Position numbers and translations under genes: made by a program. From Polyangia bacterium (GTDB taxonomy: Bacteria; Myxococcota_A; Polyangia; Palsa-1104; JAEUJZ01): a DNA stretch of 64,000 bases. Below the pieces are notes generated by a model. It saw only the letters and a list, made by a program, of their open reading frames with translations. It had not been told where the DNA came from and made no database searches. Each line of letters starts with the position of its first letter. Position 1 is the first letter of the stretch. Shown piece by piece: positions 1-64,000 of the stretch. The stretch is from positions 14,725 to 78,724 of the forward strand of contig JBGAUT010000014.1 in assembly GCA_044228505.1 (NCBI GenBank), in the 5' to 3' direction.

Positions 1-40
1 CATTGGCAACCAGCGTCACAGCCGCGCCAGTCCACCATCT

Positions 41-1321
41 ATGAGGATAGAACTCCAGCCTGCCCAGAGAAAGGTGATCGACCAACCCGCTGCAACAATT
101 CCCGATTTCGCCGACTCGCTCGATCTGACGTGCGGCGGCCGGTTGGGTGCCCTGCTCCGCAAAGCTTCTAAATCACTTGGGATGACACATGGCGCGTGCG
201 CGGACGCCAAGACCAGCTATCCTGCTCTTATGCACATTGTGCGGATTCAGCGGGGGACTGCGCCGCAGGTGTCTTGGCTCCAAGAACAGCGCTACGAAAA
301 GGAAAAGGATCTGGAGCGAGATCTGGCTGCGGCACCGCTGCTGCTTCAGCAGGTGATGGGAACCCCGATCCATCTGCTCGCAACAAATTTTCGACTACCG
401 GGGGATGAACGGGTAGCCGCGCTGTATCTCGATAGCGATGGACGGCTGCTCATCTGCGAAGTGCGACTAGCCCGCAGCTCGGGATCGACCCGGGAGCTGC
501 TCGGACAGCTCCTCGATCACGTGTCCACGCTGTCGCAATATCGGATCGAGGATCTCAGCACCGCGCTATCCGGCAAGCTCGAAGAAGTGCTACGTCAGCT
601 CAGCCATGGTGAGGTCGAACGCTACGCCCAACTGAGTCAGCAGTTGAGTGAAAACCTCCGTGCAGGAAGGGTCGGCTTGGTACTCGTGCTCGACCGCGCA
701 CCCGCTCACCTGCAGCGCATCTGCCGCTATCTGTGCCAGAACGTAAAGATCCAGTTCGTGCTCCTGACGCTCAAGCGATTCCGTGCCAGCGATGACAGTG
801 ACATCGTGGTGCCAACACTGGTTGCGCAAGCGCAGCAGCAGCAAGCGCAGGCCAATCTACTCGAGCTGGCCGTGCAGTTTGCGCAGCCTGGTCACTCCGT
901 CGTGCCACTGGACAGCATCAAGCATCGGCCAAACTGGCTGGCGCTGTATCCCCGTAGCTGGCCGCAGTCCGTTCACTTCGAGTTTCTCATCCATCCTGCA
1001 CAAGACTGTCGGATCGGAGTCGAGCTGCACCTAGAGGATCGCGATCTGCCACACCTGCGTGAACTCGCACGCTTCCTTGGTTCCTCGGACATGCAAGATG
1101 CACTGAAGGTCCACTTTGATAGTGCGAGGATTGTGTGGGACCAAAACTACCAGGGCTGTGGTCGTTTGGCGGTGATGTTCGACGCAGCCACTGAGCCCGA
1201 TGGTCTGTCTGCCGCGATGTCGGTTCTGATGGAGCTAACCTATGCCCGCATCAGTGAGAGACTCCGCACACTGGGCAGAGCCACCGAAACACCAAGACCC
1301 ACGGTGGCCCCAAAGGACTAG
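41..1321 (+). CDS. hypothetical protein, possibly 5'-partial at the window edge
   Basis: 426-aa ORF with GC-rich third codon positions like its neighbours. No recognisable catalytic motif. The frame may be open to the window start. Confidence 0.4.
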   Translation: MRIELQPAQRKVIDQPAATIPDFADSLDLTCGGRLGALLRKASKSLGMTHGACADAKTSYPALMHIVRIQRGTAPQVSWLQEQRYEKEKDLERDLAAAPLLLQQVMGTPIHLLATNFRLPGDERVAALYLDSDGRLLICEVRLARSSGSTRELLGQLLDHVSTLSQYRIEDLSTALSGKLEEVLRQLSHGEVERYAQLSQQLSENLRAGRVGLVLVLDRAPAHLQRICRYLCQNVKIQFVLLTLKRFRASDDSDIVVPTLVAQAQQQQAQANLLELAVQFAQPGHSVVPLDSIKHRPNWLALYPRSWPQSVHFEFLIHPAQDCRIGVELHLEDRDLPHLRELARFLGSSDMQDALKVHFDSARIVWDQNYQGCGRLAVMFDAATEPDGLSAAMSVLMELTYARISERLRTLGRATETPRPTVAPKD

Positions 1322-1390
1322 CTTCGGACTGCTTCCACGGATGATCTGCGAGCTTGGTTGGGAGTCTCCGCAGAGACTCTGCAAAGCGGA

Positions 1391-2341
1391 CTACTTCGGC
1401 TTCTGGAGCGTGCAACCGGCGCGGGTCAGATCAATGTTGTTGGTCGAATCCAGGCAGGAATAGATCTGGTAGAGCTGCTGTCCGTAGCTTGCCCCTTTGG
1501 TCGCAGTGACCCGACCACTGGCATCTACTTCGCACGGGTTGTTGAGTGTGCAGGAGGCACCGCTCTCATTACCGGTGTTGTTGATGCCGATGACTGCTTT
1601 GGACTCCACATCGATGAGCGGTGATCCCGAGGTACCACCGATGGTCTCGCATCCCGGCTGGGTAAAACGAATCGAGTCCCGGAAAGTCCAGGTACCCTCG
1701 CGCAGCTCTGGAACAAAGTGATCGATCGCGCACGAGTAGATCTTTTTCCAGTACCCAGAGACGATCCGGAGAGCAGTCCCCTCTGTTGGGCGGCGCGACT
1801 GGATCACCAGCGGAGCAACCCGGAACCGCGTCGCGAGCTGTGCATAGGTCTGCGTCAAACGATAGATCGCAAAGTCCGAGCCCGTCATGGTCGCGTACAG
1901 CATCCGCTGAGCACGCAGGGTTCCCAGGGAACGAGCGCTTCCATCGAGCAGCGTGAAGGTCCGACTCGATGCCTGATCGACAATTGCATCACCTGCGGTA
2001 ACAAAGCCACTCAAGCAGTGACCATTGGTAAGCACCATCGCGTAGTCATCGGTGCGCGAGGTGGAAAAACGCACCAGCGAACCCGAGCAGTTCGACAGGG
2101 CGACGATCGATGTAAAGTCAACCCCGGCGGCATCCAGTTCCTCCCATGTGGGAGTCTGCGCGGCGGCTTGCTGCGCCTCTTCGGGATAGCCAACCGGCAG
2201 CGCGAACGCCTCTGCGGACGCTCCGGTGACCACGAACAGAGCGGTCAGCATGCCGGTCCACAGCGAACGCAGAATGCCACGGGAACGGGTGAAGGAAGAG
2301 GGGCTGACCTGATCAGACGATCCACCGAACGCACTACGCAT
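1391..2341 (-). CDS. secreted trypsin-like (S1, chymotrypsin-fold) serine protease
   Basis: His motif TNGHC and Ser motif GTSGSPL, with a signal peptide MRSAFGG...VVTGASAEA. GGAGGA sits 7 nt upstream of the ATG at 2341. The ORF track extends to 2479, but that upstream Met has no RBS. Confidence 0.75.
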   Translation of the reverse strand: MRSAFGGSSDQVSPSSFTRSRGILRSLWTGMLTALFVVTGASAEAFALPVGYPEEAQQAAAQTPTWEELDAAGVDFTSIVALSNCSGSLVRFSTSRTDDYAMVLTNGHCLSGFVTAGDAIVDQASSRTFTLLDGSARSLGTLRAQRMLYATMTGSDFAIYRLTQTYAQLATRFRVAPLVIQSRRPTEGTALRIVSGYWKKIYSCAIDHFVPELREGTWTFRDSIRFTQPGCETIGGTSGSPLIDVESKAVIGINNTGNESGASCTLNNPCEVDASGRVTATKGASYGQQLYQIYSCLDSTNNIDLTRAGCTLQKPK

Positions 2342-2565
2342 AGGTTGTCCTCCAGTTTGGGTACGAGTGATTGCTTGGACGGCAACACTTCTCGCTTGGG
2401 AATGAACCTCTGCGCAAGATGGGAGTTTTGTTCTCGACTCTGTCCCAAGCTGGGGTCTGTTCCCCCAGCGTAAGCGCAAGAATCGAAAGACATCGACGGT
2501 GAGCAGAGAGAGAAAGGGGTACGAAGGCGAGACAACAGAGTGGAACTCTGTCGCGACAGCGCGTG

Positions 2566-3063
2566 CTAGTTGTATAGCAGGTCGAACGTCACCGTAATCG
2601 GCATGGTCTGACCAGCGGCCAGCTCAAACTTGTTCGTAAACGGCAACGTCACCGGATCACCAGCGACCGGATCACGCGTGGTGGGAGTGCTCTTGTCGCC
2701 GATGTCGAAGAAGCCCAGAAAGGTGTACGTCTGCGGGGTCAGCGGCTTACTCGTCCAGCTCGCCGCGCTGAGCTTGTCGGTCTTCAAGTCGATCGGCAGT
2801 TCTAGGCTCGCGGCGGCAACAGCACCTTTGCGTGGACCCGTCAGCGTCACATCCTCGCTCAGGAAGAAGTCTCCGTACGCGGTTCCCTTGATCAAGCTAT
2901 CCTTCTTGAGCTGACCACGTACACCGTCAGAGATCTTGAACCGCACGACAATCTTGGTCTCGGTCACAGACGGCTTCTCATCATCAGGAATCGGCTCGTC
3001 TTTGGGAGCACAAGCAGAGGACAGAAGAAGCACCGCGAGCGGAAGTGTCAACAGTGCGCGCAT
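2566..3063 (-). CDS. lipoprotein of unknown function
   Basis: Signal peptide plus lipobox LLSSAC. Its ATG overlaps the stop of the upstream gene (TAATG), implying translational coupling. Confidence 0.6.
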   Translation of the reverse strand: MRALLTLPLAVLLLSSACAPKDEPIPDDEKPSVTETKIVVRFKISDGVRGQLKKDSLIKGTAYGDFFLSEDVTLTGPRKGAVAAASLELPIDLKTDKLSAASWTSKPLTPQTYTFLGFFDIGDKSTPTTRDPVAGDPVTLPFTNKFELAAGQTMPITVTFDLLYN

Positions 3064-3995
3064 TACATCTCCCCCCGGCAGCCCCATGGATCTTGAGTGC
3101 CCAAGATCACACCGAAAGTACTGCACATCTCGTGAGGGTACGACAGCGGCTCCGCAGTGTTGTTGTTCCAAGTACATTCTGTCTTCATAATCGTCCCCTT
3201 TCGCAGATCCATGGGCTTCTCTTTTAGCAGCAAGGTCGGCGGGTTATCGCGGTAGTGCGAATGCCACTCATCTATGCGAAACAAATCCTTCATCGTGTCA
3301 GCTGGAGTCTCCGCGTACGAGAGGACGTAACGCATTCCCCACTCATGCATGTGCCCACCCGTCATCATCAATTTGTAGTCCTGAGGTACCACGCATTTAT
3401 AGCTGCCAGATGCCTGCTGACCCGGCTTGACTTCGAAGAAGGGAAGGAAGGAGGCGAACGCAGCAGCCCACGTCTTGACAGTGGAAACGTCGACACGACG
3501 AAAGCGAAGTAGATCGCGGATTCGAATCGGCTCCTTGCTGGTGTTGATGTAGTGCGACTGCATCACAATCGGCGTACCCTTGCGCAAAATGAACGCATGC
3601 GCGGCAGGCAACTCAAAGCCAGGTATGGTCAGCAAGTCGTACTTCGCCATATCTTCCGGTTTGGAGCAGTCTTCCACAGATCCATCGGGTAGCGGGTTCT
3701 TAGCCTTCAGAATCACGAAGTGATGGCCAAACTTACCCTGCTGAGGGTCTGCGAAATCGTACGGCACATCTGCGCCTTGGTAGAACTGATGGCTGCAAGA
3801 AATCTTTTCTTCACCCGGCTTCATAATCAGTTCCGAACCGACGAAGTCCAAAAATTTGGGATCAGTCGCAGGGATCGGGACGCGCACATCAACAGCGGTA
3901 CGTTGCAGCATCTCTTCCTCGGTTTCCTGCGGGGCACAGGCGAAGGAAAAGATCGCGAGGGAAGATAAACACAGAAGTGAGTGGAGACGTTTCAT
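3063..3995 (-). CDS. lipoprotein, PHM/DBH-like type II copper monooxygenase fold (Cu2_monooxygen-like)
   Basis: Lipobox FSFAC. Ordered motifs GHHF (HH), GGHMHEWG (HxH) and HEMCSTF (EMC) match the CuH and CuM ligand pattern of peptidylglycine alpha-hydroxylating monooxygenase and dopamine beta-monooxygenase. Confidence 0.55.
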   Translation of the reverse strand: MKRLHSLLCLSSLAIFSFACAPQETEEEMLQRTAVDVRVPIPATDPKFLDFVGSELIMKPGEEKISCSHQFYQGADVPYDFADPQQGKFGHHFVILKAKNPLPDGSVEDCSKPEDMAKYDLLTIPGFELPAAHAFILRKGTPIVMQSHYINTSKEPIRIRDLLRFRRVDVSTVKTWAAAFASFLPFFEVKPGQQASGSYKCVVPQDYKLMMTGGHMHEWGMRYVLSYAETPADTMKDLFRIDEWHSHYRDNPPTLLLKEKPMDLRKGTIMKTECTWNNNTAEPLSYPHEMCSTFGVILGTQDPWGCRGEM

Positions 3996-4018
3996 CACAG
4001 GACTCCTTTGGTGAAGGA

Positions 4019-4429
4019 TTAGTTGTTGGGGGCACCGGCAAGAATCCAAGAACGAATCTGCTCGATCTCCTCTGGATCGAGCGCCTGCGAAGGAGGCATC
4101 CGCGCTCCGAACTTGGGCTTGTCGCTGGCAATCTTGTCAAATAGTAGTGAGTTGTCTGGATCTCCCGGAACCACCCGCATCCGGTCAGGAGCCAGGGTTG
4201 ATTTGACGTTGACCAGCGTATCAAACGTCGCGGCCCCCAGGCTCAAACCACCCGCTGGCGAACCGGCCGCAGCGTGACAGGTGGCAAAGCTACAGCTTCG
4301 ATGAAACACTTGCTCTTCGATCCGACTGAGCGGAGGGGCAGGTGAGCATCCAAAAGAGAGTGCGGTGGCCCCAAGCAGAAGCAGGCCGGGAAGGACTCCT
4401 AAAGCAGATTCCGAACCACTACGGACCAT
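4019..4429 (-). CDS. lipoprotein with one c-type haem domain (PSCyt1 / Planctomycete-cytochrome-C-like)
   Basis: Lipobox LSFGC, a single CSFATCH haem motif, and a downstream RMPP...EEIEQIRSWILAGAP pattern. GGAGG sits 8 nt before the ATG at 4429. Confidence 0.6.
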   Translation of the reverse strand: MVRSGSESALGVLPGLLLLGATALSFGCSPAPPLSRIEEQVFHRSCSFATCHAAAGSPAGGLSLGAATFDTLVNVKSTLAPDRMRVVPGDPDNSLLFDKIASDKPKFGARMPPSQALDPEEIEQIRSWILAGAPNN

Positions 4430-4495
4430 GGCGGATGCCTCCACATTGGGAAGTGTACCGCCCACTTATCGCGCCCAGATTGTCTTGTCAAGACG

Positions 4496-6586
4496 CTACA
4501 GTTCTCCACGGACTCCCAGCGAAGGAAGAATCGGCAGACCCGTGATCGCAGCGTGTTGGGTGTAGTCGTAGGAGTAGACCATCTGTTCCTGCGCCGGATT
4601 GTTGTACAGGTTCGAAATGTCCAAATACAACTTGAACACCATCCGCTTGGTCACAAACGTGCGGTCGATCCGCAAGTCGAGCTGATGAAAAGGAGCGAGT
4701 CGTTCACTGTTACGCAGGCTCGACGGGACTGGCTGATACAAGTCGGTATCGCTGTCATAAAATCCTCCCCTCACCGGAGTCTGGGGAATGCCACTGATGT
4801 AGCGGAACCGAAGCCCGATTTCAAACTTGTACGGCAGGTAGGCGTGAGCCGCGAGGATCAGGATGTGGGTTTGGTCAAAGTCAAACAACCGAAAGTCACA
4901 CAGCGCACAGTCCGCACGCTCACTCCGCAGCAAAGAATAGCTGAGCCAACCAAAGAAGTACTTCGACAGACTCTGCCGCAGCAGGAGCGTTCCACCAAAG
5001 ATCCTTCCCCGTACTTGGGAGGCCGTACGCTCGGGATGCAAATCGGTCGGTTGTAGCCCGCTGCCAAAACGCCGTAGGAACGTCGAGGTTCCCGCAAAAT
5101 CCCATAGATGTTTGTATAGTCCCGTAAGCTCCACCACGAGCCCCTTCCAGATCGCCTGTTCCACAGCAACAGAGAGCTGAGTCGCTCGTTCCAGTCGTAG
5201 CTCGACATTCCCAAAGGAAGAGAAGTAGTCCTGCACCGCCGGGTCTTGGGAATACAACCCGATTCCGAGCTTGACCGTAGTGAGTGGCGATACCGATATC
5301 TTCGCTGATAGACGTGGATCCAACGAAAAGCGGTGCAAAAATCCGAAGTAGTCAAAGCGGATCCCTGGCACAACCGTCAGACGCTCGTGAAGACGTGCCG
5401 TCAGCTCCGCATAGAGCGCAGGATTGGCAAAGAAGGCTTGGTCTTGCGCGACGATCTGCGAGAGCGAGCCAGGTGGTTTCTGAAACTCTCCTTCGCGTAC
5501 TGGCGCAGGCACGGCTGCATCGAGCCACACGTAAGAGGTCTGGATGTCGGTACCCAGCATGAAACGGAATCGCGAAGACAGCTCCCGTGAAGACTCGATT
5601 CGAAAGTCAGTGCCAAGCGTTTTCACCGCCATTGACACCGTCCGCCCCAGCTCTAGGTCGGTCTCTGTAAATCCGCTGGTGCTTTGAAACAGTACATCCC
5701 ATCCGGCAAAGCGCCGCTGATACCGCAGCTGCAAGCGATGAAACATAATATGCGTCGAAAAAGTCCCATTTACCGATGGGTCAACATCCTGAGGACGGGC
5801 AAAGCGAAGAGCGATCTGATCGTCTGCGCCCAGAATCATCACCCGCAGCGTGCCGCCAGCTAGCGCGTACTTCAGCACCGCTTGGTAGTCCCAATACACC
5901 GGGGCATTGGTGAACCGGAGTCCGGGTGGATCACCGAGCACCTTTCCCATCAAAGCGAGTCCGGCATCCACATAGCTCCGGCGCAGACCGAGCAGAATCG
6001 ATCCGCTGGGCTCTTGCGACTGCGGACTCCTCGATGGCAGCGGACCTTCGACTTCGACCCCAATGTGGACCGGATTTACGTCGAGCGCCGCGTGCCAGCG
6101 GTCTTTCTTGCCAGCGCGAAGCTCCACATCGATCGTGCCGGCGGTTGCGCGACCGTAGCGAACCCCGAAGTTGTGGGGCAGATACGTCACGCTATCGAGG
6201 AAGTTCGCAGGCACCACCGAGGTAAACCCACCGTAATGATAGAGCTGCGGCACCTCGGCGACGCCCAGATACACGCGAGAGTCTGACGGACGTGCTCCCT
6301 CGATGATAAACAGCCCGGTGTTCAAAGGTGGCCGCGCCGCACCGGGCAGATTCTCAATCGCCCGCAGCGGATCGCCGAGCGTCCCCGGCATCTTACGCAG
6401 CTCCTCGGTGTGAAGCGTCTGCTTGCTGATTTCTTCACGCAGCGCCGGATCTTCCGCCGTCACCACCGATTCGAAGCGCCCTTGGGCACCGGATCGCAGC
6501 GGCAGCAATCCGAGCAGTACAATCACTGTTGCGGCGACGATAAATGACCGATTTGCCACCTTCAGAGTGGGCAGATAGCGCCACAT
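4496..6586 (-). CDS. TonB-dependent outer-membrane receptor
   Basis: Signal peptide, plug-domain motif DPLRAIENLPGA, and a long beta-rich C-terminal region. Confidence 0.75.
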   Translation of the reverse strand: MWRYLPTLKVANRSFIVAATVIVLLGLLPLRSGAQGRFESVVTAEDPALREEISKQTLHTEELRKMPGTLGDPLRAIENLPGAARPPLNTGLFIIEGARPSDSRVYLGVAEVPQLYHYGGFTSVVPANFLDSVTYLPHNFGVRYGRATAGTIDVELRAGKKDRWHAALDVNPVHIGVEVEGPLPSRSPQSQEPSGSILLGLRRSYVDAGLALMGKVLGDPPGLRFTNAPVYWDYQAVLKYALAGGTLRVMILGADDQIALRFARPQDVDPSVNGTFSTHIMFHRLQLRYQRRFAGWDVLFQSTSGFTETDLELGRTVSMAVKTLGTDFRIESSRELSSRFRFMLGTDIQTSYVWLDAAVPAPVREGEFQKPPGSLSQIVAQDQAFFANPALYAELTARLHERLTVVPGIRFDYFGFLHRFSLDPRLSAKISVSPLTTVKLGIGLYSQDPAVQDYFSSFGNVELRLERATQLSVAVEQAIWKGLVVELTGLYKHLWDFAGTSTFLRRFGSGLQPTDLHPERTASQVRGRIFGGTLLLRQSLSKYFFGWLSYSLLRSERADCALCDFRLFDFDQTHILILAAHAYLPYKFEIGLRFRYISGIPQTPVRGGFYDSDTDLYQPVPSSLRNSERLAPFHQLDLRIDRTFVTKRMVFKLYLDISNLYNNPAQEQMVYSYDYTQHAAITGLPILPSLGVRGEL

Positions 6587-7163
6587 TCTGTGGTCATCGT
6601 ACCACCGAGTCCGACTAGACGGCGCTGCTCCCCTTTACCGGAGGCATCGGTCGGGGACCAGATGGTGGCATCGGATATCCAACGAGCCACATGGGCAACT
6701 GCTCAGGGCGTGTCATACCTACATCCAACGCATGAGGTGGGGCGAAGTTTTATGACACTTTTGCTTGCTATTTGTATGGCATGATACATGCATAAATCAA
6801 ATAGTATTGCGTGCCGATGAGTCAGAGTTCATAAGAATGTGTCCGGGCCGTTGTCCGCTGCGGAGGATCGCAGCGGATCAAGTTGACTGAATGAGATGAG
6901 GGAGAGTCACACATGATGCGACCACTGGGCAGACCGACCCAGCGGCCGGAGCAGCGGTCTTCACGAAGATTGGGCAGCGGAAAGTAACAAAATATTTTTT
7001 GTGCTTTGCATTGCAAATCACGCAAGTATTCTAAAGATCGGTTAAAAACAAACTTGCTCCCCAGCCCATACAACGCGCTGGGAGCCTGTCAGGGGGACTC
7101 GGTCGTTTCGCGCCACGCTCGCGATCTCCGTCTTGCCTGCTTACAGAACACAGGGAGGATTCC

Positions 7164-8831
7164 ATGAGCCGTCCACTTCTCACGCGTACCTTGGCCGGGG
7201 CCTTGCTTAGCCTGACGGCCGCCGCGTGCACCGCGCCACAGGTAGGAAGCCCGTGTCCGATTCCGACCAATGCTGACGCCAAGACCCGCACCGAAGCCGT
7301 CCAGAAGTGCTTCGGCCTGATCGCAGGAAATTCGAACGATTTCCGACTGAAGAAGGATGTGGACATCCTGTTTGTGATCGACAATTCACCGTCGATGTCG
7401 CCCAAGCAAAAGGCGCTCGCAGAGAACATTCCCAAGTTCATCGAGAAGATCGATAGTTTTGGCGTGAACTATCACGTCGGTATCGTCACCACCGATGTCG
7501 GAACCACGGTTTCCGATGGTGCCACCTGGGGCGCGGGCTCGGAGCCGTCGTGCGACAGCTTCACCGGTGACGATGGACGACTGCAAGACATAACCTGCGA
7601 CAAGCGCAACACCGTCTCTCCCGAGGCGGCCAACGCTTGTGCCACGCTCTGCCCGGACAACCGCTTTAAGCCGACTGATGGCAGCAAGTACATCTCCAAG
7701 GTCGACGGCAAGACCAACGTTCCAGCGGATCTGAAGCTCGATCCGATGACGGGCAAGATGGTCGACTACGGTCCCACCAACGCCTTCAAGTGTATGGCGC
7801 TCGTTGGTGATGCTGGCTGCGGCGTCGAAGGCCAACTTGAGGCGGTCAAGCGTGCGATCACCAACTCGGCCAACACCGGCTTCATCCGCGACAACTCGGT
7901 GCTCGCGGTCATCTTCATCACCGATGAAGACGACTGCTCGGTGAAGGCATCGCGACGGTCGGAGCTAAACCCCGGCTATCGCAACTGCAACGCCGCGCAG
8001 CCCGACTCGTACGACTGCTACAAGGTCGACTATCGCTGCATGGCCCGCTCGCTCACCTGCAACGAGCCGATGACGACTGCGGGCGGCAAGACTGGCTGCA
8101 AAGAACGAGCCGACAGCTTCCTTGAGCCGGTCAAGACCTACTACGACGAGCTGCTCAAAGTTCGCAAAGCGGACAAGCTCATCGTCAGCGGCATCTGGAC
8201 CTTGCCGAACATCGATGTTGCCAAGGGCGGCACGGTCGGCATCATCGGTGGCCCGCTCACCTCGGATCTACGCCGAGATCCAGCTTGCGTGAACTCCACC
8301 AACAGCGCCGTGGTTGGTCAACCGCAGTTCCGTATGTCGCAGCTTGCCAACATGTTTGGCAACGACACCGAAGGGCTTCCCAATGCGCCGCAGATGAACG
8401 TCTGCGACACCGCTAAGTATCCGGCGGCACTCGATGCCATCGCCAAAGCGGTCGAAAAGAAGCTGGTGCCCTGCCTGCCGATCACATTGAAGACCGTCAA
8501 TGGTCAGCCGATCTGTTTGGTCGGCGATGTCGATTCCACTACGCCCGACGCCAACCCCGAAAAGTACTTCCCGCTGTGTACTTCCGGCTGCTGCGAGGCC
8601 TGGGCCAGCACCTCGACGCCATCTCTCAGCGACAAGGGCATCCAGGCTGCTTGCGCGGGTGAAACGACCGAGGCCTGCTACTGTGCGATCAAGAGCAAGG
8701 ACGCGAGCGTCTGCAAGGCCGGCACGCCCGAAGGCGGCGTCAACGGCGGTGTCGTGACGGGTGTGTGGCGGAAGAACAACGCCAACCCGCCGGCTGGCAA
8801 GGTCGTAAACTTCCGCTGCGTCGGCTTCTAA
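7164..8831 (+). CDS. von Willebrand factor A (vWA) domain lipoprotein, Cys-rich
   Basis: Lipobox LTAAAC and MIDAS motif DILFVIDNSPSMS, with many Cys. GGGAGGA RBS upstream. Confidence 0.8.
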   Translation: MSRPLLTRTLAGALLSLTAAACTAPQVGSPCPIPTNADAKTRTEAVQKCFGLIAGNSNDFRLKKDVDILFVIDNSPSMSPKQKALAENIPKFIEKIDSFGVNYHVGIVTTDVGTTVSDGATWGAGSEPSCDSFTGDDGRLQDITCDKRNTVSPEAANACATLCPDNRFKPTDGSKYISKVDGKTNVPADLKLDPMTGKMVDYGPTNAFKCMALVGDAGCGVEGQLEAVKRAITNSANTGFIRDNSVLAVIFITDEDDCSVKASRRSELNPGYRNCNAAQPDSYDCYKVDYRCMARSLTCNEPMTTAGGKTGCKERADSFLEPVKTYYDELLKVRKADKLIVSGIWTLPNIDVAKGGTVGIIGGPLTSDLRRDPACVNSTNSAVVGQPQFRMSQLANMFGNDTEGLPNAPQMNVCDTAKYPAALDAIAKAVEKKLVPCLPITLKTVNGQPICLVGDVDSTTPDANPEKYFPLCTSGCCEAWASTSTPSLSDKGIQAACAGETTEACYCAIKSKDASVCKAGTPEGGVNGGVVTGVWRKNNANPPAGKVVNFRCVGF

Positions 8832-8848
8832 CCGCCCTGCCCCACCAT

Positions 8849-8869
8849 GGGCACCCGCAATGGGTGCCC
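8849..8869 (+). terminator. putative stem-loop terminator after the first vWA gene
   Basis: GGGCACCC-gcaat-GGGTGCCC is a perfect 8-bp stem lying 18 nt after the stop. There is no U-tract. Confidence 0.3.
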
Positions 8870-9088
8870 ACTGCGCCCACCTCTTAGTCCCACGTTCCGT
8901 CGAAAACCAAGTCCATTTCATAATTTCGGTTTGAAACCGTAAGGTTTCGCGCTTCGCCGTGCCTAAGCATTCAAGTAGGTCGATGGCGGTTACTGTGGCT
9001 TGCTCTCTCTCATCTTCTGAGATACGGTCCACCGAAAGCTAACGACCCTACACGGTCCTACGCTGTCGAAATTTGTACGGAGGCTTAG

Positions 9089-10756
9089 ATGCGACGTTCC
9101 CAACTCACTCTCTCGATTGCTGGGCTCGGTTCGGCCCTGCTGCTTTCCGCCTGCTCCTCTCCGCAGGTTGGATCGACCTGCCCGGTGCCGACGACGGGCG
9201 ACTCCAAAGCCAAGATGAAGGAGTTCAACAAGTGCTTTAGCCAGCTCGGCGAGAGCGTGGTTGATGCGCGGCTCCGCAAGGACGTCGACATTCTGTTCCT
9301 CATCGATAACTCCCCGTCGATGTCTCCGAAGCAGAAAGCACTTGCGTCGAACATCCCCAAGTTCATCCAGAAGATTGACGCCACGGGCGCGAACTACCAC
9401 GTTGGTATCTCGACGAGCGATATTGGTAGCAACGTCCAGCCGGGCGTGCCCTGGGGCGGCAACATCGGCAAGTGCGATAGCTACGAGGGTGACGACGGTG
9501 TGCTACAGGCCGTTCCTTGCACTACGCGCAACACCGTGACGCCCGATGCTCGCAACGCTTGCGCTCAGCTGTGTCCGGACGACAAGTTCGTGCCGACCGA
9601 TGGCCGTCGCTTCATCTCGAAGGTCGACGCGGTCACCAACGTGCCGGTCTCGATGGAAAAAGATCCGGTCACCGGCAAGATGATCGACACCGGCCCGATC
9701 AAGGCCTTCAAGTGTATGGCGCTCGTCGGTGACGACGGTTGCGGTATCGAAGGCCAGATGGAAGGTGCGAAGCGGGCGCTCGATGGACATCGCAGCGAAA
9801 ACTCCGGCTTCCTCCGCGCCAACTCGGTGCTCGCGGTGATCTTCATCACCGATGAAGACGACTGCTCGGTGCAGATGGCGAAGCGCGATCAGAACAACCC
9901 GAGCTACCGTGACTGTGACCCGACCCAGCCGGACTCACCCGAGTGCTACAACGTCGACTTCCGCTGCTTGGCTCGCTCGATCCAGTGTAACGAGTCGACG
10001 CTGACCACTGGCCCCAAGATTGGCTGCAAAGAGCGACCTAACAACTATCTCGAGCCCGTCGAGAAGTACTATCGCTTCTTTAGCAACCTGCGCTCGCCGA
10101 GCAAGCTGCTCGTCAGCGGCATCTGGACGCTGCCCCCGATCGACGGTGGTGGCAAGGTCGAGATTGCACGCGCCGGTGGCACCACCACCCCGAACCTGAA
10201 CCGAGCGGGCGGAGCCGGAGCGTCGTGCGTCTACGTCGGCGATCAGAGCGTCTACGGCCAGGCTCAACTGCGACTGTCGAAGTTCGCCAAGCAGTTCGGA
10301 ACCGATGCCAAGGGCCAGGCCAACGCGCTCGAAGTCTCGATCTGCGACATCGATAACTACCCGTCGGCGCTGGATCGCATTGCGAAGGCAATTGAGCAGC
10401 GGCTCCAGGCGCAGTGCTTGCCAGTCACGCCGAAGAACGATGCCAGCGGTAACCCGATCTGCATCGTGGGCGACGTCGACGAAGCCTCCCCCGCTAGCTC
10501 TCCAGATCCCGAGACGGCCTTCCCGGTCTGCTCGAAGACCTGCTGCAATGCGTGGGCCGCGACGAGCACGCCGACCCCGGGTGATGACTCGATCAAGAAT
10601 GCTTGCGGCGGCGAAGCCCGAGACTGCTACTGCGCCATCAAGAGCAAAGACCCGAACATTTGCAGCGACACCGTGGTTGCTGGAGTGTGGCGCAAGGGTG
10701 GCAGCCAGCCACCTCCGGGCAAGGTCGTCAACTTCCGCTGCGCTGGTGGCGGTTGA
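9089..10756 (+). CDS. vWA domain lipoprotein, tandem paralogue of 7164-8831
   Basis: Same length (555 aa) and architecture as the first copy. Lipobox LLSAC, MIDAS DILFLIDNSPSMS, and the shared C-terminus GKVVNFRC. GGAGG RBS upstream. Confidence 0.8.
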   Translation: MRRSQLTLSIAGLGSALLLSACSSPQVGSTCPVPTTGDSKAKMKEFNKCFSQLGESVVDARLRKDVDILFLIDNSPSMSPKQKALASNIPKFIQKIDATGANYHVGISTSDIGSNVQPGVPWGGNIGKCDSYEGDDGVLQAVPCTTRNTVTPDARNACAQLCPDDKFVPTDGRRFISKVDAVTNVPVSMEKDPVTGKMIDTGPIKAFKCMALVGDDGCGIEGQMEGAKRALDGHRSENSGFLRANSVLAVIFITDEDDCSVQMAKRDQNNPSYRDCDPTQPDSPECYNVDFRCLARSIQCNESTLTTGPKIGCKERPNNYLEPVEKYYRFFSNLRSPSKLLVSGIWTLPPIDGGGKVEIARAGGTTTPNLNRAGGAGASCVYVGDQSVYGQAQLRLSKFAKQFGTDAKGQANALEVSICDIDNYPSALDRIAKAIEQRLQAQCLPVTPKNDASGNPICIVGDVDEASPASSPDPETAFPVCSKTCCNAWAATSTPTPGDDSIKNACGGEARDCYCAIKSKDPNICSDTVVAGVWRKGGSQPPPGKVVNFRCAGGG

Positions 10757-10922
10757 TCGGACGTAGAGCCTAGACCTGCTGATCTCCCGCCTTCCTCCGC
10801 CCTCCTCCTTTCGCTCGGCCCTCTTCCTCCTTCCGCTCCATCCTCATCGATGGAGCGAATGACCTCCCACACAGAAGATCATTTCCAGTCCGGGCCGTGA
10901 CAGGTCTCTCCCTGTACTCGGC

Positions 10923-11669
10923 TTACCTCTTTGAATGGAAGGGTGCGGATGGATGATTGTCTTTCCCAGCACGGACCGAAGCAATCGGGCGAAAGTGGCC
11001 AAGGATCTGCCAACCATCGAGCACGTCTTCCTCGGTAGGAAACGGGCCAATGTTGTGAATCACCAAGGGCAAGCCGCGTGGCCCTTTGCGATCGCTGACC
11101 ACTCCCACGTGTTCTGCGCGGCCGTTATTGTGAAGAGACCACACCAGGATGTCTCCAGGGGCGTAGCTGGTGCGAGCCTCTTGTGTTTCGACCTGACGCG
11201 GCAGAACGCGGGTGTAGGCTTCAAACCAGACAAGGAGCGCCGTAGCGCGGCGGTGATCGATGCTGGCATCAGCACGCTTGCCACCACGTTTGTATGCTCC
11301 CGGACGACGTAGGATGTCCTCATGGACAAGGCGCTGCAGATCAATTCCCACAGCTCGCAAAGCGCGGATCACGACATCGGTACATACTCCGCGTGATGGA
11401 TCCACGTCTCCCCCCGGATAAGAGAGAGCCACGTACTGCGGGTCATAGACGACTCCACGAGTGACCTCTAGCCGGGCACGCTCGACCACGAGCTGGAAAT
11501 CGGGCATCGGCTCGTCGGTACGAACGCTCCCCATCGCGGCGACCGTGGTTCCTGGGGCGGACTGCGCCGACACCGGAGGAGCAGACACAGAGCCCACTGG
11601 GGGGCCTGCATGCACCGTCTCTGTCACACAGAGAACGGCCACCATGGGAATCAATCTACGAAGACGCAT
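10923..11669 (-). CDS. secreted DUF1287-family protein (YijF-like)
   Basis: Signal peptide. Motifs YDPQYVALSYPGGDV and GVCTDVVIRALRAVG are typical of DUF1287. Confidence 0.6.
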   Translation of the reverse strand: MRLRRLIPMVAVLCVTETVHAGPPVGSVSAPPVSAQSAPGTTVAAMGSVRTDEPMPDFQLVVERARLEVTRGVVYDPQYVALSYPGGDVDPSRGVCTDVVIRALRAVGIDLQRLVHEDILRRPGAYKRGGKRADASIDHRRATALLVWFEAYTRVLPRQVETQEARTSYAPGDILVWSLHNNGRAEHVGVVSDRKGPRGLPLVIHNIGPFPTEEDVLDGWQILGHFRPIASVRAGKDNHPSAPFHSKR

Positions 11670-11713
11670 GGAAACCTCTAGCCTTCATATAAGAGTCCTA
11701 CTGGAGTCCTTGG

Positions 11714-13060
11714 TCAAAGAATAGGAACCCCCTTGGGACGGGCGGCAACCACGCGAACAGTCCCCTGATCATTGAGCGGCGCAAACTTGAGACCGGATTC
11801 ATCTCCGCTGTCTGCCACGATGTCATGTGGCCCAAGGATGCCGTCAGGGACTCCGTTCGGTCCGCGATCTTCGACCAAGACCACGATGTGATCCCAGGCT
11901 CGCGGCAGGTTGTCCGCCCCCATGTACTCGACAGCCAGAATGTCGCCGGGTAGCACCTGATGACCCATGCGCAGCGGGGGAATGGAGGCGTGCTCACACT
12001 GGGAAAGTGCCGGTGCCGATCCAGCACACTGATCGACCAGCGTTGGGCCCGCAACTCGCCCAAGGGCATCGATGACTCCACTGACATTGGTGTAGCGGAG
12101 TGTTGGCTTGCCCGCCCGACGAAGCGCACCGACCAGAATGTCCGCGCAGTCTGCACCGACGAAGCGCTCGGTCTGGTTGTGGACACCCTCCCCTGCACTC
12201 CCGAACAGATACGGAACATTGTAAAATGCGGTCAGCCAGCCCAGGAATCCGTCACCTTTTCGGAAGCTGTAGCGGAACACCCGGTCGGAAATGATGCCGT
12301 TCGGGACATCGTCGAGTCCTGGTGTGGAAAGGGGAGCTTCCTGGCCCAAGCGGATGCTCGCCGCCAGTCGCATCGTCCCCAGGTCCTGATGGTCTGCGGG
12401 ACGCGGAGCGACCGACTCCGTAGGGCGGGCATCCGTGACCACCAAACGCAGCGCCCCCACTCCGTCCGCTTCTCCGTCCGCAGAATCGGGACGGGGTACG
12501 ATCGCATGCTCCACGTACTCCATGCGATCGTAGCCAAGCCACTTTCCGTGATGTGGACCGAAGACAACGGCATTGGCGTAGACCCGGACATCCCCATTGG
12601 GAGCCTTGGTATGGACATGCTTCATGCGCGGTTCGATACGCCGCCAAGCCACTGCGAGAGCTGGGCAGCCGCTCGCGCTCCACGACACATGTCCGGGCCG
12701 ACCGTCCTCGCTAAACAGTACCGGGCGACGGTTGAGCGTACCGGGCAGCATCACAAAGACCTCGACCGACTCACCGATGCGGGCGTCAACGGCCTTGGCC
12801 GTAGCACCCTGGTGTCCGCGCACCCGACCTTCCAGCCAAGGGCCGCCACGCAGTGTGCAGGTCGGTGTGGTTGCAGCACTTGCTTCACCCTCCAGCGTCA
12901 GACTTCCCAGCAGCGCGAGCAACAGGCCAATCCCAGTCCAGGAAAGGACAACGGACTTTTTCCACTGAACAAAATCCGATGGCCCATCAACTACCGATTC
13001 GAGCGATGACATGTGCCTGAAAACGTCCATCCGCGAGCAAGGATCTGACATCGCTCCCAT
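11714..13060 (-). CDS. membrane-anchored protein with a C-terminal DUF1287-like domain
   Basis: N-terminal TM helix. The C-terminal GADCADILVGALRRAG and PGDILAVEY...WDHIVVLV blocks parallel the Cys and His blocks of the adjacent DUF1287 protein. Start codon is uncertain. Confidence 0.5.
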   Translation of the reverse strand: MGAMSDPCSRMDVFRHMSSLESVVDGPSDFVQWKKSVVLSWTGIGLLLALLGSLTLEGEASAATTPTCTLRGGPWLEGRVRGHQGATAKAVDARIGESVEVFVMLPGTLNRRPVLFSEDGRPGHVSWSASGCPALAVAWRRIEPRMKHVHTKAPNGDVRVYANAVVFGPHHGKWLGYDRMEYVEHAIVPRPDSADGEADGVGALRLVVTDARPTESVAPRPADHQDLGTMRLAASIRLGQEAPLSTPGLDDVPNGIISDRVFRYSFRKGDGFLGWLTAFYNVPYLFGSAGEGVHNQTERFVGADCADILVGALRRAGKPTLRYTNVSGVIDALGRVAGPTLVDQCAGSAPALSQCEHASIPPLRMGHQVLPGDILAVEYMGADNLPRAWDHIVVLVEDRGPNGVPDGILGPHDIVADSGDESGLKFAPLNDQGTVRVVAARPKGVPIL

Positions 13061-13098
13061 TGTCGGTTCTGTCCAGGCTCGGCCTCGGTATTTGGACC

Positions 13099-13791
13099 TT
13101 AGGGTCTGACCGGTGGACCTTCGAGCGCGAGATCCCCAAGCTGCGCACGCACACGGGCCATAAAGCGCTTACCAGGATCGTCGTGGGTGTTGCGATAGCT
13201 GGGATCATTCTCCAAGTAGTAGGCATGGCCGCGCATCTGATCAGCCTCTTGGTGCCCAATGAGATGCGTGATCGCATAGCGACCAGCGAGGTAGCGAATC
13301 AGTGCCACGTTGGCCGTCACCTGGGCTTCGGTAAGCGGCAGGGTCTTGTCATTGCCCACGTTCTCGATGCCGATGGAGACGTGATTCAGTCCGATGACGT
13401 GACGTGCCATCGTGGTCTCTGGAACCAGTCGATAAATCGTCCCATCTTGATCGATGACAAAGTGCGCCGAAACATTGACTGCGCCGGCCCGCAGCAAGGA
13501 CTTGCGACTTGCCTCTGCTTTCAACCGATTGAAGTACTGCCAGGTGGACTGAAAGGACTGGCCGCCCGTGTAATGAAGCACGATCACACGAGGAGTGATG
13601 CTGGTATCCCGAGCGGCTGCATCTTGGTGAACCCGACGATATTGCAGCGTGAGCTTGACCCGCTCCTCATCGAAGCGGATCGGTCGATCAATGATTACGG
13701 GAGTCACGGATGGCCGCTGCTCCGGTCCAGCCCAGACAGAGCGCAACCCCGATGTCAGCAAAAGTAGCAGTGCGGTGAGAACACGCTTCAC
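13099..13791 (-). CDS. N-acetylmuramoyl-L-alanine amidase (Amidase_2 / PGRP fold)
   Basis: Signal peptide. Motifs VIVLHYTGG, AHFVIDQDGTIYRLVPE and GLNHVSIGIENVG. Confidence 0.75.
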   Translation of the reverse strand: MKRVLTALLLLLTSGLRSVWAGPEQRPSVTPVIIDRPIRFDEERVKLTLQYRRVHQDAAARDTSITPRVIVLHYTGGQSFQSTWQYFNRLKAEASRKSLLRAGAVNVSAHFVIDQDGTIYRLVPETTMARHVIGLNHVSIGIENVGNDKTLPLTEAQVTANVALIRYLAGRYAITHLIGHQEADQMRGHAYYLENDPSYRNTHDDPGKRFMARVRAQLGDLALEGPPVRP

Positions 13792-14002
13792 AATAGCCCT
13801 CCAACCGTGCGCTCATTCATCTGAACCCAACCCCGTGGGAACCGCTCGGCCGCAGCAGCGCAGAATGACCTTCTCAACAGAGTGCATCAAATCCAGCGAG
13901 TGACAATCATAGGATGGAACGGTCGACGACTTCCAGCACCGAAAAGGGTTCCCCCTCTGGTGGATGATTGCCAGCTCTCTATAGAGAGGATGGAAGCACC
14001 CC

Positions 14003-14932
14003 TTAGCGAGCAGGAAGCGGGACTCCCGGCTCACCGAGATAGATTCTGTAGAGATCACCGCTAAGTAGGTTGCTCAAGTACATCCACTCTTCGCCATACG
14101 TACCGCGTCCAACCGCTCCATTGGCGAGCACCGTATCTGGCACCTTGGCCAGCAGCCGATGCGATCTGTCTTGTGCCACGCGATAGACTCCATCGAGCGT
14201 GATGAACAGGTACGCTCCCGAAGCAAGTGTCGCGATGCCATCAACGAAAGCGATATCGGTTGTAAAAGGAACCGGTGCCCCATAGCCGTCCGCTTGCCGT
14301 GGTAGCTGATACACGGTTCGCCCATCCCAAGACGCAACCAGCAAGAACTTGCCATCGGGAGAGAATGCCAAGCCATTGGTATAGGAAATCTGATCGGTGA
14401 CGAGCTTGACTCCCGTGCCATCCGACTCTGCCAGGTAGAGCTTATCGGCCGCAGAATCGGAAAACACCAGTCGATTGTCCGGAGCCACCGCCACAAAGTT
14501 CGTAAGCTTGTATTCGAATGCACCCCCGGCACCTACCAAGATGCTGGTTGCACCCGCCGGAGTGACCCGCCAGATCACAGCCGTCCGCTTCCCATTTACG
14601 ACTCCTTTTCCACAGACCAGGATGTCGCCGTCGGCTCGCACCGCGATTCCCACCGGACTCGGAACATCGGCCACCTTGTGTACCGTCCGATCTGGGAGCA
14701 CTCGCCACAGCGCATCGGCTGCGCCCACGTAGAGCACCGTTTCCCCCGACGGATCTTTGCCAAATGCAATGCCCTCAGTACGTCCAGGCGCAGTGGCAAC
14801 CAACTCGAAGTCACCCACCTGCTGCTGCAGTGAACTCGCGTCCGGCCAAGACATATCGGGAGTACTGACGGAGGACGAAGAACACCCCAAAAGAGCCAGG
14901 GTGGCAGCCACAGCAGTCATGTTGATGCGCAT
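14003..14932 (-). CDS. lipoprotein, SMP-30/gluconolactonase/LRE-like beta-propeller
   Basis: Lipobox LLGCSS. Repeated propeller-blade patterns in the order IAF-DGSG-LY and TNG-AFSPDGK-LLVA. Confidence 0.55.
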   Translation of the reverse strand: MRINMTAVAATLALLGCSSSSVSTPDMSWPDASSLQQQVGDFELVATAPGRTEGIAFGKDPSGETVLYVGAADALWRVLPDRTVHKVADVPSPVGIAVRADGDILVCGKGVVNGKRTAVIWRVTPAGATSILVGAGGAFEYKLTNFVAVAPDNRLVFSDSAADKLYLAESDGTGVKLVTDQISYTNGLAFSPDGKFLLVASWDGRTVYQLPRQADGYGAPVPFTTDIAFVDGIATLASGAYLFITLDGVYRVAQDRSHRLLAKVPDTVLANGAVGRGTYGEEWMYLSNLLSGDLYRIYLGEPGVPLPAR

Positions 14933-15026
14933 CGCGCCGCATCCTATCCCGAACCGCCCACTCCAGCGCAAGTACATCGCAGAATCTGCTTCCGCTCACA
15001 CCCGCCCCCTGCGCAGCAAAGAACCG

Positions 15027-16238
15027 TCAAGAAAGGAAGAGCCGATGGACAAACCACAGTGAGCCCAAGACAGCAGCCACCACAGAAGAAGCTCGTACCA
15101 GCCATTCCAGATCGTTCGCTGGTTCATTCCGAGGGGAATCGATGTGGGCCTTGTGATGCAACAGCCGTCGCCGTGCCAGGTCGACCCGAACGAGCAGAAG
15201 AGGAAAAATGATGAACAGAGCCCCTAAGAAGAGCGCCTGCCCGATCTCTATCCCTACGTTGAATCCAATCAGACTGACGGCTCTGCGCGCTGCGGTGACT
15301 CCCATTTCAGTCATCGCGGAAGCAAAGCCAAGCCCGTGCAAAAGTCCACAGGCAAACACCACCGCGATGCGCCGACTCTGTGACGTCTTGACGCGGCGCA
15401 GGTTGAGAAGGGCCATCACCACAATGCTGGCGGCAATCAGCGGCTCGACGATCCGAGCAGGGGCCTTCGCCCATCCAAGGACTGCGATTGATAGGGTGAT
15501 GCTATGGGCCACTGTAAAGGTCGTCAGTACGGCAAGCCACTGACGCCAGCCGGTGACTCCTAACAGCACGGTCAACAGGAACAGCAAGTGGTCGACACCG
15601 AGTAGGATGTGCTCGATTCCCAGCGCCACGAAGTCCACAAACAGTCTGGCAGGACTGCGGAAAAAGGAGTGCTCTTTGGCGAGCGGGCGGAGCACACCAA
15701 CCTCCGCCGGATCAGAGCCTCGGGTGGCCCGGATCGTGAGCTGTCCCTCTCCATCAGCAGTACCAAACAGATCGGTCACCAGCCGCAACGATTGGGGAGG
15801 CGCAGGGAAGCTGGTCTTTAGGAGTGCCAGGATCTGCTTGGCCCCAGCCTGGCTCGATTCATCGCGCTCGTCATGCTCGGCTCGCAGGTGCACCAGTTCC
15901 TGGACTCCCTCCTTGGCTGCATGGTCTGAGCTACGTCTCAGCATGCCAAGCCAGCCGCGACGGTCGTCCTCGTAAAGGCGAAAGCGCGAACCAACCTGCC
16001 TCTGCAGCTCCGCTTGGTGTCGAAAGACCTCCTGTTCCGACAACCGACCATCCCCATCATCGTCGACTCCGTGGAGTGCAGACACCGGAACGGCGACCAC
16101 CTCGAAGACCGCATTGTCGATGACGTTCAGCGTCCCCTGTTGCGCGGGCATCATGTGCGCAGACGCTGAATCTGCACACAATAGGAGGCTTAGCACCCCA
16201 GCCTGAACCTGCCGATTGGGGGACGCCATGGTATGCAT
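15027..16238 (-). CDS. HupE/UreJ-family membrane protein with an N-terminal EF-hand
   Basis: Signal peptide. EF-hand loop DDDGDGRLSEQEV, then HupE/UreJ_2 signature GIEHILLGVDHLLFLL and multiple TM helices. The ORF runs to 16442 but the start was chosen at MHTMASP. Confidence 0.6.
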   Translation of the reverse strand: MHTMASPNRQVQAGVLSLLLCADSASAHMMPAQQGTLNVIDNAVFEVVAVPVSALHGVDDDGDGRLSEQEVFRHQAELQRQVGSRFRLYEDDRRGWLGMLRRSSDHAAKEGVQELVHLRAEHDERDESSQAGAKQILALLKTSFPAPPQSLRLVTDLFGTADGEGQLTIRATRGSDPAEVGVLRPLAKEHSFFRSPARLFVDFVALGIEHILLGVDHLLFLLTVLLGVTGWRQWLAVLTTFTVAHSITLSIAVLGWAKAPARIVEPLIAASIVVMALLNLRRVKTSQSRRIAVVFACGLLHGLGFASAMTEMGVTAARRAVSLIGFNVGIEIGQALFLGALFIIFPLLLVRVDLARRRLLHHKAHIDSPRNEPANDLEWLVRASSVVAAVLGSLWFVHRLFLS

Positions 16239-16419
16239 GATCGCACGGACTTCGCCGCTGCTCAACAACTGCGGCTCCATCACCCTCCCTGTCCTAGCCG
16301 ACCGGCACGCCTTGCGACGGTACGCTGCGCCTTCAGCCACTCCAGCTTGCGACTTCCCGGCTCGTACGCGATGATCCGGGCGGGTTTTTCTTCGGGGCAT
16401 GCCCCTTGGGAGGTTGGTT

Positions 16420-18093
16420 ATGAATGAGCGCGGTAGTCGCAAGATTCCGGTTACTGAACGGCAGTTCCTGTGGGTTCAAGACGACGACAAGGGCGAGGTA
16501 ACGCTCCATGTTGGTCCAACGATGGTGTCACCGACCGCCGCCGATCGAGTCGTAATCGACGACGGTCAGGGCAGCTTCCGAGAAGACACCTCGGGCCGCC
16601 CCCAAATGATGATCGAAGTCGGCGATCATCAGTACGCCGTGCTGTTCAACCCGCTGCTCGAAAACGACGGCGGTCCCAATGGGCGGTTCCGAGTGGGTCG
16701 CAACGAAGCACGTCCACTCAAGAACGGTACGCGAGCAATGATTCCGGGACCATGCAGTTACTTTCTGCGCCCCGGACAACGCTGCGAGGTCCGCGATGCC
16801 CATGAACTATCTGCGAGTCAGTATCTGGTCGTTAAGGTGTACGGACCCGTCGATCGAACGGCACCCTACTTTGATGTAACGGCACGGTCTGCTGCGATCA
16901 CCCGAGCCACGGCAGAGGCACTCGATGGTCGTCCAACCCCGCTGCCTGAAAAGGGAATCGATCAAGAGCTGAAGCGCGGTCAGCTCATCGTCATTCGCGG
17001 CATCGATACCCAGTTCTACATTCCACCAACCGGCGTCGACATCGTTCCAGATACGTCGGTGGACGAATCGGGTGCCACGGTGAGTGCGACCACGGCACAG
17101 AAGCTGCTCCAGCAGATGCAAGCGCAGCTCACCAAGCCAGTGCTTCCGCCACCGCCACCTACTGCCAAAAAGGGAGCCATCAGCGAAGAAGAACAGCTTG
17201 ATCTGCGCAGCGAGGATGACGAGTCCCCAAGCGATAAAAGTCGATCTCCCAGGCGAGCAGTGGCCCAGTACCAAGCGGAAGCCGCCGCGCAGATGATCGA
17301 CCAGTCCGCACGCACCCGGCAAAGAGTGGCAGCCCCCGCGCCCGTTGCGCCTCAGGCCGGGCCACCGCGTCCAGCGGCGATGCCGCCACCTCCTGCACCC
17401 CCAGTATCCAACAACGCCGGATTTGCCGCACCAACCAACACCGCAGTCACTACCGTGTCTGTGGATGATGTGCTGTCTTCCGATGCACTCCGCAAGGCCA
17501 TCGAAAAAGAGGCACGTCAAGCGCGTCTTATTCGCAGCGCTGTTGTCCTGGGTGAAAAGGAATACTGCGTACTCATCGATCCGGATGGCAAGCGCGAGAT
17601 CAAGGTTGGCCCAGCTCGGGTCTTCCCTGGACCGTATGATACGTTTATGATCAAAGGCTCACGCAACCGTGTCTACGATGCCTATGAGCTTCTGCCGCAG
17701 CGTGCCCTGTGGCTGCGGGTGATTTCGCAGTCCGGACGCGAGGACATGGCCAAGAAGATGCCGCGTGGCGTCGAGTTAGAGAAAGAACAGTACTTCCCTG
17801 GCGATGAGCTGCTGCTGTGCGGAGTGTCCGGCTTCTTCTTTCCATTTAACGAGATCGAAGTCCTGTCCCCTCACACTGGCGAGGCAGTGGTTGGGAACGA
17901 TCACTCCAACGTCTTTATCGAAGCCATCGGAATCGATCAGAAGAGCGGCATCTGGTCACCTTGCGGATTGCGCGTCGCCCATTCCTATGAACTGAGTGTT
18001 CATCATCCATCGGTCATCCACGGCTCTATATCGCACCAATTCTCACCAGCGGTTGATGGCTGGCGCATCGCAACTGCCCTGTCATGCTCTTAG
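16420..18093 (+). CDS. major vault protein (MVP) homologue, N-terminal vault-repeat fragment
   Basis: Three blocks align to the eukaryotic MVP repeat region. [27 protein letters not shown] matches [37 protein letters not shown] matches [64 protein letters not shown] matches [64 protein letters not shown] RBS before the ATG at 16420. The last 47 aa are non-MVP tail after the att core. Confidence 0.7.
   Translation: [557 protein letters not shown]
17941..17953. repeat. left copy of the 13-bp direct repeat AAGAGCGGCATCT (att core)
   Basis: Identical 13-mer at 31311-31323. Flanking imperfect similarity GCCATCGGAAtcgatcag versus GCCATgCATCGGGAA. Confidence 0.5.
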
Positions 18094-18112
18094 GTACTTA
18101 CGGAGGATCACC

Positions 18113-18727
18113 ATGAAGAAACGAGCGCTTCTAGGACGAACGAACCCTAACCGCAGAGATTTACTCAAAGCCGGAGCAGGCATCCTGGGCGGACTGTCCG
18201 CCTGCACGGTGATCGGATCTCTTGGCAGTGCGCTGACCTCGTCGGGATGTGGAGCACTCCGTTTCGATATCAATCAGCCGATCCCCGAACAGAGGATCAT
18301 GGGCAACGTCCTCGCTGGTGTGCTTGGCGCATTCCTGCCCACTCCATTTTCTTTGCCCATCAACCTGGAACAGGAAACCAAGTCACATGGCACCGGCCCT
18401 GCCCAGTCAGCGGGTCTCACCGCACTGTCGTTTAAGCTGACCAACATTCCCAATCCACCGCGCAGTAGCGACAATTTTGACTTTGTCGATCGCATCGAAA
18501 TCTATGTGGAAAGTGTGAAATCTGGCACTGCTCTCACCAAGCAGAAGGTGGCCGATCTGCTGAGCGTTCCAAAGGGAGCGACAAAGCTGAACTTGCAATG
18601 CTATCCCAACGTGGACCTAGTCCCCTACATCAACGAAGGGGCGAGGATCAGCTCGACAGCATCTGGACGTGTTCCGAGCAACGACATCACGTTCGATGGT
18701 CTGGTTACGATCGAAGTACGTGTCTGA
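18113..18727 (+). CDS. Tat-signal lipoprotein of unknown function
   Basis: Twin-arginine motif NRRDLLKAG and lipobox LSAC. GGAGGA RBS before the ATG at 18113. Confidence 0.6.
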   Translation: MKKRALLGRTNPNRRDLLKAGAGILGGLSACTVIGSLGSALTSSGCGALRFDINQPIPEQRIMGNVLAGVLGAFLPTPFSLPINLEQETKSHGTGPAQSAGLTALSFKLTNIPNPPRSSDNFDFVDRIEIYVESVKSGTALTKQKVADLLSVPKGATKLNLQCYPNVDLVPYINEGARISSTASGRVPSNDITFDGLVTIEVRV

Positions 18728-18803
18728 CGAATCGGGTTCTCACACCTCGGCTAGGTCAGCCACCGAAGACTCCGTGATACTCTGACAACACGGAGAAAGT
18801 CTG

Positions 18804-19997
18804 ATGCAGCATCTAGTGCCTCCCAAGCTGGCCAATCTCTTACATCCAAATGCGAACCATGTAGAGGCCAAGCCACCGACTCTGACCGAGCATCACAAAG
18901 CTGCCGATGGTCTTCATCCAGCAACTGGTGGCATCAATGCTCAAGCTCACCAGGGAACCGTGTCACCCGAGGCCAATCAGCAAGCGGCCAAGACGTTGGA
19001 GCACTTTGCGGACCCGAAGCCAGCAGGGGCTGGCGCACAAGTCGCTCCCAAGACCGCGGGGCTGTATCCTGGAGTGACCGATCTAACCGGAACGTACGGA
19101 AAGCTCGCAGCAGGAAAGCGAGCCGATACGCAAGGTGTCGTCCTTCACCGTACAGAGACGGCTACCGCACAAGGTGCCCTCAACGCATACAATTCACGGA
19201 TCAAAAATGGCGAGCATGTTGGTGCGCAGTACTTGATCGATGAAGTGGGCAAGACCAGTCTGGTCACGCCTGCGGACTCGCTCACGTACCACTCGAAGGG
19301 ATTCAACAGCTCTACCGTTGGCGTCGAAGTAGTTGGTCCCGGAGTTCACTTGGATCGCTCCGGGAAGGGCAAGTCTGTGCGGCAGCAAGTCACGGATCTC
19401 AATCTGTCCCCAGAATTTCAATCACGACTCCTTGGCTACAAGGACAAGCAGTTAGACAACGTCGTCAAATGGAATGGCGACACGATCTACGAAGACATCA
19501 GCGGCAAGCAGAAGCGCTCGGTGTGGAACCTCTCGAATCAGCTTGCGAAGACCTATAATTTGGATATGTCGTCGCTGTCTCATCACGGAAAGGATGAATC
19601 GGGAAGCAACAACTACTCTCCGCAGAACTTTCCGGACTTCTCTGCTCATGAACACTTGAATCCCAAGGCGCTCGGCGAAGGCGAAGCCATCACAGAGTTC
19701 CTGCAAGCGCGTCAGCAGTATCCCCAGATGGTTGCAGCAGCCCAAGAGAAGCTGGCCAAAGCGCAGGCAGCCGGTGCAACTCCGGAACAACTCAAGCAGC
19801 AGCAAGCCATCTTGCAGCGTGAGCAAGCGACTTTGGGAGCGCTGAATCTCGATGGCGATCCTCATGAACAGGAACTCCTGGCGGCAGAACAGAAGTCGGG
19901 TAAGCCAGGCGAAGCTACACAGCGCGAAAACCTCCGTACGGAGTACTATGACGACTTTTATGACCGGATGGCCGAGCTAAAGGGAATCGTCAAGTAG
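18804..19997 (+). CDS. Amidase_2/PGRP-domain protein without a signal peptide, with a coiled-coil C-terminus
   Basis: Motifs VVLHRTE, GAQYLIDEVGKTSLV, VGVEVVG and FSAHEHL resemble the N-acetylmuramoyl-L-alanine amidase fold. About 110 aa of disordered N-terminus. Visibly lower GC than surrounding genes. Confidence 0.55.
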   Translation: MQHLVPPKLANLLHPNANHVEAKPPTLTEHHKAADGLHPATGGINAQAHQGTVSPEANQQAAKTLEHFADPKPAGAGAQVAPKTAGLYPGVTDLTGTYGKLAAGKRADTQGVVLHRTETATAQGALNAYNSRIKNGEHVGAQYLIDEVGKTSLVTPADSLTYHSKGFNSSTVGVEVVGPGVHLDRSGKGKSVRQQVTDLNLSPEFQSRLLGYKDKQLDNVVKWNGDTIYEDISGKQKRSVWNLSNQLAKTYNLDMSSLSHHGKDESGSNNYSPQNFPDFSAHEHLNPKALGEGEAITEFLQARQQYPQMVAAAQEKLAKAQAAGATPEQLKQQQAILQREQATLGALNLDGDPHEQELLAAEQKSGKPGEATQRENLRTEYYDDFYDRMAELKGIVK

Positions 19998-20033
19998 ACC
20001 CCCACTTGCCGAGGATATCCACCGAGGGCAGGT

Positions 20034-20717
20034 ATGATTGACAGAGAGCGAGAAGACGTACTGCTGAAGCAGGCCGTGGCACGAGGACTCCTCGATGCAG
20101 AGGATGTCTCGACCTTGCGAAATATGCCTCAGGCAGTGGGCTCGACCCTACGTTTTGGACCCCGTCTTGACCGATTGGTGGAGCAGGGAAAGCTATCAGA
20201 AGGACAGCTTGAACGACTCTCTGCAGAACTGGCAGCGTTTGAACGTACACTCGACGGGAGAGCGGAGTCTGTCTCGTCCGCTTCACCAACAGAAAGAGTC
20301 TCGGTTCAGCTACCGCCGTGGCTTGTACAGTGGTCCCAGTACGAGGTGTTGGGACTGCTTGGTCAAGGCGGCATGGGCATGGTGTATCGAGCCCGCGACC
20401 GGCGCTTGTCAAGAGAGGTCGCACTGAAGTTCATCAGCGTAACTGATGATCAGCTTCGCAAACGATTCCTGACCGAAGCCCGTGCCCAGGCCAGGCTCAA
20501 TCACGAGTTCATCTGCAAAGTCTTCGAAGTAGGAGAAGTTCAGGGACACCCCTACATCGCCATGGAGTTGGTGCAGGGCAAACCGCTGTCAACGATACAC
20601 CGCAGCCTCAATCGCGAACAAAAGCTCACCCTCGTGAGAGACATTTCCCATGCAGTCCACACCGCCCACAGCTTGGGAATCATCCACCGAGACTTAAAGC
20701 CGGCCAATGTGTATTGA
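20034..20717 (+). CDS. Ser/Thr protein kinase, N-terminal fragment (subdomains I-VIb), interrupted
   Basis: GQGGMGMVY glycine loop, VALK lysine motif and HRDLKPANV catalytic loop. The frame stops immediately after the catalytic loop. Confidence 0.7.
   Translation: MIDREREDVLLKQAVARGLLDAEDVSTLRNMPQAVGSTLRFGPRLDRLVEQGKLSEGQLERLSAELAAFERTLDGRAESVSSASPTERVSVQLPPWLVQWSQYEVLGLLGQGGMGMVYRARDRRLSREVALKFISVTDDQLRKRFLTEARAQARLNHEFICKVFEVGEVQGHPYIAMELVQGKPLSTIHRSLNREQKLTLVRDISHAVHTAHSLGIIHRDLKPANVY
20699..20710. repeat. 12-bp direct repeat GCCGGCCAATGT (second copy at 23658-23669) flanking the insertion in the kinase gene
   Basis: Identical 12-mers encode PANV at the end of the N-terminal fragment and again at the start of the C-terminal fragment. 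The flanking sequence is imperfectly similar. Confidence 0.45.
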
Positions 20718-20911
20718 TTGATTTTGTAAATTCAGCGTGGGGCAAGACATACCGTTCGCAGCGTTGGGAATGTCGGTGGGAAGGTGGCATTGGGGTTGGA
20801 TGTCATGAGTTCTGCCACTCAGTGGCGACCGGAGGCTGCTCTGCCATCGAGGAGCTGTACTATCAAGAGCCGCGTCTCTCCACTTTTGATATAGTTGGTG
20901 TAGGGGGTTCC

Positions 20912-21313
20912 ATGCGTGTTATGTCGGGTCGTGTTGGACGTGTGATAAGTACGCTGGCGGTGTTCGTCCTGCTACCGCTGTCTGCCAAAGCTGAGCCCGT
21001 TGGGAACGTGGTAAACAGCGCCAAAGCCGTGGCCACCAAGGTTGTCCCTCTCGCCAAAAAGGCAGCACCAGTGGCGAGCAAAGCCGTTCAGACCGTGCGC
21101 GGCAACGGCAGTGCACCGGCCACCGCACCTCAGCAGGCACAAGCTGCGCCCTCTGGCCCCGCGCAGCCACAGGCCAGTCCGTCCATTCAGGATCAGGCCG
21201 TGGGAGTCCTACGCAGCGCGGCGGCAGGAGTGAAAGGCCCAGCCGCTTCCCCGCCAGCCTCCGCACCGAGTCCTGCTCCTCGCGGCGCACCTCCGGGCGC
21301 ACCTCCCGGATAG
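20912..21313 (+). CDS. small secreted Ala/Pro-rich protein
   Basis: Signal peptide MRVMSGRVGRVISTLAVFVLLPLSAKA followed by a low-complexity A/P/Q-rich region. Confidence 0.4.
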   Translation: MRVMSGRVGRVISTLAVFVLLPLSAKAEPVGNVVNSAKAVATKVVPLAKKAAPVASKAVQTVRGNGSAPATAPQQAQAAPSGPAQPQASPSIQDQAVGVLRSAAAGVKGPAASPPASAPSPAPRGAPPGAPPG

Positions 21314-21347
21314 AAACGACCACAACGGCATCGAGTCCCCAGCCCGA

Positions 21348-22106
21348 CTACGGAACAAACGGAGTCCACATCGAGGCGAGCCAGCTCTGCGGACGATGGT
21401 TGGATATTCCCAGCGGATACTCTTTACCAGTAGGTACCTCATGCGTGCCAAACACGATGTCCAGCCAGGGCGCAAGGTTGCCAAAGTTGGTGAGTCCGTG
21501 ACCTCGTGCGTGATGCCAGTGGTGCAGCTCGGGAGACCCCAGTAGGTAGCGAAGCGGACCGATTGGAAGTCGAACATTCGAGTGAATGAAGATCGCCCAC
21601 ATACCGCGAAACACCGCGAGCCCAGCCAGTCCTCCCATTGGCACGCCAAGGAGAATGGCCGGTAGATTCTGCATCAGCTGAGTCAGCATCCCGTCCACAG
21701 GGTGCTCTCTGTGTGCGGCCAGCCAGTCGAGATGCTCGCTGCTGTGGTGAACCGAATGAAATCGCCACAGCAAGTTCGAGGCATGACACGCACGGTGAAA
21801 CCAATAGACCAGCACATCGCCGAGCACCACTGAGCCAAGGAACAAGACGATCTTCGGCGCTGAAATGAAAGGCTTCGTTCCCAAGTGCGCGGTGACAAAT
21901 CGCAACAGAGAGATCGACAGCACATTCCACAGAAGGTACTGACCGAAAAAGTACGCCGCATCCGTGACCAAGGCTGGACGAAAAATCGGCTGTTGCCGAG
22001 CAGGAAAGAGTCTCTCTAACGGAACAAAGACCGCAATCAAAACCACCAAGCTCGCCAGCGCGGCGCTCAGCCAAGACTGTGCAGACGAGATCAGCTCGCT
22101 CATCAC
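21348..22106 (-). CDS. fatty acid hydroxylase / sterol desaturase superfamily membrane enzyme
   Basis: His boxes HRACHA, HSVHHSSEH and HHWHHA, with multiple TM helices. Overlaps the upstream small gene by 4 bp. Confidence 0.65.
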   Translation of the reverse strand: MMSELISSAQSWLSAALASLVVLIAVFVPLERLFPARQQPIFRPALVTDAAYFFGQYLLWNVLSISLLRFVTAHLGTKPFISAPKIVLFLGSVVLGDVLVYWFHRACHASNLLWRFHSVHHSSEHLDWLAAHREHPVDGMLTQLMQNLPAILLGVPMGGLAGLAVFRGMWAIFIHSNVRLPIGPLRYLLGSPELHHWHHARGHGLTNFGNLAPWLDIVFGTHEVPTGKEYPLGISNHRPQSWLASMWTPFVP

Positions 22107-22423
22107 TTGGCCTGTTGCTGAACTGGTTCCGGAGTCTTCCTGGCAGATGGCGACGGGAGGAAGACGGCTGCAGATTTGGATGCCCCCATGAATCGATTGG
22201 GAATCTCTGGCTCCGGTGAAGCGGGTGCTGGGGGTGGCGGGGGTGGAGCAGGCTGCACAGTCGGGGGTGGCGATGGCTTGACAGACTGCGGCGGAGCCGA
22301 CTGGGACTTCCCGTCAGACTGCTTCGTACTACAACCCGAATCCTCACGCGATGCATTGCTGGTGAGCATCGCGACGACTCCAACTGCAAAGACCAAGGAC
22401 AGCGCTCTGAGAACGGTTCGCAT
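22103..22423 (-). CDS. small secreted proline-rich protein
   Basis: Signal peptide and a PPPPPPAP tract. Its stop overlaps the downstream start (ATGA). Confidence 0.4.
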   Translation of the reverse strand: MRTVLRALSLVFAVGVVAMLTSNASREDSGCSTKQSDGKSQSAPPQSVKPSPPPTVQPAPPPPPPAPASPEPEIPNRFMGASKSAAVFLPSPSARKTPEPVQQQAK

Positions 22424-22477
22424 GACAGCTCCGAGTTAGTGAATGAGACAGTGAACGCGTTGACCAAAGGATTGGGT

Positions 22478-23482
22478 CTAGTGATTCCTCCGCACCAGTC
22501 CGCGCAGACGGTGAACATCGATCATTCGCGACATGCCTTCGCCTCCCGCAGTCGCCCAGGAAGCAAAGATCTCCGCACAATGAAGAGCCCATGATAGCAG
22601 AGTCTGCCGAATCTGTTGATCGGACGCGCTACCACCCATCTGAGCGGCTGCTGACTCACAGATTTGCATCCGGGCAGTCATGCCACCATCCGGATCATCC
22701 GGATCGTCTTCAGGATAGGCAGCAGAAAGCAGAGCTTTGGCTTCCTCCTGCTGATCCTTGCGCAGTAGCTCGATGAGTTGATCGCGCACGGCGTGATAGC
22801 GCTCCTTGGCAGCCACCGCAGCTCGATCCATCCTGGCCAGCACTGCGCGAGCAATCTGCAGGGTCATCGCGGCCGATTCGCCCTTCACCACTGACACTTT
22901 CTGGCAGATACGCTCGACCCGTTGACGAAGGTGCTGTCCGGACTCCGCCACCGCGTAGAGCGCCGTCAAAGCGACTGCAAGCTCCGCTCCCGATGGATCC
23001 CCATCCAGGTGACGCGCAATCGCGTGAAGTGAGGCAGCGCGCAGCTCACGCGGCACAGTGGGCATACGTGCCACCAGTTGAAGCGTCAGAAACTGCGTCG
23101 GTTCTTCGGTTCGAGAGAGCGCATCACGAAGCTCTGCAACAAGATTGGGCCGCACAGCAAGCCGTGTCTGTGCCACTCGCAGAGCCACCGGATGCGTACA
23201 GGACAACACCGTACCGAGAACCTCCGCAAGCGTTGCATCCGTAGGAAGACTTGCCGCCTTGCGCACCTGCTGCGAGGCCTCTTCGGAAAGCTCCAGCCGC
23301 AGCAGGCCGATCGGACCAGACTCCCCTGCCACAGGCTGTCCCGCGACAATGGTGCCGCAAAGAGAGCAACACAACAGCACCAAGTCGGGTGCCGACACTT
23401 GAAGCTGTAGTCCTGTCGCGGGGCAAGCACACGCTAGCGGCGTATCTAACGACAGGATCTCAGCAGCGGGGGATGCAGACAT
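22478..23482 (-). CDS. hypothetical protein
   Basis: Long ORF with no recognisable motif. The ORF runs to 23584 but the start was placed at MSASPAAE. Confidence 0.4.
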   Translation of the reverse strand: MSASPAAEILSLDTPLACACPATGLQLQVSAPDLVLLCCSLCGTIVAGQPVAGESGPIGLLRLELSEEASQQVRKAASLPTDATLAEVLGTVLSCTHPVALRVAQTRLAVRPNLVAELRDALSRTEEPTQFLTLQLVARMPTVPRELRAASLHAIARHLDGDPSGAELAVALTALYAVAESGQHLRQRVERICQKVSVVKGESAAMTLQIARAVLARMDRAAVAAKERYHAVRDQLIELLRKDQQEEAKALLSAAYPEDDPDDPDGGMTARMQICESAAAQMGGSASDQQIRQTLLSWALHCAEIFASWATAGGEGMSRMIDVHRLRGLVRRNH

Positions 23483-23634
23483 ACTCTGGTTATCATACCC
23501 CTTTCGAGAAAAACAGATCGACGATTCAGCCAGTCCTTCACCCAGTGCTCGCGTCCGTGAGTACCCGCCTCCGCTTTGCCGCACAGTACCATTTCCCCAC
23601 CTCTTTCAGTCGGCCTCAGGGAAGAGTGAAGGCT

Positions 23635-24297
23635 ATGCTCGACTTGGTCGAGATTGAGCCGGCCAATGTCATGATCGTAGAAAAGGAGGATGGCACCCTC
23701 CGTCCAGTGGTCATGGACTTTGGACTCGCACGAGATCAGAGCAGTGAAGAGCACCTCACCATGACCGGGATGGTCATGGGCACTCCTGCCTATATGTCTC
23801 CTGAACAAGCCCAAGGAGAGATCAGCCGGATTGATCGTCGCAGCGATGTCTACAGCCTGGGAGCCATGCTCTACGAGCTGCTGTCTGGTCAACTTCCCTT
23901 TGCGGGAGCAACAACGGTGGCGATGATCCTGCAGGTCATTCAGCAGGAGCCGCCCCCACTGCGCAAAGTCAACGCAGAGATTCCCATTGATCTAGAAACC
24001 ATCGTTGCCAAAGCGATGGCCAAGGAGATTCAGCGGCGCTACGACACGGCCCGTGCTTTCGCAGAGGATCTCGAGCGATTCCTAAACGGAGAGCCGATCC
24101 TCGCACGCAAAGCGTCGATACTTTATGTGGCGCACCCGAAGCCAATATCGCGCCGTCCCAAACCAACCATCACTCCTGCCGGTGGGATGTATGCGGGAAT
24201 CGGTCATGTCAGAAAACGGACCAGGCCCTGCGAGCGGTTGCCAATCAAGGCGCTGGAACTTCCTTTACGGACACTTCAGCAGTGGAGCAATCGGTGA
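23635..24297 (+). CDS. Ser/Thr protein kinase, C-terminal fragment (subdomains VII-XI)
   Basis: MDFGLAR (the DFG motif) and GTPAYMSPEQ (the APE motif) follow PANVMIVEK. AAGG sits 4 nt before the ATG at 23635. The open frame further upstream overlaps the opposite-strand gene and is judged spurious. Confidence 0.65.
   Translation: MLDLVEIEPANVMIVEKEDGTLRPVVMDFGLARDQSSEEHLTMTGMVMGTPAYMSPEQAQGEISRIDRRSDVYSLGAMLYELLSGQLPFAGATTVAMILQVIQQEPPPLRKVNAEIPIDLETIVAKAMAKEIQRRYDTARAFAEDLERFLNGEPILARKASILYVAHPKPISRRPKPTITPAGGMYAGIGHVRKRTRPCERLPIKALELPLRTLQQWSNR
23658..23669. repeat. second copy of the 12-bp direct repeat GCCGGCCAATGT
   Basis: See 20699-20710. Confidence 0.45.
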
Positions 24298-25785
24298 GAC
24301 CGGAGCCACCCCCATTGCAGAAGTCATGGTGTCGTAGCTCGACAGGTTACTGGTTAAGACTCCCACTATCTCTGCGTAGGTCTGATTGAGCTTGTTGGCT
24401 GTTGAGCTCTCTGCAACGCACAGAAACTTGGTGGTGCCGCACAGAGGAATCTCTTCACAGCCAGGATTCGCCGGGGCCGCCACCTTTAGTTCCAGCGTTC
24501 CGTATAAGGCGCGTCCGTCGACCATCACCAGATCGACATCGACAGGCGAAGCGGAAAGCAGTGCATCATAGGGTTGTCCGGCATCACCCCGGAACAGTAC
24601 CAAATCTGCACGCTTGCCAACTTCGAGGGTACCAAGCGCAGCGTCCACTCCCAGCGCACGAGCCGCATCTACCGTCACCATTTCAAACAATCGGCGCGTA
24701 GTAAGAAGTCCGTTAAACTTACTGTCGCTCACCTGCCGTGCAACCTTCAATTCATCCAGCAGATTGACACTGCCTCCCAAAGACCAGTCTGGCGCAAGCG
24801 CAATGGTATTCACCCCCGCCATCATCGCCAGATCAATCCGAGTGGTGTCATTGTACAAAAACAGATTCGACTTCGGTGACCAGATGAGCTTCATTCCGGC
24901 AATGCCCATCTTGGTAAACTCGGGAGCCCCGAGCGCGGTACCATGGACGATGGCCGTTTGAGGGGCCAACAGACAGCCACTGGCGCGACTCTCTAGCGTG
25001 GCAAACTCATTTCTGGCCGTGGCATTGATACCTTCGGCCACATGCACGGCGTAGGCATTGGCTGTACCGGCTGTAAACGCATTGCAAATGGTTTGTGCGG
25101 CGGCGGAGTTGTTTGGGACAGAAATGGCCGTTCGCAATCGATCGACTCCGAGATCATTGCGCGAAGTATCAATCGTCCTTGCCAAGGACTCATAACAAGC
25201 CAGCTCCACCGCCCCAGGAGCGAGCGTGAACGAAGTGGTGCCGGCAATCAGGGCCTTGATCTCTGCGTATTTGTCGATCTCACACCGCAGATCCACCGGT
25301 GAGGTGACGTCTTTGTTGAGATACTGTTTGGCGTCCAGAACCTGCTGATAGCGAACGTCGGAGGTCCAGTCATTGTGACTGCCGTAGAACCTGCCCGGAC
25401 TCCAGTCTGCTTCATCGAAAATGTTAAAAAGACCATGATTATGGCCATCGAGCATTCCCGGCATGATCACCCCAGAGGTAGTGATCACCGTGGCACCGCT
25501 TGCGGCGGGTAGAGACGAACACGAGTCCGCTACGCAGGTGATGTTCGCTCCTTCGACCAGCAGTTCCCCTCGCAGGGGACCACCTGGAGTAAGCATCACT
25601 CCGCGCAGAAGGAATCGATCGGTAGCCCCAGGCACAATCGAGGGAGGCAGCCAGTTCCCGCCATCTTGAGTCATGGACATCATGTCCGCTCCCAGATCGC
25701 TCTCTGTGCTTCCATCGCTGCGACAGCCCAAGTAGGCCAAACATCCAGATAACAGTAGTGCCTGGATCTGCTGCTGCCAACGCAT
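24265..25785 (-). CDS. amidohydrolase-family lipoprotein
   Basis: Lipobox LSGCLAYLGC and metal-binding motif PGMLDGHNH. Confidence 0.7.
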   Translation of the reverse strand: MRWQQQIQALLLSGCLAYLGCRSDGSTESDLGADMMSMTQDGGNWLPPSIVPGATDRFLLRGVMLTPGGPLRGELLVEGANITCVADSCSSLPAASGATVITTSGVIMPGMLDGHNHGLFNIFDEADWSPGRFYGSHNDWTSDVRYQQVLDAKQYLNKDVTSPVDLRCEIDKYAEIKALIAGTTSFTLAPGAVELACYESLARTIDTSRNDLGVDRLRTAISVPNNSAAAQTICNAFTAGTANAYAVHVAEGINATARNEFATLESRASGCLLAPQTAIVHGTALGAPEFTKMGIAGMKLIWSPKSNLFLYNDTTRIDLAMMAGVNTIALAPDWSLGGSVNLLDELKVARQVSDSKFNGLLTTRRLFEMVTVDAARALGVDAALGTLEVGKRADLVLFRGDAGQPYDALLSASPVDVDLVMVDGRALYGTLELKVAAPANPGCEEIPLCGTTKFLCVAESSTANKLNQTYAEIVGVLTSNLSSYDTMTSAMGVAPVSPIAPLLKCP

Positions 25786-26079
25786 GGTTCCCCCTCTTGC
25801 TCTGGGTTGTGCGCAGCCGAACTGCCTGCCTCCTAGAGCGCCCCAGGATCGCTCTGCGCGATTACGCCGAATCTCTCACAGTAGCCGGAGTCCTTTCGAT
25901 CTGGCGAGAGCAAACCGCACACCCTACACTCTATGGTCGGCGGCTCATACTCCGCCTACAGCTGGTACCGCTACAGAGCCCCTTGCTCCTTGCTCTATGA
26001 GTAGCGGTCAGCGGGAGCATGCCTCGCTCTACAAAATCAGTATCGAAGCCTTACTCCTCGACGACATATTGGAGAGAAC

Positions 26080-27255
26080 ATGACCAGTAAGTACGTACTC
26101 GTGGCTCCGCTCGTCCTTCTTACGGCGGTCGGATGTCGTAATGAAAACACCGACAATCAGTCCGACCTCATGATGACCCCGGATGACATGTCTGTGGCAG
26201 AAGATCTGAGCGGTTTGCCGGCAGACCTTTCCGCACCCGACCTAACTGGTGCCGATCTGCTGCCTCCGCCACCGCCCGCAGATTTCTTTGTGGTCCGAGT
26301 GGGAGACGGAACCGCCGCACTCACCAGTGCCGCTACCGCAACGTTCCTTGAGCGTCGCAAACTCAGTGATGGAAGTCTGGTCGGCACAGCATTGGCTCTG
26401 CCCACTGCCGTCAGCGGCACCAATCGCATCTTGACCATGGGAGGTAGCTCGACCGGCGAGGGAGGACTTAGTCGTTCGGTCGATGGTCGCTATCTGCTGG
26501 TAGCCGGCTACGATGCCGCCGTGGGAACTGCCTCCGTTGCGGGTACGGCATCCGCCACCACCAGCCGCGTCATCGGACGCATTGATAGCACCGGCACGAT
26601 CGACACCAGCACAGCCGGTGACTTTCTCAGCGGCAACTCCATCCGCAGCGCCAGCAGCAACGATGGAAAAGACCTCTGGGCCGCAGGTGCAGGAGGAATT
26701 TTCTACACAACCTTTGGGAGTACTGCCAAGCCGACCTCTCTGCTCACGACCAACTTCCGTTGGCTGCACGTATTTGGCACGCAACTGTACGGTAGCAGTG
26801 GTTCCGGCACCAACGCCGGTATCAACAGCGTCGGAAGCGGCACGCCGATGACCACAACCACCGCGACTCTGCTAAATGGCTTTGCGGCTCAGATCGGTTC
26901 GTCTCACTACGGCTTCGTTGGATTCGACACAGATGGTCTGGCTGGAATCGACATTCTATACGTTGCCGACGACCGGGCGGCCGGTTCCGGCGGCGGAATT
27001 CAGCGATGGAAGCTAAACGGAGCCACCTGGACACTCCAGGGGACGATGGTCAAGAACTTAACCGCAGGAGTGCGCGGACTGACCGGCTATCAGCAAGGCA
27101 ACAACTCCGTGCTGTTCGCCACCACCGCTGAAGTTCCAGCGCGTATCGTTCGATTCACCGATGACGGCACCGCGATTGATATGCTGACTCCTACGGCCCT
27201 GGCCACAGCGTCAAACAACACCGCGTATCGCGGAATCGCGCTGGCACCGCAGTAA
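26080..27255 (+). CDS. lipoprotein, Gly/Ser/Thr-rich, unknown function
   Basis: Lipobox LTAVGC. No recognisable catalytic motifs. Confidence 0.55.
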   Translation: MTSKYVLVAPLVLLTAVGCRNENTDNQSDLMMTPDDMSVAEDLSGLPADLSAPDLTGADLLPPPPPADFFVVRVGDGTAALTSAATATFLERRKLSDGSLVGTALALPTAVSGTNRILTMGGSSTGEGGLSRSVDGRYLLVAGYDAAVGTASVAGTASATTSRVIGRIDSTGTIDTSTAGDFLSGNSIRSASSNDGKDLWAAGAGGIFYTTFGSTAKPTSLLTTNFRWLHVFGTQLYGSSGSGTNAGINSVGSGTPMTTTTATLLNGFAAQIGSSHYGFVGFDTDGLAGIDILYVADDRAAGSGGGIQRWKLNGATWTLQGTMVKNLTAGVRGLTGYQQGNNSVLFATTAEVPARIVRFTDDGTAIDMLTPTALATASNNTAYRGIALAPQ

Positions 27256-27344
27256 CCCACACCACTATCGGAGCGCCACTTCCCCGGCTCGACGCGACTT
27301 CGCTGGGGAACACGCAAGCCACTTCTCGACGGCTTGGTGATGAT

Positions 27345-28505
27345 GTGGCGTACAAGCGCGCTCAGAAGCACAAAGCGGTGGTCGCGGTGTCGGTCTTGTG
27401 CGTGATGTCCGTCATAGCACTCCTGCTGGTCTTTGTCCGTGGCCGGGTGCTCGCCGCAAGAGAGCGCGAGCGCACCGACAGACAAGCCGCTCTGTCTCGG
27501 CAGCTTGGGCAAGACATCACTCAGATGGAGCTGTTCATGCGCGCAGCGTACATGTTGCCTGCCCATGACATCCGCAGAGAAAGCGCCGTGGTACGCGACC
27601 GGATGCGGAAAATCACAGAGCAACTCAATACGCTCGAAACAGACCTTCGTGGACCTGCCCACTACGCACTCGGTCGAGGACACCAAGTCCTTCAGGAGTA
27701 CGAAGAAGCGCGCAAGCAACTGGAAACGTCTCTGTCCGTAGGATACGACCGTCCGGAGGTCCACTATACGCTGGGACTCGTGCTAGGACAGCTGTATCAA
27801 AAGGGAATTGCTGAAAGCCGCAATGAGGTCGACCCGCAGCGTCGCAAAAAGCAGCGGATGAAGCTCGATGCCGAGCTGCTCACCGCGACACGTGCTCACT
27901 TGGAAAAGAGCGCGGGCACCCAGCTCGACTCCGCAAAGCTTATTGAGGGATGGCTTCACTATTATCAGGACAACGAGCAGAAGGCCCGACAAGCCGCGCA
28001 AGCCGCCGAAGCAGAAGCTCCTTGGGATTACCAGCCCGTGCTCCTCCAACTTACCATTGCGCGTAGGAAGGCAGACTCTCTGTACTTTCAAGGAAAAGTA
28101 AGCGAAGCCGCGACCACAGATCGACAAGTGGAGGCACTCCTAGATCAGCTAACAGAGATGGCCCGGAGTCTTCCGATCGTTTACTACGCACGGGTAGGCT
28201 ATCTTCGGGACCGACTGTTCCAAGATCTCTTTGAATACCGTGATATGGATGCACGCTTCGACAGCCTGATGGCTGCGCTCGACCGGCTTCGGGTGGTGTC
28301 GCCCAACAGCACCTACGTGTTCACCGAAAAGGCTGCGGCTTACGCTTATTTTGCGCGCCAAAAGTTGGTGCGCGGTGAAGACCCTCGTCCCGCTGCCAAA
28401 CAAACTGAGGCGGCGCTAGCAGAAGCGGAACAAGCAGGTGTTCCCAGCGGGCAGCTCGTCATTGTTCGCAATACAATCAATCGCAGTATGCTCGTCGAGC
28501 ATTAA
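27345..28505 (+). CDS. membrane-anchored helical-repeat protein
   Basis: GTG start and one N-terminal TM helix. The remainder is alpha-helical and repeat-like. Confidence 0.45.
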   Translation: MAYKRAQKHKAVVAVSVLCVMSVIALLLVFVRGRVLAARERERTDRQAALSRQLGQDITQMELFMRAAYMLPAHDIRRESAVVRDRMRKITEQLNTLETDLRGPAHYALGRGHQVLQEYEEARKQLETSLSVGYDRPEVHYTLGLVLGQLYQKGIAESRNEVDPQRRKKQRMKLDAELLTATRAHLEKSAGTQLDSAKLIEGWLHYYQDNEQKARQAAQAAEAEAPWDYQPVLLQLTIARRKADSLYFQGKVSEAATTDRQVEALLDQLTEMARSLPIVYYARVGYLRDRLFQDLFEYRDMDARFDSLMAALDRLRVVSPNSTYVFTEKAAAYAYFARQKLVRGEDPRPAAKQTEAALAEAEQAGVPSGQLVIVRNTINRSMLVEH

Positions 28506-28544
28506 GGTCGATTGCCCTCTCGGGGAATCGTATCGGAAACGAGA

Positions 28545-37729: not shown

Positions 37730-38981
37730 TCGCCATCCCAGACTCCTGCGGAGTGTGATAGCCGGACTCCTACTGGGTAGCGCTTCAGCCCGAGCGGACT
37801 CTGTAGAGTTCAATGTATCGACGCTGCTGGCCGGACGTGCTGATCCGCGTGATGGCGAAATCCACACCGTGGTCCCGGTCTATCAATCGCTCGGTATTCT
37901 AGCAACCATCAAGCGCCCCTACTTCGACAGCATCAACATTGTGATGTCCGGTTGGGGCTCTGTTCAGCTCGACATTGGTCGCGATCAGTACTGGTCCGGA
38001 GACATCGATCTCGGTTACATCGATGGAAGCTTCGCCAAAAAGCGCCTGATGTTCCGAATCGGTAGACAGTTTGTGGTAGGAGGAGCAGCGCGCAGCACGC
38101 AGATCGATGGCGCGGTCAGTACGCTGCAGTTGTATAAGGGACTGGGCATCACGGCCTATGGCGGTGTGCCAGTAACCCCTCGCTTTTCGGCCAACCGTGG
38201 AGACCTGATCTTCGGTGGCCGCATGTTCTATCGTCACTCTGTCGACACCGAGATCGGGCTCTCTTTCAATCAGATCATGGGCGAAGGCCGAGCCGCCCGG
38301 CAGGACTTGGCTGTCGATGCACGCTATGTTCCGCATCAACAGGTGGCACTGACTGGATATACTTTGTACTCCATTCCGGAGGCGCGGCTCGCCGAGGCGG
38401 ACTTTGCGGTGACCTGGCTACCGAATCTGAAGTTTCAGCTTGGAGCCGATTACCGGCGGACAGCGCCCGATCTGTTTCTGCCTCTCAACTCGATCTTCTC
38501 TGTCTTTTCGCAAGAGAGCCGCGATGAGGTAGGGGGAAACGTCTTTATCAAGCCCATTCGCCGGCTGCGCATCTACGGTGATCTCCGTGCCGTCATCAAT
38601 ATGGAGGGTGCCGGTGCCCGAGGCGGAGTCAAGGTTACGGTAGCACTCGGTCAGCGCGAGCATAGCACCCTCAACGGAGAATTACGGGTGCTCAAGTTGC
38701 CAAACAACGGTTATGTGCAGGCGCGGCTGTACAGCACCCATCGCATCAACCCGGCGTGGTTTGTGACACTCGGTGCAAACAGCTACTTTTTGGATCAACC
38801 CATCAACGGACAGGGGTACTCCTTTACGGGAACCGGTACGGTGGCTGGCGATCTCGGTCGCGGCTTTCGGCTCGTTGCCACTGGATTTGCGGACGTCACT
38901 CCCTTTGTGGAGCGCCGGGTCGAGCTACTCGTGAAGCTCGCCTTCAACGCGACACAGTTCTTTCGCGAGGTACATGAATGA
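37707..38981 (+). CDS. outer-membrane beta-barrel (porin-like) protein
   Basis: Signal peptide and alternating amphipathic beta-strand patterns. The start overlaps the upstream cytochrome gene by 23 bp and the stop overlaps the next gene by 4 bp (ATGA). Confidence 0.5.
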   Translation: MESQMETNRHPRLLRSVIAGLLLGSASARADSVEFNVSTLLAGRADPRDGEIHTVVPVYQSLGILATIKRPYFDSINIVMSGWGSVQLDIGRDQYWSGDIDLGYIDGSFAKKRLMFRIGRQFVVGGAARSTQIDGAVSTLQLYKGLGITAYGGVPVTPRFSANRGDLIFGGRMFYRHSVDTEIGLSFNQIMGEGRAARQDLAVDARYVPHQQVALTGYTLYSIPEARLAEADFAVTWLPNLKFQLGADYRRTAPDLFLPLNSIFSVFSQESRDEVGGNVFIKPIRRLRIYGDLRAVINMEGAGARGGVKVTVALGQREHSTLNGELRVLKLPNNGYVQARLYSTHRINPAWFVTLGANSYFLDQPINGQGYSFTGTGTVAGDLGRGFRLVATGFADVTPFVERRVELLVKLAFNATQFFREVHE

Positions 38982-40039
38982 CCGCCACTGCCCTCCGCTG
39001 GCTCGTCCTTAGCAGCGTACTATTCACCGTCGCTTGCGCGACCTTCTGGGCCAAGATCGGCGGGGGCGACTCGATCAAGGCTCCACACAGCGTGCATGCC
39101 CGCGCAAAGATCGACTGCCTAGTGTGTCACGAGTCCATCTATGACGCGACGAATCTCAAAGGAGACTTCCTTCCCAAGGAACAGAAGTGTCTGGAGTGCC
39201 ATGAGGACAACAAAAAGAGAGGCGAGTGCGGTTACTGTCACACCGACGTAACTAGGCCCACTTCCTATCGTCGTGAACCCTCGACTCTCAAGCTGTCTCA
39301 CGCCAAGCACATTGAGCTGACCAAAGAGGACTGCTCGCGCTGCCACAAGACGCTTTCCGATCGCAACCAGCCGGCAGTCTCGCCGACCATGGACTCCTGT
39401 CTGGACTGCCATCCCCATCGACAGCAGTACGATCAGGGGTCGTGCGCCACCTGTCACAAAGATTTGAAGCGCTATCCCCAGAAACCGATCACGATGTTTT
39501 CGCATCAAGGCAACTTCGTGACCGGACATGCTCGGCCTGCACGATCTTCGCCAGAAAGTTGTGCGACCTGCCACGAACAGACCTTCTGTGCAGACTGTCA
39601 CAGTAGGACCGTCCTCGGACCGATTGAGCTGAAATTCCCCGAACGAGTGGACAGTGATCTGATTCATCGGGGCGACTTTTTGGGACGACACAGCATTGAA
39701 TCACGCGCCGATCCGGCCTCTTGTCTGCGCTGCCACGGAACCAGCTTCTGTGAAAACTGCCACAAGCAACAGGGAGTCAGCGGTCGCAGTGACAACCCCC
39801 GCAACCCACATGCGCCGGGATTCACGATTCCGAACTCGCCACAGTTTCACGGGCTTGCGGCACGACGAAATATCTCAAGCTGTGCAAGTTGTCACGATCA
39901 GGGGCCGCGCTCGAACTGTGTCAACTGTCACAAGGTCGGCGGACTCGGTGGAAATCCGCACCCACCTGAATGGACCGAGCGCCACGACCGTCAAGAGATC
40001 CTGAGAAACGGCATGTGTCGGTACTGCCACACTCCGTGA
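38978..40039 (+). CDS. periplasmic or membrane-anchored multihaem c-type cytochrome with 13 CxxCH motifs in 353 aa
   Basis: Thirteen CxxCH motifs and an N-terminal hydrophobic segment with FTVAC. Confidence 0.8.
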   Translation: MTATALRWLVLSSVLFTVACATFWAKIGGGDSIKAPHSVHARAKIDCLVCHESIYDATNLKGDFLPKEQKCLECHEDNKKRGECGYCHTDVTRPTSYRREPSTLKLSHAKHIELTKEDCSRCHKTLSDRNQPAVSPTMDSCLDCHPHRQQYDQGSCATCHKDLKRYPQKPITMFSHQGNFVTGHARPARSSPESCATCHEQTFCADCHSRTVLGPIELKFPERVDSDLIHRGDFLGRHSIESRADPASCLRCHGTSFCENCHKQQGVSGRSDNPRNPHAPGFTIPNSPQFHGLAARRNISSCASCHDQGPRSNCVNCHKVGGLGGNPHPPEWTERHDRQEILRNGMCRYCHTP

Positions 40040-40109
40040 CTCGGCACAGAGAGCGAACCACTCATACTGGAATCCACGTTCGATGAACGATCCCCAAGGA
40101 GACCCATCC

Positions 40110-40466
40110 ATGCGCACAGGAATCATCGCTGCTACTTTGCTTGTTCTCGCTGCTTCTGCTTCGGCACAAGATAGCGATCCCCGCATCAAGCGTGCCTGGA
40201 AAGCCAAGTGTGCCTCTTGCCATGGTGAAGATGGAAAAGGCGATACCGAACAAGCCCGCAAGAAGTTCGGTGGACCACTACGCGACCTCACCGATGCCAA
40301 AGTGCAGGAGCGCTTCAAGGACGCAGAGCTCAAGGAACTGATCAACAAAGGGAAGACCGAGACCAAGGACGGCAAAGAAGTGAAGATGCCTGGCACCCCG
40401 GAGATCAGCGGTGACCAGCTCGATGGTTTGGTGACGTTTGTCCGCAAGCTGGTCGTGAAAAAGTAG
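40110..40466 (+). CDS. monohaem class I cytochrome c
   Basis: Signal peptide, one CASCHGEDGKG haem motif, and a distal KMPG Met ligand. AAGGAG RBS before the ATG at 40110. Confidence 0.7.
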   Translation: MRTGIIAATLLVLAASASAQDSDPRIKRAWKAKCASCHGEDGKGDTEQARKKFGGPLRDLTDAKVQERFKDAELKELINKGKTETKDGKEVKMPGTPEISGDQLDGLVTFVRKLVVKK

Positions 40467-40477
40467 GCGGAGGACCC

Positions 40478-41080
40478 ATGCTAGCGTTCCTGTTCGGTCT
40501 GTCGATCCTGCTTACGGCAGTGTTGGTGATTCGGCCCTCGCAGACCAGCAAAGCGCTGGCTTTCACCAGCCTGTTCGTGCTGCCGCTCACGGTCAGCTAC
40601 ATGGGAGTTGAGACGCACATCGAGAATTCCAAACAGACCACCTTCTGTACCTCCTGCCATGTAATGGGGAAGCACGGACGCAGCTTGCTCGTGGATGACA
40701 CCACGATTTTGGCGGCCTCTCACTATCAAGGAGGACGGATTCCTCGTGATCGCGCCTGCTTCACTTGCCACACCACCTACACGATGTATGGCGATATGCA
40801 GGCCAAGCTAAGAGGGGTCAAGCACGTGCTCGTCAACTACTTTGGCAAGGTACCTGACAAGCTAAAGCTCTACGAGCCGTACCACAATCGAGAGTGTCTG
40901 CACTGTCACCAAGGAGCGCGTCGCTATCTAAAAGGAGAGACTCACACCGCTGAGCCTGACCGCATGGAAAAGATGCGCCTGAATCAGCTCTCCTGTGTTA
41001 GCAAGGACTGTCACGACACCGTGCATCTGGCAAACGAGGTGGATAGCTTGCCGCTGTGGAAGCCGGAGGGAGTCAAGTGA
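40478..41080 (+). CDS. membrane-anchored tetrahaem cytochrome, NapC/NirT/NrfH-like quinol dehydrogenase
   Basis: N-terminal TM helices. Haem motifs CTSCH, CFTCH, CLHCH and a CVSKDCH variant. GGAGGA RBS. Confidence 0.6.
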   Translation: MLAFLFGLSILLTAVLVIRPSQTSKALAFTSLFVLPLTVSYMGVETHIENSKQTTFCTSCHVMGKHGRSLLVDDTTILAASHYQGGRIPRDRACFTCHTTYTMYGDMQAKLRGVKHVLVNYFGKVPDKLKLYEPYHNRECLHCHQGARRYLKGETHTAEPDRMEKMRLNQLSCVSKDCHDTVHLANEVDSLPLWKPEGVK

Positions 41081-41334
41081 ACGCAGAGCACAAGCGAATC
41101 CGGATCGCGGCGGCGCTGATTCTCGGCGGACTGCTCGTGGAAAGACTGACCCTTGGCTGGGCTCATCCCACCGCGTTTTTTGTCTACGCCGGAGTGGGTG
41201 GTCTGCTACTCCTGCTCGGAGTTATGCTGTTTCTGTCGACCTTGCTGGGTGGGGCAACCTCACACCCTGCGTCACCGGACCCAGCAGCCACTACCCAGCG
41301 GGCCAACAGCGCCGATGAGAAGCCGGCCTCATAG
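41056..41334 (+). CDS. small two-TM membrane protein (uncertain)
   Basis: Overlaps the end of the NapC-like gene. Two hydrophobic helices. The start is unclear. Confidence 0.3.
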   Translation: MEAGGSQVNAEHKRIRIAAALILGGLLVERLTLGWAHPTAFFVYAGVGGLLLLLGVMLFLSTLLGGATSHPASPDPAATTQRANSADEKPAS

Positions 41335-41383
41335 CAAGCTCGAACGGTTGCCACGACGCCCCGCCAAGCAGCTATCATAGACC

Positions 41384-42685
41384 ATGGACCTAAGTCGCCA
41401 GCGTGCTCTGGAGGACCAGCTCGCTTTGGAGTTTGTCGAAGCAGAGAGGCTCCGGGCCACGCTCATGGCGGTGGGTTTCACGATCGGTTTCATCATCACA
41501 CGGATCGTCTTTGGCTGGATCAGTGACCTGCCTCTTCAGGGACCGAGCAGCTCTTTTCTTCGCATCAGCCCGGTGATCAGCCTCAGCACTGCCGTGGCCG
41601 CCTGCTACTGCTGGTTTTCACGACTGTATGTCTCGCGGCACATCGCGGCCAAGCAACAGCTCCCTCGATTCTTTCTACTCATCAACTCTGCGATCGAGGT
41701 AAGCGGGATTTCGTTGGTACTACTGCTGCTCGCTCGCACGGCAGGAGCGGCGTTTGCACTGAGTGCGCCACCGGTCTTGCTGTACGTGGCCGTGATCATG
41801 CTCTCGATCCTACGGCTTGATGCGCGGATCTCACTTTTCGTAGCGATCACGGCTACAGTCCAGTACATCGCGCTGGCCAAGCTACTGCTTCCGCACGACG
41901 CGCACGGGATATCTGGGACTCTGTTCGAGTCGCCGATACCGATCTATCTACGTGGCGGCATCATTACCATCTGTGGTGCCGCAGCCGGAACCATCAGTCG
42001 CGACCTACGCCGTCGGCTCGTCCGAGCGGCCGAGAGCGTCGTGGAGAGAGATCGAACCCTGGCAATGTTTGGTCAACATGTCTCTCCCAAAGTTGCCGAA
42101 CGGCTGCTGCGCGAACAAGCGGGCCAAGTGACCGAGACTCGCCATGTCTGTGTCCTGTTTTTGGATATTCGCGACTTCACCCGCTTTGCCGAATCTCGTT
42201 CTCCGGCCGAAGTGGTGGACTTTTTAAACACTCTGTTTGGACCGCTGGTCGAGGTGGTCGATCGCCATGGCGGAATCATCAATAAGTTCCTTGGGGATGG
42301 CTTCTTGGCAATTTTCGGTGCGCCATTTTCAGACGGAAAGCACTGCGAAGCCGCGGTCCGGGCCGCGCTGGAATTGGTGCAAGAGGTCGGCTCACTCTGT
42401 GCGTCACAGAAGATTCCTCCCACGCGGATTGGTATCGGTCTGCATGCCGGAGAGGTCGTCACGGGCAGCGTTGGATCCCATCTGCGCCGCGAGTACACCG
42501 TCATTGGAGATGCTGTGAATCTAGCCTCGCGCATTGAGCAACTCACCAAATCCCACGGTGCCCAAGTGCTCGCCAGCGATGCCGTCATGACGCAGCTTCC
42601 CAAAGGAGAAGTAGCCGCAGAGAAGCTCCAGCCAGTTCAAGTCAAGGGACGAGAAGCCCCAGTTCAGTTCTACAAGCTCGCATAA
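41384..42685 (+). CDS. membrane-bound class III adenylate/guanylate cyclase
   Basis: Multi-TM N-terminus. Catalytic-domain motifs VLFLDIRDFTRF, KFLGDGFLAIFGAP and IGIGLHAGEVVTGSVG. Confidence 0.8.
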   Translation: MDLSRQRALEDQLALEFVEAERLRATLMAVGFTIGFIITRIVFGWISDLPLQGPSSSFLRISPVISLSTAVAACYCWFSRLYVSRHIAAKQQLPRFFLLINSAIEVSGISLVLLLLARTAGAAFALSAPPVLLYVAVIMLSILRLDARISLFVAITATVQYIALAKLLLPHDAHGISGTLFESPIPIYLRGGIITICGAAAGTISRDLRRRLVRAAESVVERDRTLAMFGQHVSPKVAERLLREQAGQVTETRHVCVLFLDIRDFTRFAESRSPAEVVDFLNTLFGPLVEVVDRHGGIINKFLGDGFLAIFGAPFSDGKHCEAAVRAALELVQEVGSLCASQKIPPTRIGIGLHAGEVVTGSVGSHLRREYTVIGDAVNLASRIEQLTKSHGAQVLASDAVMTQLPKGEVAAEKLQPVQVKGREAPVQFYKLA

Positions 42686-42721
42686 CTCCCCACTCAACAC
42701 AAACTGAGCGATAGTACGGGC

Positions 42722-44922
42722 ATGGCTGCGAACCAACCGTCCGGACCTGTCGAATTCTGCCGCTCCTTTCCGTCTGTCTTGACCGCCCTGCAGTCTGTGG
42801 TGCTGCTTGTTGCGATGCCATTTGGCTGCACGAAGCTCGCTGTGACGGATCGCCCCGCGCTCAGCAGTGAAGACGAGTCAGTCCGTACCGAACCATACCG
42901 GTGGCGCAACGTCGCGATCGGCGGCGGTGGCTATGTCACCGGCCTTGTCGTCCATCCCAAAGTCCCCGATCAGATCTATCTGCGAACCGACGTCGGCGGC
43001 ATCTACAAGTGGGATCGCCTCGCAAATGCCTGGTCTGCCATCACGGACTCCTTTGCTCGGGAAGACTGGCATCTGTACGGCGTAGAGAGTCTGGCGCTGC
43101 ATCCAGACGACCCCCAGACTCTCTACGCAGCGCTCGGGAAGTACCTTCCCAGACAGTGGTTGCGAAAGCCCTCTGCGTCGCAATGGGTGGCAACGAAGAC
43201 TTTCGTTGGGCGGGCGAGCGTCTTGCCATCGATCCCAACCATCCCCAGACTCTACTATTCGGCTCGCGTAGTGAGGGTCTTTGGCGCAGCTCCGATGGCG
43301 GAGAACACTTTCAGAGGGTCGATTCCTTTCCCACGCTCGGTACTCCAGAGATTGGTTTGACTTTCGTTCTGTTCGACGAGAGAAGCGGGATGACGGAGCG
43401 GGAGAGCCAGGTCATTTTCGTAGGCGTGCAAGGCGAAGGAGTGTTCCGCAGCCGCGATGCCGGTCGGGTCTGGGAGCGACTTCACAATGGTCCATTCCCA
43501 AAGAATCCACAGCGTGCAGTCCTCGCCAGCGATGGCACTCTGTACGTCTCCGGATTCGGCGACAAAAAGACCCCCGGAGGCGTCTTCAAGTTTGGCCAAG
43601 AGCGCTGGCAGAACATCACCCCCAAAGCCGCCGGAAGACCCTGGGACTACTGCGGTATCACAGTCGCTCCGAACGATCCGCAGACCGTACTGGCCGCTCC
43701 CGCCAGCGACAACTTTCCTACGCCGATCTTCCGCAGCCAGGATGCTGGCAAGTCCTGGCATCCGCTCACGATTCAGCGCTTCGCCGAGGTACCCTGGTGG
43801 CCGCAGCGCTTCTTTACCGGACATACCTCTGCGCTGGTCATCGACCCCCATCATCCCAAGCGAGTCTTCCTGACCGACTACTATGGAGTCTGGCAAACCG
43901 ACAACCTAGACCAGAATCCCTCACAGTGGACCACACGACAAAAGGGCCATGAGGAAATCGAGCCGTTTGTACTACGCAGCCCACCGCAGGGGGCACCACT
44001 CCTGAGTGGTGTCGCGGATGTAGATGGATTTCGGCACTCCGACCTTGATTCCTATCCAGAGCAGAGAATGCTCGGAAAGGATGGACAGGATGGCGATGTA
44101 ACCGGCCTCGATTTCTGCGAGTCCAACCCGAACGTGGTCCTCCGTGTTGGAAATGAGCGTGGTGGCCCGTTTCGCGGCGCACACTCCGCGGACAACGGTG
44201 CCAGCTTCACGCGGTTTGCCAAGCTACCTTTTGCGACGGCCCACAGTGGTCGAATCGCGATCTCTGCAACCGATTGCCAGCGTGCAATCTGGGCACCGGA
44301 GAACGCCACTGCATATCTCACGGTCGATGGCGGACAGACTTGGCAGCAGAGTCAAGGAGCCCCAAACAGCATCATCTCTGATCGCTGGAACTACACCCAA
44401 CCGCTGGCCTCGGACCGGGTCAGCTCTGCCCTCTTCTATCTGTTTTTGCGCGGCGCGTTCTTCGGCAGCAGTGATGGAGGAAAGAGCTTTTCCCAGACCG
44501 CCAGCTTACCGGCCCCTCCTTTCGACTCCCGCAGCGGATTACCTGGGCCATCGATCAAGACAACCCCTGGCGTACGGGGTCAAGTGTTTGTCTGCTTGCA
44601 GGACAGTGGACTGTTTCGATCCGATGATGCTGGACACTCCTTTTTCAACGTGCCTGGGGTCGATACATGTCAAGTCTTTGCCCTTGGTAGACCCATGCCA
44701 GCAAGCTCTGTCCCCACTTTGTTTGTGTACGGAACGGTGAACGGAATTGCCGGCATCTTCCGCAGCAGTGATCTGGGCCGCAGCTATCTGCGCATCGATT
44801 CCAAGTCTCAACCGATCGGAGACCAAGCGATGGTGATGGAGGCCGACCCCCGAGTCTTTGGTCGCGTCTACATCGGAACCAATGGTCGCGGGACGTTTTA
44901 TGGAGAGCCGATCTCACCCTAA
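42722..44922 (+). pseudogene. BNR/Asp-box repeat protein (GH74-like), apparently frameshifted near 43150
   Basis: Signal peptide and the first repeats lie in the 42722 frame. More than 8 Asp-box repeats (SxDxGxSW/F) continue in the overlapping 42901 frame. A -1 shift between LYAALGK and AMGGNEDF is needed to join them. Confidence 0.5.
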
Positions 44923-44954
44923 GCAACATTTCGAGCCCTTCGGCGGCAGCGACT

Positions 44955-46442
44955 GTGATATCTTCGGAAGCTGCCGTGCCATCGAATGTGAGCCTATCTG
45001 CGGGTTCTGCCCCGCACTCAAGTCTCCGCGATTCTGCGCTGCTCGCGGCAGCGGGTGCCGGACTCCTCGTCAGTCAGTACATCGCGTCGCGTGAGATCGG
45101 CTCGACCTTTTTCGTGACCGAGCTATCAGTCGTTGCCGCCACTGTCATCACCCTGATCGGGCCGAGCCTAAGCTACGCAATTGGCGACCGGCTACGCGGT
45201 TCCGCACGCTGGTTCCGCTTGTGGGCGATCCTCGCACTCCTATTCCATCTGGCACTGCCTTGGGGAGTTCGAGCGATCGTTGCGGCCTGTGGTCCCGCTC
45301 ATTCCACGGCAGCAGCGATCCTTACCGGATTGGGAGTGGCCCTGCTTTGCGGATATTATGCTGTTCTACTACCACTTCATGCCAACGCCACGTCGCTACC
45401 ACGCTTGTATGCCGCTGAGCTAGTAGGAGCACTACTCACCTTGCTGCTGCTAACCGCTGCGCCGTCATATCACATCATCATCCTGGGATTTTTGCTTCTT
45501 CCCGTGATCATTTTTGGACTCGTTTTTGGACGATGGGTTGCGCTGGGTGTTTGGGTTGTCTCGGGCTCTGTTTGGATCACCGCGAGTCATCTGGATCGCT
45601 GGGTCAGCACCAGCTACTTCCAGCGCTACCACAGCCTGGGAGCCCCCAAAGTGGTCGAGAGCGTCTACTCTGCCTATCAGCGAATCGATGTGGTGGAGGA
45701 CTCCGAGGACACCGCGCTGTTTTTGGATGGAGTTCCGTTCTATCGCTCTGGCGATCTGGACGCCTTCAACGTGTTTTTGGCCGAACTACCTGGCTCACTT
45801 CTACCGAGGCGTGGCCGAGCTCTGGTGGTCGGGAGTGGCAGTTTCTCGTCAGCCGCACGCCTTCATCGTCTAGGCTACAGCGTGCAAGTCATCGAGTTAG
45901 ATGGACTCGTGGCCGAGGTCGGATTCCGGCGGTTTCAGAGCGTTCACAAACTCACCGCTGGTCAAGTGTCCGTGCGAATCGACGATGCGCGGCGCGTGCT
46001 GGCCACGATGGATGAACGCTTCGATCTGATTGTGCTCGATGTCCCTGCTCCCTATCGTATTCAGACCGCACTGCTACACGCACCCGCTTTTTATCGACAG
46101 GTTGCCGCTCATCTTGCGCCACACGGTGTCGCCGCCATCAGCCTGTGCGATGGTCTGACAGAGCCTCTTGGAAAGCGCATCGCCGCTTCCGCCGTGCAGG
46201 CCTTTGGCGAGGTCATGGTCGTAGAGAGCAACTCCGTTGGCTTGGCTGTCTTGTATGGCGCAACCGCTCTCCCTTTTTCCCTAGATGAAGTTGTGAAGGC
46301 CCTGACGGCCCGTGACCCGCAAGGTGGACAGGTTGTTCCCGACAGGCTGGTCCGGTCCACCGCGCTCGATGCCTCCCCACTATCGGAACGAGATCTGCTT
46401 GGAGTCCTGCTTCTATCCAGGCAGGCGGTCAACTCGCAGTAG
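44955..46442 (+). CDS. membrane-bound spermidine synthase-like aminopropyltransferase
   Basis: Multi-TM N-terminus. SpeE-like C-terminus with YQRIDVVED, LFLDGV, ALVVGSGSFS and DLIVLD. Confidence 0.6.
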   Translation: MISSEAAVPSNVSLSAGSAPHSSLRDSALLAAAGAGLLVSQYIASREIGSTFFVTELSVVAATVITLIGPSLSYAIGDRLRGSARWFRLWAILALLFHLALPWGVRAIVAACGPAHSTAAAILTGLGVALLCGYYAVLLPLHANATSLPRLYAAELVGALLTLLLLTAAPSYHIIILGFLLLPVIIFGLVFGRWVALGVWVVSGSVWITASHLDRWVSTSYFQRYHSLGAPKVVESVYSAYQRIDVVEDSEDTALFLDGVPFYRSGDLDAFNVFLAELPGSLLPRRGRALVVGSGSFSSAARLHRLGYSVQVIELDGLVAEVGFRRFQSVHKLTAGQVSVRIDDARRVLATMDERFDLIVLDVPAPYRIQTALLHAPAFYRQVAAHLAPHGVAAISLCDGLTEPLGKRIAASAVQAFGEVMVVESNSVGLAVLYGATALPFSLDEVVKALTARDPQGGQVVPDRLVRSTALDASPLSERDLLGVLLLSRQAVNSQ

Positions 46443-46459
46443 CTACAACGTGAACCCGG

Positions 46460-49400
46460 ATGCTCAACGTCGACGCAACACCGCATCAAGCGAGCCGACT
46501 GGAGGCCTTCCTGACCGGAGTCGGTCTTGCTCACTTGCAAGTCACCCTGGGCTTTGCTGCGATGCGTGGCATCGGCGCGAGTGCCACCGCCTGGTTTGCG
46601 ATCCTGTTCTGTTGGCTGCTCGGTGGGCTGTGCGGAGTCGTGTGGATGAAGTTCCCAACGCCTTCCGACGCCTCTGCGTTCACTGTCAGGAATCGACGCG
46701 AAGGGGCGTTGGTAGTGGGCTCACTCGTACTGCTGCTGCTCGCTGAACTCACCGCTCAGTTGACACCGTTTTCCCTGATACCTCGGTTCACCGTACTGCT
46801 CGCAGCAGCGGTTTCAGGTGCGTACGGCGGTGCTTTTTTGTCCGGACGCGGCAGCCAAACCCGAAGCGTGGCCGGACTGTTCTTTCACGAAAACAACGGA
46901 TTCCTAACTGGATTTTTGGTTGCCAGCAGCGTCCTACTTCTGTCTGCTTCGCTGCTATTACCTGTGACCATTCTTTTCGTTGGGGCGGCACGCGCTGCTC
47001 GCACTCATCTTCGTTCACGACCGCCGTTCATTGCTGTGGCTGTGGGAGTTGGAGCGGTGGCTTTTCAGCTTCTGTTTCGTTGGGGTGGCGATCCTCACTG
47101 GGACGCACTCATGACCGCTTCTGTCCTGACGCATCCGGAATCTGTGAGTCTCCGCGAATGGCTGTTCTTTGCGCATCCACTGGTGATTCCTTTGACCGCT
47201 CCGTTTCGACTCTTGGTCAGCGATCCACTGCAAGCGGTGTCGCTCCGCGAGACCATCTGTCACGGTGCGCTGCTCTCTCTGCTCTATCTTGCTGGCCGCG
47301 CACTGTGTCCTGACCCAGCTCGCAGCCTATACCTTGCGACTTTCGCCTGTCTTCAATTGTTCTTTTCCGTTGGCAGATGGCAGCTTGTATTGATGGGAGA
47401 GGAAAAAGAAGTGATGCTCCTATTTGGCAGCGCGTTCTTGGTTTTCTACCTCGATCATCGCGGCCTGTGGCACCTGGGAGTGGCTTCCTTTTCTGCGCTG
47501 GCCGCCACCATCCGTCGGATGGTATTGGGGATTCTTCTGGCGCTGGCGGTTTTTGTTCATCTGCTAAACGGACTGCTACTTCTGTGGCTGCTTCTAGATC
47601 TGGTGCTGGCCACCAGGCGTCGACAAGTAGCCTATGAAATCGGCTGCATTCTGCTGTATTCGGCCTTGCTGGCCGGACCCTTTTTTATGTGGTTGGCGAT
47701 CGGTCCGGGCGAGGCACGAACTCCGCAGCAAGTCCTGCACTTCTATTTGGAATACCACCTCTCCGGGGAGTTCCTTTCGTTCCCGACCACCTGGTTGGAG
47801 CGCGGTGTTGAATGCTATTCCGGTCTGCGCGCCTGGCTGACAAGTGAACCACCGATTCATCATCCGATATTGGAGTCAGCGACGGTATTATTGATCATTG
47901 GAACACTCTGTATCTCCGCCCTCCGTACTTCTCCGCAACTGGTGTCGCGACTGTTGGCCTGGGTACTTCTACTGCTGCTGCACTTTTTCTTTTATCAGCC
48001 TGGCAACCCGGAGGCGTGGAGTCCGTCGGCCTTCTGCGGATCGCTGATCGTGGCAGTGGGACTACTTGGGAAGGAACGCTGGCTTCTGCCGCGCAAGCTG
48101 CTTGCGATGGTATGGATTGCAGCGCTGGCGCTCCTGCTGGGACGCAACCAAAAGGAGGGATTCCTTGCAGCGCAGCGGGTGCGCGAGTTCATCTCTGCGG
48201 ACCACGCGTCGACCATGCCGGTTCGAGACCTAGTGCGCTGGCTGGATGTCAACCTTGAACGGGATGCCGAGATCCTGGTCACGGATCGACTTCTTGCGTC
48301 CTATTTTCAGCTCTACACAACGCGGGTGCCGGTGGTAAAAGAGTACTTGGGGCTGTCGCAGCAAGAGCTACGAAACACCCATCACCTGACCACACTCAGC
48401 CTGCGCTTCTATGCTCCCAAGCGGACCCCTGAGGAGATCAACCACGCGATCCGCAACCGTCGTCCGGTCTACCTGATTGGCACCGAACCCAGCTCTGCCG
48501 TGACGCTGGCCCTGCCTTGGGGAGGACTGATTTTGTCGCGATTATCGGCTCCCTTGATCACTCCGCTTGCGGTTCCTGTCGTAACTCCATTCCCGAATCT
48601 GGCACCACCGAACCAATCTGCGGACGTGAATACGGAGAGGGTGGTTGAGGACTTACTAGCCAATGATCTCTCCCTCACTGCGGTAAGCACGATCAATCCC
48701 ACGGTGTACAAGCTAACGCTGCGCCGAGGAACCCGCGACTTTGCAGCCAAATGGAAGCCGCTCGGGAGCGAAGGGAGTGAAGAGCAGGAAGGCTTTGATG
48801 GCAACAATGCACCGCGCTGTGAAATTGCCGCCAGAAGGATCGATCGCTGGCTTTCAGGCAATGATCCGCGACGACGGCTCGTTCCCGAAGTGGTGGTGCG
48901 GGCACTCCATCGCAATGTCCCGTGCGACCGTCCCTGTCAGGCAATTCCGAAGCTCATCGGGGCCGAGTTTCCGCCTACGTTCCCAATGCAAAACGATCAT
49001 CTGGTCCTGGGCGCGCTAAGCGAGTGGATCGAGGAAGCCGATCAGCCCACACGCTTTCAGGGCGGACTGTGGAACCGTGAGAGGTTTGCCACAGACCCAG
49101 AGTACCGTCGGAGCATTGCTGATCTGGTGACGTTTTTGTATTTGATCGCGCACGGTGACGCAAACTATCCGGACAACTTTCTGGTGTCTCGGCAGCTACC
49201 GTTTCGGGCCTATAGCATCGACAACGGACGGTCTCTGGATGGTGTTCCGTTTTACACCAATGAAGGAGATCCAGACTGGCAACCGCTTGGTCAGCTCACT
49301 CCGCAGAGCCTGGTTGTTCCGTCGCTATCACGGCAAACGATGTCTCGAATCGCACTCCTCCCACAGACGTCCCTACCGCAAGATCTGCTGCTACTTTCTG

Positions 49401-49657
49401 CGGTCGACCTACGCACTGGAAGGGTAGTCCGTGATCCCACAGCAGAGCCCGTGCTGACATGGCTTGGGGAACGACCGCTGTCCGAACATGCCACGCTCCG
49501 GAGAGTCAGCCGTCAAAGCTATCTAACCACCGGCTCCACCCCAAACGGACCGTGGCTTCTCCTTGGAATCTCTGCGAAAGGAGTTGCGGAGCTGCTGCAT
49601 CGAGCCAAGGAACTTGTCGACCATCAGCGAACCACGGGCATCCCGCTGTTCGACTGA
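46460..49657 (+). CDS. large polytopic membrane protein with a C-terminal protein-kinase-like domain (putative)
   Basis: More than 12 predicted TM helices over the first 600 aa. The C-terminal region has IAHGDANYPDNFLV (an HxDxxxxN catalytic-loop pattern) followed by YSIDNG. Confidence 0.45.
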   Translation: MLNVDATPHQASRLEAFLTGVGLAHLQVTLGFAAMRGIGASATAWFAILFCWLLGGLCGVVWMKFPTPSDASAFTVRNRREGALVVGSLVLLLLAELTAQLTPFSLIPRFTVLLAAAVSGAYGGAFLSGRGSQTRSVAGLFFHENNGFLTGFLVASSVLLLSASLLLPVTILFVGAARAARTHLRSRPPFIAVAVGVGAVAFQLLFRWGGDPHWDALMTASVLTHPESVSLREWLFFAHPLVIPLTAPFRLLVSDPLQAVSLRETICHGALLSLLYLAGRALCPDPARSLYLATFACLQLFFSVGRWQLVLMGEEKEVMLLFGSAFLVFYLDHRGLWHLGVASFSALAATIRRMVLGILLALAVFVHLLNGLLLLWLLLDLVLATRRRQVAYEIGCILLYSALLAGPFFMWLAIGPGEARTPQQVLHFYLEYHLSGEFLSFPTTWLERGVECYSGLRAWLTSEPPIHHPILESATVLLIIGTLCISALRTSPQLVSRLLAWVLLLLLHFFFYQPGNPEAWSPSAFCGSLIVAVGLLGKERWLLPRKLLAMVWIAALALLLGRNQKEGFLAAQRVREFISADHASTMPVRDLVRWLDVNLERDAEILVTDRLLASYFQLYTTRVPVVKEYLGLSQQELRNTHHLTTLSLRFYAPKRTPEEINHAIRNRRPVYLIGTEPSSAVTLALPWGGLILSRLSAPLITPLAVPVVTPFPNLAPPNQSADVNTERVVEDLLANDLSLTAVSTINPTVYKLTLRRGTRDFAAKWKPLGSEGSEEQEGFDGNNAPRCEIAARRIDRWLSGNDPRRRLVPEVVVRALHRNVPCDRPCQAIPKLIGAEFPPTFPMQNDHLVLGALSEWIEEADQPTRFQGGLWNRERFATDPEYRRSIADLVTFLYLIAHGDANYPDNFLVSRQLPFRAYSIDNGRSLDGVPFYTNEGDPDWQPLGQLTPQSLVVPSLSRQTMSRIALLPQTSLPQDLLLLSAVDLRTGRVVRDPTAEPVLTWLGERPLSEHATLRRVSRQSYLTTGSTPNGPWLLLGISAKGVAELLHRAKELVDHQRTTGIPLFD

Positions 49658-49671
49658 CCACAGCTGCACTG

Positions 49672-50808
49672 CTACCGGGGAGCGCCACGGGCGAGGTACG
49701 AAAGCAGCTCTGCGTCAAACGGACTATCAGGCGGTATCGTCTGGCCAGGCCGTAGCGTGGGTGCGAGTGGTGCAGGACGCGTCGGGCGCGCCCGAATCAT
49801 CGTCGTACGAATCGGATCGGTGGGTGCCCGATTCACAGGCACTGGCGGCGACCGCTTCAGCGTCACACCCTCAGCAGTCGGACGCGGCTTAAACAGCTCG
49901 GGAGGAATCGTGTAGCTCGGTATCGATCGCTGAACTGGGGCCGCTACGTTCGGCGGTGGTGCCATCGACTTCAGCATCGTGGGCGGCAGGTTCGCCGTCG
50001 GCATCTGGCTCGCCCCAAACTGCGCCGTGTTGTCTTCATCGAGCGCCACCAGCGGCCGTGCCTTGGGCAGCGGCGTGTTTTCGCTCAGCATATCCTCGTC
50101 GTCGGCTTCCGCCTCGAAGCTCAGCGCCGGCTCATCGTCCTCATCACCGGCCTCAATCTCAACCACTGCATCGTCGCCCGCATTCATCAGATCCGGGGCG
50201 ATCACGACCTTGCTTTCGGGCACCTGTGGCTTGGCGGCGGTCGCGGCACCGGCACTCGCCACAGCACCACCGCTTAGCTTGCGCAGCCGCTCGGCCAAGG
50301 CACTCGTTCCCCCTGGCACTCCGCTCGGTGGCGGCGGCAGGGGCGATAGAATCGGTGAGGAGCCGGCCTCAGGCTTAGAGATCGCCTCAGGGACGGCTGC
50401 TGGGACTGCCGTTTTCTGGGTGTTTCCAGAGCCATCCTTGGCCACCGGGGCCGCATGCTCCCCGCCTTTGCTGGCCGGGTGACGCTGGACCTCGGGCAAG
50501 TTATCAAACAGCCCATCGCGCAGACGCTTGAGCATGCCTTTGTGCTGCTCTTGCATCCGCTTCTGGGTCACCGCCTCCGGTTCGTCGAGCGAATACGTCG
50601 TACGCTGCGACGAAAGGATGGTTCCCTCGATGAAGAGGTGGGTCGACAGGACCGGACGAGCCGGCCCCGAGTCCTCAGTCTGAACGTGAAACAGCCGTCC
50701 AGAGTGACGAACATTGTGGTTATAGCCAAGGAGCGGCGGACGCTTTGACACCAGGAGATAGGCTATCACGCCTACCTGCCTCACTAAAGAGGCTTCTTTG
50801 TCCTTCAT
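49672..50808 (-). CDS. hypothetical protein with a Pro/Ala-rich C-terminal half
   Basis: 378-aa ORF with no recognisable motif. Confidence 0.4.
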   Translation of the reverse strand: MKDKEASLVRQVGVIAYLLVSKRPPLLGYNHNVRHSGRLFHVQTEDSGPARPVLSTHLFIEGTILSSQRTTYSLDEPEAVTQKRMQEQHKGMLKRLRDGLFDNLPEVQRHPASKGGEHAAPVAKDGSGNTQKTAVPAAVPEAISKPEAGSSPILSPLPPPPSGVPGGTSALAERLRKLSGGAVASAGAATAAKPQVPESKVVIAPDLMNAGDDAVVEIEAGDEDDEPALSFEAEADDEDMLSENTPLPKARPLVALDEDNTAQFGASQMPTANLPPTMLKSMAPPPNVAAPVQRSIPSYTIPPELFKPRPTAEGVTLKRSPPVPVNRAPTDPIRTTMIRARPTRPAPLAPTLRPGQTIPPDSPFDAELLSYLARGAPR

Positions 50809-50820
50809 TTTTGCGAAGCG

Positions 50821-51597
50821 GTGAATCGGTACTGCTACATTTCGCCAGCTATGAAAGCCGCAGGGAAGGTCGCAGGGAAGGTCTCTTCAAACTCTCAGGC
50901 TACGGACTCTGTACGACGCGCTCTACACGATGAACCGACGCTGTACGAGGCGCAGCATGCAGCCAGTGCGTTCGGACTGTCGCTGCTGTCGCCTGAACCG
51001 ATCGAAGACCGCGCAAATCCCTGGGAAGAAGCGACGCACGTCCCACCGCTCCCCAGCCAAAGAACCCAGGCTTTGCCGCAGCTGGGTTATGGGCCTACCG
51101 CGCACGCCGAGCCGATCGCGACCCACGTCACAACCGCACCTAGACTCGCGGTGGGACAGGTCGCCGGGCCAAGTGCCGGTCATGGTGCGATTCTACTTCC
51201 GGAGCCGATCTCGGCAGTCACCGAGGTCCGACAGATTCCCCATCCGGGACCCAGCAGCTCACCCCCCTCGGCCCGCCAACGGCTCTACTATCCGTTCTTG
51301 GTCGGCACCATTGGGGGGCTGTGTGGGCTGCTGCTCGCGATGGTGGGGCTGCGCATCATCAAGCAACAGCGGGACCGCGCTGAACAGTCCCGCGTGGAAC
51401 AGCGTGTGGCACGAGAACAGCTTCTCGAGCAGGCCGTGCGAGCATTGGTCATGGGTCGACACCAAGAGGCCAGGACGCTGCTCTTCGACTTCAACCACCG
51501 CTGGCCAACTCCTGAGATCGAAAAAATGTTGCGCACCTTGGAACAGATTGACCCCAAAGACCGACGAGAGTCTCAGCGGCTTCCGCCCCCTCGCTGA
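50821..51597 (+). CDS. hypothetical single-pass membrane protein
   Basis: ORF with one TM helix, FLVGTIGGLCGLLLAMVGL. Confidence 0.35.
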   Translation: MNRYCYISPAMKAAGKVAGKVSSNSQATDSVRRALHDEPTLYEAQHAASAFGLSLLSPEPIEDRANPWEEATHVPPLPSQRTQALPQLGYGPTAHAEPIATHVTTAPRLAVGQVAGPSAGHGAILLPEPISAVTEVRQIPHPGPSSSPPSARQRLYYPFLVGTIGGLCGLLLAMVGLRIIKQQRDRAEQSRVEQRVAREQLLEQAVRALVMGRHQEARTLLFDFNHRWPTPEIEKMLRTLEQIDPKDRRESQRLPPPR

Positions 51598-51682
51598 CGC
51601 GATTCACGATAGAGTAGGTACCTGCGGGCCGCCATAGCAAACCCGTAGTCCATTCCCCTGGACTCACCGAGGAGTCTTCCGC

Positions 51683-52582
51683 ATGAAATCGCCTGCTCTC
51701 CGACTGCTCACCTGGACGGTTACCATCGCCGTAGCGGTCTACTTGCTGCTGGCTTTCGCCGTCGTGGCCGTGCTGAGCAAACCGCCGCGCACATTCGATG
51801 CGCAGCAAAACCCCGGACAAAGGGGCCTGGCCTATCAGGACATCCGCTTTCCCGCCCGAGGCGGTGATGCCGAGCTCGCCGGTTGGTACATCCCACATGA
51901 CAGCCATCGCGCCGCGCTGGTCATGGTCCACGGCAAAGGCGGCAGCCGCACCAATGAGCAAAACGGACGCAACGTCGAGTTTCTCGCAGCGCTGCATCAG
52001 CACGGCTTTGCGCTGGTCGCGCTCGACCTCCGGGGTCACGGTCAGTCGTCCGACGCTCGCTTCAGCTTCGGCATCAACGAAAGCCGTGATGTCCTCGGCG
52101 CGGTCGACTATCTAAGCAGCAAAGGCTATTCCCGTCGCCAAATCGGCCTACACGGAGTGTCCATGGGCGCTGCGTCGGTGCTGCTCGCGGCGGCCCAGGA
52201 TCCCGAGGTTCCCGCTGTCATTGCTGACTGTGGCTACTCCGACTTTGGCCGAGTCCTCCGTCGAGAGTGGTATAATCGTACGCACCTCCCGTCACTGGTG
52301 ATGCCAGGCTCGCGGATGATTGCCAAGCTCTGGCTCGGAACCGACTTACTCGCGGTGCGTCCCATCGACCAGGTGCCGAAGATCAAGTCGCAGGTGCTGT
52401 TCACCCATGCCGGTCTAGACGGGCTGATTCCTCCAACGGACTCGCAGGAGATGTCTGCCAAGCTGCCTGGCTCTACCGTGTGGATTCAGCCCGGTGCTCA
52501 CCACGCCGCTGGTTTTGATGCGGACCCAGAGGCGTACACCCGTCACATCACGGACTTCTTCGATAAGACTCTGCGCAATTAG
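51683..52582 (+). CDS. alpha/beta-fold hydrolase
   Basis: N-terminal TM helix, nucleophile elbow GVSMG, and downstream conserved Asp and His. Confidence 0.7.
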   Translation: MKSPALRLLTWTVTIAVAVYLLLAFAVVAVLSKPPRTFDAQQNPGQRGLAYQDIRFPARGGDAELAGWYIPHDSHRAALVMVHGKGGSRTNEQNGRNVEFLAALHQHGFALVALDLRGHGQSSDARFSFGINESRDVLGAVDYLSSKGYSRRQIGLHGVSMGAASVLLAAAQDPEVPAVIADCGYSDFGRVLRREWYNRTHLPSLVMPGSRMIAKLWLGTDLLAVRPIDQVPKIKSQVLFTHAGLDGLIPPTDSQEMSAKLPGSTVWIQPGAHHAAGFDADPEAYTRHITDFFDKTLRN

Positions 52583-52670
52583 AATCCCAACTTCCGTTGC
52601 GTTTTGAATAACATCGGGCAGCGACTGCCAGCCCGTCGGGCCGTGTCCAGCTCAGGCACCGTCGCAAGGA

Positions 52671-54608
52671 GTGGTCCCGATGCTTTCGATCTCTGCCCCT
52701 CATGTTGCTGCCCCTCACCTCTCGCAGTGCTCGCGCACGCTTGGCGATATGTTGAGGAAGAGAGCTGAAGCAACACCAGAGCGCGAGGCCTTCTTCGAGC
52801 GCCGCAATGGCAGTTGGCAGCCGACCACCTGGGCGATGGCCTATGAGCGGGCGGCTCGAGTCGCTGCCGGACTTCGCAAGTTGTCACTTCAGCGGGGTGA
52901 CCGGCTCGCCATCGTTGGACCGACTCAGATCCACTGGTCGCTCTATGACTTCGCAGCCCAGCTCCTCGGGGTCGTCAGCTTAGGCATTTATCAGCAGCAG
53001 ACCGTCGAGCAGATTCGTTATCTCCTCGATCACAGTGAGGCCCAGATGGTCCTCGTCGGTGATGAGAAGGAACTCCTCAATATCTTGGCTGCGGCAAAGG
53101 ATCTCCCGCAGCTCACCGCAATCATCCCGTGGGATGAAGAGCTGTATCAGCGCCATCGACAAGCCGACCACCGGCTCCGCTCACCGCTTCTGCTGGGCGA
53201 CGTGCCGCTGTCGCGCGAGGAGCTCGCGTCATCTCTCGACGCCATCGATCCCGACGACACCGCGATCCTCATCTATACCTCGGGCACCACGGGACCGCCC
53301 AAAGGCGCGATGCTCACCCATCGAAACCTTCTGTCCATGTTCAACTCCGGACATGGCTTTGCGGAGTTCTTCGCGGACGACATCACGATGAGCTTTTTGC
53401 CGATGGCCCACTCGGCCGAGCGCAACCTGTCCTTCTACGGTCGAGTCTCGACCGGCGTCGCCACCGCCTTTGCCACCAGCATGAGCACGCTCCTTGACGA
53501 TCTGCGAGATGTCGGGCCGACGGTGTTTGGCTCGGTACCGCGCATCTTTGAGAAGGCCTATAACAAAGTCCTGACCGAGGTTGAAAAGAAGCCCGCGCCG
53601 GTCCGCAAGATCTTCGACTGGGCCCGTCAGGTCAGTGGCGAACGACTCGAACTGACGCTCGCCGGACAGCCGGTCCCCCTCGCCTTAGAGCTGCAACATC
53701 GGCTTGCCGACCGCTTGCTGTGGCGCAAGATCCGCGCCTTCTTCGGTGGTCGAGTGCGCTACTTCGTCGTCGGAGCCGCGCCCACTCCCAAAGATGTGCT
53801 GACCTTCTTTTGGGCCGCCGGAATGCCGATCCTCGAAGCCTACGGCATGACCGAGGCGACGGCGATCACGCATGCCAATACGATGAAGGCGGTCAAGCTC
53901 GGCACCGTTGGGCGATTGCTCGATGGGTTGGAGCAGCGGATTGCCGAAGACGGCGAGCTGCTGGTTCGGGGCCCCTGGGTGTTTAAGGGCTACTTTCGAA
54001 ATCCCGAGGCCACTGCCGCCACCGTGATCGACGGCTGGCTACACACCGGCGATGTAGGGGTGCTCGACCCAGATGGCTACCTGCGAATCACCGACCGCAA
54101 AAAGCACCTCATCATCACCGCTGGCGGCAAAAACCTGTCGCCCGGCAACATCGAGTCCGCGATAAAGAGCGCCGATCCTCTCATCAGCCATGTCATCGCA
54201 CACGGTGACCGCCGCCAGTTCGTGAGCGCGCTCATCGCGCCAAGCCCTCTGGAAACGCTCGACTGGGGCCTTCATCGCGGCATGGTCTCTCGCAGCGAGG
54301 TCGCCGAACGAACCAAGGAACTCCTCGCACATCCCTCGGCTCGCAGCGAGGCGCTGGCCCGTGCCATGGAGCCGATCGTCCGAAGTCGCGAGTTCGAGGA
54401 ACGAATGCTCGCCGCTGTCCGTCGCGGCAATCTCGGCCTGGCCCACGTCGAGCAGGTTCGTCGATTCCTGGTGCTGCCACGCGACCTGTGCCAGGAGCAC
54501 GGCGAGATGACCCCCACCATGAAGGTCCGTCGTCGCGAAGTCGAGCAGAAGTACCTGCCCGACCTCGACCGCCTCTACCACGACGATGCATTCGGCCAAT
54601 CCGTCTAG
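52671..54608 (+). CDS. long-chain fatty-acid--CoA ligase (AMP-binding family)
   Basis: AMP-binding motif ILIYTSGTTGPPKG plus motifs TEATAITH and GWLHTGD. The start may be an internal Met at 52749. Confidence 0.8.
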   Translation: MVPMLSISAPHVAAPHLSQCSRTLGDMLRKRAEATPEREAFFERRNGSWQPTTWAMAYERAARVAAGLRKLSLQRGDRLAIVGPTQIHWSLYDFAAQLLGVVSLGIYQQQTVEQIRYLLDHSEAQMVLVGDEKELLNILAAAKDLPQLTAIIPWDEELYQRHRQADHRLRSPLLLGDVPLSREELASSLDAIDPDDTAILIYTSGTTGPPKGAMLTHRNLLSMFNSGHGFAEFFADDITMSFLPMAHSAERNLSFYGRVSTGVATAFATSMSTLLDDLRDVGPTVFGSVPRIFEKAYNKVLTEVEKKPAPVRKIFDWARQVSGERLELTLAGQPVPLALELQHRLADRLLWRKIRAFFGGRVRYFVVGAAPTPKDVLTFFWAAGMPILEAYGMTEATAITHANTMKAVKLGTVGRLLDGLEQRIAEDGELLVRGPWVFKGYFRNPEATAATVIDGWLHTGDVGVLDPDGYLRITDRKKHLIITAGGKNLSPGNIESAIKSADPLISHVIAHGDRRQFVSALIAPSPLETLDWGLHRGMVSRSEVAERTKELLAHPSARSEALARAMEPIVRSREFEERMLAAVRRGNLGLAHVEQVRRFLVLPRDLCQEHGEMTPTMKVRRREVEQKYLPDLDRLYHDDAFGQSV

Positions 54609-54666
54609 CCTCGACCGGCTATCGCGATTTCCTATCAATCAACATATATCATGCGGCTACATCGGG

Positions 54667-55086
54667 TTAGTGATGGGCACTGACCAACTCAACCAGCACA
54701 CCGCCGAGCGCTTTGGGATGTAAAAAAGCCACTTGATGGCCTCTGGCACCCGGTCGTGGAACCTTGTCGATAAGTGGTACGCCGCGCTCAGCCAGTTCGT
54801 TTAGCGCATCAGCGATGTCTTCTACGGCAAACGCGATGTGGTGCAGACCCCCTCGTTTGTCCAAGAACTTCTCGAGACCGGCATTCTGACCTCGCGGCAG
54901 CGGTGCGATCAGCTCGATGCAGGCATCGGCCTCCGCTGGCGTTAGAAGGAACGCGGCCTCGGTAAGCTGCGTCGGAACGTATTCACGTGCGGAAAGAAAC
55001 AGCGGCAACACCGACTGCCAAGCTGCAAGCGCACCATCCAGCTCCGGCACGCACAGCGCCACATGGTCGATTCGAACGATTTTCAT
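54667..55086 (-). CDS. VOC-family protein, methylmalonyl-CoA epimerase / glyoxalase-like
   Basis: MKIVRIDHVALCV and GGLHHIAFAVEDI motifs. Start chosen at the internal ATG. Confidence 0.6.
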   Translation of the reverse strand: MKIVRIDHVALCVPELDGALAAWQSVLPLFLSAREYVPTQLTEAAFLLTPAEADACIELIAPLPRGQNAGLEKFLDKRGGLHHIAFAVEDIADALNELAERGVPLIDKVPRPGARGHQVAFLHPKALGGVLVELVSAHH

Positions 55087-55240
55087 GCGCGTACAGTACT
55101 CCGCAACACTGCCCTGTAAAGGAACATAGAAAACCGGCACCCTCTGTTACGAGGGCTGCCAGGTCACTGTGTGTTGAGGAAAAGAGAGGGGGCGGGACCG
55201 CCCGAAGCAGGTCTGCTCGGGCTTACGCGGGACGTGCTTC

Positions 55241-58200
55241 TTAGAAGGTCAGGCGCCAGCCGAAGCGCATAAACAACGGGAGCTGGTAGCCGGTCGGCTG
55301 ACCGTAGTTCGAGTTGAACGTCGGCAGCGTGCCGTTGTTGGCCTTCAGGTGCTTGAGGTCGGTGATCTGGCCGTTCACGATCGGAGACACCGTGGTCGCG
55401 GTGAACTCGTCATCGACGTTGGTGACCTCGCGCTGATTGAACAGGTTGACCACGTCAACAAACAGGTTCATCCCCACCGTCTGGGTCAGCTTGTGATCGT
55501 AGCCGACGTGCAAGTCGAACTGAGTCACCGTCGGAGTACGACCACCCGAGCCACGTGGGAGCAGGTACACTTCGCGACGTCCGTAGTACGGGTGACGACC
55601 GAGAACTTCGACCGGACGACCGCTGGTGGCGGTGAAGGTAATACCGATGGTCAGCTTGCCCTTGTCACCAAACAACGGCTGGTCATAAAACGCCGTCGCC
55701 TTGAAGTTGTGCGGGCGGTCGGTGGGCAGCGGACCGTTGCGGTTCGCGAGCAGGTCGATCAAGTCGAACTGCGACGAGATGTTCGGGTCGCTCTGGCCGT
55801 TCGACGATGAGAACGTACCGGGGTAGTTACCGAGCGTACGCGAGTAGGTGTAGCTCGAAATCACCGAGAAGCGGTTCGACAGCCGCTTGTTGAGCGTCAG
55901 CACCAGGGCATCGTAGTTGCGGCGGGCTTTCGGGAACACCGAGCCAACCAGCTTATACGCACCGAGCAGTGCCACTGCATCCTGATAGGCCAGCTGATCA
56001 GCCACCTTGGCATTGGCTGCCGTGCCAGCGGGCTTTAGGCGATCCACCTCGTCTTGCAGCTGCTTGACGACGTTCGGGTCCGAAGGCACACCGGGGTTTG
56101 CGAGCAGGTAGGTCGTACCGCCGTCCGGCGACATATCTTCGACGATGTTGCCGAGGTCGCGGTGGATGTAGCTGACACCCACGACGATATCCAACCCGAT
56201 ATCGTAGTTCACGCCGAGCGTGATTTCGTTGATGTACTGACCCTGAACGACCGGCGAGATGAGCGGAGCGCGACCACCGTTGACCACGCCACCTTCGGCC
56301 GCCAGGAACTGGCAGCCCGCCGAGGGCACCGGCACTGCGCGACCACCAGGCTGAAGCGTGACTCTGTCGCAGTTTGCGCCAGGCACGAATCCAGAGGAGT
56401 ACATACCTTCAGCGGTAAGCTGACGATCGTTGATGTTGAGCGGAATCGACTGATAGAACCGCCCGTAGTTGAAGAACACCTTCGAGCGACCAGGCCGCGA
56501 GGTCAGCTGCGTAAAGTCATATACTAGACCGATACGCGGTGCCCAGTTGTCCTTGATATCAATATAGCGATGGCCATCCGCGCCATATAGCTCTTGGCCT
56601 TCCCAGCGCACACCAGCATTGAGCACCAGACCCGGTGCCCAGCCAATGCTCCAAGAGTCGCGCAGATACGCCGAGAAGTTCTGGGTGTAGCTGCGACCCT
56701 CAAAGTTGTTGAGGTGTTCGATCTCTTTGGTCTCCAGGTTCTGGCGAGCGTACTCGCGAGTAATCTGGATGGTGCCGTCGGGCTGCTGGCTATACGCCCG
56801 GTGACCGCTCGACGGATCGTTCGGATCGAGATCCGCGCCGGTATAGGTACGGTTGTTGTAGCTATCGAGATACTCAAACTCGAAGCCAGCCTTGATGGCG
56901 TGAATACCACGCAGCGGGTTCCACTCCCCGGTCAAGTGCAGGAAGTACGTCGCTGAGGCAATGAGCTGGTGACGCTGCAGCAGGCTGTCCCCGTACTGTC
57001 CATAGCCACGGGTATAACCAGTGAGCGGACACGGGTTAAACAGCGTCGAACGACCCATCGCATCCATCTTCATCTGACGGCGGCAACCACCTACGTCTTC
57101 GAAGTCGGACAGCGTGAATGGGTCGGTCTGAGCGGCTGCCCAGGCGATGCTCGGCAGGTTCGGCTGCTCGGGATTTACCGTCGAAGCCTGGTAGTGATAA
57201 CCGTACAGGACGTCAAGCTGGAGCTTCCGGTCAAACAGCTTGCCGATGTAGTGGAAGATCGCGTCGTGGACTTGGTCCTTCTGGTTAAACCGCTGCGTGC
57301 CCAGATCAACCGCCCGAATGGCACCGTAATCGTCGGTGATCTTCGGCGAAGCAATATAGGTGAGCTGGATGTTGTGGTCTTGGCTGAGGTTGAACTGGAT
57401 CTTGGCGATACCGTTGTAGAGACGCTCGACCGCTCCAGCTTCCTGAGCATAAGAGATCTCGTCGGTACGCAGAGCCAGCGTCCTCGGTCCATCACACAGG
57501 GCGGAGTTCGCCAGGTAACTCGGGCACTGGAAGTCCGGATCGATCGCCGCTTTGCCAGTCGAAGCGTCAAACGACAGAGACCGGGCGCGCCGCTGATACA
57601 GGACTTCCTTAAAGGTCGGCGCAAAGCCAATGTAGAACCAGATCCGATCTTTGACGATCGGGCCGCCGATTTCGAAGCCGAAGTCGTACAGCAGGTTGTT
57701 GCGACTGCGGGTGATGAGTGCTTCACCGAGTCGTGCAACACCGCGTGGCTCAAGCTGGAACGGCTGGAACGAGCCGAACACCGAGCCCTTGAACTCGTTG
57801 CTACCAGTCTTCGTGGCGATGTTGACGACACCACCCGTGGCGCGACCGAATTCGGCCTGGTAGCCACCGGTGATGACGTTGATTTCCTGAATGAAGTACT
57901 GCGAAAGCTCCGTACCAATCAGTCCCTTGTTGGGGTCTGAGGTATTGAGACCATCGATGATGTAGTTGTTCTCGCTGCCGGTTGAGCCCGAGATCTGCAC
58001 ACCGACGTCACCACCTGCCGCACCGGTCTTACCGGCTACGTCAGCGGTGCCTGGCGCAAGCGTCAGGACCGACTCGAAGGTACGGCCACGAACCGGCGTG
58101 GCACGCATGACTTCCTGGTTCACTTCTACGCCCGTCGAGGTACTCGCGGTGTCGACCACTGGTGCCGACTCACGAATGACCTTGACCTCGCGCTTGGTCG

Positions 58201-58594
58201 AGCTGAGGTTGATTTCGCCGTTGACGGTAACGGTCTTGCCGAGGCTCAGCCGGATACCGGGGCGTTCGACGCGTGGCTTGTCATCCGCACCGAAGAAGAA
58301 GCTGACCTTATAGTCATCACCCGATGGAAGCTGGGTGATGATATAGCGGCCGTTGTTGTCGGTGATCTCAGCCTGCTCGCCTTGCAGAGCCGGGCTCTGC
58401 ACGACCACCGTGACACCCGCCAGCGGCTTGCCATTCTCGTCTTTGACGGTGCCCTGAATCTGGGCCAGCGTCTGCTGGGCGAGCGCCACTTGCGGTGCAA
58501 GGTACGCACCCGGAACCACCAGCAACCAGGGCAGCAGCTTGGCCCGCAACACTACGGCGGCCTTACCCTGGTGTTTCGAATTCTTTCGTCGCAT
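55241..58594 (-). CDS. Oar-like TonB-dependent receptor with an N-terminal carboxypeptidase-regulatory-like domain
   Basis: 1117 aa with a signal peptide. N-terminal GTVKDENGKPLAGVTVVV domain, a plug region, and C-terminal beta-barrel ending in RLTF. Confidence 0.8.
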   Translation of the reverse strand: MRRKNSKHQGKAAVVLRAKLLPWLLVVPGAYLAPQVALAQQTLAQIQGTVKDENGKPLAGVTVVVQSPALQGEQAEITDNNGRYIITQLPSGDDYKVSFFFGADDKPRVERPGIRLSLGKTVTVNGEINLSSTKREVKVIRESAPVVDTASTSTGVEVNQEVMRATPVRGRTFESVLTLAPGTADVAGKTGAAGGDVGVQISGSTGSENNYIIDGLNTSDPNKGLIGTELSQYFIQEINVITGGYQAEFGRATGGVVNIATKTGSNEFKGSVFGSFQPFQLEPRGVARLGEALITRSRNNLLYDFGFEIGGPIVKDRIWFYIGFAPTFKEVLYQRRARSLSFDASTGKAAIDPDFQCPSYLANSALCDGPRTLALRTDEISYAQEAGAVERLYNGIAKIQFNLSQDHNIQLTYIASPKITDDYGAIRAVDLGTQRFNQKDQVHDAIFHYIGKLFDRKLQLDVLYGYHYQASTVNPEQPNLPSIAWAAAQTDPFTLSDFEDVGGCRRQMKMDAMGRSTLFNPCPLTGYTRGYGQYGDSLLQRHQLIASATYFLHLTGEWNPLRGIHAIKAGFEFEYLDSYNNRTYTGADLDPNDPSSGHRAYSQQPDGTIQITREYARQNLETKEIEHLNNFEGRSYTQNFSAYLRDSWSIGWAPGLVLNAGVRWEGQELYGADGHRYIDIKDNWAPRIGLVYDFTQLTSRPGRSKVFFNYGRFYQSIPLNINDRQLTAEGMYSSGFVPGANCDRVTLQPGGRAVPVPSAGCQFLAAEGGVVNGGRAPLISPVVQGQYINEITLGVNYDIGLDIVVGVSYIHRDLGNIVEDMSPDGGTTYLLANPGVPSDPNVVKQLQDEVDRLKPAGTAANAKVADQLAYQDAVALLGAYKLVGSVFPKARRNYDALVLTLNKRLSNRFSVISSYTYSRTLGNYPGTFSSSNGQSDPNISSQFDLIDLLANRNGPLPTDRPHNFKATAFYDQPLFGDKGKLTIGITFTATSGRPVEVLGRHPYYGRREVYLLPRGSGGRTPTVTQFDLHVGYDHKLTQTVGMNLFVDVVNLFNQREVTNVDDEFTATTVSPIVNGQITDLKHLKANNGTLPTFNSNYGQPTGYQLPLFMRFGWRLTF

Positions 58595-58618
58595 CGTTCA
58601 AACTCCTGGCGAGTCGTA

Positions 58619-59926
58619 CTAGCAGTTGTTGGGATCAGCGACCGCGCTCGACGGCACACCGGCGTAATCCATCGGAGTCGCACCCTTGAGCAGCTTGGCG
58701 CGAATCACGATGTCTTTGCCCATCGTGTGAATGCCCTTACCGATGGGGTGTCCCTTCAATTGGCTCAGGTCATAAATCGCAGCGCCCTTGAGAGTCACGG
58801 TGACAACGACTTCATCGGTCATCGGGTTCGTCAAAGTCGCCCACGCACCACCGCTGGCTGGCGCAACATAGATTGAGCGAAGCGATCCACAATCATCAGC
58901 CACATTCGGGCTGACAATCACGGCCACAGCCTTGGGAGCACCACCGTTTACCGAGACTTGCGCGGTGGCCGAGGTGCCGTTCAGGCGGCTGTAGTCCACT
59001 GCAGCGTTGACGGTGATCTCGATCGCACCATCGATGGCGACCAAGTCATTCGCCACTGTGTACGGGTCGGCTGAAGAACCAGTGCCACTCGCCCCTGCAC
59101 GAACTTCGCTCCCGCTCTCACCGTCACCATTGCCCACACTGTTGATCTGGAATGGCTCGGTACGGAACGACAGCAGCGAGGTCGCCCGATCGTCGATCAG
59201 GATCTTCTGCTGATCGCGACCCGCCAGACCCTTCGAAAGCATCACGGAATAGCTGGAGTCTGGCTCCAGCGCAGCAAGTGGGTCCACCGTCTTGGACGTC
59301 AACCCAATCTTGTCGCACTTAAACTTGTTGGCAGCGCTGGTGCAGCTCGTCAGGACTTCCATCTGTAGGCCAGGTCCGTAGGGGAACTGCGATGGGTCCG
59401 GGCTCAAGTCCGAGCCAGTGAGCTGGAGGCTGTTATAGGTAAGCGGAATTCCCACCGCACCGTTGTCCGTGGAGCAGTTGGTGCAAGCCAGGCTAATCAC
59501 CTTCTGATCCACCAACTTCAGATCGGTCGGCACACCCGACTCAGGAACCAGCTCAAGCTCCGTACTGTTCACCCCACGGCTTGGCGCATCGAGGTCAAGC
59601 AGCGGCGGCTTGTTGAACACCACACGCAGCCGACGCAGCGAGTCCGGGTTGGGCGGGCTCTTCTTGACACCATAGGTGTCCATGAAGGGGTCGTTCGTGC
59701 ACTGCTTCAGGTCTTTGTACTGCGCCAGGGTGCAGTCCGACGGCACGCTTGTGTCGGTGAACACCAAGTGGCCGGTATTGATGCCGAAGTCAATCAGGGT
59801 TAGCCGCAGAACTTTGAGCGGACCAGTTGGCTCGCCATCCTGGCCCGTGAGGTTGTCATTACAAGCCCCCAGCAGCATCAGGCTCGCGGCGGCACCAAGA
59901 AACAGTGACTTTCTATGCTTCTTCAT
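58619..59926 (-). CDS. lipoprotein of unknown function, upstream of the Oar-like receptor
   Basis: Lipobox LLGACN. Sits 25 bp from the receptor gene on the same strand. Confidence 0.55.
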   Translation of the reverse strand: MKKHRKSLFLGAAASLMLLGACNDNLTGQDGEPTGPLKVLRLTLIDFGINTGHLVFTDTSVPSDCTLAQYKDLKQCTNDPFMDTYGVKKSPPNPDSLRRLRVVFNKPPLLDLDAPSRGVNSTELELVPESGVPTDLKLVDQKVISLACTNCSTDNGAVGIPLTYNSLQLTGSDLSPDPSQFPYGPGLQMEVLTSCTSAANKFKCDKIGLTSKTVDPLAALEPDSSYSVMLSKGLAGRDQQKILIDDRATSLLSFRTEPFQINSVGNGDGESGSEVRAGASGTGSSADPYTVANDLVAIDGAIEITVNAAVDYSRLNGTSATAQVSVNGGAPKAVAVIVSPNVADDCGSLRSIYVAPASGGAWATLTNPMTDEVVVTVTLKGAAIYDLSQLKGHPIGKGIHTMGKDIVIRAKLLKGATPMDYAGVPSSAVADPNNC

Positions 59927-60274
59927 CGGCTCGAAGCTCCTTCACAACGACCACACCGGGATGGTAGGCCCCGGCACCAAAACCAGAAAAACCGCAGCGA
60001 CAGTGCCCCATCTCCGTACGCACCCCAGCCGCTCCGTCGAGAAGCTCGCGGCATAGGAACTGGTTGCTTTGGTAGCGCAGGGACGGAAGCGACATTTCGC
60101 ACAACAGTGTACTAATGAGGCATTCCACAAGGACTGAGGAATAAAGTCAACGTGAAACCCGTTCTTTGGGCCAAACCCTGCTCAATGTCTGCATTCCCCC
60201 CTACCGCCCAACGTCCCATCGAGCCCCGAGACTCCCGCCAGCCCCACCGAGGTAAGTCGATTCTACGAGGCTAC

Positions 60275-61378
60275 TTAAGGGAAATAGCCGTCCACGAGGA
60301 GCTGCTCGGCGGTCAAGATCGCACCTTGGGCAGCCCCCATCTTGGTGTTGTGCGATAGCAGCACGTATTTAACACCGTGCTCCCCAAGCGCTCGTTCTTC
60401 ACGGAGGCGCCCCACCACGGTCGTAAGCCCGCTGCCCAGATCGCGATCAAGACGAGGCTGCGGTCGATACGGATCGTCGGTCACCGAGATGAGCTGCGGC
60501 GGCACAGAGGGCAGCCTCAGTGCTGCGAGCTCTCGCCCGAACCCCTGAAGCGCGGCCTTCACCTCGGGCAGCGATGCCGCTCGCTCGGTTTCGCAGAACA
60601 CCGCTTCGGTGTGCCCGTCCAGAACCGCCACCCGGGTGCATGTACAGCTTACAGCGATCGGCAGCGAAACAATCGCGTGCTCAGAGACGGAGCCGCCTGC
60701 ACACAGGCCCAGGATTTTCCGGGTCTCTCGCTCGACCTTCTCTTCTTCGCCGGGAATAAACGGAATGACGTTATCGATGACATCGAGAGCGGCCACTCCC
60801 GGCGAGCGCCCTGCCCCAGATACCGATTGCAGCGAGGTCATCACCACCTTACGCAGCCCAAAGTGCCGCAGGATCGGTGCCAGCGTAATCGCCAGCCCCA
60901 CGGTGGTGCAGTTGGGTCCAGGCGCAATAAAGCCACGGAACCCACGCCGCTGCTGCTGGGTACGGAGTAGCTGCGCATGCTCGCGGTTGACCCCGGGCAG
61001 CAAGATCGGGACATCCGGCTCGTAACGAAAGGCACTCGCAGTCGAAAAAACCGGGACCGCTGCGGCCATGCGCGGCTCTAGCTCTTTGGCGACATCGCTT
61101 TCGACGGCAGAAAAAACGACATCGATTCCCTCAGTGGTTGCGTCTTTGGCAGCCACCACCGGTAGAGCCAACAGGTCCGGTGGCGGCTGTCCCCCGGCAT
61201 ACCAGCGCAGGCTGCCCCGCTCATCCCGCAGCGCCTCGCCATACGAGCGGCCCGCCGAGCGCTCCGAGGCGCACAGTCGCGACACCGTGAACCACGGATG
61301 ATCAGTCAGCGCGGCGACGAACTGTTGGCCAGCAACTCCCGTCGCACCCAAGACCATAGCGCGTAGCTTTGGATTCAT
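60275..61378 (-). CDS. asd: aspartate-semialdehyde dehydrogenase
   Basis: NAD-binding VLGATGVAGQ and active-site GPNCTTV. The ORF extends 5 codons further, to 61393. Confidence 0.7.
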   Translation of the reverse strand: MNPKLRAMVLGATGVAGQQFVAALTDHPWFTVSRLCASERSAGRSYGEALRDERGSLRWYAGGQPPPDLLALPVVAAKDATTEGIDVVFSAVESDVAKELEPRMAAAVPVFSTASAFRYEPDVPILLPGVNREHAQLLRTQQQRRGFRGFIAPGPNCTTVGLAITLAPILRHFGLRKVVMTSLQSVSGAGRSPGVAALDVIDNVIPFIPGEEEKVERETRKILGLCAGGSVSEHAIVSLPIAVSCTCTRVAVLDGHTEAVFCETERAASLPEVKAALQGFGRELAALRLPSVPPQLISVTDDPYRPQPRLDRDLGSGLTTVVGRLREERALGEHGVKYVLLSHNTKMGAAQGAILTAEQLLVDGYFP

Positions 61379-61425
61379 TGCGGCAGCGAGCATAATCGGA
61401 CTTGCTCAAAAGGGGAAAGTCGATC

Positions 61426-62649
61426 ATGTGTGACACACTCGTCGTCGTACAGCCGCACTGCGTGCTGTTTGCCAAAAACTCGGATCGCTCTCCGCAAGAA
61501 CCGCAGATCATCGAGTGGCAACCAGCGTCCGAACACAAGCCGGGCAGCTTTGTGAAGTGTAGCCACTTGAGGATCCCGCAGGCTCGTCGCACCCATGCGG
61601 TGATGCTGTCGCGGCCCTCGTGGATGTGGGGAGCCGAGATCGCCACCAACGAGCACGGCGTCACGATTGGCAATGAAGCGGTGTTCACCCGCTATGGAGT
61701 GCCACGGCTTGGACTGACTGGCATGGATCTGCTGCGGCTGGCGGTGGAACGGGCCGACTCAGCCTCATCAGCGGTCGAGGTCATCCTCGATCTGTGTGCG
61801 CAGTTTGGTCAAGGTGGTGACTGCGACCATCTCAGCAGCTCGTTTCGCTACTTCAGCAGCTTCATCATCGCTGACCGCCGCCGGGCCTTCGTGCTCGAAA
61901 CCGCCGGGCCACACCACGCCATCGAGGAAGTCCTATCGACACGCAGCATCTCGAACGGGCTGACCATCCCCGGCTTTGCCGAGCCCCACAGTGATGTCCT
62001 CCGGACCTGGGCGTCCCGCTGTCGCATCCGCCAGCCACGCACCCAAGGCCGCGCCCGTAGCGCCCGAGGACTCTCAGACATGATCGAAGTACTCCGAGAC
62101 CACGGCACCGATCATGAGAAGCAGGGTCGCATTTCTACCAACTTACTGCTTGGTGGGATGTCGGGCCCATGTATGCATGGAGCGGGTCTGGCGGTGAACG
62201 TCCAGACCACCAGTTCATGGGTGTCGCGGCTCTCTCCGCAAGGCGATAGTCACTACCTAACCGCCACTTCTGCCCCATGTATGTCCTTGTTCAAACCCGC
62301 ACAGGTACAAGCGCCCATTCCGAGCGAGTATCTTGGGACCCCAACAGTCGGTCGCGCCGATGATCATTCTCTGTTCTGGCTCCAGGAACGACTCCACTGC
62401 CTGGTCATGCGAGATCCCGAGCGACTCCTTCCGTTGTTTGAAACCGAACGCAATCAAGTGGAGCAGCGCTGGCTCAACAATCCCCTGCCTTCAGCCGATG
62501 CCTTCGCGGTACATCGAGAGCTGATTCACAAGTGGACCCAACTGGTGACACGGTCCCTGGAAAGCGATCCCATTGGCAAACGGCGGCGTCAACCGTGGGT
62601 GGAGCAGTACTGGAGCCGTCAAAACCAGCGCGTGGGCACTCTCCGGTAA
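61426..62649 (+). CDS. Ntn-hydrolase, peptidase C69 / secernin-like
   Basis: Begins MCDTLVV, placing a Cys nucleophile directly after the initiator Met. AAGGGGAAAG RBS before the ATG at 61426. Confidence 0.55.
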   Translation: MCDTLVVVQPHCVLFAKNSDRSPQEPQIIEWQPASEHKPGSFVKCSHLRIPQARRTHAVMLSRPSWMWGAEIATNEHGVTIGNEAVFTRYGVPRLGLTGMDLLRLAVERADSASSAVEVILDLCAQFGQGGDCDHLSSSFRYFSSFIIADRRRAFVLETAGPHHAIEEVLSTRSISNGLTIPGFAEPHSDVLRTWASRCRIRQPRTQGRARSARGLSDMIEVLRDHGTDHEKQGRISTNLLLGGMSGPCMHGAGLAVNVQTTSSWVSRLSPQGDSHYLTATSAPCMSLFKPAQVQAPIPSEYLGTPTVGRADDHSLFWLQERLHCLVMRDPERLLPLFETERNQVEQRWLNNPLPSADAFAVHRELIHKWTQLVTRSLESDPIGKRRRQPWVEQYWSRQNQRVGTLR

Positions 62650-62835
62650 GGACCGGTGATCGAAACCGGAAGCCGAGTCCTTGACAAGCCACCGCCGTGA
62701 TTCTCGACCACAGTGCCATGGCCATCGACACCCGCCGCTACACCAATCAGACACGCTGACTTGGCTTCGCAACCCGATCGGCCTGGGTCACAAACACTCC
62801 GACCAGCGTTCCGGAATCTACCGACTTGGGTCTTC

Positions 62836-63003
62836 CAAGCAGCCCGTGACGTCTCAGTCTCTGCGCGCAGCGGTCCAATCGCCTTCCGCTCAGTGCCACC
62901 AAGCAGCGCGTTGGATCTGTAACCCAGCCGGTTGGGGTTCTATACCCAGCGCGTTGCCTTCCGTACCCAGCTCGTTACGTTCCGTACCCAGCTCGTTAGG
63001 CCG
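62836..63003. repeat. degenerate tandem array of 21-bp units (consensus about TACCCAGCNCGTTNNNTTCCG) in a convergent intergenic region
   Basis: Five to six head-to-tail units visible. No ORF support. Confidence 0.45.
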
Positions 63004-63032
63004 GTGACGCTGTGCCCGACGATCACCAGAGG

Positions 63033-63854
63033 TTAGGGGGTACCTTCGTAGGCATCGCAGTCCAGTCCGCACTGATCGGCAAGCGCACGCCAGTCGAAAC
63101 GAAGATCCTCCGCGATTCGAAAGTACTTGCGAGCCGCATCATCGCTCTGCAAAACCCCATCGCCGAGTGCGTACATCACCCCGAGTGTGGCCGCGGCACG
63201 ACCACTGCCAGCGGAAGCAGCCCGATCGTACCAAGACACGGCCAGGGCCGAATCCTGTTCGACCCCATCGCCGGTCGCATAGAAGCCACCGAGGTTGGCC
63301 ATCGCCCGCGAGCTACCTGCTTCTGCCGCACGCTGACACCACGAAACCGCTGCTGCTTTGTCCACAGAAACGCCGACGCCTTTGACGTAGAAGACGTACA
63401 GCTCAAACATCGCGTCCGCTTCTCCGGCTTCAGCGGCCATGCGGTGATAGCGCAAGCTCTCCATCACGTCCTTTTCGCAACCAAACCCGGCGTACGTAAA
63501 GAGCCCGAGTAAATACAGTGCTCTCGGGATGGACTCCGCTCGCTTGGCCCATTCGAAGGCTTCGGTGGCTCGCTCGCTCATACGGGAAAAGTAGATACGA
63601 TTGGCCAAATCGACCCCAGCTTGCAGATGACCGAGCTGCGCGGCTCGTTCCAATGCCGCGACGGTCAGGTTCCGCATCCGCTCGATCTGCTCGAGTGCGA
63701 CCGGAGCAAGCCCGATCATCTCATCGACCCCCCGAAATTCCAGCGCCAGCGCGGCACGGCCACTTGCGTCATAGAGCGCATGGGCATCCCCGTGAGCCAA
63801 GACCGACTCCAGCTCCGCAATCTTCGATTCGGTATCTACCTGCCGTCCGTCCAT
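63033..63854 (-). CDS. Sel1-repeat (TPR-like) protein
   Basis: Repeated AAEAG...A...LG..Y..G.GV..D motifs. Confidence 0.7.
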   Translation of the reverse strand: MDGRQVDTESKIAELESVLAHGDAHALYDASGRAALALEFRGVDEMIGLAPVALEQIERMRNLTVAALERAAQLGHLQAGVDLANRIYFSRMSERATEAFEWAKRAESIPRALYLLGLFTYAGFGCEKDVMESLRYHRMAAEAGEADAMFELYVFYVKGVGVSVDKAAAVSWCQRAAEAGSSRAMANLGGFYATGDGVEQDSALAVSWYDRAASAGSGRAAATLGVMYALGDGVLQSDDAARKYFRIAEDLRFDWRALADQCGLDCDAYEGTP

Positions 63855-64000
63855 CGATAGGCGCTCCTGGGTGGGCGTGAAAAAAAGTCCGACTCCACAG
63901 TCGAGCAGGATGAAGTCGGCGTCAAGCGAATGAAGCGGTCGTTGGTCGGTAAAAAGGCAGCTACATGCAAACGTGGGTGGTCATGTTGCAGGTCGGCTTG

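What the first reader, a model, noticed from the sequence alone, without database searches (positions are those of the whole stretch)
1391..6586. Co-directional cluster: TonB receptor, cytochrome-c lipoprotein, PHM-like copper monooxygenase lipoprotein, lipoprotein and S1 protease
Five minus-strand genes sit in close succession, with 24-bp and -1-bp spacing between the middle three (a TAATG overlap). They pair a PSCyt1-like single-haem lipoprotein with a lipoprotein carrying the HH / HxH / EMC copper-ligand pattern of PHM and DBH monooxygenases. Eukaryotic PHM and DBH take electrons from ascorbate. A dedicated periplasmic c-type cytochrome partner plus an outer-membrane importer would be a distinct bacterial solution for a copper monooxygenase acting on an imported, possibly peptide, substrate. 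To my knowledge this wiring is not a described system.
Basis: partly seen in the sequence, partly recalled or inferred. Interest (0 to 1): 0.7.

Follow-up and report, generated by a model that had tools for sequence, protein, structure and literature searches.

The report
Bacterial PHM-like copper monooxygenase with cytochrome partner
A myxobacterial three-gene cassette encodes a copper monooxygenase built like the animal hormone-processing enzymes PHM and DBH, a small cytochrome-c-like protein that probably feeds it electrons, and a beta-sandwich helper protein. The neighbouring outer-membrane receptor and protease genes are not conserved with it in other genomes.

Summary
The five minus-strand genes, the TAATG overlap and the short spacer are real. 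The 310-aa lipoprotein (3995-3063) is a true PHM/DBH homologue. A family profile hits rat PHM over both domains (E=2e-8). All six copper ligands and three disulfides align and are invariant in 44 homologues. An AF2 model (pLDDT 93.5) matches only PHM/DBH at the top of the PDB search (E~1e-13).

Across 80 related loci, all apparently Myxococcota MAGs, the conserved unit is three genes: the cytochrome-c-like lipoprotein, the PHM-like lipoprotein and a 165-aa beta-sandwich lipoprotein. They stay together through four different gene orders. Natural fusions exist for both pairs: cytochrome+PHM-like (L007, P0116, P0218) and PHM-like+beta-sandwich (P0134, P0137).

The TonB-type receptor and S1 protease accompany the cassette only in one near-identical strain. 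PHM's peptide-carboxylate residues (R240/N316/Y318) are not conserved. The importer and peptide-substrate parts of the idea are therefore unsupported.

The cytochrome always carries CX4CH or CX5CH, never CXXCH, with an invariant Met-Pro, so haem binding is likely but unproven.

I found no published description, and every source calls these proteins hypothetical. I rate it a new variant of a known enzyme kind, with unknown substrate.

The parts
3063..3995 (-). PHM/DBH-like two-copper monooxygenase lipoprotein (310 aa; lipobox Cys20)
   Evidence: A profile of 44 homologues hits rat PHM chains at E=2e-8 over both domains. Foldseek against the PDB gives only PHM/DBH for ranks 1-31, at E from 3e-14 to 4e-11. 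The AF2 model has pLDDT 93.5. 11 of 44 homologues hit PF03712. The window protein itself has no Pfam hit.
3720..3725 (-). Codons for H91-H92, the equivalents of PHM CuH ligands H107 and H108
   Evidence: Invariant in A1. Aligned to the HH of PHM. Codons read.
3552..3560 (-). Codons for Q146-S-H148, the equivalents of PHM Q170 and CuH ligand H172
   Evidence: Q146 and H148 are invariant. QsHY aligns to PHM LQVHY.
3345..3353 (-). Codons for H215-M-H217, the equivalents of PHM CuM ligands H242 and H244
   Evidence: Invariant GHMHEWG motif. Aligned to the PHM HTH motif.
3126..3128 (-). Codon for M290, the equivalent of PHM CuM ligand M314, within the invariant EMC motif
4019..4429 (-). Cytochrome-c-like lipoprotein (136 aa; lipobox Cys28), the proposed electron donor
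   Evidence: PSCyt1 at 26 bits against a 22-bit cut-off. The family profile A3 hits the dihaem cytochrome FoxE (5mab) at E=1.2e-9, and more weakly the hydrazine synthase haem domain and cytochromes c6/c552. It lies within 2 kb of the PHM-like gene in 38 of 56 loci with enough flank. It is fused to the PHM-like domain in L007, P0116 and P0218.
4274..4294 (-). CSFATCH, a CX4CH putative haem-attachment motif (C46, C51, H52)
   Evidence: The family has CX4CH in 51 of 55 members and CX5CH in 4 of 55, never CXXCH. C, C and H are invariant.
4097..4099 (-). Codon for M111 of the invariant Met-Pro, the putative distal haem ligand
   Evidence: M82 and P83 of A3 are invariant. They align to the MPA of cytochrome c6.
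2566..3063 (-). Beta-sandwich lipoprotein (165 aa; lipobox Cys18), a conserved third component with no conserved His, Cys or Met
4496..6586 (-). TonB-dependent-receptor-like outer-membrane protein: adjacent, but not a conserved partner
   Evidence: Pfam barrel model at 1.8e-8. Homologues occur in only 2 of the 80 related loci: the near-identical strain L001, and L042 about 5 kb from the PHM-like gene.
1391..2479 (-). Secreted S1 (trypsin-like) protease: adjacent, but not a conserved partner. The likely start is M47 at 2341.
   Evidence: Trypsin_2 at 6e-11. A homologue is found only in L001. About 224 nt separate it from the lipoprotein stop.

Best explanation
Window 4429-2566 is a self-contained three-gene cassette for an envelope-anchored copper monooxygenase system found in Myxococcota-type bacteria.

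The catalytic subunit is a lipoprotein with the two-domain fold of peptidylglycine alpha-hydroxylating monooxygenase (PHM) and dopamine beta-hydroxylase (DBH). It keeps both uncoupled copper sites: CuH from H91/H92/H148 and CuM from H215/H217/M290.

Inferred: the small lipoprotein encoded upstream is a mono-haem class-I-like c-type cytochrome with an unusual CX4CH attachment motif and His/Met ligation. It would take the role that ascorbate plays in animals, passing single electrons from the respiratory chain to CuH. CuM would then activate O2 and hydroxylate a C-H bond.

The third lipoprotein is a metal-free beta-sandwich. It acts as an accessory subunit, for scaffolding, spacing from the membrane or substrate presentation.

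The substrate is unknown and is probably not a glycine-extended peptide. The TonB-type receptor and the S1 protease are strain-specific neighbours, not parts of the system.
For: Shown:
- Homology and ligand conservation: the A1 profile against PDB sequences hits PHM at E=2e-8, with HH, H, HxH and M all aligned, together with Q170 and the cysteines of three PHM disulfides, C81-C126, C293-C315 and probably C227-C334, whose C334 partner lies beyond the aligned region.
- Foldseek ranks 1-31 are all PHM or DBH.
- PF03712 is hit by 11 of 44 homologues.
- Linkage: both partners lie within 2 kb in 33 of 56 loci with at least 2 kb of flank, and in 33 of the 42 closer loci. The order varies: Cyt-PHM-Lipo, Cyt<>PHM-Lipo (divergent), PHM-Lipo-Cyt and Lipo-PHM-Cyt.
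- In about 1.1 Mb of fetched loci, the cytochrome family occurs essentially only beside the PHM-like gene.
- Fusions: cytochrome+PHM-like in L007 (one ORF with a single lipoprotein signal), P0116 and P0218 (hhalign 99.7%). PHM-like+beta-sandwich in P0134 and P0137.
- No fourth conserved neighbour. The only other recurrent families are response regulators and Ser/Thr kinases at scattered distances, and the neighbours differ completely in L081 and L083.
- Cytochrome nature: PSCyt1 above its cut-off. The profile hits FoxE, the hydrazine synthase haem domain and cytochrome c6. In the hydrazine synthase hit the two cysteines align to a CXXCH motif with a two-residue gap, the FoxE alignment starts after the first cysteine, and in cytochrome c6 the Met-Pro aligns to MPA. 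C, C, H, M and P are invariant.
- CX4CH is an accepted haem-c motif (bioRxiv 10.1101/2024.01.05.574438, PMC10734462).
- The same window encodes multihaem cytochromes, including a protein with the Pfam 'CxxxxCH...CXXCH' domain. The organism therefore probably matures such motifs.
- Precedent for a c-type cytochrome reducing a bacterial copper monooxygenase: PMC8981238.

Inferred: haem occupancy, the direction of electron flow, monooxygenase chemistry, and the role of the beta-sandwich protein.
Against: - The window protein itself misses every Pfam and NCBIfam model.
- The haem motif is never canonical, and its spacing varies (CX4CH or CX5CH). Covalent haem attachment is therefore unproven. Cys, Cys, His and Met are also copper ligands.
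- 9 of the 42 closer loci, and most of the distant Polyangiaceae and Kofleriaceae-type loci, have no cytochrome gene within 2 kb. The cytochrome is thus not obligatory, or it is encoded elsewhere.
- Nothing here shows which way electrons flow, that O2 is the co-substrate, or what the substrate is.
- I could not read model coordinates, so the Cu-site geometry was not measured.
- All homologues come from uncultured MAGs and there are no expression data.
Confidence: 0.55

Rival explanations
1. The small CX4CH protein is not a haem protein. It would be a copper chaperone or thiol-based redox protein that uses Cys-X4-Cys-His plus Met to bind Cu(I) and load the two copper sites of the PHM-like enzyme. 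Reducing power would then come from a small molecule or another protein.
For: The motif is never CXXCH, and its spacing varies between 4 and 5 residues. The invariant residues C, C, H and M are all typical Cu(I) ligands. Tight linkage and fusion would fit a dedicated metallochaperone equally well.
Against: There is significant sequence homology to genuine c-type cytochromes: PSCyt1 above its cut-off and FoxE 5mab at E=1e-9, plus weak hits to hydrazine synthase and cytochromes c6/c552/c551. The cysteines and His align to the haem motif, and Met-Pro aligns to the distal-ligand position. CX4CH is an accepted haem motif. Permanent fusion is unusual for a chaperone that is needed only once per enzyme molecule.
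Confidence: 0.15
2. One reading: the TonB-dependent receptor imports a (peptide) substrate, which the periplasmic PHM-like enzyme modifies with electrons from the cytochrome. The S1 protease would process the substrate or the product.
For: The five genes are co-directional and closely spaced in the window. The arrangement recurs in L001. A TonB-receptor homologue lies about 5 kb from the PHM-like gene in L042.
Against: L001 is essentially the same organism (88.8% nucleotide identity over 6 kb). The receptor and the protease are missing from the other loci, including the 70%- and 56%-identical relatives, whose neighbours are DabA/NuoL-like proteins or an HTH regulator. The protease lies about 224 nt downstream of the lipoprotein stop. 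The PHM peptide-carboxylate residues R240, N316 and Y318 are replaced by G, S and F.
Confidence: 0.07
3. The PHM-like protein works as an oxidase or dehydrogenase, or as a peroxygenase using H2O2, rather than as an O2-dependent monooxygenase. In the oxidase case the cytochrome accepts electrons and passes them to the respiratory chain.
For: Nothing in the sequence fixes the direction of electron flow. Other copper enzymes with tethered cytochromes work in either direction. Linkage and fusions are neutral on this point. That some copper monooxygenases (LPMOs) use H2O2 efficiently is my own knowledge.
Against: The complete CuH/CuM ligand set, including the CuM methionine and Q170, is invariant. 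In every characterised member of this fold, that set serves O2 activation with external electron supply.
Confidence: 0.15

Closest known systems
[quoted passage not shown]
   Same: The same two-domain beta-sandwich fold. The same six copper ligands in the same order, the conserved Gln170 equivalent and three shared disulfides. Like them it is an exported protein.
   Different: Identity is only about 15%, below the Pfam thresholds for the window protein. It is a bacterial lipoprotein. The peptide-carboxylate residues R240/N316/Y318 are absent. There is no PAL or DOMON domain. It is genetically coupled, and sometimes fused, to a c-type-cytochrome-like protein and to a beta-sandwich protein. The eukaryotic enzymes instead rely on ascorbate and cytochrome b561 (own knowledge).
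Bacterial lytic polysaccharide monooxygenases reduced by the c-type cytochrome domain of Cbp2D (Cellvibrio japonicus; PMC8981238)
   Same: A bacterial extracytoplasmic copper monooxygenase that receives electrons from a c-type cytochrome rather than from a small-molecule reductant.
   Different: An LPMO has a single histidine-brace copper and an unrelated fold. Cbp2D is a large multidomain secreted protein. No tight operon or fusion of this kind has been described.
Cytochrome-c-tethered copper nitrite reductases (for example Ralstonia pickettii NirK with a C-terminal cytochrome c domain; own knowledge, not checked here)
   Same: A copper enzyme with separate electron-entry and catalytic copper sites. 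Its cytochrome c donor occurs either as a separate protein or naturally fused, as seen here.
   Different: It has a cupredoxin fold with type-1 and type-2 copper, and it reduces nitrite rather than inserting oxygen.
PSCyt1 (PF07635) 'Planctomycete cytochrome C' domain and the dihaem cytochrome FoxE
   Same: Sequence homology, the position of the Cys..Cys-His motif, and a C-terminal W-I-x-x-G-A helix.
   Different: Canonical members carry CXXCH. This family always has two or three extra residues between the cysteines, and it is a stand-alone mono-domain lipoprotein.

Membership tests
PHM/DBH copper type II monooxygenases | Two-domain beta-sandwich fold | tested here: met
   The AF2 model has pLDDT 93.5. 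Foldseek ranks 1-31 against the PDB are all PHM or DBH, with E from 3e-14 to 4e-11 and TM 0.5-0.63 over about 300 columns.
PHM/DBH copper type II monooxygenases | CuH site: His107, His108, His172 | tested here: met
   H91, H92 and H148 are invariant in 44 sequences and align to these residues in the HMM alignment to 1opm.
PHM/DBH copper type II monooxygenases | CuM site: His242, His244, Met314 | tested here: met
   H215, H217 and M290 are invariant and aligned.
PHM/DBH copper type II monooxygenases | Scores above the Pfam gathering thresholds of PF01082 and PF03712 | tested here: not met
   The window protein has no Pfam hit at E<=0.1. 11 of 44 homologues hit PF03712 at E<=0.01, and some relatives exceed the 23-bit cut-off (P0218 at 26 bits, P0161 at 25.2 bits). 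PF01082 is never hit.
PHM/DBH copper type II monooxygenases | Copper binding, O2-dependent hydroxylation and ascorbate as reductant | not testable with these tools
   This needs the purified protein.
PHM specifically (peptidylglycine substrate) | Residues binding the C-terminal glycine carboxylate and backbone: Arg240, Asn316, Tyr318 | tested here: not met
   They align to G213, S292 (A/S/T/V in the family) and F294.
PHM specifically (peptidylglycine substrate) | Association with a PAL (lyase) domain or gene | tested here: not met
   No conserved neighbour exists beyond the cytochrome and the beta-sandwich genes. No PAL-like domain appears in any fusion protein. I did not run a dedicated PAL profile search of the window.
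c-type cytochromes (class I-like / PSCyt1) | CXXCH haem-attachment motif | tested here: not met
   The motif is CX4CH in 51 of 55 members and CX5CH in 4 of 55. CX4CH is a recognised minor motif; CX5CH is not among the motifs listed in the survey read.
c-type cytochromes (class I-like / PSCyt1) | Sequence homology to known cytochrome c domains | tested here: met
   PSCyt1 at 26 bits against a 22-bit cut-off. The profile against PDB sequences hits FoxE at E=1.2e-9, with hydrazine synthase alpha and cytochromes c6/c552/c551 at E 0.05-0.3.
c-type cytochromes (class I-like / PSCyt1) | Distal axial ligand (Met) and export to the compartment where haem is attached | tested here: met
   The invariant Met-Pro aligns to the MPA of cytochrome c6. 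An N-terminal lipoprotein signal peptide with a lipobox Cys is present.
c-type cytochromes (class I-like / PSCyt1) | Covalently bound haem | not testable with these tools
   This needs expression and haem staining or mass spectrometry.
TonB-dependent transporter-linked utilisation locus | Receptor gene conserved with the enzyme genes across genomes | tested here: not met
   The receptor occurs in 2 of the 80 related loci, one of them the same species.

The most novel reading that the evidence does not exclude
Myxococcota carry an ascorbate-independent version of the PHM/DBH copper monooxygenase. It would be a three-lipoprotein machine in which a dedicated CX4CH c-type cytochrome wires the enzyme's CuH site directly to the respiratory chain, and a beta-sandwich subunit presents a non-peptide envelope or environmental substrate. 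That would be the first protein-driven electron supply for this enzyme class. It would also give a bacterial, genetically tractable model for the unresolved CuH-to-CuM electron-transfer problem.
Probability: 0.45. Interest if true: 0.75.

Novelty: new variant of a known kind. Interest (0 to 1): 0.62.

Why it matters
PHM and DBH make amidated peptide hormones and noradrenaline. How electrons travel from the CuH site to the CuM site about 11 Å away is a long-standing mechanistic puzzle (own knowledge).

All characterised members are eukaryotic and ascorbate-driven. A bacterial family with a natural protein electron donor, sometimes fused in one chain, would offer three things:
- a defined one-electron donor for kinetic and structural work;
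- evidence that this copper chemistry exists in prokaryotes with a different redox supply;
- a new and fairly large enzyme family awaiting a substrate (452 clusters at 50% identity with E<=1e-30).

It also supplies a family of mono-haem-type proteins that uses only CX4CH or CX5CH. That bears on the specificity of cytochrome c maturation systems.

Tried and rejected
- Direct Pfam and NCBIfam scans of the PHM-like and beta-sandwich proteins gave nothing. Only profile and fold comparison revealed the PHM relationship.
- tblastn and iterated HMM searches for the TonB receptor and the S1 protease in 80 loci were negative apart from L001 and L042.
- All-against-all clustering of neighbouring ORFs looked for a fourth partner. 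It found only response regulators and Ser/Thr kinases at scattered distances, which I rejected as background.
- The promoter and terminator scan of 1200-7200 was uninformative: 0 promoter-like sites, and terminator-like sites below the shuffle expectation.
- The C-terminal domain of P0200-type long proteins is not significantly related to the beta-sandwich family (hhalign E=0.049), so I did not count it as a fusion.
- The afdb50 fold library was unavailable.
- Seven literature searches for bacterial PHM/DBH homologues found nothing relevant. Subscription-only papers were not searched.
- An early tblastn with a mis-framed cytochrome query was discarded and redone.

Full report
**Observation.** The ORF list and the sequence itself confirm five co-directional minus-strand genes.
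- A TonB-dependent-receptor-like protein at 6586-4496 (Pfam barrel model, 1.8e-8).
- A small cytochrome-c-like lipoprotein. Its best start is ATG 4429, preceded by GGAGG, and it stops at 4019. It is 136 aa with an LSFGC lipobox.
- A 310-aa lipoprotein from ATG 3995 (preceded by AAGGAG) to 3063.
- A 165-aa lipoprotein whose ATG (3063-3061) overlaps the preceding TAA by one base (TAATG), ending at 2566.
- A trypsin-like S1 protease at 2479/2341-1391 (Trypsin_2, 6e-11).

The spacer between the second and third genes is 23 nt. The gaps on either side of the middle trio are larger: 66 nt after the receptor and about 224 nt before the probable protease start.

**The PHM-like protein.** The window protein has no Pfam or NCBIfam hit. 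A homologue search returned 52 proteins, all unnamed or 'hypothetical'. In an alignment of 44 of them, the invariant residues are H91, H92, Q146, H148, H215, H217, E289, M290 and six cysteines.

A profile of that alignment hits rat PHM structures at E=2e-8 over residues 59-297, covering both domains. The alignment makes these matches:
- H91/H92 on PHM H107/H108, and Q146/H148 on Q170/H172.
- H215/H217 on H242/H244, and M290 on M314.
- The cysteines on PHM C81, C126, C227, C293 and C315.

I checked the numbering by counting from the printed alignment. Eleven of the 44 homologues hit PF03712 on their own. An AlphaFold2 model built on the alignment has mean pLDDT 93.5. Its 31 best Foldseek matches in the PDB are all PHM or DBH, with E from 3e-14 to 4e-11; the next hits are unrelated double-jelly-roll proteins at E>1e-5.

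However, the PHM residues that grip the C-terminal glycine (R240, N316, Y318) align to G213, S292 and F294. A glycine-extended peptide is not indicated as the substrate.

In a library of 1.84 billion cluster representatives, the family profile finds 452 proteins at E<=1e-30 and 2279 at E<=1e-10. This is a sizeable family.

**What is conserved around it.** A scan of one genome per species returned 80 loci. Almost all are labelled Myxococcota, Nannocystaceae, Polyangiaceae or Kofleriaceae, or carry vaguer names. I called ORFs in all of them and searched with iterated HMMs built from the five window proteins.
- The beta-sandwich lipoprotein was found in 52 loci.
- The cytochrome-like protein was found in 54 loci.
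- The receptor was found in 3 loci and the protease in 2, counts that include the window itself.

Among the 56 loci with at least 2 kb on both sides of the PHM-like gene, 33 have both partners within 2 kb, 6 have only the beta-sandwich gene, 5 have only the cytochrome gene and 12 have neither. Among the 42 closer relatives the figures are 33 with both, 39 with the beta-sandwich gene and 33 with the cytochrome gene.

The three genes occur in four arrangements: Cyt-PHM-Lipo as in the window, Cyt and PHM-Lipo divergently transcribed, PHM-Lipo-Cyt, and Lipo-PHM-Cyt. Staying together through rearrangement argues for function rather than inherited gene order.

Clustering all neighbouring ORFs gave no fourth conserved partner. 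In relatives at 70% and 56% identity, the flanking genes are entirely different: DabA with proton-antiporter-type subunits, or an HTH regulator with DUF362. The only locus repeating the receptor and the protease is L001, which is collinear with the window at 88.8% nucleotide identity and is effectively the same species.

**Fusions.** Five natural fusions tie the partners to the PHM-like domain:
- In L007, one ORF (6869-8287, 472 aa) carries a single lipoprotein signal, the cytochrome-like domain with CAFQSCH and Met-Pro, a Pro/Ala linker, and then the PHM-like domain without a signal peptide of its own. The beta-sandwich gene follows it.
- P0116 has the same architecture as L007.
- P0218 belongs to a much more distant branch of the PHM-like family and also has an N-terminal cytochrome-like domain (hhalign probability 99.7% for both).
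- P0134 carries the beta-sandwich domain at its C-terminus (hhalign probability 100%, E=8e-45 for P0134).
- P0137 has the same architecture as P0134.

Both partners are thus linked to the PHM-like domain by Rosetta-stone fusions. This strongly implies physical association.

**The cytochrome-like protein.** It passes the PSCyt1 gathering threshold (26 against 22 bits). A family profile hits the dihaem cytochrome FoxE at E=1.2e-9, and more weakly the haem domain of hydrazine synthase alpha and cytochromes c6, c552 and c551.

In the hydrazine synthase hit the two cysteines and the histidine fall on the haem-attachment motif with a two-residue gap between the cysteines. The FoxE alignments start after the first cysteine. 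In the cytochrome c6 hit the invariant Met-Pro falls on the MPA that provides the distal Met. C, C, H, M and P are invariant.

The motif is never CXXCH. It is CX4CH in 51 of 55 family members and CX5CH in 4. CX4CH is an accepted minor haem-c motif (bioRxiv 10.1101/2024.01.05.574438 and PMC10734462). The same window encodes MtrC/MtrF-like multihaem cytochromes and a protein with the Pfam 'CxxxxCH...CXXCH' domain, so the host probably matures such motifs.

Haem binding is therefore likely but not shown. Because Cys, Cys, His and Met are also copper ligands, a chaperone role remains a rival.

**Mechanism proposed.**
Shown:
- a PHM/DBH-fold protein with both copper sites intact;
- three co-localised lipoproteins that are genetically and, in some lineages, covalently linked.

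Inferred:
- the cytochrome carries haem c and reduces CuH one electron at a time, replacing ascorbate;
- CuM binds O2 and hydroxylates an unknown, probably non-peptide, substrate.

A c-type cytochrome reducing a bacterial copper monooxygenase has a precedent in the Cbp2D-LPMO pair (PMC8981238).

I found no description of this system, and all database names are 'hypothetical'. I rate it a new variant of a known kind, with interest 0.62. Most of the value lies in a protein-driven, sometimes fused, bacterial PHM/DBH system that could be studied mechanistically.

Noticed in passing
window ~3900-2950, compared with L001 2070-3020: L001 is collinear with the window at 90-100% nucleotide identity in the flanks. 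Identity falls to 66-77% across almost exactly the PHM-like gene plus the first ~100 nt of the next gene. Protein identities are 98% for the cytochrome, 76% for the PHM-like protein and 93% for the lipoprotein. Neither allele is closer to the next relative, L002. This looks like an allelic replacement or recombination tract, or a hypervariable enzyme. It remains unexplained.
   Followed up: partly
window 33546-36059 and 36065-37729 (+): Two adjacent large multihaem cytochromes. They match MtrC/MtrF domain II/IV and Cytochrome_C7, and the second also matches the Pfam 'Geobacter CxxxxCH...CXXCH' motif domain. This suggests extracellular electron-transfer capacity and a maturation system that handles CX4CH.
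   Followed up: no
window 7164-8831 and 9089-10756 (+): Two tandem paralogous 555-aa Cys-rich lipoproteins with an N-terminal MIDAS/VWA segment. They match NCBIfam NF052240 'MIDAS family adhesin' at 3e-14, far below its cut-off.
   Followed up: no
window 55241-58594 (-): A second, much larger TonB-dependent-receptor-type outer-membrane protein (1117 aa). It has CarboxypepD_reg, Plug and OMP_b-brl_4 domains and is unrelated to the cassette.
   Followed up: no
P0161, P0244, P0215, P0246: Some PHM-like proteins carry a Cys-rich C-terminal extension of about 90-110 aa, instead of the beta-sandwich or cytochrome domain. This is a further, uncharacterised architecture of the family.
   Followed up: no
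L027 8811-9227 and 9237-9656; L060, L070, L071, L077: L027 has two tandem copies of the cytochrome-like gene after the PHM-like gene. Several Polyangiaceae and Kofleriaceae-type loci have tandem PHM-like paralogues with no detectable cytochrome or beta-sandwich partner.
   Followed up: no
L021, L034, L041, L042, L045, L047, L052, L067: MAG records titled Klebsiella pneumoniae, Enterobacteriaceae, Enterobacterales or Bifidobacterium breve carry this cassette, which otherwise occurs in Myxococcota-type genomes. The record taxonomy is probably wrong.
   Followed up: no
window 41-1321 (+): A 426-aa ORF just downstream of the protease gene, on the opposite strand, has no significant family match.
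   Followed up: no

Follow-up and report, generated by a model that had tools for sequence, protein, structure and literature searches.

An amidase-fold protein and an accessory lipoprotein gene carried by an integrative element of a Polyangia bacterium

Introduction

A stretch of 64,000 nucleotides from a Polyangia bacterium (hereafter, the window) carries two co-oriented neighbouring genes, separated by a gap of 76 bp: one for a Tat-type lipoprotein and one for a protein with features of a peptidoglycan amidase. What is such a protein doing there, and do the two genes belong together? A sequence-only reading had proposed that the pair, lying next to an integrase island, could be a peptidoglycan-hydrolysing effector with its periplasmic immunity partner, or an endolysin-like module. 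Here, we describe the fold, active site and relatives of the amidase, the distribution of the lipoprotein gene, and the element in which both genes reside. The features of the locus are given in Table 1.

Table 1. Features of the amidase locus, with positions in the window.
Feature	Position	Strand	Description
MVP-like host gene, N-terminal half	16399..17953	+	codons 1-518
attL core AAGAGCGGCATCT, outer element	17941..17953	+	within codons 515-519 of the MVP-like gene
Presence/absence segment	18094..18727	+	634 bp; exactly the lipoprotein gene and its RBS
Accessory Tat-type lipoprotein (predicted)	18113..18727	+	204 aa from ATG; family alignment, AF2, Foldseek
Amidase_2/PGRP-fold protein	18804..19997	+	397 aa; Pfam, AF2, Foldseek
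Kinase piece K1	20034..20710	+	aa 1-~226; ends in catalytic loop HRDLKPANV; Pkinase profile positions 1-129
Nested segment b	20711..23656		2,959 bp repeat-to-repeat; AGCCGGCCAATGT at 20698 and 23657
Kinase piece K2	23657..24132	+	remainder of kinase domain; Pkinase profile positions 124-254
Nested segment c	24133..27342		~3.2 kb; ATGTGGCG at 24125 and 27343
Kinase piece K3	27343..28471	+	transmembrane helix and first part of periplasmic helical domain
Nested segment d	28472..29187		716 bp; ATTGTTCGCAA at 28461 and 29188
4HBT thioesterase	28545-29042	-	sole gene of segment d
Kinase piece K4	29188..30054	+	C-terminal end of kinase; tblastn with L002 kinase
Tyrosine integrase, outer element	30051..31304	-	417 aa; Phage_integrase E 2e-23; phrog_1 E 5e-63
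attR core AAGAGCGGCATCT, outer element	31311..31323	+	MVP-like frame resumes here (KSGI, then YVRDL...)
MVP-like host gene, C-terminal half	31311..32702	+	Vault_3 and MVP_shoulder (Pfam)

Results

Fold of the amidase

The Amidase_2-like core that had been read from the sequence was borne out by three approaches. An HMM search matched Pfam Amidase_2 (PF01510) over aa 108-254, with 39.3 bits against a cutoff of 26 (E 1e-9); AF2 returned a confident model (pLDDT 82, pTM 0.78); and Foldseek linked this model to solved Amidase_2 enzymes. From the N- to the C-terminus, the protein comprised a disordered stretch (aa 1 to ~85), a core (aa ~90-293) with an insertion of ~100 aa, and a five-helix domain (aa 294-397). 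The pLDDT was below 50 over aa 1-79 and above 90 over most of aa 85-397. The N-terminus is thus disordered, as had been suggested, over about 80-85 aa in the AF2 model rather than ~110; the C-terminus, described earlier as a coiled coil, is helical, with its five helices forming a bundle or a coiled-coil-like arrangement. No hydrophobic N-terminal segment was visible, which agrees with the claimed absence of a signal peptide. PADLOC and NCBIfam gave no match to the protein.

Against the PDB, Foldseek matched the model to AmiA, T7 lysozyme, Ts2631, PlyL and AmpD with a probability of 1.0. All 22 matches at E ≤ 1e-3 were Amidase_2 enzymes (AmiA/AmiE, T7 lysozyme, phage endolysins, XlyA and AmpD), and PGRPs ranked just past this threshold. 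The tie to solved amidases was made by the fold search alone, since a search of PDB sequences with the family profile failed, with nothing at E ≤ 0.01 and a best value of 0.15.

Active site

In an alignment of 38 homologues, H115, E175, H282, K288, E292 and E294 were invariant. The motifs VVLHRTE, VGVEVVG and AHEHL, quoted in the sequence-only reading, were present and conserved, and contain H115, E175 and H282, respectively. The catalytic residues were also kept in a Holophagales relative at 34% identity. Alignment with T7 lysozyme placed H115, H282 and K288 on His17, His122 and Lys128, respectively, and hhalign placed E175 on the Glu of 'IGIELEG' in AmpD; the positions of the catalytic Lys and of the Glu general base were thus both filled by invariant residues (K288 and E175). 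In the column of the third zinc ligand of T7 lysozyme, Cys130, the family members all had Leu, Met or Ile. The invariant E292 lies at H+10, which we take to be the position of the Asp zinc ligand of AmpD, a match drawn from spacing alone. The GEGE motif of the family would offer an acidic third ligand.

On the basis of these alignments, H115 and H282 are predicted to be zinc ligands, probably together with E292, while E175 would act as the general base and K288 as the transition-state residue. We infer that the protein is a catalytically competent N-acetylmuramoyl-L-alanine amidase.

Relatives of the amidase

The family was defined by an exhaustive profile search, with 38 representatives at E ≤ 1e-30. 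It is tiny and, except for distant relatives, restricted to Polyangia. Most members were chromosomal stand-alone genes, and two MAGs contained two members each, on separate contigs. The gene neighbours at 16 homologue loci were mutually unrelated, and included genes for an FG-GAP protein, MutL, RNase T, PhoD, a TonB receptor and a PKS; no ampG/nagZ-type or other recycling-gene synteny was found around the homologues. The lack of AmpD-type synteny, the unrelated neighbours and the presence of the gene as mobile-element cargo support the earlier view that this amidase is atypical for a housekeeping enzyme.

Many of the 38 representatives were 600-900 aa long, with the amidase module at their C-terminus. 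Among the long members scanned, 8 out of 10 combined eCIS_core/DUF4157, with or without LysM, and Amidase_2, and most of them possessed LysM. In these distant relatives, the amidase module forms the C-terminus of eCIS_core(DUF4157)+LysM proteins, an arrangement typical of toxins. Such DUF4157(+LysM) fusions were present in Acidobacteriota, Holophagales and metagenomes, and their amidase and helical module was 34-38% identical to the window protein over aa ~70-396. The window amidase itself is without DUF4157 and LysM, as Pfam found Amidase_2 only. Neither of the two fusion loci that were inspected had secretion or injection genes within 10 kb, and no eCIS genes were seen there or near the window amidase. 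Secretion-system markers, which the earlier reading had suggested looking for, were not found either: no sheath, tube, baseplate or other marker was detected among the ORFs of the 64-kb window scanned against Pfam.

We give about even credence to the explanation that the amidase-fold protein is element cargo acting as an exported cell-wall effector, with the lipoprotein as an accessory. After non-Sec export, the enzyme would act on the cell walls of other cells; a contractile injection particle, a T6SS, vesicles or lysis-dependent release are candidate routes. Its disordered N-terminus, which is variable apart from a single short helix that is conserved, may be a recognition or loading region. 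The protein would then be an effector of antagonism or predation, and not a recycling enzyme. This reading is favoured over AmpD-like housekeeping because the relatives show a DUF4157+LysM toxin architecture. The effector part of the original proposal is therefore supported by the eCIS_core/DUF4157 fusions among the long relatives; the lipoprotein as an obligate partner is not. The lack of secretion genes in the window, and of DUF4157 and LysM in the window protein, counts against the effector view. A periplasm-acting toxin used on kin normally needs an immunity gene; no conserved immunity gene was found for this amidase.

A cytoplasmic, AmpD-like or sensor role, in which the amidase would process or bind muropeptides and signal to, or be regulated by, a co-transcribed kinase, is in our view unlikely. 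The missing export signal is consistent with it, as are the N-lobe motifs, which are near those of AmpD (GAQYLID versus SAHCLIR, and the Glu in VGVEVVG), and E292 at the spacing of the AmpD Asp ligand. Moreover, the amidase gene lies immediately 5' of the kinase gene, with a gap of 36 bp, and this order is invariant in all element variants and in a chromosomal sister cluster. However, the 57-64% amidase homologues had no adjacent kinase, none of the homologue loci showed recycling-gene synteny, and the LysM and DUF4157 fusions suggest an extracytoplasmic target. A pure effector model leaves this tight linkage to the kinase, constant across the element variants, without a role.

The lipoprotein gene

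The lipoprotein had been described as Tat-exported on account of RRDLLK and a lipobox, LSAC. The first of these stood: the motif NRRDLLK is found at aa 14-20, and its two arginines (aa 15-16) were kept in 25 out of 29 homologues. The lipobox did not, as C31 of LSAC was present in the closest relatives only, and the invariant Cys of the family was C46 ('SSGCGALRFD'), which follows a lipobox of small residues. The protein is thus predicted to be exported by the Tat route and lipidated at C46. The mature part was modelled as a beta-sandwich or jelly-roll (pLDDT 67.5). Foldseek matched it only to generic or viral jelly-rolls, at TM 0.3-0.4, and so no function could be assigned to it; Pfam, NCBIfam and PADLOC gave no match.

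The gene proved to be a variable accessory gene of the element. In L005, a 93% relative, positions 17537-18093 of the window were followed directly by 18728-20056, which delimits the presence/absence segment; no repeats flanked this segment. The lipoprotein gene was likewise missing in the variants L004 and L015 (85% and 92-93% for the three variants), and was present beside the amidase gene in L002, L016 and L017 (72-73% relatives). Conversely, four lipoprotein homologues (L051-L054, 53-69% identity) had unrelated genes nearby and no amidase; those at 69% and 53% adjoined a subtilase or a YknX_C-like protein.

These distributions bear on the proposed effector-immunity pair, in which the amidase would be a toxin in the periplasm and the upstream lipoprotein would neutralise it in the producer. 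In favour of this pairing, the genes adjoin each other in the same orientation, a periplasmic or envelope location is predicted for the lipoprotein, and the 72-73% sister lineage, where the genes are also adjacent, has a T6SS VipA gene ~7 kb off. The pairing is nonetheless unsupported, because both gene families occur separately: the amidase was without the lipoprotein in three variants of otherwise the same element, tblastn found no lipoprotein beside the amidase at any 57-64% homologue locus, and lipoprotein homologues occurred with no amidase nearby. In addition, the lipoprotein gene is 5', and not 3', of the putative toxin gene, and its product matched nothing in PADLOC or Pfam. We therefore regard an immunity function as quite improbable; an independent envelope function is most likely.

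The integrative element

Both genes were found to lie inside a tyrosine-integrase element, and not next to an integrase island as had been proposed. The 13-bp att core AAGAGCGGCATCT is identical at 17941 and 31311, and the integrase gene is at one end of the element, close to attR; it looks distant from the amidase gene because the element contains ~6.9 kb of additional, nested DNA. GTCATCCA, the core of putative arm-type repeats (TCATCCA-type), was present at 18013-18020, 31183-31190 and 31194-31201, with the same layout on both arms in L004. Two circular metagenomic contigs, L007 (99.2-99.8% identical, 30-bp end overlap) and L004 (55-bp end overlap), contained the two element ends joined across one att copy. 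The locus is therefore a tyrosine-recombinase integrative element, with an integrase at its end, identical cores and a circular form. Circular forms measured 6.5 kb with the lipoprotein gene and 5.8 kb without it; the integrase, the amidase and a Ser/Thr kinase were constant. No holin, capsid, packaging, replication or conjugation genes were found in this 5.8-6.5-kb element. An exact search of JGI metagenome contigs for the empty outer attB gave no matches.

The element interrupts a conserved gene for a protein resembling the major vault protein (MVP). The 977-aa protein rebuilt from the two halves had more than 100 intact homologues, with up to 89% identity at 99% coverage, and precise excision of the element restores the reading frame. 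The GC content of the amidase gene, described earlier as noticeably lower than its surroundings, was lower by a modest margin (55.4%, versus 58.6% for the window); values for the lipoprotein gene and the neighbouring host gene were 54.7% and 59.1%, respectively. This dip was common to all of the element core (54.6-57.7%).

The split kinase gene and its nested segments

The intact kinase, as found in L002 and used as tblastn reference, is a 1038-aa transmembrane Ser/Thr receptor kinase. In the window, its gene is in four pieces, split by three integrase-less cargo segments with 8-13-bp direct repeats. This splitting of the kinase gene is the more surprising observation. Segment b encodes a small secreted protein, a fatty-acid hydroxylase, a 106-aa protein and a 334/368-aa protein (Pfam), and no recombinase was recognised in it; two circular contigs of 2,959 bp (L037 and L038) corresponded to this segment, with the exact predicted junction. 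Segment c encodes an amidohydrolase (- strand) and a 391-aa lipoprotein (+ strand; Pfam). Contigs L040 and L050 break at its junctions, and an exact search of JGI metagenome contigs for the junction of a c circle gave no matches. Both b and c were missing from L007 and L004. Segment d was missing in L006/L041, which were 99.7-99.8% identical elsewhere, and present in L014 and L042-L048. In L002, L016 and L017, where the kinase is intact, an orthologue of its thioesterase was observed downstream of the kinase; when d was aligned to these sister-lineage loci in search of a donor, homology was limited to the coding region.

An assembly artefact was considered as the cause of the split gene and rejected, because the same junctions were present in independent ENA, JGI and Logan assemblies (L006, L008, L014 and L030-L050) and because the repeats are also shorter than any assembler k-mer. 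No terminal inverted repeats or transposon ends were detected in b, c or d, local alignments being no better than shuffles; the short motifs CCCCACCTC and SGGGGAAR were not enriched; and a model built from the sequence of the right ends that they share revealed no further copies, either in the window or at 12 loci. A further element, e, encodes a tyrosine integrase of its own, and its insertion point is at the HRD codons of the kinase. This integrase had no significant similarity to the outer integrase past box I, and the two are thus different recombinases. In PADLOC/NCBIfam, the kinase matched the models PD-T4-6 and MAD6 through the generic kinase domain only.

Discussion

The effector reading supposes that the amidase retains its chemistry. 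It might instead be a non-catalytic PGRP-like binder, which, having lost the Cys ligand in the column of T7 Cys130, would serve as a peptidoglycan- or muropeptide-binding module, like non-catalytic animal PGRPs. This seems very unlikely, since both His ligands, the AmpD-type Glu, the catalytic Lys and the GEGE motif are all invariant, and their conservation across phyla argues for kept chemistry. Least probable is the proposed endolysin-like module, with which the element would lyse its host for release: although phage endolysins and T7 lysozyme are among the best structural matches, PHROG 'amidase, lysis' profiles match weakly (E 2e-3) and the gene is on an integrase element, no relatives were found in the 2.9 million contigs of IMG/VR, the family is mostly made up of chromosomal stand-alone genes, and genes for a holin, a capsid, packaging or replication are missing from the element.

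The amidase shares its fold with T7 lysozyme, AmpD, PlyL and staphylococcal AmiA/AmiE (TM to target 0.5-0.73), both zinc His and the catalytic Lys at H+6 with T7 lysozyme, and the general-base Glu with AmpD. It differs from Amidase_2 enzymes in the position of the Cys/Asp third ligand and in the core insertion of ~100 aa, and has in addition ~85 disordered residues at the N-terminus and, at the C-terminus, a five-helix domain spanning 100 aa. Tae proteins are peptide-bond endopeptidases with a fold other than that of Amidase_2, and their immunity genes are obligate partners. The Tae/Tai pairs of the T6SS likewise place a signal-less hydrolase beside a small periplasm-targeted protein; the partner is obligate there, whereas here the lipoprotein is dispensable. 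In eCIS-associated toxins, a DUF4157 N-terminus followed by a C-terminal toxin is a described architecture (Geller et al. 2021, PMC8213781). The amidase and helical module of the relatives takes the place of that C-terminal domain, unlike the window protein, which is without DUF4157/LysM.

Elements that split host genes, such as skin/sigK, SPbeta/spsM, nifD and hupL, have been described under the term 'regulated gene integrity' (Mageeney et al. 2020, PMC7192596). Here too, a tyrosine-integrase element is inserted in the middle of a CDS, with a short core repeat, and its excision mends the frame. In contrast, the outer element is only 5.8-6.5 kb in size, without phage or conjugation genes, and its own kinase gene is split by three recombinase-less segments. 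Nested element-in-element configurations are known, but rare. As a tentative and rather doubtful reading, the amidase-kinase element may be the outermost of several hierarchical levels of excisable DNA, in which the kinase gene would be a dedicated site where integrative elements of a second family land, e carrying an integrase and b, c and d being cassettes mobilised in trans. Excision of these would switch the integrity of the kinase gene, and that of the outer element the integrity of the MVP-like gene. If true, this would possibly represent a regulated-gene-integrity cascade in a myxobacterium or, alternatively, insertional silencing of the kinase-based function of a rival mobile element.

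Overall, the amidase represents an uncharacterised, very small branch of Amidase_2, set apart by its unusual third-ligand position and by a helical tail of its own. In predatory Polyangia the branch is used as a free protein, and in DUF4157 toxins it serves as the warhead; this dual use makes the amidase a candidate prey-lysing or antibacterial enzyme. Its context outweighs the enzyme itself: a conserved gene for a bacterial vault protein is interrupted by a 6.5-kb integrase element that has only an amidase gene, a kinase gene and, optionally, a lipoprotein gene. Small excisable segments of cargo are in turn scattered through this element, which makes it a natural system for nested site-specific recombination, documented in metagenomes, and offers a way to study the mobilisation of integrase-less cassettes.

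Amidase family and predicted fold

Both open reading frames, encoding an amidase and, immediately upstream, a lipoprotein, were present as the sequence-only reading had described them, and the Amidase_2-like core proposed for the former exceeded the Pfam gathering threshold (39.3 versus 26 bits, E 1e-9, aa 108-254). The amidase had 40 database homologues of ~390 aa with 46-93% identity, all originating from metagenomes or Haliangium/Polyangia-like MAGs. When 38 homologues were aligned, the first ~80 residues were variable and seven residues were invariant (H115, E175, H282, K288, G291, E292, and E294). The sequence alone was too diverged for the family profile to match the PDB at E ≤ 0.01; its best hits, Ts2631 and T7 lysozyme, reached only E 0.15-0.25 and covered the N-lobe.

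Using MAFFT, His17, His122, and Lys128 of T7 lysozyme were aligned with the invariant H115, H282, and K288, respectively, but its third ligand, Cys130, corresponded to a Leu/Met/Ile column. Alignment with AmpD using hhalign placed SAHCLIR on GAQYLID and the Glu of IGIELEG on E175. The invariant E292, a candidate third ligand, lies ten residues past H282, and the Asp zinc ligand of AmpD has the same ten-residue spacing after its His.

An AlphaFold2 model built on the 38-homologue alignment (mean pLDDT 82, pTM 0.78) exceeded a pLDDT of 90 for most of aa 85-397, with five helices at aa 294-397; aa 1-79 had a pLDDT below 50 and are thus predicted to be disordered, with the exception of a short helix at aa 55-66. 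The top Foldseek matches in the PDB were Amidase_2/PGRP proteins only (probability 1.0, E 4e-5 to 6e-4), namely S. aureus AmiA, T7 lysozyme, the Ts2631, PlyL, and LysC endolysins, and AmpD. From the Pfam match, the model, the Foldseek matches, and the residue alignments, we regard the predicted amidase fold as established and catalytic competence as likely; a role as a non-catalytic binder is less likely.

An integrative element in an MVP-like gene

The lower GC content ascribed to the amidase was real (55.4%, and 54.7% for the lipoprotein, versus 58.6% on average in the window and 59.1% in the adjacent host gene), but the dip is small and common to a whole mobile element. The two genes are indeed island-borne, located inside this outer element and not next to it as first described. 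Copies of the 13-mer AAGAGCGGCATCT lie at 17941 and 31311, and joining the two halves of the major-vault-protein-like (MVP-like) host gene across one copy gave an open 977-aa frame (...GIDQKSGI/YVRDLTTGE...). Intact homologues of the rejoined protein, 910-990 aa long, number more than 100 across Polyangia and reach 89% identity at 99% coverage. The element splits the gene at codon 514/515.

Positions of features in the window
Feature	Position	Strand	Size	Remarks
Amidase cluster, putatively periplasmic	10923-13791	-		Second Amidase_2 protein, 448-aa unknown, DUF1287 protein
Second Amidase_2 protein	13099-13791	-		E 2e-27; signal peptide; outside the element
MVP-like gene, N-terminal half	16399-17953			ORF upstream of the lipoprotein
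Lipoprotein	18113-18727	+	204 aa	
Amidase	18804-19997	+	397 aa	
Kinase, first piece	20034-20710			
Segment b	20711-23656		2.96 kb	Fatty-acid hydroxylase and three unknown genes; repeat AGCCGGCCAATGT
Kinase, second piece	23657-24132			
Segment c	24133-27342		3.2 kb	Amidohydrolase and lipoprotein; repeat ATGTGGCG
Kinase, third piece	27343-28471			
Segment d	28472-29187		0.72 kb	4HBT thioesterase, inverted; repeat ATTGTTCGCAA
4HBT thioesterase	28545-29042	-		Inside the kinase gene
Kinase, fourth piece	29188-30054			
Integrase, outer element	30051-31304	-		Only recognisable integrase of the window
MVP-like gene, C-terminal half	31311-32702			Vault_3 and MVP_shoulder domains; ORF following the integrase
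Multihaem cytochrome cluster	33546-41080			MtrC/MtrF-like domains, cytochrome c7, NapC/NirT; directly downstream of an EF-hand gene

Circular permutations of the outer element were found as two metagenomic contigs. L007 (6,497 bp, 30-bp end overlap, 99.2-99.8% identity to the window) carries the integrase, the lipoprotein, the amidase, and an intact 1,038-aa kinase; L004 (5,882 bp, 55-bp overlap, amidase 85% identical) carries integrase, amidase, and kinase, without the lipoprotein. TCATCCA-type repeats, which may be read as arm-type sites, are present on both attP arms. Given its identical cores, circular contigs, and arm repeats, the outer element is therefore a classical tyrosine-recombinase integrative element, inserted mid-way in a conserved host gene.

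Segments nested in the kinase gene

By reference to the kinases of L007, L004, and a sister lineage (L002, L016, and L017; 72-73%), the Ser/Thr receptor kinase gene of the window consists of four collinear pieces, separated by segments b, c, and d, whose flanks are 8-13-bp direct repeats of kinase sequence. Family searches found no recognisable recombinase in b, c, or d. Near-identical strains lacked d, or b, c, and d together, and the ~99.8% identical strains L006 and L041 differed from the window in lacking d. Two Logan contigs, L037 (SRR32051689) and L038 (SRR34385852), were 2,959-bp circles of b matching window positions 20698-23669; their junction was precisely the attP-like one expected if the two 13-bp repeats of b recombine, and the matching empty site is found in L007. 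Precise excision of b therefore takes place without a recognisable recombinase gene on the segment. An assembly artefact was ruled out by these circles and the empty site, by the presence or absence of d, and by the recurrence of the same junctions in numerous independent assemblies from ENA, JGI, and Logan.

In the sister lineage, the counterpart of the d thioesterase (L002:13021-13521, L016, and L017) follows the intact kinase in the same orientation, and homology between these loci and the window is restricted to the coding region. The 8-mer GGGAATCG occurs nine times in the window versus 2.4 expected, with eight copies within 17 kb (14644-31269); some of these are located ~50-60 bp inward from the left end of c and of d, and ~45 bp inward from the right end of the outer element.

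Other strains near-identical to the window (99.9%) contain an additional element, e, at the HRD codons of the kinase, 5 bp upstream of b (window ~20682-20692), with the core ATCCACCG(G/A)GA. Its left junction was observed in L009 (2767-3316) and L015 (11891-16684), and its right junction in L033 (2633-3502) and at the end of L030. A tyrosine integrase of its own is encoded at the right end of e (PHROG integrase, E 1e-21), unrelated in sequence to that of the outer element. Mutual alignment of the b, c, and d right ends showed three equally spaced-out blocks common to all (TTCCCC ... GGGAA ... CTCGAC ... core). At their left ends, b, c, d, and e have in common a CGTCGAG-like box and a pair of GGGAA(W) boxes separated by about one helical turn, 50-70 bp from the core. 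Pairwise end alignments were no better than shuffles, and a model of the right ends found no further copies. The motif blocks that e shares with b, c, and d suggest one element family with non-autonomous members, in which b, c, and d may be integrase-less and mobilised in trans; these motifs are short and do not amount to proof.

Neighbours of the amidase

Read from the ATG at 18113, the lipoprotein begins with an N-terminal NRRDLLK. The RR motif of the proposed Tat signal was present in all but the four most distant of 29 homologues (48-99% identity), but the LSAC motif proposed with it was not conserved, and the invariant lipobox Cys of the family is C46 (...SSGC/GALRFD). The mature part was modelled as a beta-sandwich (pLDDT 67.5) whose fold search returned generic jelly-rolls only, and there was no match in any family library searched.

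L005 and L015 (92-93% relatives) and L004 lack the lipoprotein, the difference being a clean 634-bp indel. This segment (18094-18727, compared with L005:556-558) begins 19 bp before the ATG, with the RBS, ends at the stop codon, and is not flanked by repeats; the window lineage and the 72% lineage have it, and the 85% and 93% lineages do not. Homologues of the lipoprotein with 69% and 53% identity adjoin a subtilase or a YknX_C-like protein, and no amidase lies close to them. Each family thus occurs without the other, and the obligate pairing that defines an effector-immunity module is absent, which speaks against the lipoprotein as immunity partner. The amidase is probably not half of such a pair.

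The amidase and kinase genes are adjacent, with a 36-bp gap, in every element variant, and are also adjacent in a four-gene chromosomal cluster of the sister lineage (lipoprotein-amidase-kinase-4HBT thioesterase), within 10 kb of which no integrase was found. Amidase homologues of 57-64% identity are stand-alone genes with unrelated neighbours; no adjacent kinase or lipoprotein and no ampG/nagZ-type context was found at these loci. Two MAGs each contain two family members.

About 7 kb upstream of the sister-lineage cluster, L002 contains a T6SS sheath gene (VipA/TssB; L002:3-1825), probably beside tssC, and separated from the cluster by a sigma-54 activator and three unrelated genes. In the window itself, the second Amidase_2 protein belongs to what looks like an ordinary periplasmic amidase cluster, and the multihaem cytochrome cluster suggests a capacity for extracellular electron transfer in a Polyangia-like organism.

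Putative function of the amidase

When 1.84 billion representatives were searched exhaustively by HMM, only 38 were retrieved at E ≤ 1e-30, many of them 600-900 aa long with the amidase module C-terminal. Among ten long members scanned, eight had an N-terminal eCIS_core (DUF4157) domain, seven of these with one to three LysM repeats; one of the other two was LysM-only and one was a subtilase fusion. LysM binds peptidoglycan. The same DUF4157/LysM and C-terminal amidase architecture was found at the Acidobacteriota and Holophagales loci L028 and L029, where similarity to the window amidase covers the helical tail as well, with the catalytic residues retained. An N-terminal DUF4157 combined with a C-terminal toxin domain has been described as the architecture of toxins associated with extracellular contractile injection systems (Geller et al. 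2021, PMC8213781).

An exported cell-wall-degrading effector is the reading that we infer as best supported, because of the DUF4157/LysM relatives, the lack of an export signal, an N-terminus that is variable and disordered, the occurrence of two MAGs with two family members each, and the fact that phage contigs yielded no relatives. This group of bacteria is credited with a predatory way of life, which is consistent with such a role. No secretion machinery was found among the ORFs scanned within the 64-kb window or near L028 and L029. The constant amidase-kinase linkage is without explanation if the protein is an effector, and the leading alternative is an AmpD-like cytoplasmic amidase or a sensor coupled to the kinase; the lack of ampG/nagZ-type context at the homologue loci and the carriage on a mobile element agree with the earlier view that the protein is atypical for a housekeeping enzyme. 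An endolysin role, matched in fold by the phage enzymes among the Foldseek hits, is less likely, as no relatives were found on phage contigs. Of the earlier interpretation, the effector-like, non-housekeeping character is thus retained, without the immunity pairing or the endolysin module.

As a protein, the amidase is one more of a known type; the nested excisable segments are the more novel feature. Partly integrase-less and dismantling a kinase gene, they deserve a follow-up of their own, and excision could likewise be what controls the integrity of the split MVP-like gene.

Follow-up and report, generated by a model that had tools for sequence, protein, structure and literature searches.

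Is the Ser/Thr kinase gene in this 64-kb window (the whole stretch of DNA analysed) a wreck, a pair of separately working halves, or one gene that can be restored? The original prediction was that a kinase gene at 20034-24297 is split just after its catalytic loop by a 2.96-kb, four-gene insertion between 12-bp direct repeats. The split is where it was placed. The N-terminal ORF (20034-20717) ends ...HRDLKPANVY followed by a stop codon, and the C-side ORF resumes with ...EIEPANVMIVEKEDG...DFGLAR...GTPAYMSPEQ. The kinase gene does not end at 24297, however. After 24135 the ORF enters a second insert, and the kinase resumes at 27343 and again at 29188. The kinase gene is in four pieces, interrupted by three repeat-flanked gene insertions:

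20034..20710, + strand: kinase fragment A, with N-extension, N-lobe and catalytic loop HRDLKPANV (Pkinase profile 1-129)
20698..20710, + strand: repeat 1, left copy, AGCCGGCCAATGT
20711..23656, unstranded: ins1, 2,946 bp between repeats, 2,959 bp with one copy, four ORFs
20909-21313, + strand: ins1 Ala/Pro-rich ORF
21348-22106, - strand: ins1 FA_hydroxylase (PF04116; Pfam/NCBIfam), OlsE-like
22103-22423, - strand: ins1 Pro-rich ORF
22478-23584, - strand: ins1 368-aa ORF, no family matched
23657..23669, + strand: repeat 1, right copy, AGCCGGCCAATGT
23670..24135, + strand: kinase fragment B, C-lobe (DFG, SPE) ending ...ARKASILYVA (Pkinase profile 124-254)
24125..24135, + strand: repeat 2, left copy, ATGTGGCGCAC (in L001 a perfect 12-mer, TATGTGGCGTAC)
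24136..27342, unstranded: ins2, 3,207 bp
24265-25785, - strand: ins2 amidohydrolase
26080-27255, + strand: ins2 lipoprotein-like ORF, 391 aa
27343..27353, + strand: repeat 2, right copy, ATGTGGCGTAC
27354..28471, + strand: kinase fragment C, with juxtamembrane segment, TM helix and start of a helical/TPR-like tail
28461..28471, + strand: repeat 3, left copy, ATTGTTCGCAA
28472..29187, unstranded: ins3, 716 bp
~28545-29036, - strand: ins3 4HBT/YciA-like thioesterase (PF03061)
29188..29198, + strand: repeat 3, right copy
29199..30054, + strand: kinase fragment D, end of the tail

The predicted 12-mer, GCCGGCCAATGT, is present at both junctions (20699-20710 and 23658-23669), but identity extends one base further and the full repeat is 13 bp; those of ins2 and ins3 are 11-12 bp and 11 bp. 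The 12-mer occurs exactly twice in the 64 kb and in none of 100 shuffles. It is a true direct repeat, and the two Pkinase profile matches tile. When ins1, ins2 and ins3 were deleted with one repeat copy kept at each site, a clean ORF of 3,117 nt (1,038 aa) resulted. Its kinase domain aligned over its full length with PknB of M. tuberculosis (1mru; 1-271, E-value 1e-52), pairing GIIHRDLKPANVMIV with GIIHRDVKPANIMIS, and the features of a Hanks-type Ser/Thr kinase (PF00069) were complete and colinear in it: GxGxxG, the VAxK lysine, HRDxKxxN, DFG, and (A/S)PE. The profiles and the PknB alignment bear out the claim that the two fragments are parts of one Hanks-type kinase. Many PADLOC models for the anti-phage kinase PD-T4-6 matched residues ~100-370 only, which is expected of any Hanks kinase.

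The size of ins1 and its four ORFs were also as described, and Pfam and NCBIfam revealed no recombinase or transposase domain in the scanned ORFs of ins1, ins2, or ins3. No terminal inverted repeats were found at the insert, and no termini were shared among 13 element ends. An insertion sequence or transposon was rejected on these three grounds. An integron cassette was rejected as well: integron-integrase models scored 63 and 36 bits (cut-offs, 265 and 435), 19500-31500 held no Rfam or structured element, and a cassette here would comprise several genes, lying on both strands. Inteins do not fit inserts that are out of frame and carry opposite-strand genes, and for self-splicing introns there was no Rfam family at E-values up to 1.

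An integrative element and its host gene

The interrupted kinase is itself part of a mobile element (E), which splits a major-vault-protein-like host gene in the middle of its coding sequence:

16399..17953, + strand: host gene, N-terminal part, 518 codons
17941..17953, + strand: attL core of E, AAGAGCGGCATCT, a 13-mer repeated at 31311-31323
17954-31323: element E, a tyrosine-integrase element with 13-bp att cores
17996..18727, + strand: orf243 of E, no family match, 204 aa in compact units, omega 0.13
18804..19997, + strand: Amidase_2 of E (N-acetylmuramoyl-L-alanine amidase family, PF01510)
30051..31304, - strand: tyrosine recombinase (integrase) of E (PF00589, phrog_1), omega 0.08-0.13
31311..31323, + strand: attR core of E, AAGAGCGGCATCT
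31323..32702, + strand: host gene, C-terminal part, with Vault repeats and MVP shoulder (PF11978, PF17795)

E is a tyrosine-integrase integrative element, as its terminal integrase, identical att cores, and attP-type junction attest. The junctions of units in L026, L027, and L032 consist of attR-left, core, and attL-right, and L032 is self-closing. (L numbers denote related loci.) The kinase is the largest gene of this ~6.5-kb element, alongside orf204/243, Amidase_2, and the tyrosine integrase. Without its three modules, E is 6,466 bp, compared with 6,467 bp for compact units with an intact kinase from wastewater metagenomes. Also, orf243 is found in compact unit L027 and in L002/L003, and Amidase_2 lies immediately upstream of the kinase at all loci that extend past the upstream side of fragment A. 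The integrase is present in all E units; it is convergent with the kinase and overlaps its stop codon.

Joined, the host gene parts form a stop-free ORF of 977 aa. The intact homologue P0360 (957 aa) is uninterrupted over the junction (FIEAIGIDQKSGIYVRDL), and most homologues of the C-terminal part have 850-1,000 aa, with the match starting at about residue 490. The ATG at 31299 in front of this part comes from E. Omega was 0.06 for the N-terminal part (against L002, L001, and L023) and 0.01-0.04 for the C-terminal part, and the two halves spanned 0.01-0.07 over dS 0.8-1.7.

The original prediction had missed E and its integrase, the two further insertions, the ancient age of the modules, and the intact, near-identical versions of the kinase described below.

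Age, selection, and empty sites

The four-gene cassette was sought in relatives, and ins1 proved orthologous in L003, L011, L020, L021, and L001, with dS equal to that of its flanks and omega of 0.07-0.25. For lineage pairs, dS was 0.17/0.56/0.90 in the FA hydroxylase, and 0.27-0.37/0.72/0.89-1.18 in the flanking amidase and integrase. The ins2 module is in L001, L020, and L021 (amidohydrolase against L001: dS 1.13, omega 0.08) and not in L003 or L011-L016, which keep exactly one repeat copy. An orthologue of the ins3 thioesterase is on the + strand downstream of the kinase in L017 and L019, which have uninterrupted kinases, and in L009, which is uninterrupted at the ins3 site. With dS equal to that of flanking genes and reaching ~1, the modules are old and have diverged together with the backbone.

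Between the window and L001, both of which have ins1 and ins2, NG86 omega was 0.069 for the kinase part of fragment A, 0.071 for B, 0.125 for C, and 0.166 for D, at dS 0.9-1.5. The ranges were 0.036-0.069, 0.06-0.08, 0.09-0.13, and 0.17-0.24, respectively. The window's own branch had accumulated 57 synonymous against 18 nonsynonymous changes (in the kinase domain, 14:1), and no frameshift or stop was found in the 3.1 kb of kinase pieces. These substitution patterns show strong purifying selection on all four pieces (omega 0.04-0.24). In repeat 1, the right copy was identical at 13 of 13 positions in five related ins1-bearing lineages, including 8 nt that are non-coding when the gene is split, whereas in three of the five the left copy had decayed at its 3' end, which is dispensable. 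This fits a crossover within the 5' part of the repeat.

In L017, L018, and L019, which are distant orthologues, the kinase was a single uninterrupted gene rather than two independent genes, an outcome in favor of the original prediction. Emptied sites also occur much closer to the occupied ones, in comparisons that use metagenome contigs and MAGs throughout and draw the occupied and empty forms from separate samples. L021 has ins2, and L012 has one repeat copy but is otherwise identical over 2,012 + 1,133 nt. Unit Y of L026 has neither ins1 nor ins3 nor an extra element, yet it matches L003 perfectly over 1,597 nt and differs from it at 1 position in another 1,819 nt. L032, without ins1 and ins2, shares 99.5-99.8% identity with L001, and it has the attP junction expected on self-closing. 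Thus, compact or partly emptied copies in three lineages have backbones 99.5-100% identical to those of interrupted copies. Chromosomally integrated copies of E were interrupted in all four lineages in which its position is visible, and closed or tandem units, from three lineages, were all intact. Module circle junctions were searched for and none was found. Most module-free copies lack all modules together, a pattern equally compatible with excision and with a separate compact copy that co-evolves.

Explanations for the interrupted kinase

The reading we favor, with a probability of roughly 45%, is that the modules can be taken out precisely, so that the interruption is reversible and the kinase is restored, in a form of regulated gene integrity nested at two levels. 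Three old modules without recombinases would have colonized the kinase of E, and 11-13 bp of kinase sequence are duplicated at the ends of each. Recombination between the two copies of a repeat would remove the module precisely and leave one repeat copy, and removal of the modules would yield an active 1,038-aa membrane kinase. The modules would persist in the integrated copy, and because their removal would regenerate an active kinase, selection would retain the four pieces and the repeats. Pieces kept by selection, together with uninterrupted and near-identical copies, make the interruptions look reversible, unlike decay. The host gene, split by an element that has an integrase, is preserved in pieces in the same way, which supports this reading of the kinase split. 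Excision, rather than copy-correction, is the inferred source of the module-free copies, and a site-specific recombinase may perform it. However, the modules have no recombinase, and comparison of the three repeats, the E att core, and the module ends gave no convincing common motif, so no enzyme can be assigned. The sole candidate in sight is the E integrase, and its action on the module sites is pure conjecture.

The main rival, which we consider possible but unlikely, is concerted evolution. A functionally dead interrupted kinase would be continually corrected, through homologous recombination or gene conversion, from intact compact copies of E that reside in tandem or elsewhere in the same genome or arrive from the population. 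Selection would act on those intact copies, and the precise losses would be templated replacements. L026 is a tandem array of divergent E units (X, Y, and Z), and gene-conversion tracts are clear in such units: amidase genes that are otherwise 94% identical contain a 777-nt identical tract. The identity between L003 and unit Y is also a mosaic, being 100% from B through the integrase gene and 96.4% in the amidase gene and the 5' part of A, and for every interrupted lineage there is a closely related compact copy. Homologous exchange with an intact copy could yield both empty sites and low omega without excision. However, the 64-kb window has a single kinase copy, neither attL nor attR adjoins a tandem unit, and a genome scan gave just one locus per MAG. 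Between lineages, the backbone and the modules have equal dS, so compact copies that move horizontally did not homogenize the backbone among lineages. Conversion should also affect both edges of homology alike, but only the left copy of repeat 1 decays. Finally, the vault-like host gene is likewise preserved in pieces and is single copy.

Reversible interruption might also be one step of something larger, although we regard this as speculative and rather improbable. It would be hierarchical programmed DNA elimination in a myxobacterial lineage: the recombinase-less modules, with their pointer-like repeats, would leave the kinase, and E would then leave the vault-like gene, as a nested developmental or conditional switch. 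If true, there is an excision route independent of an element-encoded recombinase, in a phylum without a known switch of this kind.

Could the pieces instead be separate translation products that form a working kinase by non-covalent assembly, with insertions surviving only at sites that bear a start codon? There is a native ATG after repeat 1 and a GTG inside repeat 2, and all fragments are constrained. Permissive start-codon sites would also explain two independent insertions at one spot: L009 has an independent insertion at the identical 13-nt target, with the host's own codon variants in both repeat copies. However, ins1 separates the catalytic loop from beta7, within the core of the C-lobe. 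The AAGG-ATG start proposed for the C-terminal half (ATG at 23636) is confined to the window and its 93% relative. At this position, there is an in-frame TAG in L011, L020, and L021 and no ATG in L001, so conservation is limited to the native Met codon after repeat 1. This weakens the case for separate expression of the halves, which is poorly supported. Fragment D has no start codon ahead of TTG at 29206 and no SD-like sequence, and another insertion has removed the catalytic DLKPAN codons (Asp, Lys, and Asn) from fragment A of L003. Therefore, function needs rejoining, in line with the favored reading. Gene fission would also demand function in four different fragmentation patterns (in the window, L003, L011, and L001; C is uninterrupted from B in L003/L011 and into D in L001), and it does not explain why the right repeat copy is conserved in its non-coding half. 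We consider it highly unlikely.

Direct repeats around an insert in a coding sequence, and junk tails on the fragments, are what recent inactivation by a transposon with a target-site duplication would leave in a decaying pseudogene. This reading is refuted by dN/dS and co-divergence. The insert is orthologous across lineages at dS ~0.9, the low omega and the intact 3.1 kb do not resemble decay, and transposase, terminal inverted repeats, and common insert ends are lacking; its chance is very slight. That a short repeat gave rise to an assembly artefact or a chimera is hardly credible: the supporting data are metagenomic, but the same junctions appear in independent ENA, NCBI, JGI, and Logan assemblies made with different assemblers, and a 13-bp repeat is far shorter than assembly k-mers.

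Comparison with known systems

IS4 family transposons make target-site duplications of 10-13 bp. The 11-13-bp duplications here are similar, and the L009 copies with host codon variants are as expected for a true target duplication. However, five independent inserts have no transposase, terminal inverted repeats, or common ends, and two independent events used exactly the same target.

Cis-mobilizable elements (CIMEs), and the accretion of integrative elements, are known from the ICESt1/ICESt3 family of Streptococcus thermophilus. Like CIMEs, the modules have attachment-site repeats without integrase genes and could move in trans via a related integrase, and the tandem units at one att site in L026 resemble accretion. 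Unlike CIMEs, ins1-3 have repeats dissimilar to the E att core and are inside a coding sequence, at three sites.

In ciliates, internal eliminated sequences have pointer repeats, and joining retains one of the two copies (PMC5182062, PMC1805493). Coding segments are likewise parted here by DNA between short direct repeats, but this is an analogy only. The ciliate process is eukaryotic and genome-wide and uses domesticated transposases or RNA guidance, whereas the present case involves a single gene, with functional genes in the intervening DNA.

A further close parallel, and the one that the favored reading follows, is regulated gene integrity, although we know of no such case in the Myxococcota. 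Excision in such systems takes place in living cells, often of one defined type, and switches the gene back on. Examples are skin in sigK and SPbeta in spsM of B. subtilis, the nifD, fdxN, and hupL elements of Anabaena, and gin in gerE of B. cereus; in Calothrix NIES-4101, nif genes are in 13 parts, and each recombinase gene is near the terminal repeats of its element (PMC7192596, PMC5595907, PMC4191935, bioRxiv 10.1101/2023.12.11.571196). As in those systems, a coding sequence that stays under selection is interrupted by multigene DNA between short direct repeats, deletion with one repeat copy kept restores the frame (kinase, 1,038 aa; vault-like protein, 977 aa), and several elements can occupy one gene or cluster. 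The kinase modules differ in having no recombinase next to their terminal repeats, in interrupting a gene of a mobile element rather than of the chromosome proper, and in carrying ordinary metabolic and envelope genes under purifying selection; their excision is suggested indirectly, by empty sites in 99.5-100% identical backbones. E in the vault-like gene, by comparison, fits regulated gene integrity in full, including an integrase gene (30051-31304) beside attR.

Three insertions in one kinase gene

The locus is real and considerably richer than first noted. The split originally predicted, after the catalytic loop of the kinase, is one of three in the gene. Its N-terminal ORF (20034-20717) terminates in GIIHRDLKPANVY followed by a stop, and the ORF on the C-terminal side reads VEIEPANVMIVEKEDG...DFGLARD...GTPAYMSPEQ. 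The two had been proposed to tile one kinase, and they do: they match positions 1-129 and 124-254 of the Pfam Pkinase profile, and joining them over one repeat copy yields a domain that aligns end to end with PknB. The 12-mer described at both junctions has exactly two copies in the window and had no matches in 100 shuffles. The repeat is real, but the identity spans 13 bp rather than 12 (AGCCGGCCAATGT, 20698-20710 and 23657-23669). The insert is 2,946 bp and contains four ORFs, encoding an Ala/Pro-rich protein, a fatty-acid hydroxylase/OlsE-like enzyme, a Pro-rich protein, and a 368-aa protein without a family match. As predicted, the search among the four revealed no recombinase or transposase domain.

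Comparison with related contigs revealed that the C-side ORF departs from the kinase after ...ARKASILYVA at 24135. The kinase picks up again at 27343, and a second further break lies at 28471/29188. The gene is therefore arranged as four kinase fragments (A to D) and three modules (ins1 to ins3).

Layout of the kinase gene (window positions)
20034-20710: fragment A; N-terminal extension, N-lobe, and catalytic loop
20711-23656: ins1; four ORFs
23670-24135: fragment B; C-lobe
24136-27342: ins2; amidohydrolase and 391-aa lipoprotein-like ORF
27354-28471: fragment C; transmembrane helix and first part of the tail
28472-29187: ins3; 4HBT thioesterase
29199-30054: fragment D; end of the tail

Each module is flanked by its own repeat: AGCCGGCCAATGT (13 bp) for ins1, ATGTGGCG[C/T]AC for ins2 (a perfect 12-mer in the related locus L001), and ATTGTTCGCAA (11 bp) for ins3. 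Removing the three inserts in silico, leaving one repeat copy each time, produced a 3,117-nt ORF with no stops or frameshifts. The encoded kinase is 1,038 aa long and has a transmembrane helix and a long, TPR-like helical tail. There were no other split kinases, and no transposases, within the window.

Distant, uninterrupted orthologues confirmed the continuity of the gene. L017 to L019 have intact chromosomal kinase genes (~57% amino acid identity), with an amidase-kinase-4HBT layout in at least L017 and L019 and no integrase homologue in the retrieved flanks of those two. The ins3 thioesterase (28545-29036) is an orthologue of a gene just downstream of the kinase, on the opposite strand, in L017, L019, and L009, in which this part of the kinase is uninterrupted. 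Therefore, ins3 looks like a local relocation of a neighboring gene into the kinase tail.

L009, a 95 to 96% nucleotide identity sister of the intact L017, has an insertion (6644-9568) at exactly the 13-nt target of ins1. Its cargo, three secreted or lipoprotein ORFs, is unrelated to ins1, and both copies of its repeat (AGCCCTCTA) carry L009's own codon variants. We rejected the idea that this is the same ancient insertion, given the intact sister and the different cargo. It is an independent, recent insertion in a different clade. Therefore, the site is a specific target and the repeats behave as true target duplications. The signature of module entry is an 11- to 13-bp target duplication with arbitrary cargo, no defined ends, and site specificity. 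Neither terminal inverted repeats nor shared termini were found for ins1 to ins3, the L009 insert, or the extra elements of L003, L011, and L008. TCGAC/GTCGA occurred near three of six module ends (0.19 expected per end; P ~0.06, post hoc) and was dropped.

Several further features were observed. One is a 24-nt noncoding box (GGGAATGTCGGTGGGAAGGTGGCA, 20766-20789), ~55 nt in from the left end of ins1, that has hardly changed among the window, L003, L020, L011, and L001, whereas the flanking sequence varies. A second insertion hotspot falls at the His-Arg codons of HRD (window ~20685-20691; L003 2753-5831, L002 10121-13363, L011 1-5592, and L008 1008-1389). In L003, the hotspot is occupied by a 3.08-kb element whose 7-bp repeat is CACCGGG, and a Resolvase-domain ORF is part of the L002 variant. 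The DNA found there in L011/L021 is unrelated and at least 5.6 kb long, and the 99.4% identity of L008 to the window breaks off at this hotspot. The kinase orthologue of a more distant MAG, L015 (4123-8326), is interrupted at GTPAYMSPEQ; the interrupting element carries a ParA-like gene and encodes a large serine recombinase, and an N-terminal piece of the kinase, residues 1-163, is found downstream of the C-terminal one.

The integrative element and its host gene

A protein search found intact kinases of 1,038 to 1,039 aa on contigs L026 to L032. There, the kinase belongs to a compact unit of orf204, Amidase_2, kinase, and tyrosine integrase. The corresponding element in the window, E (17954-31323), is bounded by copies of AAGAGCGGCATCT at 17941-17953 and 31311-31323. 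Without its three modules it measures 6,466 bp, versus 6,467 bp for the compact unit. Where units join in L026, L027, and L032, the sequence is exactly attR-left plus core plus attL-right. L026 is a tandem array of divergent units, and two neighboring units share a 777-nt identical block in amidase genes that are otherwise 94% identical (4687-5464 versus 11154-11931), a clear gene conversion tract. L032 self-closes with a 127-nt overlap. L027 also appeared to close, but the 777-nt block common to neighboring tandem units explains this. That leaves the L032 closure as the only possible evidence for a circle. The source organisms are uncultured Myxococcales, and at least two contributing read sets are wastewater metagenomes.

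E sits inside a host gene. Joining 16399-17953 to 31323-32702 restores a 977-aa ORF, and an intact 957-aa homologue reads FIEAIGIDQKSGIYVRDL uninterrupted over the junction. The gene is major-vault-protein-like, with Vault repeats and an MVP shoulder, and homologues of its C-terminal part are mostly 850 to 1,000 aa. The split point is the conserved peptide IGIDQ-KSGI-YVRDL, in which the att core encodes KSGI. In L023, this host site is occupied by the orthologous integrase, with other cargo. Searches of viral, plasmid, and phage collections matched nothing in E except the integrase catalytic core. The contexts compared place the integrase homologues in a large, ordinary family (L024 is unrelated) and gave no specific link between integrase and split kinase.

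Other genes in the window were also noted. A cluster at 33546-40039 encodes MtrC/MtrF-like and c7-type multiheme cytochromes; no multiheme cytochrome genes were called in the corresponding interval of L023, which has the same MVP-to-cyclase synteny. Two tandem 555-aa paralogues (7164-8831 and 9089-10756) have Cys-rich C termini and no family match, and ORFs of similar size (519 to 555 aa) are at the corresponding position in L001 and L023.

Constraint on the fragments and module-free copies

The same modules occur at the same junctions in several lineages.

Modules in related loci (nucleotide identity to the window)
L003 (~93%): ins1 and ins3; without ins2
L020 (~85%): ins1 and ins2; contig ends before the ins3 site
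L021 (~83%): ins1, ins2, and ins3; none absent
L011 to L016 (~83%): ins1 and ins3; without ins2
L001 (~78%): ins1 and ins2; without ins3

Lineage pair by lineage pair, dS of the module genes (fatty-acid hydroxylase, 0.17/0.56/0.90; amidohydrolase, 1.13) equals that of the flanking E genes (amidase, 0.27/0.89; integrase, 0.37/0.72/1.18), and dN/dS (omega) of all module genes is 0.03 to 0.25. Therefore, the modules are old, vertically coinherited, and functional. The kinase fragments also remain under strong constraint. In the comparison of the window with L001, omega is 0.069 for the kinase part of fragment A, 0.071 for B, 0.125 for C, and 0.166 for D (dS, 0.9 to 1.5), with similar values against L003, L011, and L009. 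Polarized with an outgroup, changes on the window's own branch number 57 synonymous against 18 nonsynonymous, and 14:1 within the kinase domain. Such strong constraint excludes a decaying pseudogene.

Module-free copies can be nearly identical to interrupted ones. L012 has exactly one copy of repeat 2 where L021 has ins2, and they are otherwise identical over 2,012 plus 1,133 nt. L003 and unit Y of L026 match at every position over 1,597 nt and differ once in a further 1,819 nt, yet unit Y lacks ins1, ins3, and an additional element of 3 kb. The intact unit X of L026 is 97 to 99% identical to the L011/L021/L020 group, and L032, which lacks ins1 and ins2, is 99.5 to 99.8% identical to L001. L007 was given less weight as proof of excision, being a piece of compact unit Y on a 1-kb contig that has adapters at both ends. 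Because compact and interrupted forms interleave in the tree and the modules are ancient, module-free forms must arise anew repeatedly.

We infer that the interruptions might be reversible, with precise excision over the repeats accounting for both the module-free forms and the constraint (probability, roughly 0.45). Recombination across a repeat pair would remove the module precisely and regenerate the kinase. The alternative we rank next, homologous correction from intact copies, would yield the same forms and the same constraint; gene conversion among E units is directly visible, which supports it and weakens the case for excision. Even so, we consider it the less probable of the two. In five lineages, all 13 positions of the right copy of repeat 1 are kept (13/13), including 8 nt without a coding role when the gene is split; in three of these lineages, the left copy has decayed at its 3' end. 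A crossover in the 5' part of the repeat would make that end dispensable. Between lineages, the backbone has diverged as much as the modules have. Only one kinase copy, and no tandem unit, is present in the window, and one locus per MAG was recovered in a genome scan. The host gene that E interrupts, itself single-copy, behaves like the kinase: purifying selection on its halves is very strong, with omega of 0.01 to 0.07 over dS of 0.8 to 1.7, and all genomes compared have an integrase element at that site. For these reasons we favor excision. Against it, no recombinase can be assigned to the modules, which are usually all present or all absent, and no motif connects the repeats with the att core of E (only loose, gapped resemblances among the three repeats and this core).

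Position 4 of repeat 3 (28461-28471 and 29188-29198) is G in both copies in the window, C on the left and G on the right in L003, and C in both in L011. The pattern may be left over from an excision-reintegration cycle or from conversion, or it may be chance.

Separate expression of the pieces, which an AAGG-ATG start had suggested for the C-terminal side, is improbable: that start is not conserved, fragment D has no start codon, fragment A of L003 has lost its catalytic codons, and the cut falls inside the C-lobe core. For an RNA-level explanation, there were no Rfam matches in 19500-31500. Promoter and terminator counts were not above those in shuffles. Matches to PADLOC defense-system models were generic kinase-domain matches.

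Significance and known systems

Myxococcota is a phylum with true multicellular development, and we know of no earlier gene-integrity switch in it. Should the interruptions prove reversible, this one would be the first. It would also be nested, with E splitting a host gene and itself interrupted three times in its kinase gene. The inner elements carry no recombinase, for which known cases give no precedent. If homologous correction is responsible instead, the locus would be an unusually clear natural case of gene conversion keeping a broken gene healthy-looking over dS of ~1, and a caveat for function calls based on dN/dS. E itself is a small, previously undescribed integrative element (integrase, kinase, and amidase) that uses conserved coding motifs as landing sites and acts as a platform accumulating ordinary metabolic genes.

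None of IS elements, integron cassettes, inteins, or introns fits the modules. As a whole, the arrangement comes closest, among described classes, to regulated gene integrity (PMC7192596), which includes the recombinase-only gin element (PMC5595907) and the 13-part nif genes of Calothrix (bioRxiv 10.1101/2023.12.11.571196). E in its host gene matches the tested definition of a gene-interrupting integrative element. The inner modules, however, lack one defining feature of the class, an element-encoded recombinase, and in having none of their own they resemble cis-mobilizable, att-flanked elements.
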